From contig JBNGIO010005880.1 of assembly GCA_049999805.1 (NCBI GenBank), forward strand, positions 1-40,390: DNA of 40,390 nucleotides. The letters are read 5' to 3'. This document shows, piece by piece, positions 1 to 40,390 of the stretch. Each line of letters starts with the position of its first letter. The stretch's first letter is position 1. The notes beneath the pieces were generated by a model. It was not told the DNA's origin, did not search any database, and saw nothing but the letters and a program-made list of their open reading frames with translations. The position numbers and the translations under genes are program-made. Source of the DNA: Folioceros fuciformis. Taxonomy: Eukaryota.

Positions 1-3000
1 ATTACCAAAAATTGTGAGATAAGAGACAATAGGAACATGTAAAGCAATTAGGTTTTCGTCATTCTGAGAAATGAAAGAAAAAAATATCACTGTGTGAATC
101 AAAGCATATACCTTCTCATAAGCTTCAATTTGAGCCGACTTTTCAAGAAGTTGCACATTCTTTTCTTTCAAAGCATCTTCAAGTGTTTGGATTTCTAAAG
201 CATGATGTACCTCGGCAGCTGCGTCCTCCATATGCTTTGTATTCATTTTTTTCTATATCATCATACAAATTAATTAGTAAATTAGGATAAATTAAAAAAG
301 AAGCACAAATTCTTGATTAGATGTTTTCTCAAATACAAATAAATTTACTTGTAATTGATGAAGTTCAATCTTCACATCCTCCACACGTTGTTGACATTCC
401 TCCACTTCACCTCTCAAAGAGCTCTCTAATACTGCACCATCTTCTAATGCACGTTGCAAATCCTCCTCATTTTTAAGCTTTTCCTTTATGGTTGTTTTGA
501 GTTGTGCTATTTCAGCAGACATAACATGGAGACGATCAATAAGTTGTAGGTTCTCCATATCTATGGAAGAGGCAAGTTGTTTTTGTTCATCAACTTGAAC
601 CTACATGTGCGACAACATCCTAATTAATACCAACATCTCTTCAAGTTTTCTCTTTCCAAGGATCTCATATGATTTGATAGATAGAAAATCAATAACCTGA
701 GCCTCCTTAAGATCGTTTTGAATCTTAGTATTAGTTTGTAACAACTCGTCAAAGGTGCCGTGCATCCAACAATGGATAGCCGTGCTTAGTAGTGTTCTCT
801 GTCTTCGAGATGCAAGCATTTGCTGGAGTTGAAATGCTCGTCTTTTCCACGTCATAACCTCCCACCAAAACACCAACAGCCCTCGTGCAAACTACGATTA
901 TGTTTGTATTAGTGTTCCAACCATTTGCTTGCATTTTAAGCATAGGAGATAACACGAAATGCAGTCATGATATTTGATTGAGTCGAACATACTTTTTGTT
1001 GTCGCCTTAGTGAGTGAACTACTGCTTTGCTAACTTTCTTCTTCCTGCAACATGTTTCTTTGCATAAGTGAGATACTTAAATATCAAGTTTGTTATGACA
1101 TATGTGACTTTTTCTCTTTTGGTGTTTACTTTATTGCATAGTGGAGATGATGATCTCGCCAAAACACCATGGCAGCTCTCAAAAGAGCTTGATTCACTTC
1201 TGCTGCTGCCCGAGCTTCTGCTTTCTGTAATGCTGCGTTCTTACTCCATGTCAAGAGGCCCTAGTTTGATGGATTCAATTGTTAAAAAAATTAGATTAGT
1301 TGTTGAAGAGTTTAATTTTGTTGTTAATATTGTTTTATAAAAGGTTAAAATTAGAGGTTTAAGATTAAGTATGTGCAGGAGTGGGATGAGCACCTTGGTT
1401 CGCAATGTATGAAGATAGTGCCTGAATGCTAGAGCTTTGGAAAGTCGCACTTGACGTTTTCTTTTCACAAAAGCTCGCCAAGTTTTCATAACCACACGCC
1501 ATTGATGAGATTTTCGAAATTGCCAACTTTGTTCATCCTGTTGTCTTTCATACTTGATAACATTCAAAGCTTGTTGCCATCTACACCCAGAGCATGAAGA
1601 GTTGTCATTTGCTTACCCACAAAATCATAACAAAGAATGCCAAATTAGCTACCTATGAAATCCTCTCTTGATGCACCAATTGGTGGCTTGCACGCAAGCT
1701 CGTTTTAGCTTCAACTTCTCAACTCTAGCCAGCCGAATAGCGTATCTCCATGCTGAGATGACTTGCTTGTATGTGAGCTTCAAGATATGCAATTTGAGTG
1801 CCTGTATCTTTTGTTCATTGTAGATCTTCTCGAGCTTGACAAAGTCCCTCCAAGTGTTAAATAAATTGTTTAAGACGAATAAACGCCGATGATTTACTGC
1901 AAGAGATATTTTCTTGCGCAATATTTGGTCTCTCTTCACAAACTCAATCCATGTCTTAAAGGCTCGCTGCAGCATGCGCAGCTCCGCCCTCTCGACGGCG
2001 ATCTTGAACTTCTTTTGCACAATTGTTGCTATGTGCCACACATGAATAACTTCGAGCAACAGTGCCTTTCATGCAAGCAATTCCTCGTCAAGTCTCATGG
2101 CGTTCTTCAATCAGAGATCAACAGCACAGAAACGGGGATGCAGAACTTGCCTCATGAAACACACATGAACTAGGGCAACAAGAAGGAAAAGGTGGTGTAC
2201 ATCATTCCGTCGCCTGCAGGCCCTGCGAATGAAGCGCATTCGGATGGTTGCAAGTTTGAGTGCATGGAGTCCACGTTTCATGCAATTTGCGTCGTAGAAT
2301 CTGTCAGCATACGGTTCATTCTCCCTCTCAATTCGAATGTCCTCCACTCCTTCCTTCAATCGTGAGCACATTCTTCGGAGAAGACATTTTTCACCCATCT
2401 TCTCGATAAGTTGTTCTCGTTCGTCCTGTCAAATGGAAGCATGGCAAGTCAATGGCACTCCCATCCCATCCCAACCCATCACTCACCCTCAAAGCTTCTG
2501 TTTGTGGGTCCTAGGGCATCATAAGCATGGAAAGTCAAGCGTACTCCAGGCTCAACGGAATGCAGGGATTTTTATGCTAGTGTGGATTCGTGAGTCAGTC
2601 TTAGACCTTGCCCAAAATATTCCTCAGCTCACAATTGTACTCTTCTGCCTTAGATTTCAGATATTCAGACTCGGATGAGAAATTTTGTAACTCCTCTTCC
2701 AATTTCCTCCTCATCTCTGCTGACCTTTCCAACTCTGCCTGTGAGTATAGACAATCCGTATAAGAAACTCCATTCAAGCGCAGGCAGAGTTTAAGTTAGG
2801 ATGCAAATCGAGACATATTTGGTAAGTGCTTCTTCTGATAAATTGAGAACCAAGGCAAGAGTAGCCTTGCAGGAACAAAGCAAGAGCACGAAGTCACTTT
2901 GAGAGATGCTGTTTGATCTTGTGACTCCATATGCTCCCTAAGGTCTTCAGACATGTGGGAAATGTGCAGCTGCAGCTGAGACCTTTCAGCCTCAAACTCA

Positions 3001-3732
3001 GCGGTGCGTTTCTGCAGGATCTGCTCGATTTCTTTCTTCTCTTTCTCCAGTGACGTAGCCCTGAACAGCCAAACGAAGTGACTCAAACACACGGTGTGGA
3101 CGGACATCCCAAACATACAAACTATTGCAGACGAAGAAAATCCTGCACACGTTTACCTCAAGCTCACCTTTGTGCTAGCCGGCGCTGCAGCTCAAGGGTT
3201 TGCTCCATATCTTCATGTAATGTGTTCAACTCAGCCTCTGCCCTCTCAACATTCTCATGATTCTGCTTCATGTAAAGCTCCAATCTGCCTTCATGCATCA
3301 CAATGCTTGGTGCCTTAATCTCTCATAGCTTGTGTGTGAACTACTGCAACATTCATTCATTCCCAGAATACAGTTCTTCAGAGGAGGCACATGGCAGGCA
3401 CCCTGACAGCACAGCACAAAGCAACCTCCACCATGTCAGGCATTTCTCCCCCACCTTTCACGAAGCTGTTGATTGATGCTCTGTAAGCGCTGTTCCCCAT
3501 CGATGTGAGCCTCCAGATCAATCTGCAGTGCTGCAACCTGTCGCCGCAAAGTAGCTGCATCTGATGCTGGAGGCACCATCAACCCTTCCGCCCTCAGCCT
3601 GGGGCCAATTCTGGAAGAGGGGTGGGGAGTCCCGTTCCCCAAGTGGGGCCCCACTTTGCCTCCGTTCACTGGGTTCGACGCATCAAAATGCTGTCTTGGA
3701 GGGCTGGAATCATCTCCACAACAACCTGCCAT
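1..3732 (-). CDS. Multi-exon coiled-coil protein with Trp-periodic SFI1-like (centrin-binding) repeats; 3' end lies beyond the window
   Basis: Chain of minus-strand ORF segments (3436-3750, 2796-3116, 2111-2398, 1649-2059, 1241-1567, 601-876, 292-558). Likely ATG at 3732, first donor AG|GT at 3455/3454. N- and C-terminal parts are heptad/Glu-rich (LRRQVAALQIDLEAH, LEKEKKEIEQIL, AEIAQLKTTIKEKL). The middle has basic helices with recurring W (RAFKTWIEFVKR, LFNTWRDFVKL, VISAWRYAIR, VMKTWRAFVKRKR). Internal exon boundaries were only partly traced. Confidence 0.6.
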
Positions 3733-4674
3733 AGGCTTCGCCACGCCCACAACCTTCTGTGCAGGGTTGGAAAGTGCAGGGTTGGAAAGTGCACAACTTC
3801 TCCCGCACCGAACATTCGCTGGCCCAGTATGCCTCCCAAGTCCAGCTCCACAGCCTCCTCCCTACATCATCAGACGACAAGCATCCCCTACCGACCCGTG
3901 AAAAAAAAAGAAAAAAAAAAACCCACGCAAAACAACCGCAACACAGCCTTCGTGCCCCACCTGAGCCCTTGGGTGAATAAACGGCTCTGCAGAACTGGGC
4001 CGAGCCGGCAGCACGCGAGAAGCGTCCATGTCCATTTTCTCTGTTCTAAGATAAGATGCAGCTGTGACAGCAAAATGCAGCGTTAGTTAAGTAACCAACC
4101 ACCCACATAGCTTCTATCTTGACATTCAGCTCCTTGCAGCTCATGCGAGCTTCCCAGACATACCAGATCATACCACACACAGATGCAGCCTTGATGTCGG
4201 GTTGCAACTAAATGCATAATCCGAACACCAAAACAGCCCCACGCTCTTGAGCTACGGCAGCAGCAAGCCAAGAAAGCCCATTCCTTCAGTCCAGGTCATG
4301 GCATGCTTAAGCCCAGTCTGAGCCTAAGCTTGCCATCTCAGGGTCCCGCATATCATTTCGAATTCTTGATTGTCTTCATTTCTTGCACTCGCCACCCACC
4401 GATATTTCCGGTCCCCGAGAAGAGCGAAAGCTTGTGTGCAAGAAATCCAAAATGAGGCCACCTAATTCGCTTTGAAAAAAAGGCCAGCAACTGCAACCTG
4501 CAACTGCAACTGCTGTTGATACCGTGAAATGGGACGAGGCCGCCTGAACTACTCTGTTGTCAGAGCCAGCACCTGGTCTCCAGGCTTCGCGAAAGTCAGG
4601 GTCATGGGCTCTCCTAAAATGCAGGGCTCCAACGGGCTCATACAAAACTCAGGCGTGGAGACGCTGGGGAAGTG

Positions 4675-7600
4675 ATGGAGCGAACAATGAAGAAGGGGGC
4701 GGGGGGCTCGGGTTGTAGTGTGCTTCTTAACCCAGTCCTGCCTGCCCGCTGTGTGAATCCTGGGTACAAGAGACTCAAGGTGCCACCCTGGGGGAGAAAG
4801 CCTGGTGGGTTAGAATCCTCACTGTGCAGTCTGGGTCAGCGTGTGGGTCACAGAGACCCTGGTGCAGGAGCAGGGAGTGAAAGGTAACTGGGCTTCTCTT
4901 CTGGACCGGGTCGACTTGCGGAGAAAAGCTACGTGAAAGTGGATGTCTTGATGCTCGTAGATTCTTGGACTTGGCAGGCTACGGACTATCGGCAGGGACG
5001 TTTGTGGGGTGGAGAGGTCACACAAAGAGGCAAGTCCGCTGGCTTCCCTGGACATCATGGACCAGCAGGGAAGGGTGCCTTCAGTGCAGGTTTACAAGGA
5101 CCTGCTGCAGGCTTGCATGAAAAACAAGGACCTGGTTCAGGCTAAGCAAGTACATGCCCATTTGGAACGGCATGGGTTGGAATCTCACAGGTACTTGGGG
5201 GACCTTGTTGTGACCACGCTGGTGAATTGTGGGAGGCTTGAGGATGGGCTTCCTTTGTTTCACAAGTTGTCTCACCGGACAGTTTATTCTTGGACAGCTA
5301 TCATATCAGGGTACAGTAATGCTGGGCAAAGTCGGGAGGCACTTCTGTGCTACGAGCAGATGCTGCGAGAAGGTGTGCAACCGAACAACCATACTCTTGC
5401 CAGCTTACTCAAAGTATGCAGCAGGTTGGGAGATCTGGAACAGGGCAAGCGTATTCATGCTGATGTTCTCAGACTTGGGTTGGAGTCCGACATGTTCGTC
5501 ACTAACACTCTGCTAAGTATGTACGCAAAATGTGGGAGCATCATTGATGCTCGACAGGTGTTTGATCGTTTGTCGGGCCGCAATGTGGTATCCTGGAATG
5601 CCATGCTCGCAGCATATGCTCAACAGGACCAAGGGGAGAAGGCATTGGAGCTTTATGCTGAAATGCGAGCTCAAGGCGTAGAGCCCACTGCTCGGACCTT
5701 TGTGAGCGTCGTACAAGCTTGTGGCAACATTGCTGACAAGGAAGAAAGTAGACTTGATTGTGGAAGGGCGCTAAAAGTGGACTCACTAGAACGGGGTAAG
5801 AAAATACACATGGAAGCCGTTCTATGGGGATGCGAACCAGATCCATTTCTTGGCAATAGTCTGGTCACTATGTATGCAAAGTGTGGGAGCATAAGTGATG
5901 CTCAAGAGGCGTTCAACAAATTGTCTCAGCCCAATGAAGTTTCGTGGAATGCGCTTCTTGATGCATATCTTCAGCAGAAGGAAGGAGAGAAGGTATTGCA
6001 AATGTATGCGCATATGCAAGATGCAGGCATCAGGCCTGAGGCTCGAACCTTCGTCATTGTACTCCAAGCATGCAGCACCCTAGCAGAAAAGGAGAAGGGT
6101 GCCATGAAGGGTGGAAATAATGTCAAGGTGGAGACACTGAGAGTTGTCAGGGAAATCCATTCCAAAGCTGCTAGATGTGGTTATGAAACGGATCAGTTTG
6201 TTGCTAACGCAATGCTCACTGCATATGCCAAGTGTGGTAGTACTGTCCTCGCTAGGCGTGTGTTTGACAGATTGCCCCACCACGATGTGGTGTCCTGGAC
6301 TGCAATGATTGCAGCTTATGTTGAGCAGGGGCAGGGAGAGAAAGGTTTGCAGATATATTCCAAGATGCAACAGCAAGGCATCAGACCAGATGCTCGGGTA
6401 TTTGTTAGTGCTCTTCAAGCCTGTGGCGCCTTTGCGGAACAGGAGGAAAGCGCTCCTGTGGATGGGAAAAACTTGAAAGTGGAGGCACTGTGCAAAGGGC
6501 AGGAGGTACACGCTGAAGCTGTTGCCAGGGGTTGTGAATCGGATATGTTTGTCGCTAGTGCTTTGATTAGCATGTATGCCAAGTGTGGCAGCATCATCAA
6601 CTCAGAATGGGTTTTCCGCAGATTATTGCGTGTCAATTCAGTGCTATGGAATACGATGCTCGCAGCATATTCTCAGAATGATGAATGTAAGATGGCCTTG
6701 TGGGCTTATTCACAAATGCAGGAGGAAGGCATCAATCTGGAGGCCCGGACCTTTGTTAGTGCGCTTCAAGCATGTAGTACCCTTGCAGAGAAGGAGGAGA
6801 GTCTACTGGTCAATGGGCAGAGAGTGAAGGTAGAGTCGCTGAGAACTGGGAAGGCTGTTCATGGTGATGCCACAGTTGCAGGTTTTAAATCGGACATGTT
6901 TGTCGGTAGCACCTTGGTCAGGATGTATGCAAAATGTGGGAGCCTCTATGATGCACGTCATGTATTTGACAGATTGCTGCACCGAGATGTGGTTTCCTGG
7001 AATGCGATGATTGCAGCATATGCTCAGCAGGATGAAGGAGAAGAAGCGTTGCATCTTTATGGCGAGATGATGGAGGATGGGGTCACTCCTGAGGCTCGCA
7101 CTCTCGTCTGTGCGCTTCAGGCCTGTAACACCCTTGCAGATAACGAAGACGGGTCATTTGATAGGGGAAAACGGGTGAAAGCGAATTCACTGCTGAAAGG
7201 AATGGAGATTCATGCAGAGGCTGTTCGCCAGGGATTGGAGACAGACTTTTTTGTAGGCAGCACATTAGTGAGCATGTACGCAAAGTGTGGCAGCATTGAG
7301 GAAGCATGGCATGTGTTCGAAGGATTGCCCGACCGGCATGTGGTGTCCTGGAATGCAATGATTGCAGCATACGCTGGGGACGACCAAGCTGAGAAGGCTT
7401 TGCAGGTCTACAGTCAAATGCAAGAGGAAGGTGTGACACCGGACGAGGCAACATTCATCTCTGTACTCGCAGCGTGTGGCAGCGTTGGAGCGCTGCATAC
7501 TTGTGTCCACGCCCATCAGAGCATTGTGCAGAGGGGCCTACAAACTCAGCATGTCATCGCAAACAGCCTCATCCATGCCTACGGCAAATGCGGGAGCATG

Positions 7601-8455
7601 ATGGACGCCCGGTGCGTGTTTGACTCACTCTCTGACCCTGATGTGGTGTCATGGACTTCACTCATAGCAGGACATTCCCGACAAGGAGACCATGAGACAA
7701 GCACTCTGCTCTTACGCACCATGAAGGACGCTGGTGTGAGGCCAAACCAAGTCACGTTTCTGGCTCTCCTTTCTGCCTGTGGGCATGCCGGGATGGTGGA
7801 ACGAGGGCTGCAATACTTCGAAAGCATGACCAAGGACCATGGCATTCCGGCTGACTTGGAGCACTACGTGTGCATGATAGACCTTCTTGGCCGTGCAGGA
7901 CGTCTGAGAGAAGCCGAAGATTTGCTATCCAGAATGCCGATGCCCCCTACGTTGCCCGTGTGGTTGTCCTTGTTGGGTGCCTGTCGAAAGCACAGCCTGG
8001 TAGGGCTAGCAAGACGAGCTTTCGATCAGGCAGTCCTTCTAGAGCCTGGGAAAGCAGCAGCATATGGGCTGATGTCCAACATCTACGCGGACGCAGGCAT
8101 GTGGGAGCATGTGAAGGAAATAGATGCGCTGAGGCAGGAAGCAGGTGCATGGAAGAAACCAGGGCAGAGTTGGGTCGAGCATGAACAAAAGGTCCACACT
8201 TTTCTTGTGGAAGATCGCAGACATGCACAACAAGCTCAGCTGTACGCATTGCTAAGCCGGCTGAGATCAGAGATGGAGGGAGCTGGCTCGGCTGTCTCAC
8301 TTCACTGTACCAGTCATCCAAGGATAGTCCCCGCTTCACTCTCAGCCCAAGTTCGAGACCCAGGACATCAACCTCGTCTGGCTCCCTTGTCGGCCCAAGT
8401 TGGTGCTCCGTCATGGTTTTCTTCTCCTCGGGTGTGGATAGGAATATGGCCGTAA
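4675..8455 (+). CDS. PLS-class PPR protein, E1-E2-E+ (PG box KKPGQSWVE; DYW truncated, no catalytic HxE/CxxC)
   Basis: ORF 5009-8455 has P-L-S triplets, P2-L2-S2 (TFLALLSACGHAG...HYVCMIDLLGRAG), E1/E2 and a PG box, then an unrelated tail. Putative transit-peptide exon 4675-4883 joins in frame through a GT(4884)..AG(4977) intron; this 5' exon is inferred. Confidence 0.92.
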
Positions 8456-8620
8456 TTTAAATTTATCTATGTACAATACTCTACTACATCTGGAATCTTA
8501 TCGAGATAAAAAAAAAAAGAAAAGAACGCTTGCATTGAGCTTACATGTCACTACTTCGAAGTCTTGTCTTTTCTTCTTTATTTTCATTTTTTATCTATTT
8601 AACATCTGTTTTTTCTTAAA

Positions 8621-9490
8621 ATGAAGAAGCTTCTGTTTATTGTTTTGTTTCTTACTGGGATTCAAGCAATTCTTGGGAGCAAATACCTTTGAGGTATACC
8701 ATCTAGGATGCAAACCACAAAAGATATTAGATTTTTAACATAATTTTTTTATTTCAAAATTATTAGGTACTTATGACTATGTAATTAATTTATTTCTCGT
8801 CTACTTATTTACTGCTTATTTTCAACAGGTCATAGAGATGCCAGTTTGGGTTTATCATCAACCCATTACTATGAGGAAAATGAGGGGAACTTTGAAGAAG
8901 TCGATCTTTCTCATCTATCTGTTACCATGATGTACGATTATCTTGATGAAGAGGAATTAGACATTTATTCTCCGGTACGATCCACACCACATGAACTTCA
9001 GGGAAACATTGAAAATGCTCGATCTCCAAAGGATTGCTCTAATGGAAGTTCAAGACTTATGGAGCAAGATAGTGGCCTATCTTGGGTACATTACGATTAC
9101 AATAATGAGGAGTTGGGAATCAAGGAGGACAATAGTGATAGTGATTATGTACATGCAACTGCTCTTAGGGTGTATGACTATTGTGATGGAGACAAATTCG
9201 AAATGGATTCTCCAATACCATTGGTATCATGTATTGGTGAGGCAAACAATCAAAGACCAACGCATAATCCTCCATCTTCAATGGATAATGAGGATAAAAA
9301 CTTTGGGATCATTGAGCAAGATGCTTATTCACCTTGGGAACATTACAATTACGAGCACTTGGCAATGAATAAGGGCGATGATGAGATTAAGGGTCTGCCT
9401 CCTTTTGCTTTCTATGATTATCATGATGGAGAGGTGTTCTAGATTGATTCTCCAATATCATTGGTACCATATTCATACGACAAGTAATCA
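8621..9490 (+). pseudogene. Probably disrupted gene for a secreted acidic protein with ~80-aa YDY-containing repeats
   Basis: Signal-peptide-like MKKLLFIVLFLTGIQAILG from ATG 8621. Donor GT at 8694 and acceptor AG at 8827-8828 are phase-compatible with ORF 8846-9442, but there is an in-frame TGA at 8690-8692. A TAG at 9440 interrupts the third repeat. Confidence 0.45.
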
Positions 9491-10388
9491 AAGAGTTGCT
9501 CACTCTATTTGTTGTAGGTTATGTTGATGAAAGTTTTGGACTTATCATCAACAAAGAAATAATGATCCACCTTTGCATTTCAAGAATGTGAGATCGGTTC
9601 TTCATTTGTATTGGTATTCGATAACCATGGAGTTTAGGTATCGTAAGGTTCACTAATCTTATGGATTCTGTTTGTGGAGGGCACTGATATATTGGTTAGG
9701 TTATGAAGGAACCTTTCATTGTCCCTTGTGTGTTCAATAAGGGGATGCTTTGTAAAGGAATGAAGCACTTTCTCGGTAATGGTAAAGAGTTAGAGTGTAG
9801 TAATGTCTTGCTGATTATACTATTTGTGTTGTTTGAGCTTGCAAGAGTCCAACAATTAGTCTACTCTACTACAATTCTTCTTATTCTTAAGCAAGAAATT
9901 GGGTTCTGGTTGGAAAAGCCTATCCGCTTTCCGATCAATTGCTGGGATGAATTCATTTTGTTTAGCCCTCTACTCTGTCATGCTTTTTAATTTCAGTATT
10001 GATTGAATCACAATCATTTATTTTTATTTAACTCCGCGCTAGTCTCTATGGAGCCCCCCGATGTGCATGGAGATGTCCTTGGAGCCACCTTGGCAAGGGC
10101 TGCTCGATGATTGCTATGGTGCTGACATCTCCAGTCTGCAAACATGTGCTACCTTTCGGTCACAACATCGTGAATTGTGTGAAATGTGACCGATCTGACG
10201 TCGGAGTGTCCCATTCCTTACAGTACTTCAATAGGAGAGTTCCATAGTTCTTTGCTCTGGTGTCTTAGCCATCTTTTTCGAACGAAATGGTGAAGTTGTG
10301 ACTGCTGATCGTGGAATGGTGGTGGACATGGGCCTAGACATCCTGCCGCCCCTGGGTGAATAGTTAGTGGTGCCTTGCGGAACTGAGT

Positions 10389-13300
10389 ATGGCTACGGTA
10401 TGGCAGTGGGATCCGGTATGGAGGGAACAAAGTGGTGGGTGTACGAGGATTCTACGACGAGCTCCCGCTCACTGCACTTCGAGGATTCAATTGCTGGGAA
10501 ACAATCGAGCCTGCAGGTGCAACAGTGTAAGGAGCATTGCATCTCCACTTCCGACAGAAAGTGTGGGTGGGGAAGGACTTTACAGCGGTGGTGGTCGCCA
10601 GGAGCAGGAGCGTTTGTGGAAACAACTTTTTCTGGAGCCTACCATGTGGTGGGACAACAGACGAGACAGGAAGAGCTCCCGTTCGCCTGACTTCCGGCGT
10701 AAGGGTTCTGGGGAGGTCCTCTGGTTAAACAGCACTTACAAGCCTGCTTGGGTGGATGAGCAGCTTGTGTCTTTGGATATGCAGATGGGTCATGGTGCTT
10801 CTCCTTCCAAATCCAACTCCACGAATAACGGGCCTGAGTCTGGAAGGCGTTCGGGATCGGAAATGGGTGTCGTAACGCCTGGAACCGTAAGCATGTTATG
10901 TCAGCAGGGGAAGCTCACTGAGGCCGTTGGAGCCCTGGAATCCCTGGCTCAGACAGACTATGTTATTTCCCAGTCTCTGTTGTACACTGTGCTGAAGTTG
11001 TGTGCAGCCAATAAGGATCTGGTTGTGGGACGACGAGTTCATGACATCACTGTCAAACTTGGGTACGAGTCGGATGCGTACTTGGGGAACCATATTTTGC
11101 GCATGTATGCATCTGGAGGTAGGTTACAGGAGGCGATGGATGTGTTCACCAGGGTGGGGAAACCAAATGCCTACGTGTGGGGTTCCATAATTTCCGCACA
11201 TGCTAAACATGGTAAGCCCACCAAGGCCATACAATTATACCATGAGATGCGTAGGTCGGGTGTGAAGGCGGATGCTCACGTCTTTGTAGCTGCCCTGCAA
11301 GCTTGTGCATTTTCCGCTGACTTGGAATCTGGCAGAAAAGTGCACGATGATGTTTTGCACAGTGACGTTCCTCCTAACTTGTTTGTTGGTACCTGCTTGG
11401 TGGACATGTATGCAAAATGTGGCCAACTGGAAGATGCACGCCTGGCATTTGACAGCTTGCCCAAAAAAAATGTAGTGGCTTGGACGGCCCTCATCGCTGG
11501 ATATACACAGCAAGGGCTCGGTCAAGAGGCACTTGTTCTGTATGAACAAATGGAGCAGGAAGGCCTGTTTGTGGCTAACGATGTTACTTTTGCTTGCCTT
11601 CTCAAGGCTTGTGCAAGCACCGGTGCCATAAAGAAGGGTAGGCAGCTACACTCACGGATTGTTGAAAGTCGACAGCTGGATAACATAGTGTTGGGCAACT
11701 GCCTGGTGGACATGTATGCAAAATGTGGCGAACTGAAAGATGCACTCCAGGTTTTCGAAAGCTTGGCGAGAAAGGATGTGGTGACTTGGACAGCGCTGAT
11801 TGCTGGGTATGCACAGCAAGGGCTCGGGCAAGAGGCGCTTGTCGTGTATGGAAAAATGGAGCAAGAGGGCCTGAGTGTGGCTGACCATGTTACTTTTGCT
11901 TGCCTTCTGAAGGCTTGTGCTAGCACTGGTGCCTTACAGATGGGCAAGCAGTTGCATTCACAGATTGTGGAACGAGGACAGCTGGATAACCTTCTGGTGG
12001 GCAACGGCCTGGTTGACATGTATGCAAAATGTGGGGAACTGGAATGTGCACGCCAGGTATTTGAAAGCTTGACCAACAAGGATGTGGTAACATGGACGGC
12101 GCTGATCGCCGGGAATGCACAGCAAGGGCGCAGTCGGGAGGCGCTTGTTCTGTACGGACAAATGAAGGAGGAGGGCTTTATTGTTCCGAACCATATAACA
12201 TTTGCTTGCCTTCTGAAGGCCTGTGCAAGCGCTGACGCCTTACCGATGGGCAGGCAGCTGCACTCACAGATTGTGGAGCGAGGACAGTTAGACAACTTGC
12301 AGGTGGGGAACTGCCTGGTGGACATGTATGCGAAATGTGGGGAACTAGAATGTGCGCGCCAGGTTTTTGAAAGCCTGGCCTCAAAGGATGTGGTGACATG
12401 GACGGCCTTGATTGCTGGGTATGCTCAGCAGGGGCTGGGCGAAGAGGCACTTGTCCTGTATGGGCAGATGGGGCAGGAGGGCTTGATTCTGGCCAACGAT
12501 GTTACTTTTGCTTGCCTTCTGAAGGCCTGTGCAAGCACTGGTGCCTTGCAGAATGGCAGGCAACTGCACTCACTGATTGTTGAAAGAGGACAGCTGGACA
12601 ACACAGTGTTGGGTACCTGCCTGGTGGACATGTACGTAAAGTGCGGTGAAATGGAGGATGCACGCCAGGTTTTTGACGGGTTGGCCTCCAAGGACGTGGT
12701 GACTTGGAATGCGCTGATTGCTGGCTACGCAAATCATGGCCTTGGTCAAGAGGCGCTGGCGGTGTACGCACAAATGGAGCAGGAGGGCCTGACTTTGGCT
12801 GACCATGTTACGTTTGCTTGCCTCCTGAATGCCTGTGCTAGCGCTGGTGCCTTACAAATGGGCAGGCATCTGCACTTGCAGATTGTCGAAAGGGGCCAGC
12901 TAGATAACGTACTGGTGGGCAACTGCTTGGTGGACATGTATTCAAAATGTGGCGCACTGGAAGATGCACGCCAGGTTTTCAACAGCCTGTCCACGAAGGA
13001 TGTGGTGACATGGAATGCCCTCATAGCCGGGTGTGGTAGCTGTGATGAAGGTCACAACGCACTCACTTGTTTCGAGGGGATGTTGGCCGCCGGCATTCAG
13101 CCCACTGAGGTTACCTTCACCTGCCTTTTAGTAGCATGCAGTCACGGGGGACTGGTGCAAGAGGGTCGCAAGCACTTCAATTCCATGGCTGAAACGTATG
13201 GCATCAAACCTACTCTAGAGCACTACGTCTGCATGATTGATCTGCTTGGACGTGCAGGCCATCTAGAGGAGGCAGAGAACATGCTATTGTCATCCGAGAG

Positions 13301-13916
13301 CCAAACTAATGTTGTGGGGTTGACGTCTTTGCTGACTGCCTGCAAAAGTTACGGTGACGTCGAGAGGGCGTCGCGGTGTTTTGCAATCCTTGTCAGGCTG
13401 GACCCCCAGAGGGCGTCCCCTTACGTGCTCATGGCCAATGCCTACGCCGACGCGGGTATGTGGACCGATGTGGACAGGATTGAGAAACAGAGAACGGCAG
13501 CAGGAGCTAACAAGAAGCCTGCTGTAGCGGGCATCGAAGTGAAGAAGCAGGTACATACTTTCGTGGTGGGAGACAACAGAGAAGATCTGGCTGTCAAGGT
13601 AGAGAGCACCAGTGCTCGTGTGAGGCAGGAAGGCGGGCACGTACCACAGACAAAGCTGGTGTTGAAGTCCATGTCGGAGAAGGGAAAGGAAGATGCGCTT
13701 TGCGGCCATGCGGAGAAGCTAGCTCTTGCGTTTGGTCTGTTGAACACACCCAGTGGCGCACCCCTCCTGGTAACCAAAAATCTGCGCATGTGCAGTGACT
13801 GCCACAGTTCCACGGCCATCATGTCAAGGATCGAAAGGAGAGACATAGTCGTAAGGGACGGGTACCGCGTGCATCGATTCACAGGCGGCCATTGCAGCTG
13901 TAGTGGTCGACCGTGA
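10389..13916 (+). CDS. PLS-class PPR protein with DYW:KP (GRP-type) domain, candidate organellar U-to-C RNA editing factor; N-terminal OSB-PDF-like motif
   Basis: Intronless 1175-aa ORF: transit-like N-terminus, WWDNR..PDF..LWL..PAWV motif, L-(S-P-L)x6-S-P2-L2-S2, E1, E2, KKPAVAGIEV, CGHAEKLA, RMCSDCH, HRFTGGHCSCSGRP. Confidence 0.95.
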   Translation: MATVWQWDPVWREQSGGCTRILRRAPAHCTSRIQLLGNNRACRCNSVRSIASPLPTESVGGEGLYSGGGRQEQERLWKQLFLEPTMWWDNRRDRKSSRSPDFRRKGSGEVLWLNSTYKPAWVDEQLVSLDMQMGHGASPSKSNSTNNGPESGRRSGSEMGVVTPGTVSMLCQQGKLTEAVGALESLAQTDYVISQSLLYTVLKLCAANKDLVVGRRVHDITVKLGYESDAYLGNHILRMYASGGRLQEAMDVFTRVGKPNAYVWGSIISAHAKHGKPTKAIQLYHEMRRSGVKADAHVFVAALQACAFSADLESGRKVHDDVLHSDVPPNLFVGTCLVDMYAKCGQLEDARLAFDSLPKKNVVAWTALIAGYTQQGLGQEALVLYEQMEQEGLFVANDVTFACLLKACASTGAIKKGRQLHSRIVESRQLDNIVLGNCLVDMYAKCGELKDALQVFESLARKDVVTWTALIAGYAQQGLGQEALVVYGKMEQEGLSVADHVTFACLLKACASTGALQMGKQLHSQIVERGQLDNLLVGNGLVDMYAKCGELECARQVFESLTNKDVVTWTALIAGNAQQGRSREALVLYGQMKEEGFIVPNHITFACLLKACASADALPMGRQLHSQIVERGQLDNLQVGNCLVDMYAKCGELECARQVFESLASKDVVTWTALIAGYAQQGLGEEALVLYGQMGQEGLILANDVTFACLLKACASTGALQNGRQLHSLIVERGQLDNTVLGTCLVDMYVKCGEMEDARQVFDGLASKDVVTWNALIAGYANHGLGQEALAVYAQMEQEGLTLADHVTFACLLNACASAGALQMGRHLHLQIVERGQLDNVLVGNCLVDMYSKCGALEDARQVFNSLSTKDVVTWNALIAGCGSCDEGHNALTCFEGMLAAGIQPTEVTFTCLLVACSHGGLVQEGRKHFNSMAETYGIKPTLEHYVCMIDLLGRAGHLEEAENMLLSSESQTNVVGLTSLLTACKSYGDVERASRCFAILVRLDPQRASPYVLMANAYADAGMWTDVDRIEKQRTAAGANKKPAVAGIEVKKQVHTFVVGDNREDLAVKVESTSARVRQEGGHVPQTKLVLKSMSEKGKEDALCGHAEKLALAFGLLNTPSGAPLLVTKNLRMCSDCHSSTAIMSRIERRDIVVRDGYRVHRFTGGHCSCSGRP
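11380..13030 (+). repeat. 306-bp (102-aa S-P-L triplet) coding tandem repeat, ~5.5 units
   Basis: The GACATGTA..AAA.TG.GG anchor recurs near 11403, 11709, 12015, 12321, 12627 and 12933. Confidence 0.9.
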
Positions 13917-14039
13917 GAGTGGTAAACAACCAGCCAAAGCTCGTTGCAGTGTTTTTTTGTCTGTGATCTATGTCTACCCCTGGCATTCTGGAAACAGCGA
14001 GCATTCTCAAAAATTCTTTTTCAGTGTGGCTTTTTCCCA

Positions 14040-14335
14040 CGGAGTCTCAGTAACTTCCTGAGTCTTCTCGTCGTGCATTTGTTGTTTGTATCATTTGTTT
14101 CTCAAAGTCTCTTCCTCGTTTCTCGATGTCTGCCTGTTAGATGGTCTATCACTTCTCTCTGTCCCTTCCTCGTTTCTCAATGTCTCCATCTTGTTTCTCA
14201 ATGGTAGATGGGTGTATCATTTCTCTCTGTCCCTTCCTTTTTTCTTTGCAATGTTAGATGTGCGTATCGTTTCTTCTTTTCCTGATAGCTTGCCTATTGT
14301 TTCTCAATGTTTCTTCGTGATAGACTGTCTATCAT
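14040..14335. repeat. Degenerate CT-rich low-complexity repeat
   Basis: Recurrent GTTTCTCAATG, TTCTCTCTGTCCCTTCCT and TAGATG(G/T) words between the PPR stop codon and the PPR fragment. Confidence 0.55.
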
Positions 14336-14336
14336 T

Positions 14337-14945
14337 TCAACTGGAGGATGCACGGCACGTCAGGTGTTGGAAAGCTTGGCTTCAAACGATGTGGTGACAT
14401 GGACGGCTCTGGGCAAGGGACCAGGGCTGGGGAAGGCGGCTCTTTGTTGTTTTCGGACAAATGGAGCAGGAGGGTCTGATTCTGACTGACCATGCTACTT
14501 TTGCTTGCCTTCTTGAGGCGTGTGCCTTGCAGATGAGCAGGCATCGGCACTCACGGATTATCGGAAGAGGCCAGCTGGATAACGTACTGTTAGGCAACTG
14601 CCCGGCGGACTTGTACTCAAAATGTGGTGCGTTGGAAGATGCACTCCGGGTTTCTGGCTGCTGGTCTGTGAAGGATGTGGTGACATGGAATTCCCTGATA
14701 GCTGGGTGTGGTGCCTGTGACAAAGGCCACAGAGCACTATCTTGTTTTGAGGAGATGGTATCTCTGGTGTTCAGCCTGGTGATGTTACGTTTACTTGCCT
14801 TTTGGTAGCATGCAGTCATGAGAGACTGGTGAACCCCCCGGGGGTCGCAAGCACTTCAATTCTATGGCTGAAGAACCGAAGCAACGATGTGTGACGTCTT
14901 TGCTGCTGGTTGCCTGCAGAAGTCCCGTGGATATGGAGGGGACAA
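14337..14945 (+). pseudogene. Decayed partial duplicate of the 3' PPR array (S-P-L-S-P2-L2...E1) of the adjacent GRP-type gene
   Basis: QLEDAR../ARQVLESLASNDVVTWTAL/MEQEGLILTDHATFACLL...DVVTWNSLIAGCGACDKGH in shifting frames. Contains a GCACG duplication, several deletions and an E1 remnant (TGACGTCTTTGCTG..GCCTGC); no start codon and no DYW. Confidence 0.88.
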
Positions 14946-15230
14946 GCAACCCGTGTTCAGAGCAGGGCACTTGGATTGTCAGTCATATTTATTTATTTCC
15001 AATGTAGATATCGTGTATCGCAGTAATAAATTATGCATTTGAACGAGGAAGGCAGAAGGCTATGCACTTTTCCAGACCCGCAAGGCGAGAAACAAAAAAG
15101 ATAAAAAGCACAACATGCGCGATGAACCCGGTTCTCCATTTCTAGTAGGATGGGGGCTATTTTGTGGGAGGAGAGATTGGTTTCCCTAACACTGTAGCGC
15201 ACCGTTCTGGTTTGAGCCTGGAGCGTGGCC

Positions 15231-16185
15231 ATGGCTGCCGTTTACGGCAGCAGCACTGTGCCTGCAAGCGTGAGAGCGTCGGACAGCAGCTTCCTGTGCG
15301 GTGAGCGCCTAGCCAGCGTCCCCTGCAACGCGTCATGGAAGCCCTGTGCGGCGGGGGCTGCATTGCTGCCCGTGGTGTGCAAAGAATCGCGAATCGGGAA
15401 GCGCCCGATCGAGGTTCCCAAGACTGTGTCGGTCACCTTGGACGGCCAGATGCTGGCGGTGAGCGGGCCGCTCGGTCAGCTCTCCATCACCTACCCTCGG
15501 GAGGTGAAGGTGGAGAAGGATGAAGCTAATTTCCTCAACGTGGCTCGCGCGCTGGACACCAGGAGGGCCAGGCAGATGCACGGTTTGTTCCGGTACGCGT
15601 TTTCTTCCACCGCTTCCTGCCTGTTTCCCGGGATTGTGATGGGGATGGGGATGGAATGTGTGTTGTTTTCCGAGGTACTGATTTGCTCTGGCCTGTCCGG
15701 ATTCAGGTTGCTGTGAGAGTGGCGTGGAATGTGTGTGTTTTTTCTGAGTTGTCCCCTGGCCCGATCGGATTCAGGTTGTGACGAGAATGGTATGGAATGT
15801 GTGTGTTTTTTCCGAGTTACCGACTTGCCCTGGTCCGGCCTGGTTCAGGACGCTGACGGACAACATGGTCATCGGCGTGTCCAAGGGCTTCGAGAAGAAG
15901 CTGCAGCTCATCGGCGTAGGTTACCGAGCTGCGGTGGAGAAGACCGAGCTCGCTATGAACCTCGGATTCTCGCACCAAGTCCGGCTCACCATTCCAGAAG
16001 GGATTACCGTGAAGGTGGAGGATAACACCAGGATATCCATCTCCGGGCGGGATAAATGCGCCGTCGGGGATTTCTCTGCTGCCATCCGGAAGTGGAGGCC
16101 GCCGGAGCCGTATAAGGGCAAGGGGATCAAGTATTCGGATGAGGTCATTAGGCGGAAGGAGGGTAAGGTTGGCAAGAAGAAGTAA
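15231..16185 (+). CDS. RPL6: Plastid 50S ribosomal protein L6 precursor (2 exons: 15231-15592, 15849-16185)
   Basis: Transit peptide, then [10 protein letters not shown]...GPLGQL...[36 protein letters not shown]...[13 protein letters not shown]. The phase-2 GT-AG intron restores the frame. Confidence 0.96.
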
Positions 16186-16467
16186 CCTTAGTATAAGGAA
16201 AGAATGGGCTTTTCAAGTTTTTGTCCTTTTCAGTTAGCCATTATAGATGTGGCTATGGCTATTGCCGTTGCTGCTGCCTCTTCTTCTGCTGGTTTGGGTA
16301 CGTTAGTACTGGTCGTCGGCACAAAGGAATGCCGATATCTGAGATATCCTGAATGATTATGTAAAGGTGTCAGAAACAAGGCCTGCTCAGCTCTGCCGAA
16401 CAAGCTACTGAGCAGATTTGTAAAATGTGAAAGAAAGCTCATAGTTACGGCACTGATTCGTACTTCT

Positions 16468-17915
16468 TCACTTCTCTTGGGCGATGGGGTAGACCAAAAT
16501 GCGAGGAAGCAGCACGGACCCGATCCATAGCTGGCCATCCTTCTCCTCTACTTCGCTTACCAACTTGGTAGTGGCGCCTATACTATCCTCCAGCACCTCC
16601 AGCACGTTCCCGTCCTCGTCGAACTTCATGATCATGGCGTGTGGCCTTCCCATCATTGTCAAGTAGAAGTACTTGATCGGGATGGGGAGCTTGAGAATGA
16701 AGGCCCGCAGTTGCGGGTAGTCGGCCAAGAAGAGCACAAGCTTTCTCAGCCTGGCGTGGATTGCTACCCAGAAATGGCCCTCCTTGTTCCGGCGGACGTT
16801 GTCAGGGAAGCCGGGCAGGTTTGCGAAGACTTCGGCTGTAGCAGCTTTGGGACCCTTCAGCCAGTACTTCCATAGCCTGCCCACATTCGATCTCAGCAGA
16901 AGAACAAGCAGAATTGAAGCGTTGCGGAGGAGCAGGAGAGATGGGTTGACCTTGCGGTTGAGGATTCAGCCATGATGAGGAAAGAAGCATCCCTGCTGAC
17001 TGCAAGTCCGTTGGCGAACTGAAGGCCCTGGAGCAGAACCTTCGTCTCTTTTGTGGCGGGATCGTAAGACAGCAGGCGCCCGGTGTTGTCTCCGCTTAAG
17101 ATGGACACGGAAAACTGCCTGCAATGTGAAGGAATGGAGCTGAGGCCTTGCTGAAGTAAAAAGCTTGCTCGGGGTCATAGGGGGTGAAGGAGTGCATCAT
17201 GGCCTCACCTTCTCTGATACTTGGAGCTGCTGACTGTGAAGTAAAACTTCCCATCGTCACCAAAATCCACGTCGTTGGTGAGCGCGAAAGGCACACCCTC
17301 GGCCTCCGTGACAAGAGGTGTGGCCAAGCCACCCTCAGGGCCAACAGACAGCAGGCCGTTGTAAGCATCTGCGATGACGAGCTCTCCGGTTTGAGGATGG
17401 AACCTCAGGCCTAGAGGTCGCCCGCAGATGTGCTCTGCCGCCAAGTTGAGAGCTGGCGGCTGCTTGGGTGCACATTCACTAGTTCTGAAGTCGAGAAACA
17501 AACAAGCAACAGCTCAGAACAACTCCGCTCAAACCAGCTCTCACGGTGCAGCACATCTCACGCACCGATTTGGAGATGTGAGGGCGAATTCCGTCCACCC
17601 TATCTCCGGGCCATCCCATCTCACCACCCGACCATCAGCGATCCCAGTGTAGGGCCCTCTCCCGGCGGAATCGAACGCCAGGCTCTCAGGCCCGATAACC
17701 TCATTTTGGGACCAGACTTCCGCATCCTTCAACTTTTGGTGTTCGTCTACGATGTTATGGATCCTGTCCCCTGCTGGCGGGAGTTCCATAGGCAGGGCCT
17801 TAAAATCTGGGATTCCTGCAATGGGACTGAGCTGAAGAGGGTCCAGTCCTACAAACAACGCCACAACAGCGGCGATCAACGCTCCGGACCTGCACACCCA
17901 TCTCCCTGCCCCCAT
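16468..17915 (-). CDS. Strictosidine synthase-like (SSL/APMAP-like beta-propeller) protein; exons 17915-17566, 17484-17209, 17118-16951, 16876-16468
   Basis: N-terminal hydrophobic anchor; GPESLAFD..GRGPYTG.ADGRV; CGRPLGLRF; IADAY.GL; TNDVD; TGRLLSYDP; LQFANG; LPGFPDNVR. Three phase-2 GT-AG introns join in frame. Confidence 0.93.
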
Positions 17916-18143
17916 TTAGTATCGGCTGCCCGTTTCAGGCTGGGCACTGTCACTTCACAGTAGCAGCGAAGCTTCCGAGGCTTGCAGCAATGCAGCCGTC
18001 TTGCCCAAATCTCACGTGGCCAGGCCCGCACTCATTCGCCGTGCCGGATTGCTCTACCAGCACCCTCGTATGGACACCACCGGCCACAGCGCCGATGTGG
18101 TATTCCAGGTGTGCTAAGGAGAGTACGCGCGAAACGGCTGTCC

Positions 18144-18243
18144 NNNNNNNNNNNNNNNNNNNNNNNNNNNNNNNNNNNNNNNNNNNNNNNNNNNNNNNNN
18201 NNNNNNNNNNNNNNNNNNNNNNNNNNNNNNNNNNNNNNNNNNN
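18144..18243. other. Assembly gap (100 N)
   Basis: Run of N; true length unknown. Confidence 0.99.
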
Positions 18244-19403
18244 AAGTACTACACACCACTCACCCCATCTTGCTTTTCACAAACAAGCGTTGTTGTCTTG
18301 CAGAGGGCAGGTCGTTCAAGAGCGTACCCAAGCCCTATGTTCGTCCGAAGGCAGGTCTCTGTGTGCGGTGACTTCCGCGCAAGCAGCAGTAACTCACGCC
18401 CCCGCAGCGGGTCACGCAGGAAGGTCCGCCTGCAAGCCGTTCCGCCGGGTTTAAGAGAGGCCTGACCTTCCAAGCCCCGTGGAACGTGGCCACCTAGGCC
18501 AGAAATGCGCGCCCTGCTATTGAGCTTGCAAAGCGGGCCGCGCAAGGGGCAGTCTACCCGCGGCGCGCTCAATCTGCGGTGACGCAGCTTCGCGATACTG
18601 TGTCTCACATTCTCTGGTTGAAGTCGAGGTTCAGCTCACGAGATTTCGTGGTACCAGCTTCTTCATCACTTTGCTTCACAAAGCGATGCACCGGCCACCA
18701 GCTACTTTAAATTCGTTGCGTATGTACTTGCACGACGGAAATATCGTTCACGACCTGCCTGTCACTCTTCGTGAAGTTAGGTGAGGGTTGGCAGGGAAGG
18801 CCGAGGAGAACTTCGTGGGGAAAGAACTGAGTCGGTGAAAGGAGGGTGAGGGGTAACATACGCGCCTGACAGGGAAGAGGAGGATTTGAGCCTCCGCGAC
18901 GAACACAGGTGAGTGGAGAAGGCGAGGAACGGCAGGATCTTTGCAGTGGTGAGAAGAAGTAGCCGTGAGAAGCAGAAAGCAGAGGTGAGGAGGAAGCACC
19001 CCTGTTGGATGGTGGAGTGGTTGGACTTCAGTCCTTCCTCCTGGGCTCCAGTCGACTCGCTGGTCTTCTTCTCTGAGGTCTCCATTAATACAGATCTGTG
19101 ACATAAACCCATATGCTCCGGCATTTGTGGGTTGCAGATGCACCAGTTGCGAAATCAACATTTCCTCTTCAACATCCGCAGTGAGCTATACCCAAGACCT
19201 GATCTCGAGGTAGATGCGGATCAGTGTCAACGTATAGGACCATGTTTCTGTGTCCGACATCTGAACTGTACGGGAGACCAATGGAAGCATCTTGTCCCTG
19301 TTGTTTGGCGCTTGAGGACTCCTTCCTTGGACCTTTAACATCACTAGAAAAAGGGGCCTGTGACGAGCCCAAATGGGACAAAATCATACCCTTGTTTCAC
19401 TAT

Positions 19404-21827
19404 TTAAGAACTCACCTGCGTCCAGCTTCCTTGATATGGGGTATGCTTGTCATCCCCAACTAGAAAGCTATGCACCAGCCCCCCTTCGTCTGTCCACCAG
19501 CTCTGACCTGGCTGCTTCCTTGCTCTGAGTCTTGTTCTCATCACCTCCAACTCCAATGCCTGCTCCCACATCCGGGCACCCTTGTATATGTTCGACATGA
19601 GCACATATGCTGCGGCATCTTCCTTGTCTAGCTTCACTGCTTCATTGAACGCATGGCGTCCCACCTCCACACTTCCCCACTTTTGACAAGCGCCCAACAG
19701 GGTGTGCCAAACTGAAGCATTCGGCCAAACAGGCATGGATCTCACAAAAGCTAGCGCCTCATCCAGTTTTCCTGCACGGCCCAGGAGATCCACCATGCAC
19801 GCATAGTGCTCAACGGTTGCTTCAATGCCATACTGTCCACTCATCGCCTCGAAGTGCTCCCACCCCTTCTCCACTAGACCTACATGACTGCATACTCTTA
19901 GTACACTAAGAAATGTGATGCCGTCTGGCCGAACACCGTACTCTCTCATTCTCCGAACCAAGTCGAAGACTACTTCACTCTCTCCTTGAGAAGTGTAGCC
20001 TGCAATCAGCGCGCTCCAGGCGACCATATCTCTTTTCGAAGACGCATCAAACACCGCCTGGGCCTCAACCATGCTCCCGGACTTCCCGTACATGTGTATC
20101 AAACTACCAACAAACACGTCAGCTTGAAAGCCTTGCTTTACTATCTGCTGATGTAGCTGCCTTCCGAGATACAACGCAGCCACATTAGCACACGCCTGCA
20201 GGAGGCACAAAAACGTCACCGAATCAGCTGCAACCATGCCTTCTTGCATAGCCCTATAGAGAGAAAGGGCTTCCTGCCCCAAGCCCTGCTGGGAATACCC
20301 TGCTAATATGGCATTCCATGTCACTACATTTTTCTGACCAAGTCCATCAAACAGTTTCCGGGCATCCTCCAAGCTCCCACACTTGGCATACATGTTCACC
20401 AAACTGTTGGCTACCATCACATCAGCTTCATGTCCTTGTTCTCTGATCTGCGTATGAAGTTGTTTGCCTTTCTCCAATGCTCGAGTGCCCACTCGAGTGC
20501 ATGCCTGCAAGAGGCACACAAATGTGATGGAATCAGGGACAGCGATTCCCTCTTCTAACATAGCACAGTGAAGGTCAAGGGCTTCTTGACCCATTCCCTG
20601 CTGGGAGTATCCTGCTATCATCGCAGTCCAAGTCACCACATCTTTGTGATCAAGCGAATCAAACAATTCCCTTGCATCTTCCATACTGCCACACTTTGCA
20701 TACATGTGCACCAAACTGTTTGCTACAAAACTGTCAGCTTCATGTCCCTGTTTCCTTATTTGCAAATGAAGATCCTTTCCCTTCTCCAATGCCATTTTGC
20801 CCACGCTTGTGCACGCCTGCAGGAGGCACACAAATGTGACAGCATTGGGTACAGCAATGCCTTCCTCTTCCATGGCACTATAAAGACGGAGGGCTTCCTG
20901 CCCCATGCCCTGCTTAGAATATCCTGCTATCATGGCAGTCCAGGTCACAACATTTTTTTCAGCGAGTTTATCAAACACACTATGTGCATCCTCCAAGCTG
21001 CCACATTTAGCATACATGTCCACCAAGCAACTCGAAACGAATACATCCGGGTCGATGCCACTGGCCAAAACATCTGCATGCACCTGCTGGCCAGCTTTCA
21101 AGTCCGAGGCCTTTGCACAAGCCTGAAGAGCTGCCACAAATACATGACCGTCTGGCTTTACATTGGACCTGCGCATCCGATGATACAGTTGTATGGCCTG
21201 CTTGCCTTGTCCGTGTTCAACGTGAGCAGAGATTATGGCTGACCAGGTGAAGGCATCTGCCTCAATAATCGCTTCAAACACATTCATCGCGTCTTGCAAC
21301 CTGCCATGAGAAGCATACATCCGCAGGATGTGGAAGCCCACGAACGTATCCGAATGGTATCCCTTTTGAACCGCGAAAGCATGAACGCGGCTGCCCAGAA
21401 CAAGATCCTGATTGATTAGACATCCCTTCAAAATAGCGAGGAAGAGGGATTTGGAAATATAACGGAATGTCCGCACCAGGACTTCCATAGCCTCAAGAGC
21501 CTCCGTGAGATGCCCCTCGCGACATAGCCTTCTTACAACCTCACCTGTTATGCCCCAATCTTGAACTGCAGACCTGGTAGGGTGAGGATCATACCCTACG
21601 CTACCATGGGAGGCACAACGACCTATCCTCGAATCTGAAACACCAAGGTGTGCATGTCTCCACGTTGGATTGCGGAAGTTGATATCCCGGGACTGTGTAG
21701 CCCAGAGGCGAAGTGAGTCACGACCCCTCTCCTTTAGCCTGTTCTGCCACCCAAGTGGGTGCCGACCCTCGATGGAAGCCTCAACCAGATGTCCTGCTAA
21801 GGTGCTGCACCCGTTGGCTCCTGGAAA
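19404..21827 (-). CDS. PLS-class PPR protein, E1-E2 plus WW-type PG box (KQPGQSWW), DYW truncated; 5' end uncertain or disrupted
   Basis: ORF 19404-21488 has PLS triplets, P2-L2-S2 and E motifs. The frame stays open upstream to 21827 (VVRRLCREGHLTEALEAM, like the neighbours' MLCQQGKLTEAVGAL) but has no earlier ATG. A donor-like CAG|GTGAGT at 19416/19415 suggests a further 3' exon. Confidence 0.88.
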   Translation of the reverse strand, partial: FPGANGCSTLAGHLVEASIEGRHPLGWQNRLKERGRDSLRLWATQSRDINFRNPTWRHAHLGVSDSRIGRCASHGSVGYDPHPTRSAVQDWGITGEVVRRLCREGHLTEALEAMEVLVRTFRYISKSLFLAILKGCLINQDLVLGSRVHAFAVQKGYHSDTFVGFHILRMYASHGRLQDAMNVFEAIIEADAFTWSAIISAHVEHGQGKQAIQLYHRMRRSNVKPDGHVFVAALQACAKASDLKAGQQVHADVLASGIDPDVFVSSCLVDMYAKCGSLEDAHSVFDKLAEKNVVTWTAMIAGYSKQGMGQEALRLYSAMEEEGIAVPNAVTFVCLLQACTSVGKMALEKGKDLHLQIRKQGHEADSFVANSLVHMYAKCGSMEDARELFDSLDHKDVVTWTAMIAGYSQQGMGQEALDLHCAMLEEGIAVPDSITFVCLLQACTRVGTRALEKGKQLHTQIREQGHEADVMVANSLVNMYAKCGSLEDARKLFDGLGQKNVVTWNAILAGYSQQGLGQEALSLYRAMQEGMVAADSVTFLCLLQACANVAALYLGRQLHQQIVKQGFQADVFVGSLIHMYGKSGSMVEAQAVFDASSKRDMVAWSALIAGYTSQGESEVVFDLVRRMREYGVRPDGITFLSVLRVCSHVGLVEKGWEHFEAMSGQYGIEATVEHYACMVDLLGRAGKLDEALAFVRSMPVWPNASVWHTLLGACQKWGSVEVGRHAFNEAVKLDKEDAAAYVLMSNIYKGARMWEQALELEVMRTRLRARKQPGQSWWTDEGGLVHSFLVGDDKHTPYQGSWTQVSS

Positions 21828-22267
21828 TCAGGCGGCCGGAAGCTCTCCGTACCTCTAGCCCACCACCCATAACTCCCAGAGCATTCCGTGAGATCTTGGA
21901 TGCGAATAGGCATCCAGTCGTTGCCGAGGACAACCTGGGATAGCATGGCCTTGTTCTTGAGGCGACCAAGCTTGGATGTCATGCGCGACACACTGCAACC
22001 TCAGCCACCAACGCACAGCCAGGTAAGCACTTCAAGCCATAGTTGGCGGACTGTAGTTGCGGCAAATAGCTGCAGCCTGTGAGGGTGGTGGGTATGGTGC
22101 TTGGTACACCACCAAGCGGGGGCCATCTCTTTGCGTTCAAGACTCCGCCTTGTAGCTCAGGTGCCTTTGCTATCTGTAAAAAAAAGGCGTCTGCACTGTC
22201 CTGCTTGAGGGTGGTGCAGTCATGCAACCCACTGTCCGCCTCAACAACCGAATGCTTTGCCTGCAAT

Positions 22268-24883
22268 ATGGCAACAATATGGGCTCCGGATTCATTGTGG
22301 ACCCAGCATATTGGTGGCTGGACCGGGATTGTACGACGAGCTCCTGCTCACCTTGACTTAGCTTCGAGTCAATTGCTAGGAAAGAATCAAGCCTCCAGAT
22401 GCAACAGTGTAAGGAGCACTGCACCTCTACCTCCGAGAAAAAGTGTGGGTGGGAAAGAATTTCCCGGCGATGCTGGTCACCAGGATCAGGATCGCTTGTG
22501 GGAACACCTTTTTCTGGAGCCTAACATGTGGTGGGACAACAGGCGAGACAAGAAGAGCTCCCGTGCGCCAGACTTTCGGCGTAAGGGGTCCGGTGAGGTC
22601 CTCTGCTTAAACAGCACGTTCAAGCCAGCTTGGGTGGATGAGCAGCTTGTGTCTTTGGATATACAGATGGGTCATGGTAACTCTCCTTCCAAGTCCGGCT
22701 CCCCGGATAAGGATAAACCTGAGCCTGGCAGGCAATCAGGATCGGAGATGGGCGTCGTAAAAGCTGTAAGCGTGGTTACACTATGTGAGCAGGGGAGGCT
22801 TACCGAGGCCGTGGGGGCCCTGGAATCTCTGGCGAAGACGGATTCTGCTATTTCCCAGTCTCTGTTTTACACGGTCCTGAAACTGTGTGCAGCTAAGAAG
22901 GATCTGGTTGCAGGGCAACGAGTTCATGACCTCACTGTGAAACTTGGGTACGAATTGGATGCATACCTGGGGAATCATATATTGCGCATGTATGCAGCTG
23001 GAGGTAGGCTAAAGGAAGCCATGGATGTGCTCATTAGGGTTGCCAAACCGAATGCTTTCATGTGGTTTTCCATAATCTCTGCATATGCGAAGCATGGGAA
23101 GTACAAGGTGGCCATCCAACTGTACCATGAGATGCGTAGGTCAGACGTGAAGGCGGATGCCCACGTCTTTGCAGCTGCCCTTCAAGCCTGTGCATCTGCC
23201 GCAGACTTGGAATCTGGTAGAAAAGTGCACTCTGATGTGTTGGACAGTGGCATTCCTCCCAACATGTTTGTTGGAAACTGCCTGGTGGACATGTATGCAA
23301 AATGTGGCGAACTGGAAGATGCACGACAGGCCTTTGACAGCTTGGCCAGAAAGGATGTGGTGACATGGACAGCCCTGATTGCCGGGTATGCACAGCAAGG
23401 GCTCGGCCAGGAGGCACTTGTACTATATGGAGAAATGGAACAAGAGGGCCTGTTTGCGGCTAACGATGTGACTTTCGCTTGCCTTTTGAAGGCCTGTGCG
23501 AGCACTGGTGCCATTCAGAAGGGCAGGCAGTTGCACTCACAGATTGTCGAAAGGGGACAGCTGAATAACATAGTGTTGGGCAATTGCCTGGTAGACATGT
23601 ATGCAAAATGTGGTGAACTGGGAGATGCACGCCAGGTTTTTAACAGCTTGGCCACAAAGGATGTGGTGACGTGGACGGCGCTGATTGCTGGGTATGCCCA
23701 GCAAGGGCTGGGGCATGAGGCTATTGTTTTGTATGAGCAAATGGAGCAGGAGGGTCTGATTGTGGCCAACCATGTGACTTTTGCTTGCCTTCTGAAGGCC
23801 TGTGCAAGCGCTGGTGCCTTACAGATAGGAAGGCATCTGCATTCACAGATTGTAGAAAGAGGACAGCTGGGTGACATCCTGGTCGGTAACGGCCTGGTGG
23901 ACATGTATGCAAAATGTGGCGAAATGGAAGATGCACGGCAGGTTTTTGACAGCTTAGCCACGAAGGATGTGGTGACATGGACGGCTCTCATATCTGGCTT
24001 TGGTACTTGTGATGAAAGTCGCAACGCACTTGCATGTTTTGAAGAGATGCTAATAGCTGGTGTCCGGCCCAATGATGCTACTTTCACTTGCCTTTTAGCA
24101 GCATGCAGTCATGAGGGACTGGTGAACGAGGGTCGCAGGCACTTCAATACCATGGTCCAAGAGTATGGCATAAAACCTACCACTGACCATTACGCTTGCA
24201 TGATTGAGCTTCTTGGGCGTGCAGGCCATTTAGATGAGGCGGAGAACATGCTCTTGTCGTGTGAGGGCCGAAGTAACATTGTGGGCTTGACCTCTTTGCT
24301 GAATGCCTGCAAATGTCACGGGGATATAGAGAGAGCGACGAGGTGTTTCCAAAGCCTGGTTAGACTGGATCCTCAGTATGCGCCCGCTTATGTGCTGATG
24401 GCCAATGCGTATGCAGATGCAGGTAGGCGGGCTGAGGTAGAGAGGATCGAAACGCTGAGAAGGGCAGCAGGAGCGTACAAGAAACCTGCAGTGGCGGGCA
24501 TTGAGGTGAACACGCAGGTACATACATTTGTAGTTGGAGAAAATAGAGATGGTGTCGGGGTCAAGGTAGAGAGCATGAATGCACGTCTGAAGCAGGAAGG
24601 GGGACACGTTCCCCACACAAAGTTGGTGTTAAAGCCCTTGTCCGAGACGGAAAAGGAAGATGCACTTTGTGGGCACGCTGAGAAGCTAGCCCTGGCGTTT
24701 GGTCTGTTGAACACTCCGAGTGGCACACCTCTGCTGGTAACAAAGAATCTGCGCATGTGTAGTGACTGCCATAGTTCCACCGAGGTCATGTCAAGGGTTG
24801 AAAAGAGAGGCATTGTAGTAAGGGATGGGTACCGTGTGCATCGATTCGAAGGTGGTCGGTGCAGTTGCAAAGGTCGACCGTAG
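22268..24883 (+). CDS. PLS-class PPR protein with DYW:KP (GRP-type) domain, paralogue of 10389-13916; N-terminal OSB-PDF-like motif
   Basis: ATG 22268 (MATIW) matches the paralogue's MATVW. L-(S-P-L)x3-S-P2-L2-S2, E1, E2, KKPAVAGIEV, CGHAEKLA, RMCSDCH, HRFEGGRCSCKGRP. Confidence 0.95.
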   Translation: MATIWAPDSLWTQHIGGWTGIVRRAPAHLDLASSQLLGKNQASRCNSVRSTAPLPPRKSVGGKEFPGDAGHQDQDRLWEHLFLEPNMWWDNRRDKKSSRAPDFRRKGSGEVLCLNSTFKPAWVDEQLVSLDIQMGHGNSPSKSGSPDKDKPEPGRQSGSEMGVVKAVSVVTLCEQGRLTEAVGALESLAKTDSAISQSLFYTVLKLCAAKKDLVAGQRVHDLTVKLGYELDAYLGNHILRMYAAGGRLKEAMDVLIRVAKPNAFMWFSIISAYAKHGKYKVAIQLYHEMRRSDVKADAHVFAAALQACASAADLESGRKVHSDVLDSGIPPNMFVGNCLVDMYAKCGELEDARQAFDSLARKDVVTWTALIAGYAQQGLGQEALVLYGEMEQEGLFAANDVTFACLLKACASTGAIQKGRQLHSQIVERGQLNNIVLGNCLVDMYAKCGELGDARQVFNSLATKDVVTWTALIAGYAQQGLGHEAIVLYEQMEQEGLIVANHVTFACLLKACASAGALQIGRHLHSQIVERGQLGDILVGNGLVDMYAKCGEMEDARQVFDSLATKDVVTWTALISGFGTCDESRNALACFEEMLIAGVRPNDATFTCLLAACSHEGLVNEGRRHFNTMVQEYGIKPTTDHYACMIELLGRAGHLDEAENMLLSCEGRSNIVGLTSLLNACKCHGDIERATRCFQSLVRLDPQYAPAYVLMANAYADAGRRAEVERIETLRRAAGAYKKPAVAGIEVNTQVHTFVVGENRDGVGVKVESMNARLKQEGGHVPHTKLVLKPLSETEKEDALCGHAEKLALAFGLLNTPSGTPLLVTKNLRMCSDCHSSTEVMSRVEKRGIVVRDGYRVHRFEGGRCSCKGRP

Positions 24884-25955
24884 GCAGTCGAGAACCGACT
24901 AGCTAATGCTCAATCAGCAGGTCAAATGCGACACAGGGGAGGGTGTCAGGATTTTCTTACCCAAACTGCGCCATCGTGAATTGCCCTGGCAAATGTGGCG
25001 GAGGCAATGAACACTAGAGTGAAGTCCCCAGCAAAATTCGTTCCGAGTTCAAGAATGAGGCGAAGGGGAATGCTGGACGACTCGTCGCGGCTTCCGAAGC
25101 ACAGGTTCCTCAATGGGCAATTGACTAGTTCAGCCGCCCATGGAGCCAGCTTGGGTGCCGAGAAGATGGGGCCCGTGCTGACCACAACCTCCACAGTAGC
25201 TACAGCTGCTATGCAACCTCGGCTGACGAACTTGGCTCCGATCCATAGGCTCAACACGACGGATTGCTACAACGCAAACAGCTGCAAATTTCATCTCCTG
25301 ACAAGCGGACGAGTCTATGTAACGGCTTCTTATGTGGAAGGTCCAGGCTCCGCGCTCCGCACCTTGTCTGATGACTGGAAGCAAAACGAGATTTGTCTCC
25401 TCCTTGACAAAACACTCGTTAAAAACTAGGTCCCTTTCCGAGCTTCTGGTCGTTCCATCCTTTCGATGCGCAGATGTTCGAAGCTGATTGTAGTGAGCCA
25501 GCCAGCATCGGAAAAATCTCCAGGGGTGTGCAACGCGTGTAGAACTTTGCACACTCTGACATCTGTATTGCGGGGATTCGAACTTCACAGGCCTCTCATG
25601 TGTCCAGGTCCCACCCGTCCCTTTATGTCGCTTCCCGGGCAGGTACCTGATGTAAGGACGCATCTCCCCTGGACAGGTCAACCACCAGGAATCACTGCGG
25701 ATGCCTCCCCTATCAGCGGCCAACCACATGAGCCACACCGCACGACACAGACAACTCTCCAGTTCCTTCACACCAGCTTGCACGCACGTGTTGCCCTGCT
25801 GATTCCATCGCCTAACATCCCTTTGACTGATGTTCAGCCGGCCGTAAGACCAAACGGTATAGACCCTCCTGGTAAATAGCTGTATGCCTCTACAAACCAA
25901 CCGGGAAGCTATCAGTCTTCAGGTGCGGGGAGGAGAAACTGGCTCGGTCGAGGAG

Positions 25956-28343
25956 ATGTCGAAGCACAGCGAGAAGGTAGCGGCGTATCTGACCCACCTC
26001 TTCTTGCTCCTCGCCATCCTCTTCCCGACACTATGTTCGACCCAGAACATGTCCTCAACGCAGAACAGCACCAGCTTCAGGGTCACCAACTTCACCTCCT
26101 CCGCCGTCCTGGTGTCAGGGGACTCGGCAGTGCAACCCGACGGCTCCCTGCTGATGACGGTGAACTCGAGCGGCGTCTCAGGCCCGTCTCTCAAATCCCG
26201 CGCCGTCTACTCCACCCCGGTCCAGTTCGCGGACGCGGTCTCCGGCACTGCGGCCTCCTTCAACACCTCCTTCACCTTCGCCATTCTCTCCGCCAACGGC
26301 ACCGAGAAGGGCGACGGCATGACCTTCATCATCACTCCCGAGCCCGGGGTCCCCAAATCCATCTACAGCGCGGGAGGTAACCTGGCTCTCTACGACGTCC
26401 TGCAGTACAACGTCTCCAACTCCAGCATCCATGTGGTGGCCGTGGAATTTGACACCTTCTCCAGCCCGCCCGACCCAGTGGGCGACCACGTCGGAGTGGA
26501 CATCAACTCCTACATCTCTGCCAAGGCGGAAGTCCTCCCTCCAGGCCTCGCCCCCCTCAATACCTCCTCCACCAGGCAACGCCTCACGGCATGGATCGAC
26601 TACGATGCGGTGGCCGGGCAGCTAGACGTCTTCCTCGCCCACGCCCCCTCCCAGAAGGGAGCCGCCACTCAAGTCCTCTCGTACGGTCCACTCGCCATCT
26701 CCCAGTACGTGACCCCCAACTCCTATGTCGGCTTCACCGCCGCCACCGGGTCCTTCTTCGAGCTCCACGCCGTGTTCGACTGGAACTTCTCCAGCAGCCT
26801 GGTGCCCAATCCGCTCTTGTCTTCCCCGCCTCTCTTTCCTCCTGCGCCGGCTCCGGCTCCGGCTCCAGCCCCAGGTCTGGGGCTACTGGGCGGTGTGAAG
26901 TCCGGGAAATCTTCGCACACCGGCCTGATTGCTGGTGTGGTCGTGGGAGGTGTGGGAGCTCTGCTTTTGGTGCTGCTGGCGCTTGTGGTGCTGTTCCGGA
27001 GGAGGAGGTCGCTGGAGAGGAGGAAGTTAATTCCGGGAGGGGACGCGGGGCAGGATCTGTCGAGCTCGTGGATGGAGTTGTATGCTGCGGATGTGAATTT
27101 CGGGCCGCGCAGGTTCTCGCACGCCGAAGTAAGCTCCGCCACGAACCACTTCGAGCAGAGTGCTTTGCTGGGGCAGGGCGGATTCGGGAGCGTGTACAAG
27201 GGGGTCATGGCTGGTACGGTGGCGGGGACGACGGTGGATGTGGCCGTGAAGAGGGTGTCCAGGACGTCGAGGCAGGGAGAAAGGGAATTCCGAGCGGAGG
27301 TGCTGAGCATCGGGAGGCTGCGGCACAGGAACTTGGTGCCGCTCGTTGGATGGTGCCATGACCAGGGGGAGCTGCTGTTGTTGTACGAGCTCATGCCCAA
27401 CGGAAGCCTAGACAGATGGCTCTACCGCAGCGGCACTCACCACCACATTGAAGGGTATCCGGAATCGGATACGTCTGGCAAGGCGCAGGTGCTGCCGTGG
27501 GGAGACAGGTACAATGTCCTGTGCGGGGTTGCATCTGCCATCGTCTACCTGCACGTGGAGTGGGAGAAATGCATCGTCCATCGAGACATCAAGGCCAGCA
27601 ATGTGATGCTGGACGCTCAGATGAATGCTAGGTTAGGGGACTTTGGGCTGGCCAGACTCACGGACCATCGGTACGGGGACGGCGACCACTCCGCTACCTC
27701 CACGGCGGTCGCGGGAACCCGGGGTTATCTCGCACCGGAGTACGCGGTATCGGGGAAGTCGACTCCCGAGTCGGACGTGTTCAGCTTCGGGGTTTTGGCG
27801 TTGTCTGTGGCGACCGGTCGCCGGCCGTATGAGCCGGTAGGAGAGGACGAGCAGTATCTGGTGGACTGGGTGTGGAGTTGGCAGGAGTGTCATAGGCTGG
27901 AGGACGTGGTGGATGCGAGGCTGGAGGGAGATTTTAATGAGGAGCAGTTGCTGCGGGTTTTGAAGGTTGGCTTGTTGTGCACACATCCGGATCCCAAGGC
28001 CCGGCTTCCCAGCCAGGTGTTATTCCAGATGCTCAAGGGTGATAGTGAGCTGCCGTCGTTGCCGGCCTCTAGGCCTGTGGCAATTTATGTGAGCGAGTTT
28101 ACCGTGCCGTCTGTGGATTCTAATTTGTCGGGTTTGGAGAGCAACGTGGCGGAGAAGAAGGCGGGGTCCGGAGATGTGCAGTATCCGGAGCCGGTTGAGA
28201 CGAGCCACACGGAGTCCTATCCCAGTGATTCCAGCCTCGCGTATCGCAGTGACGCGGGAAGTCAGCCGGATAGTGAGAAGCATCCGGGTGGTAATGCCGG
28301 GCGCGGGGCTGGCAGCGTAGGTTCTTTTGTCCAACCTAGATAG
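25956..28343 (+). CDS. L-type (legume) lectin receptor-like kinase, intronless
   Basis: Signal peptide from ATG 25956; lectin motifs SFNTSFTF, GDGMTF, VAVEFDT, DHVGVDIN, AWIDYD, YVGFTAATG; Pro/Ala linker; TM helix followed by RRRR; kinase motifs GQGGFGSVYKG, VAVKR, HRDIKASN, DFGLAR, GTRGYLAPE, DVFSFG. Confidence 0.96.
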   Translation: MSKHSEKVAAYLTHLFLLLAILFPTLCSTQNMSSTQNSTSFRVTNFTSSAVLVSGDSAVQPDGSLLMTVNSSGVSGPSLKSRAVYSTPVQFADAVSGTAASFNTSFTFAILSANGTEKGDGMTFIITPEPGVPKSIYSAGGNLALYDVLQYNVSNSSIHVVAVEFDTFSSPPDPVGDHVGVDINSYISAKAEVLPPGLAPLNTSSTRQRLTAWIDYDAVAGQLDVFLAHAPSQKGAATQVLSYGPLAISQYVTPNSYVGFTAATGSFFELHAVFDWNFSSSLVPNPLLSSPPLFPPAPAPAPAPAPGLGLLGGVKSGKSSHTGLIAGVVVGGVGALLLVLLALVVLFRRRRSLERRKLIPGGDAGQDLSSSWMELYAADVNFGPRRFSHAEVSSATNHFEQSALLGQGGFGSVYKGVMAGTVAGTTVDVAVKRVSRTSRQGEREFRAEVLSIGRLRHRNLVPLVGWCHDQGELLLLYELMPNGSLDRWLYRSGTHHHIEGYPESDTSGKAQVLPWGDRYNVLCGVASAIVYLHVEWEKCIVHRDIKASNVMLDAQMNARLGDFGLARLTDHRYGDGDHSATSTAVAGTRGYLAPEYAVSGKSTPESDVFSFGVLALSVATGRRPYEPVGEDEQYLVDWVWSWQECHRLEDVVDARLEGDFNEEQLLRVLKVGLLCTHPDPKARLPSQVLFQMLKGDSELPSLPASRPVAIYVSEFTVPSVDSNLSGLESNVAEKKAGSGDVQYPEPVETSHTESYPSDSSLAYRSDAGSQPDSEKHPGGNAGRGAGSVGSFVQPR

Positions 28344-31300
28344 TCTATCCAGTGTGCTGCCTTCTTCGAGATTCCGTACTTCTCTCCTTCTGCCTGCATT
28401 TCTCTCGTCATGGAGTGTACCATAGACATTCTTGCAAGTGGCTGGTCGCCTCCCCTTACTTTTTGTTTGCTTCAAAGACAGCAACAGTGTATATGTTTGA
28501 GCCAGCTAGTAGTGCTGAGGGTTGAGCACTGGGGTTCTGCTCAACTCTCAGCTTGTAGCATTCCTTCTATGCGAACGCCGACTTTGTATCCTTCTCTTGT
28601 GGTGGGTGCCCGTGTTCCCACGTCTTCGATGTGCACATCTGGGCTTGCTCTGGCATGGTGGTACCCCACTGCCTAATATGCAGGACATAAACGCACTCTG
28701 CTGCGAGAGAGGTCTCGCCTCCGTGTATCCCTCTGGATTGACTTTCTGGTGATGCTAACTATTGCGGGACTTCGTTGTGTGCACACATGTGTTGGACAAC
28801 TCATGAAGGCAGCCTCTGCTGCTCCTGGAGTGTTGGTTCCTCCCTGGCAGTGTGTTGGTTTCATGCTGAGGTTCTTCCACTTCTTCAAGGGCAAACACTT
28901 TCATGTGGACTTATGTGATAGTTTTGTTTTTCTGGACTTCCCGCTTCCTCAGCTGAGCAGGCGACGCACATAAACTGCGAGAAGGCTAACCAGAGACCCT
29001 AAGCTTGGATTGATGCTGGCAGTGCGCACATCTTCCTCCAGAAGATATGAATCATGGATGGATCGATTGCAGGCACGCTATAGGGTCGGGGGCAACTTCG
29101 CCAAGAACGCGTCCAGCCGGACTAGCCTGTTGTACGCGCAGCATACAACAATCTCTTCGTGGCAATGCAGCCCCATTGCAAGCTCCAAAGTTGAATAATC
29201 CCAGGATCTCCAAGCATGCGACAGTCCCCATGCGAGCCAGAATTCACCTGCAGGTAGCTCAGAATCAGCAAGTCCAACCGAAGCGAAGTGGAGATGGTAG
29301 GAGAAACCATCACAGGTGGTCACACACGCAAGCAACGCACTGCTGGAGCTGCTGGAAGGAAGCACCCTACGATCCGTCAAACGATCAAAGCGATAGTGAA
29401 CAAGCAACCAGAGCGATTAGGAACTATCACAGAGGCCGCGTCGAAATACAACAAGCAGTAAGGGCGCCAAGTGCGAACTCGACAAGTCCGGGAATTGAGG
29501 TCGGTATGTGTGGCGACCAGACGGCAGCGAGAAGCATTCATCCTGCGGCACGGGCGCCAATAGAATCACCAGCAATCGTCACCGAATTGGTGGTGCCTCC
29601 GATGCTACCAGGAGGACGGCCGACGGCCCCGGCACCGCTGTAGCCATCGAATTCACCATTTTGGCACCACTTCTCGCTGCACAATGTTTGCAGCGGGCTC
29701 CGACCCGCCCCGGCGTCCCTGCGGGACTTGCAGTTTCAAAAAGACTACTGCTGCGGCCAGTACTTCATTACAGGCAACTCCCTCCTTTCCGACTTCTGAT
29801 TGACGGGTAGACAAATTCTGACCCCTCCTTGCTCAAGCCTTCAAAGCATGACGCATGTAGAGACATGAACATAACATCAACTGGGCAGGCGTGGATGCAG
29901 ATCTAAGCTTTCCTTGTTTTGTTTTAGATCTCCGGTGGCATCGCAGGTGGAAGGAGCTGCCGATGGTGTTGTGTTAATCTCATTTTTTCTGTTGTTCTGA
30001 CCCCCTCTTCCAGGAACATGTTCCGTGAAACTCCGTGCTCCTCTAACAACTGGGAAGAGCTTAGAATAGAGGTGGTCGTAGACGTGGCCAGCTGAATGCC
30101 TGGGGCCCTGGACTCCACTGACCCTGTAGCCTATAGCGGTGCATGGCAACACGAGTGAAGCATTCATTACTTCAGAGATTCAGACGCAGCCACAGCCTTC
30201 CTTCAGTACCTCAAGATGCTTTTCAAGTACAGTAGTAAATCGTGGCACGGGTAGAACCACATTCAACCACGTGAGTTCCGCGAATAAACAAGATCGAGAA
30301 GGATCTTCTTCTCCAGGTGCAACGGCAGACAGGCACAGGTTGTTTTGATTGAGTTCTTTCAGCGCTCGGCTCTTCCGTGAGGCTGGCACGCGGCAACACT
30401 TCTCAAGCTCACCCACCAAGGAACACCCTAGCATGCGACGGCATAGAACCTTTCCGAAAGCAGTCCAAGCCACATGCTCTTCAAGAAATAGGTCACCCAG
30501 CCATAAGCTACACGACGAGTAGAAAAGTCTGGCGAGGGATTCTCCTGTCTGCCATCTTCAGAATGATCAGAACTCTCTTTTATCATACTTTCTTACAAGC
30601 TTCGTCATGAAATCCCTACGAACTTTGACAGAGAGAGCTTCCTTCGAAGCATCTCCTGGGCCCAGCACGACAGGACCGACAGCAACAAAGTAAAGGTGAA
30701 ATCTTGGAGAACGCACAACCTGCTGCAACCAGAACGATGCATGCCAGCCAAGGTGGCGATCACGTCGCCCTGGTCATCGAACATTAACATCCAAGAGACC
30801 CGACTGCACAACCCCAGGAGTGTCTCGGCAGAAACATCAGCACAGCCCCAGTTTAGAATGACTGGTTCCTCAGGCTTGTCGGTGTTGGCCAGCAGTGGCA
30901 CTCCAACCTGCCAAGGCTCACAGCCTCCTACCTACCACCCTCTCTCACTTACTTGCTGCATAGAAGCACTGCCACTTTGCACACACCAGGGATGCAAGCA
31001 GCAGCCAACAGCCCTCCCAAGAACCAGCCGCAGTCATACCTATCAGCTTCCTGCCACAACCAGCCTGTAGGCCAAGTGGAAAGGCGTTCCTTGCAGCCAC
31101 TGTGGTCCCATAGACTCCAGAGCTCTAGACCAGCCGCTGGGACAGCAATGATACCACGGATTGAGTCCTTGAAAGGCCTGCAGCAAAGTGGGCACCCGAC
31201 ATGTCACATCCATAGCGTAGCCCAGCCCCAACTGCAGTCCAAAGCTGAATGCGGCCCACAGGCCTGGAAGAACAGCTCAAAGCCACCACAGACCAGCCCC

Positions 31301-33074
31301 ACTGACCGGGACCGAGCACCAGGCACCTGGCCAGCCCTGCCGCAAGCCTGCTCCCAACAGCCCAGCCCAGCCCAGCCCAAAACTGCTGTCCCAATGCCAG
31401 CTGCCCCAGTCTGCCATTAAAACCTGTCACAAGGCTATCAGACCACTGCCCAAACCGTTGTGCCACCTTCTGAAAAAAGAAAACCGTTAGCTGCTGTCTA
31501 GCACATGAGATGTATCTTGAGGTTGAGTTTACTTACCCGCTTGTCCCAGCTGGCTTCCGGGTCCATGTTTGTATGGTTGTGCATTTGACTTCTAACCCTT
31601 TCAAAAAGAGATAACCCTCAAAGATCTCCAAACATTTCACTCCAAATAAATTCCTATTCGACATATGGGGTTCCTTAGCTTGGGGATGAGATGTAACTAT
31701 TACTTTGTGCATCTTACACACACTATGCTTGTTCACCTAGGCTTGTCACACAACACAACATAGAATTCTTCTCAAGTTGATGTTGGAGTTTAATAGATTG
31801 AGATAAGGTGATAAATATTGCCAAATCATATTAAGGTACTCCAAAGGTCATATATATATCCTTTCTTCTTTCTCAGTTTGTACATTACAGGTAGGGAGTT
31901 AGCACTTTCCAATGGAATACCACTCTTTCATCTCTATGGTTGCAAGAACATATGTGATCACAAGAAGAGAACATTTTCCCATTGCATACTGCAGGAGGAA
32001 GTTTTCTCATCTTACAACGAAGAGACTCTGATGCAAGGGCATGGGCATAGTGATCTCTTCCAACTTTTTCTTTCTAGATGCCCTCTCCCTCCATGTGAAG
32101 CTGCTTAGGGGTTTTACAAAGTCCTTGACCCTAGTTTTTAGCAAGTACTCTCTATCACTTCTGATCAAACCCCATGCCCGGGTGAGTGGATGCATGAGTT
32201 GTCTGCATGTTGGTGCATGAGTTGTGGGCCTGTTGGGTGCCGAGTTTGGAGGAGTTGGAAAGGTGTGCAGCCTGATCCAAATTGGCTTGGGATACTTTCC
32301 GACTGCAGCAGATGGTCCTGTAATAATTGAAACACAACCTTATAAGGTAGCTGGAGTCTTCTAGGAAAGAACAAGCAGTGAAAAAGGCACTGTACATTAA
32401 GCATGCAGATCCAATTGATTGAAAGAAGACGCGTATAGACTGCGTCGTGTACGGATTGTGCGATGTAGCTGGCACGCAGCAGCTGGCTAGGCCGGGGGAT
32501 AACCAGGGCAAATGGGACATGGCTACCAGTGCGCCGTACTTCCACACATTTCGTAGGCAGAAGCAGGGAGTGGGGGATATTTGTGTCTTACATGTGGAAG
32601 ACGAGAAGGCGGGTACAAGCAGGAGCCCGGGGGAGGGCAGGGCAGTTCTCATCAGCGGGCCGTGAGAGTCACTGCGACCACAAAATGTGGTGAGGGAGCA
32701 GGGAAGGTATTCCCACGTGGGGGGTAGGGTAAAGCCAAATGTGCTGTGCGCGAGCACAGGCCAGGGCAAGGAGCCAGTGATATTCGGCCCAGGTGCGCGG
32801 ACCGGCCCGGAACGACCCTAGGCATATGCGCCGGCCGACCTTCGGTCCCCCGGTATATGCCCGGTCCGGGCGTGGCATCTTTTAGAGTACATGCCCATAG
32901 CACCTGTCCGGACCGGTCGCGACCAATGGCCGCGCGCTGCTCGCTCCTCCCTGATCTCGGCCGGCTCTGGGACTGACGGCATCGCGCGACAAGGATCCAG
33001 ATTCCCGAATTCCGATCGCGCTAGCCATGGCCATTGCATTCCGTTCAAATTGCCTCAACGGGTGCTGCGGAATG

Positions 33075-33174
33075 NNNNNNNNNNNNNNNNNNNNNNNNNN
33101 NNNNNNNNNNNNNNNNNNNNNNNNNNNNNNNNNNNNNNNNNNNNNNNNNNNNNNNNNNNNNNNNNNNNNNNNNN
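33075..33174. other. Assembly gap (100 N)
   Basis: Run of N just upstream of the BTA1 coding start. Confidence 0.99.
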
Positions 33175-33202
33175 GCCAGCTGAGGGAGGACGCATAACAG
33201 TC

Positions 33203-36200
33203 ATGATGGAGCTCATCAAGGGACTGGCGGAGGATGCTACCTGTTTGTCGGCAATGTGGCTCAATTCCATCCGGGGGACGACGCACAAGGAGCGTCTCGA
33301 GTCCTTCTACGGCCCCCAGGCCGAGTCCTGTAAGCGCAATTGGATCTCCTTTGCAGACTCTTCGCTTTCCGGGTGTGCGCAGAGGAATTCTTCATGTTGT
33401 GTTTCCGGGGGTGATACGGTGTCCTTTTGCAATGTCCAGATGACCGGTTCCGTGCCAATTTTCTGCACGGACGCCTCCCGATGCTGGCAGCCTGTGCGGC
33501 TCGGCTGCGGGGTTCCTCCGGAGGGGGAATGGTTTGGGTGGATTTGGGAGGGGGGACTGCGGAGAACGTGGAGATGATGTCTAGGCTCATCGACCTCTCC
33601 AAGTTCCACAAAATCTATGTCGTGGATATTTGCTCTGCTCTCTGCCAGGTGGCGCGGGAGAAAGTGGAAGAGCGTGGGTGGAAGAACGTGGTTGTGGTGG
33701 AAAGTGATGCTGGTCTGTTCAAGGCGGAGTCGGAAGCGACTCTTGTCACCTTCTCCTACTCCCTGTCCAGTGAGTAAGCCAGCCTCCTGTGCTTGTTTGT
33801 CTTGAGTTGGCCTTACCGGTCCTGGTAGCATTCCGGGGAGGAGCCTCTCTGACTTGACTGACGGATTGGTGGGGCTGCAGTGATGCCCAGCTATATGAGT
33901 GTGGTGGACAAGGCACTGTCGTACCTTGCTGACGACGGCATTGTTGGTGTGGCCGATTTCTTCACATCGGCCAAGTACGACCTCCCCAACAGGCAGCACA
34001 GTTTCGCACAGCGTTGGTTTTGGAGAGCGATCTTCGATTGCGACGGCATTGCTTTGGGACCGGAGCGCCGCCAGTACTTGGAGCATCAGCTCGAGCCAGG
34101 TCCTTATCGCTTTCTTGTCGGCTTCTACTCACCAGCTCATTGCTTTGAGCAGCTGGCTTGCACCAGTCCTTGGCTCTTATACTGTGCATGGCGATCGTAA
34201 CCCCAATGCATTCCTTTGATCCTCATGCCTGGATTGCAGTTTTTGAGTTCAACGGAAAGGGGAAGATCCCTTACGTGCCCTGGCTCCAGGCTCCGTACTA
34301 TATGTGGATTGGCAGGAAACGGAACGTTAAGAGTGAGTGATCACGTCTCCTCTGCGTGCTGTCTGCTGGAGGTCCAGCTTTCCCCCTGAACTCACACTTG
34401 AGAATTTGCGCACAGGTTCCAATCATGTCAGGTTTCCGGCCAGAGCGTCCGACGAATTTGTTGCAAGGAGGCCCCCTACATTCCCTCCCACTTTCTTGTA
34501 CTCCCTGTCGTGGGAGGATCCTCGTGAAGATGACAAGGTGTTAGGCATCAATGAAGACGATACGGTTCTAACTCTCACATCAGGGGGCTGTAATGCGCTT
34601 GACCTTGTAGCCCAAGTAAGTTCATCTCTGCTTGCTGAGTTTGAGCAGTAGCTCTGCTCACCTCTATCCAGGGGGTTCCGACTTCTCATCCGCACCCCCA
34701 CTCAATGCTGACAGTCCTCTCTTTCAGGGTGCGAAGCAGGTGGTCGGTGTCGATATCAACCCCGCCCAAAGCTACCTCCTCGAGCTGAAACGAGTTGCTG
34801 TCATGAGGTAACGCTTCTTTTGGAAACAGGTCAGTCACTTGTTGAAATTCTATCATTGCTTCGTTGTTTGACGGGATATCCTTGCAGGTTACCCTTCGAA
34901 GACGTATGGCTGATGTTTGGCGAGGGAGTGCACCCCAGATTCAAATTGCTCTTTGAAACGGAGTTGGCACCGTTCCTCAGTCAGGGCGCAGCACAGTTCT
35001 GGTGGATGGCTGACTTGAGCTTTCGACTTGTGGCGTAGTTCAGTGAAGTCTCGTGGCGACGCCTAATTTTGGGATCTCTGTGTGCAGGCGTCAAAGGGCA
35101 CGATACTTCAAGAATGGCCTGTATTATCATGGTAATCTTGTCTGTGTCGAGTGAAGACTAATTCAGCCAGGCAAGGCAAGGCCTTGTGAGAGCTACCTCC
35201 CTCACCCGCACTTTCTGACTCGCTCATTGATTATCCACAGGGGGAATGGGTCGGTTGATTCGTGCTGTTCGGACTCTTGCAAAGTTGACTGGACAGGTAA
35301 CTCTCCCTACTACCCTAGACTCCCCTGTTGTATGTGTAGAATAAAGTTTCTCACCCGTCTCGCTTGCCAATTGACAGGAGAAATGGATAGAATGTCTAGT
35401 CAACGCCCCGACTCTTGAGAAGCAGAAAGAGCTGTGGTAGGCGTCACTCTGCCCTTTCTGTCCTCTGTGTACATGTACAGAGAAGCTTTGCTGTATGACC
35501 TTATCTTGGTTGTTTGGCAGGTTTTCCACAGTCGGGAAATGGCTTATCAAAGCCGGTGTTATCACTAAAATTTCGTCGTTCCTTGTGACCAACCGATTTG
35601 TCCTGTGGTTCTGTGCCGGCGTTTGTAAAGGGCAACTGGACCACATCCGAAAGGAAGACGACATTTACAAGTGAGTGCAGTCCCTCTTCTCCCTTGTAAG
35701 GTTGGTAGCCTTGTGATGGATACAAATTAACTCGTCTTATCGTGACGTTGCACAGCTACATCGTTCGGTGTCTAAATTCAACGGCCGAGTCCTCCCACAT
35801 CCGAGACAGGTAAACTGCATCTCTGCATTGTCCTCTGCACCGTACTTGTGTTTCTCATGGGACACTTAGGGCATGTAATTTGACTTGCTGATGTTCCCCA
35901 TGCAGCAACTACTTTTACCGTTGCTGCTTGACTGGGAAGTTCTCTAGAAACTGCTGCCCTCGATTTTTGGAGGAGGAAACATTCAACAATCTGAAGGTGA
36001 GAACCCAGGTTCCTGGTATGTGTTCTCTGTGGACGTCTGACATTACATTTGAGACAAGGATACCGAAGTCGTAGCTCCTTGCGTGAATCAGGTTTCTCTT
36101 GCAAAGGACGAGCGTCTGATTATCCGCACGGGATCATTTGTCGACGAGTTAAGAAAGCGAACTTACTCCAAGGTATCGCTTGCTTATGTCTCCCACTCAT

Positions 36201-36782
36201 AACCCAGAATGATGTGTCCCATGGCTCCTGTCTGGCTAGATACACGATTTAAACAGTCATGAACGGTTCCTTGCAACAGGTAATTTTGATGGATCACGTA
36301 GACTGGTTAGGACAGGATGACATCGACACCTTGTGTGACGCGTTGAGACACCATGTAAAGGTCAGAAACGGTCCTCAGCCTTCAGCCATCTTGTATCATC
36401 TATGGAGCCACGAAGGTCACAGTGATTGTTGTTGCTTACGATCCAACTCCCTTTTCTAATATCTTGAAATCGAACGGAAATGCAGCCCGGGGGCCGAGTT
36501 ATTTGGCGAAGTGCTTCACGAAACCCATGTTACGCCAAGGACATTGAAAAGGCTGGTTTTCAAGGTGAGTTGATACTGCAGATGCTTCTAAGGCTGATGG
36601 GCATGTGCTTATCAGCCTCACTGAGAAACTGAAAGCTACTGATCTCACTAATACCTTGAACGCGGTATGCAGTAATCCGAATCTCAACCAGTGAGAAATA
36701 CATGGATCGGGTAAACATGTACGCAAGCTTCTACATCGGAATACGACTTGGAGAGTACACATCGACCAAGGAGCTGCTGTGA
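33203..36782 (+). CDS. BTA1: Betaine lipid (DGTS) synthase: BtaB-like methyltransferase fused to BtaA-like/DUF3419 domain, 17 exons
   Basis: RLESFYGPQA..YD.FR..FL.GR.PMLAA; VWVDLGGGT.ENV; TFSYSL; GVADF; IPYVPWL.APYY; FLYSLSWEDP; LTLTSGGCNAL; VDINPAQ; ILMDHVDW; PGGRVIWRSAS; DRVNMYASFY, as recalled from green-algal BTA1. Sixteen GT-AG introns splice in frame to TGA 36780-36782. The true start could lie in the gap. Confidence 0.93.
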
Positions 36783-37810
36783 TGTGAAGAAACCCTGTGT
36801 CCGCTGACATCAACGCCCACCGTCTTTCCACAAAAGCTGCTGCAGCAATGAACTTTCTGTACCATGAAAAGAGTGTGTATCGTGATTGATTTTGAGCTGC
36901 CTATTCTGATAAATTGGACGTTTTTGCATAGCTTCGGACGTCGATAGCTTGAGTAGGTATCTGTCGTTCGTAACTAGGAACCAGATTTTTGTGTCAACAA
37001 TTCTTTTCACAGGATGAGGGCGATTATATCTGGCACAGCCAACGCCGAGTTGTATTTTATCAACGTTATTCTTTGGAATGAATGATTTCTTCAAGTGTAA
37101 ACTATGGCATACCACACATGACAAAGAGTGTCAGATTTCTGCGTACCCAAGACTTGACCACTGCGGGGAAACGCAACCAATACTCCCCGAAGCCCACCAC
37201 TCAAAACTTTGCTTCTACCCATAGCGACCCTAAATCTTCCCTCCATCCCCAATTCACGAACGGGAGATCAGAATACCTCTCCCCATTCACTCACCATCCC
37301 TCCACCCCCTCACTCCGCTGCAATATGCCTTGATCCCCATTCACATGCCTCATTTCTTTAATTTGCAAACCTCTTACTTGCATTCCCTAAGTGGTGGTTT
37401 TTGAGAAAGATATTTAAGAGGCTAGTGTCCTTTTAGCCTTTGGCCCTTCCAGATTGTTCCCCTCATCTTTGGAGTGGATGGAACTTTCTATTTCTTTATC
37501 AATAATAAAAAATACCTATTCCCGACATATCCACAAGAGGATTAAGGCCAAGCCGTATTTTCCCTACTCATGGAATGTTCCGCTGTGGCATGCCAAAGCT
37601 TTCACTCTTTCACTATCATTTTTATATTAGTTTTTCTAATATGTACGAGAATATTTGTTATTGATTCTCACTTTCTCCAATTCCCTTTGGCAAACCAACC
37701 AAACTGGACCCGCACCGAAGGGGACACATCAAAAGCACTCGGATGGCCTGATTCCATGAACTACATGCCATTCCCTCTTAGTTTTCCTTTCGGCACTCTC
37801 CATGACCGGA

Positions 37811-38107
37811 CAATCACTTTCATACAGTTTAAGGATCTTCAAGGAATAGGCTTCCCCTGCACTCTTGAACAATCACTTTCATACATTTTAAGGATCTTCA
37901 AGGAATAGGCTCCCCCTGCACTCTTGAACAATCACTTTCATACATTTTAAGGATCTTCAAGGAATAGGCTCCCCCTGCACTCTTGAACAATCACTTTCAT
38001 ACATTTTAAGGATCTTCAAGGAATAGGCTCCCCCTGCACTCTTGAACAATCACTTTCATACATTTTAAGGATCTTCAAGGAATAGGCTCCCCTTGCACTC
38101 TTGAACA
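37811..38107. repeat. 59-bp tandem repeat, 5 near-identical copies
   Basis: AATCACTTTCATACATTTTAAGGATCTTCAAGGAATAGGCTCCCCCTGCACTCTTGAAC starts at 37812, 37871, 37930, 37989 and 38048. Confidence 0.97.
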
Positions 38108-38743
38108 GCAATGTGTTCCTGCATGGCCTTGGTACCGAGACAGGCTAAAGTCCAGGCCGTGGTTGCAAAGCAGAATACCTTAAGAACCCACCCTAGATTC
38201 CCTTAAAGGGTAAGGTTCCTTGCTTGCCTAGTAATTGGACGGGTGCATTGTGTGGTACAAGGGAAAAAAGTGTGTTCTCTTCATGCGCGCGAACAACATT
38301 GAAGTAGATTGCAAACACCTATTTTCACGGCATGTGAATAAATGTTCACTTTGGCCTTGATACCTTGACCCTGAAATTTGCGAACGTCCCCCCAAAGAGG
38401 ACATGTCTACTAGCCTATGTTTGTAAAACAATCTAGAGAGAGGAGCTATGTCCCCTTTGGCATGCCATAGCTTGCTTGCAGGAGGATTGCAACCTACACA
38501 TAAGCCTCTTGCCGCACCTTGCATCAATCATCCTCCTCGGATTTTTTGTCAGAGGATTGAGGCCAAGTGTGAGCATATCTCATGTTCAAATGAAATCCAA
38601 TGAACTTTTAGCATTTCCTTTCATGAGCTATTTATTCCTTTCATCTCAGTCCTCCTATTCACGGTTTCCAAAGTATTCGTGCACAAGAGAATTGGGGCTT
38701 GCCCAGTCCTTCAGCTCGTGCTTAACCTCAATCTTCCTCCTCG

Positions 38744-38991
38744 GATTTTGTTTTGTGAGTAGGAGGATTGAGGACTAGTTAGGACGCATTCCATGCCAAA
38801 ACCTAGGTAGTGCATATTTAGTAGTGTCATGTTCGGTGCTAAGTCCTCTTTGGTTGGCATGCCACTCAGATTTTGTTTTGTGAGTAGGAGGATTGAGGAC
38901 TGGTTAGGACGCATTCACCATGCCAAAGCCTAGGTAGTGCATATTTAGTAGTGTCATGTTTGGTGCAAAGTCCTCTTTGGTTGGCATGCCA
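38744..38991. repeat. ~125-bp direct tandem duplication
   Basis: GATTTTGTTTTGTGAGTAGGAGGATTGAGGACT...GTCCTCTTTGGTTGGCATGCCA at 38744 and 38869, with few differences. Confidence 0.92.
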
Positions 38992-40390
38992 TAGGGGACA
39001 TGGTCAATTCAGGAATTATGGGAGCATGTGCTCTCACAACTCCCCTAGAGAAATGAATTAAAAAATAGAAAAGAGGGTGTGGTCCCCTTTCACTTGCTAT
39101 ACTCAACTCCACAAGGACACATCAACCACATATTTGCAATCGACATCACCCCTTATATGCAGCACCGATTACAAGGGCCATAGTCTACACTAGATACTCC
39201 ATTACAAGGCCATCACAGCCAAAAGCCACATCAGAAGTGTTGTGTCAAGTAACAGCATGCAAGACAACAACAAAAGGGACACAACATACAGCAAGGGTTC
39301 AACTGCCTACATCTAACACTACTAGTACTTGGACCCCTTTTCACTATGGCAATGCATGCAAGTTTCCTTCCTTATAGCTCCTTCCAACTTTCTCAGCCTC
39401 ACATACAAAGCCGTTGCAAGTACCAAATTAGGGTTTCTCAAAAGCACCCAACCTTGGAGCCACTTCCCCTCATTAGTTGCTATAGTCGCAAGGATCTCAT
39501 GTGCAGTGACTTCGATTGCAACTTGGTGTCGGATGTGCTTGTTTCTCCACTACGTACTCGAGTTTCTTTACTACTAGCTTAACCCACCTCGGAGCACAAA
39601 TCTTTGACTTAGGGTGTTTATGCTTAGTGGTTTAGAGATATGTAGCTAGCTATAGACTGTTCCTAGGCCTCCATGCATAGCATCCGCTGGAAGGATCAAC
39701 TGCTTTGACTCAAGATCATATGTAGCAATCACCAAAATCCCCACAATTGCAAATTACAACTAGCGTACCATGTGTTGTTTGAATCTATCCCATTGACACC
39801 ACCATAGCCACCACCTCCACCTACATCCTCTCCTATTATGCTTGTATCCACCACCTCTCAATCTCCTCTTGTTAATCATCTTCATGCATGGTGATACCCA
39901 AATTGTGCCCTCTATGCAAGTATATATGGCTATGGCAATGATCCATATATTATTAACTATAAAATCCACCACTACTGAGGATGGACCACTAGCGACACTA
40001 ACCAAGGTGAATACCAATGATGTACCAAGACCAATAACCTAGCTACTACAAAGGGTGTAGAGGTCCTTGGATAGACCACAACAAGGGGCCTTAACTAAAC
40101 CCCTAGACACTCATCATGGCGCCTTAGTTACCCCTTAGCACACACCTAGTTGTTGCAAAGGGTGTAAAGGCCCTTACATAGACCACAACAACAATTGTTG
40201 CAATAGAGTTAGTTCAATGCAACAATGTTACTTGTTGCACAAGTAGGCTCAAAGTTAGATTAAGGTGTTCTCTTGCTTCAAAAGAACTTAGTTCAATTGT
40301 GATCTACAAAAAGTTGAAGAATGGTTTGGTTGGGTATGAAATTCAAAATTTGCATTCCATGCCCCCAAAGAGCGTTTAATGCTCTTTCTA

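What the first reader, a model, noticed from the sequence alone, without database searches (positions are those of the whole stretch)
10611..10766. OSB-type PDF ssDNA-binding motif fused to the N-terminus of a candidate U-to-C RNA editor
Seen: between the transit-like peptide and the PPR array lies RLWKQLFLEPTMWWDNRRDRKSSRSPDFRRKGSGEVLWLNSTYKPAWVDEQL, followed by a Ser/Gly linker. Known: LW..(F)F..P..WWDNR..K.....PDF..K..GE.LW.....P.WV is the PDF motif of plant organellar ssDNA-binding (OSB) proteins, where it mediates ssDNA binding. Inference: a three-part protein (ssDNA/nucleoid tether, sequence-specific PPR array, reverse-editing DYW:KP domain) that could couple U-to-C editing to transcription bubbles or R-loops, melt RNA structure, or even act on ssDNA. 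I know of no functional study of this fusion, but cannot rule out that it has been noted.
Basis: partly seen in the sequence, partly recalled or inferred. Interest (0 to 1): 0.88.

Follow-up and report, generated by a model that had tools for sequence, protein, structure and literature searches.

The report
OSB-type PDF domain on PPR editor

Summary
Nt 10611-10766 encode exactly the 52 residues quoted. They lie inside one uninterrupted 1175-aa ORF, 10389-13916 (+), which encodes a presequence, the motif, a Ser/Gly linker, a PLS PPR array, an E motif and a DYW domain of the KP/GRP type.

An 81-aa query around the motif found 627 proteins at E<=1e-3 among 1.84 billion. Five of these are named OSB1, OSB2 or OSB3 (E 3e-13 to 1.6e-23). 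Thirty shuffles found nothing.

A second paralogue at 22268-24883 carries the same motif. Between the two copies the motif has dN/dS 0.17, the presequence 0.93. AlphaFold2 models it as a small folded alpha/beta domain between two disordered stretches.

The fusion is not specific to U-to-C editors. Thirteen further PDF+PPR proteins turned up, from Adiantum, Ceratopteris, Pteridium, Selaginella, Diphasiastrum and unnamed assemblies. They include E-type proteins and one canonical DYW:PG protein.

Function is inferred only: most likely an accessory single-stranded nucleic-acid (ssDNA-type) binding or tethering module. No held paper links PDF motifs with PPR proteins.

The parts
10389..10610 (+). 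Start codon and presequence-like N-terminus (residues 1-74)
   Evidence: This is the first ATG after an in-frame stop 10 codons upstream. Similarity to the paralogue begins exactly at this Met: 600 nt upstream and 600 nt downstream of the two ORFs show no blastn match. Residues 1-67 have pLDDT below 50. The first 60 residues hold 8 K/R against 3 D/E. dN/dS against the paralogue is 0.93.
10611..10766 (+). PDF motif core (residues 75-126), the reported finding. The profile match spans 10590-10799 and the modelled fold spans residues 68-132.
   Evidence: Letters confirmed. The HMM built from alignment A1 matches 10590-10799 at E 1.4e-34. The whole-library phmmer search gave 627 hits, including named OSB1/2/3. 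AlphaFold2 gives pLDDT 83.9 for the 81-aa model (helix, three short strands, helix) and 79-90 for the same region in the 350-aa model. dN/dS is 0.17, from 7 non-synonymous and 9 synonymous differences.
10785..10877 (+). Flexible Ser/Gly/Asn-rich linker (about residues 133-163)
   Evidence: Residues 136-148 and 150-159 have pLDDT below 50. dN/dS is 0.42 for residues 132-165.
10878..13349 (+). PLS-class PPR array (about residues 164-987), including 5.3 tandem copies of a 306-nt unit
   Evidence: Pfam hits: PPR_2 E 5.5e-107, PPR E 4.4e-104, PPR_1 E 9.3e-62. Tandem Repeats Finder reports 11393-13014, period 306, 5.3 copies, 79% matches.
13350..13538 (+). E motif (residues 988-1050)
   Evidence: Pfam PF20431, E 5.2e-14, residues 988-1050.
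13515..13916 (+). DYW domain of the KP type, GRP subgroup (residues 1043-1175), plus the stop codon
   Evidence: Pfam PF14432, E 6.5e-32, residues 1083-1173. KP at 1043, HAE at 1107, K1130 at position 88 of the 133-aa domain, CSDCH at 1135, C-terminal GRP. The features are as described in passages of PMC9478123 and PMC11845758.
22268..24883 (+). Paralogous gene with the same architecture (871 aa counted from the shared Met). Its PDF core is at 22493-22648. The ORF also runs 58 codons further upstream, to 22094.
   Evidence: Translation of 22493-22648. HMM match 22469-22684 at E 1.7e-33. Pfam finds PPR, E motif and DYW. The pairwise alignment shows 45 of 52 identical residues in the motif and a 306-residue gap equal to three PLS triplets.

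Best explanation
Shown. Residues about 68-132 form a genuine PDF domain. This is the roughly 60-residue module so far described only in organellar ssDNA-binding (OSB) proteins. Here it sits after a disordered presequence and is joined by a flexible linker of about 30 residues to a PLS-class PPR array. The array ends in an E motif and a GRP-type DYW:KP domain. The gene is one of two tandem paralogues. It belongs to a wider family of PDF+PLS-PPR proteins, found in ferns, lycophytes and unnamed assemblies, whose C-termini are of E, DYW:PG or DYW:KP type.

Inferred. After import into the organelle the PDF domain stays on the mature protein and acts as a sequence-unspecific binding module for single-stranded nucleic acid, of the ssDNA type as in OSBs. 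It holds the editing factor on nucleoid or transcribed DNA, or otherwise near its substrate. The PPR array reads the RNA target and the DYW:KP domain performs the U-to-C change. On this reading the PDF domain is a general accessory of PLS editing factors in these lineages, not a device of reverse editing.

My odds: identity and architecture about 0.97; retained and functional in the mature protein about 0.8; the ssDNA/nucleoid-tether mechanism about 0.4.
For: Homology:
- 627 hits at E<=1e-3, with 5 of the 10 looked-up hits named OSB.
- A profile search found 1550 proteins. Of the 120 listed, about 45 carry an OSB name and 16 carry Pfam SSB.
- The signature columns are invariant in the alignment. 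Zero of 30 shuffles gave a hit.

One ORF, real start:
-.
- The two paralogues are alike only from the shared Met onward.

Selection: dN/dS is 0.17 in the motif, like the PPR tract (0.17) and the DYW domain (0.11). It is 0.93 in the presequence and 0.42 in the linker.

Fold:
- A confident small alpha/beta domain, pLDDT 83.9 and pTM 0.71.
- It is flanked by segments with pLDDT below 50.

Recurrence:
- 8 of the 150 best phmmer hits match the window's PPR tract.
- 6 of the 120 best profile hits carry PPR Pfam domains.
- Together these are 13 database clusters with 1-3 N-terminal PDF motifs.
- Named sources are Adiantum capillus-veneris, Ceratopteris richardii, Pteridium aquilinum, Selaginella and Diphasiastrum complanatum.

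Family size: position 10669 inside the motif is covered by 27, 57, 56 and 51 contigs at least 90% alike in the four runs laid, which points to a multi-copy family.

Reported function of PDF motifs, read as passages only:
- The motif is sufficient for ssDNA binding in AtOSB1 (PMC6963530).
- The motifs are responsible for ssDNA binding, and AtOSB1 and AtOSB2 prefer ssDNA over dsDNA or RNA (PMC4166229).
- The PDF domains, not the OB-fold, bind ssDNA (PMC6451138).

GRP-type designer proteins KP2 and KP3 gave about 26% and 22% U-to-C editing in E. coli (PMC9478123 passage).
Against: - No binding, localisation or editing data exist for any PDF+PPR protein.
- The presequence cleavage site is unknown.
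- In OSBs the motif lies C-terminal to an OB-like fold. That context is absent here (no Pfam SSB hit at E<=1).
- From general knowledge of PPR proteins (recalled): the array lies N-to-C along the RNA 5'-to-3', and the DYW domain acts just 3' of the footprint. An N-terminal PDF domain is therefore the part farthest from the edited base and from a transcribing polymerase. That fits a loose tether better than a direct role in catalysis.
- The reported preference of OSBs for ssDNA over RNA concerns whole Arabidopsis proteins. The primary paper (Zaegel 2006) was not held.
- The motif tree is too poorly resolved to show one origin of the fusion.
Confidence: 0.45

Rival explanations
1. The PDF domain binds RNA, not DNA. 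It adds sequence-unspecific affinity on the 5' side of the PPR footprint, or it melts local RNA structure. In that role it would be a built-in helper of target binding.
For: It is tethered by a flexible linker directly to the 5'-proximal end of an RNA-binding array. It occurs on PLS proteins of every C-terminal class, as expected for a general binding aid. Conserved aromatic and basic positions (W77, W87, W88, R91, K94, F102, K105, W121) are of the kind used to contact single strands; that last point is inference.
Against: The passage in PMC4166229 says AtOSB1 and AtOSB2 prefer ssDNA to RNA. No RNA-binding data for an isolated PDF motif were seen.
Confidence: 0.25
2. The PDF domain is a protein-protein contact or oligomerisation module. 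It would recruit the editing factor to OSB-coated DNA or to other PDF-bearing proteins, or make it multimeric.
For: PDF motifs usually come in arrays. Of the 150 best hits, 124 have 2 or more copies and the largest has 12. AtOSB2 is reported to be a tetramer (PMC6963530 passage).
Against: The passages read assign ssDNA binding, not oligomerisation, to the motif. The window proteins have a single copy. No interaction was tested here.
Confidence: 0.15
3. The motif plays no part in the mature editing factor. Either it is removed with the presequence or serves import only, or it is a decaying relic of a gene fusion.
For: It lies only 74 residues from the start. Some database relatives place it within 6-40 residues of their annotated start.
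Against: dN/dS is 0.17 in the motif against 0.93 in the presequence proper. The OSB signature residues are conserved from this gene to angiosperm and algal proteins. The domain is modelled as confidently folded, unlike the presequence. Some relatives carry 2-3 copies spanning more than 250 residues.
Confidence: 0.07
4. The PDF domain redirects the DYW:KP enzyme to single-stranded organellar DNA, so that the protein changes DNA rather than RNA.
For: Only the co-occurrence of an ssDNA-type binding motif with a base-modifying domain.
Against: The same motif sits on E-type proteins that have no catalytic domain. Target choice in this family is made by the PPR array on RNA (passages). Nothing here points to DNA editing.
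Confidence: 0.03

Closest known systems
[quoted passage not shown] 2006, known to me only through review passages)
   Same: The same roughly 50-60-residue PDF motif with the same signature residues. Named OSB1/2/3 proteins are hit at E 3e-13 to 1.6e-23. The protein is probably organelle-targeted.
   Different: There is no SSB-like OB-fold. The motif is N-terminal and single, not C-terminal in 1-3 or more copies. It is fused to an RNA-reading PPR array and a DYW domain.
Hornwort GRP-type PPR-DYW:KP proteins, the natural templates of the designer U-to-C editors KP2 and KP3 (PMC9478123; PMC11845758)
   Same: PLS array, E motif, a 133-aa DYW domain with KP in place of PG, HxE and CxxC, Lys88 and a C-terminal GRP.
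   Different: The passages I read in these papers do not mention any domain N-terminal to the PPR array. The designer proteins carry Trx/His tags there. Their supplements, and Gerke 2020 and Gutmann 2020, could not be read.
PDF+PLS-PPR proteins in public databases, annotated only as hypothetical or PPR proteins. Examples: Adiantum KAI5076972.1 and KAI5061374.1, Ceratopteris KAH7429238.1, Selaginella XP_024517303.1, and five Diphasiastrum complanatum proteins.
   Same: One to three N-terminal PDF motifs followed by a PLS PPR array.
   Different: Most end in E-type motifs. One (P0209) ends in a canonical DYW:PG domain. Only the unnamed P0145 shares the KP/GRP end, with 69% identity in the DYW domain.
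Trans-acting helpers of PLS editing factors (MORF/RIP, ORRM, OZ; named in PMC13386178)
   Same: A possible functional analogy: an accessory module that supports PLS-PPR editing factors.
   Different: Those are separate proteins or other domains. No sequence relation was seen, and PMC13386178 mentions neither OSB nor PDF. The analogy is speculation.

Membership tests
PDF motif (OSB-type) | A conserved motif of about 50 residues with the Pro-Asp-Phe signature and flanking W/WWDNR/LW/WV positions | tested here: met
   phmmer gave 627 hits, including named OSBs. The alignment has W77, D89, R91, D101, F102, L111 and P119 invariant, and W87, W88, K94, P100, K105, W121 and V122 at 90% or more. Zero of 30 shuffles gave a hit.
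PDF motif (OSB-type) | Binds single-stranded DNA | not testable with these tools
   Known only from passages about Arabidopsis OSBs.
OSB protein family | An SSB-like OB-fold domain N-terminal to the PDF motif(s) | tested here: not met
   No Pfam SSB (PF00436) hit in the 1175-aa protein at E<=1, and 0 families in residues 1-187. AlphaFold2 models residues 1-67 as disordered. This protein is therefore not an OSB.
PLS-class PPR RNA-editing factor | A PPR repeat array followed by an E motif and a DYW deaminase-like domain | tested here: met
   PPR_2 at E 5.5e-107, E_motif at E 5.2e-14 (residues 988-1050), DYW_deaminase at E 6.5e-32 (residues 1083-1173).
DYW:KP, GRP subgroup | KP in place of the PG box, an HxE...CxxC centre, a domain of 132-133 aa, and a conserved Lys88 | tested here: met
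   KP at 1043, HAE at 1107, CSDCH at 1135, and K at position 88 of the 133-aa domain. The criteria come from passages.
DYW:KP, GRP subgroup | C-terminal triplet GRP instead of DYW | tested here: met
   Both window proteins end in GRP. GRP and DRH are described as the two hornwort variants (PMC9478123 passage).
DYW:KP, GRP subgroup | U-to-C editing activity on a defined organellar site | not testable with these tools
   No organelle genome or transcriptome of the source organism was available, and no whole genome is held.

The most novel reading that the evidence does not exclude
PDF+PLS-PPR fusions are a lineage-restricted invention of hornworts, lycophytes and ferns. The abstract of PMC4915041 (listed) names the same clades (hornworts, some lycophytes, ferns) as the ones with reverse editing. 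On this reading the PDF domain anchors editing factors to single-stranded DNA of organellar nucleoids, such as transcription bubbles or R-loops. Editing would then be coupled to transcription. This would be a built-in counterpart of the trans-acting helpers of seed plants.
Probability: 0.15. Interest if true: 0.8.

Novelty: new variant of a known kind. Interest (0 to 1): 0.58.

Why it matters
PLS-class PPR proteins are taken to consist of a targeting peptide, the repeat array and C-terminal E/DYW domains, and designer U-to-C and C-to-U editors are built on that plan. A conserved, selected, independently folded domain of the ssDNA-binding OSB type at the N-terminus would add a new part to natural editing factors in at least three plant lineages. 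It suggests a physical link between editing factors and organellar DNA or nucleoids. It also gives simple tests: binding assays, deletion in the established E. coli editing assay, and localisation. In addition it shows that the PDF motif is a mobile module and not a private feature of OSBs. It does not, on present evidence, explain reverse editing as such.

Tried and rejected
- Word-indexed homology searches with the single 81-aa segment ('longer') and with region 61-141 of the whole protein found nothing. The profile of 15 motifs then found 1550 proteins, so the two blanks were a limit of the method.
- Pfam-A has no family for residues 1-187.
- No whole genome is held for the window.
- Expression: no RNA holder is listed. 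The four runs laid are contigs of unknown kind. In X1 a 478-nt contig matches 10179-10656 without a difference, but it spans non-coding sequence at low depth and may well be DNA. I draw no conclusion on transcription.
- Fold comparison of the 81-aa model: Foldseek against PDB gave no match (best E 9.1). VIA-align against 48,161 chains gave a best Z of 3.8, with nothing standing out. No known fold is assigned, and novelty of the fold is not claimed.
- A tree of 75 PDF motifs (69 columns, quick IQ-TREE) was mostly unresolved, with 8 of 69 inner branches starred. The PPR-linked motifs cluster: 3 label changes against a shuffled mean of 22.3, with 0 of 500 shuffles as low. A single origin of the fusion is neither shown nor excluded. 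The rows were a chosen subset: all qualifying motifs of the 15 PPR proteins and of 16 hand-picked OSB-like proteins.
- The idea that the fusion marks KP-type editors is rejected, because P0209 has a DYW:PG domain and several relatives are E-type.
- Papers not held: Gerke 2020 and Zaegel 2006; Gutmann 2020 was not looked up and was not read. Supplements were not opened. An earlier mention of the motif in these sources cannot be excluded.
- The search of earlier findings gave nothing.
Full report
**The sequence.** They are residues 75-126 of a single ORF, 10389..13916 (+), of 1175 aa.

Pfam-A finds many PPR repeats in this protein (PPR_2 at E 5.5e-107). It also finds an E motif at residues 988-1050 (E 5.2e-14) and a DYW_deaminase domain at 1083-1173 (E 6.5e-32). 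For residues 1-187 it finds no family at E<=1, so the library has no model for the motif.

The ATG at 10389 is the first after an in-frame stop 10 codons upstream. The next Met codons are at residues 86 and 131, and starting at either would cut the motif.

**The motif is a PDF motif.**
- phmmer with 81 aa (10569-10811) against 1.84 billion representative proteins returned 627 proteins at E<=1e-3, 165 at E<=1e-10 and 18 at E<=1e-30.
- Among the best 150 the match repeats within proteins. There are 410 stretches in 150 proteins: 26 proteins have one copy, 59 have two, 34 have three, 16 have four, 8 have five and 7 have six to twelve.
- Of 10 hits looked up by exact sequence, 5 carry an OSB name from their source: OSB1 Populus nigra, OSB3 Euphorbia peplus, OSB1-like Drosera capensis, OSB3 Anthurium amnicola and OSB2 Andrographis paniculata. 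The other five are hypothetical, unnamed or without a name.
- An alignment of 15 motifs (2 from the window, 8 PPR-linked, 5 from named OSBs) has W77, D89, R91, D101, F102, L111 and P119 invariant. W87, W88, K94, P100, K105, W121 and V122 are at 90% or more (protein numbering).
- The profile of this alignment found 1550 proteins at E<=1e-3 among the 8000 candidates scored. Of the 120 listed, about 45 carry an OSB name (my hand count of cut-off names) and 16 carry Pfam SSB. Some rows are labelled as green algae: Sanguina, Ulva and a PRCOL identifier.
- As a composition control, the real 52 aa hit 250 proteins of the local set of 255 (window rows not counted). Thirty shuffles hit none. That set was made of earlier hits, so this controls for composition only. 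The whole-library E-values are the real test.

**What the PDF motif is reported to do.** I read review passages only.
- It is a motif of about 50 residues named after Pro-Asp-Phe. It lies C-terminal to an OB-like fold in OSBs, in one to several copies.
- It is sufficient for ssDNA binding in AtOSB1, while the OB-fold does not contribute.
- AtOSB1 and AtOSB2 prefer ssDNA over dsDNA or RNA (PMC6963530; PMC4166229; PMC6451138).
- The primary paper, Zaegel 2006, was not held.

**A second copy, and selection.** An HMM built from the 15 motifs finds exactly two sites in the six-frame translation of the window. They are 10590-10799 (E 1.4e-34) and 22469-22684 (E 1.7e-33); the three other rows have E>=1.5.

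The second site belongs to a paralogue whose similarity to the first gene begins at a shared Met at 22268. It also ends in GRP. The 600 nt upstream and the 600 nt downstream of the two ORFs show no blastn similarity.

Nei-Gojobori estimates between the two copies:

| Region | Residues | dN/dS | Note |
|---|---|---|---|
| Presequence | 1-74 | 0.93 | |
| PDF motif | 75-126 | 0.17 | 7 non-synonymous, 9 synonymous differences; 45 of 52 residues identical |
| Linker | 132-165 | 0.42 | |
| PPR tract | 166-552 | 0.17 | |
| DYW domain | 1081-1175 | 0.11 | |

The counts in the motif are small. Still, the pattern shows the motif constrained like the catalytic and RNA-reading parts, unlike the presequence.

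**The fold.** AlphaFold2 on the 81-aa segment with the 15-row alignment gives mean pLDDT 83.9 and pTM 0.71, with a helix, three short strands and a helix.

On residues 1-350 with a 9-row alignment:
- residues 1-67 have pLDDT below 50;
- the PDF region has 79-90, with the same secondary structure (H68-82, E87-89, E102-104, H120-132);
- residues 136-159 are again below 50;
- PPR helices start at 164.

The motif is therefore modelled as a small independent domain on a flexible tether. Fold searches gave no convincing solved relative; see Tried and rejected.

**The C-terminal domain.** Counted as a 133-aa domain from KP at residue 1043, the protein has HAE at 1107, Lys at position 88 (K1130), CSDCH at 1135 and a C-terminal GRP.

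Passages of PMC9478123 state that:
- DYW:KP domains differ from DYW:PG in the PG box, the active-site region and the C-terminal triplet;
- hornwort DYW:KP proteins fall into DRH and GRP variants;
- designer GRP proteins KP2 and KP3 performed U-to-C editing in E. coli at about 26% and 22%.

Passages of PMC11845758 state that KP domains are 132-133 aa long and that Lys88 is essential for U-to-C editing.

'Candidate U-to-C editor' is thus a fair label by sequence, although activity was not tested. The GRP ending and the dense gene spacing suggest a hornwort source. This was not verified, because no genome is held.

**The fusion is recurrent and not KP-specific.**
- Of the 150 best phmmer hits, 8 match the window's own PPR tract at E<=1e-5: P0005, P0070, P0090, P0098, P0124, P0128, P0145 and P0150. 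One of them, P0145, matches its DYW domain at 69% identity.
- Pfam scans of 10 long hits showed PPR families in 6, weak SSB below the curated cut-off in 2, a kinesin motor in 1 and nothing in 1.
- Of the 120 best profile hits, 6 carry PPR families. Five of these are new and come from Diphasiastrum complanatum: P0200, P0203, P0205, P0209 and P0225.
- Named sources of the 13 clusters are Adiantum capillus-veneris (2), Ceratopteris richardii, Pteridium aquilinum, Selaginella and Diphasiastrum complanatum (5). Four are unnamed.
- In all of them the PDF motifs, one to three in number, precede the PPR array.
- C-termini differ. P0145 has the KP box and ends in GRP. P0209 has a PG box, an HSE centre and ends in GDYW, so it is a canonical C-to-U type. 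The others end in E-type motifs or are fragments.
- Only the best-scoring hits were listed in either search, which favours multi-copy proteins. Absence from mosses, liverworts or seed plants is therefore not shown.
- The window also holds two PLS-PPR genes without any PDF match, at 5057-8455 (+) and 19404-21488 (-).

**Family size.** When contigs of four public runs were laid on 10000-14300 at 90% likeness or more, position 10669 inside the motif was covered by 27, 57, 56 and 51 contigs. The motif-coding sequence is therefore multi-copy in those organisms, whose names are coded. Contig counts are not gene counts. The runs are not on record as RNA, so they say nothing about expression.

**Literature.**
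- 'PDF motif' occurs in 5 held papers. Three of them are on OSBs, and none concerns PPR proteins.
- Searches combining PDF/OSB terms with PPR, DYW, U-to-C, or hornwort, lycophyte and fern, and a search for the motif words, gave nothing that links the two.
- A 2026 survey of editing-factor domain fusions mentions neither OSB nor PDF (PMC13386178, find mode). Nor does the Anthoceros angustus genome paper mention OSB (PMC7027989, find mode).
- Gerke 2020 and Zaegel 2006 were not held, Gutmann 2020 was not looked up, and no supplements were opened.

**Interpretation.**
- Shown: a bona fide, selected, independently folding PDF domain is part of two tandem GRP-type PPR-DYW:KP genes and of a wider PDF+PLS-PPR family.
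- Inferred: the domain is kept on the mature protein and binds single-stranded nucleic acid.
- The reports on OSBs favour ssDNA, which makes a nucleoid or ssDNA tether the leading reading, at about 0.4.
- A sequence-unspecific RNA-affinity helper (0.25) and a protein-contact module (0.15) remain open.
- Removal with the presequence or decay (0.07) is disfavoured by the dN/dS pattern and the fold.
- Redirection of the enzyme to DNA (0.03) has no support.
- Because the domain also sits on E-type and DYW:PG proteins, it is not a device of reverse editing.

Noticed in passing
window 11393-13014 (gene 1) and 23276-23985 (gene 2): The PPR array contains a 306-nt tandem unit, equal to one PLS triplet. 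Gene 1 has 5.3 copies at 79% matches and gene 2 has 2.3 copies. The paralogues differ by a 306-residue gap equal to three triplets, so the array length changes by unit gain or loss.
   Followed up: partly
window 14382-14819, both strands: Short ORFs just downstream of gene 1. The one at 14461-14808 (+) encodes a PPR-like piece resembling the repeated PLS unit of gene 1. It is probably a pseudogene remnant of another copy.
   Followed up: no
window 5057-8455 (+) and 19404-21488 (-): Two further PLS-PPR genes with an E motif but no PDF match. Their ORFs stop shortly after a PG-box-like stretch, so a DYW domain is missing, broken or in another exon. The minus-strand gene has a 312-nt tandem unit at 20191-21026.
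   Followed up: partly
window 22094-22267 (+): The ORF of the second paralogue extends 58 codons upstream of the Met it shares with gene 1. This extension has no counterpart in gene 1.
   Followed up: no
window 25884-28343 (+): An 819-aa ORF with a legume-lectin domain and a protein kinase domain, that is, a lectin receptor-like kinase.
   Followed up: no
window 18144-18243 and 33075-33174: Two runs of 100 N, which are assembly gaps.
   Followed up: no
P0002 (Kingdonia uniflora, 1160 aa), P0048 (Coptis chinensis, 1526 aa), P0040 (Striga hermonthica, 1063 aa): PDF motifs occur in very long arrays: 12 stretches in P0002. They also occur in proteins that carry a kinesin motor (P0048) or an 'interactor of constitutive active ROPs' name (P0040). 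These may be further domain combinations or fused gene models.
   Followed up: no
P0010, P0019, P0234: Proteins with several PDF motifs are labelled as green algae: Sanguina aurantia, a PRCOL identifier and Ulva. This agrees with the review statement that the motif reaches back to green algae.
   Followed up: no
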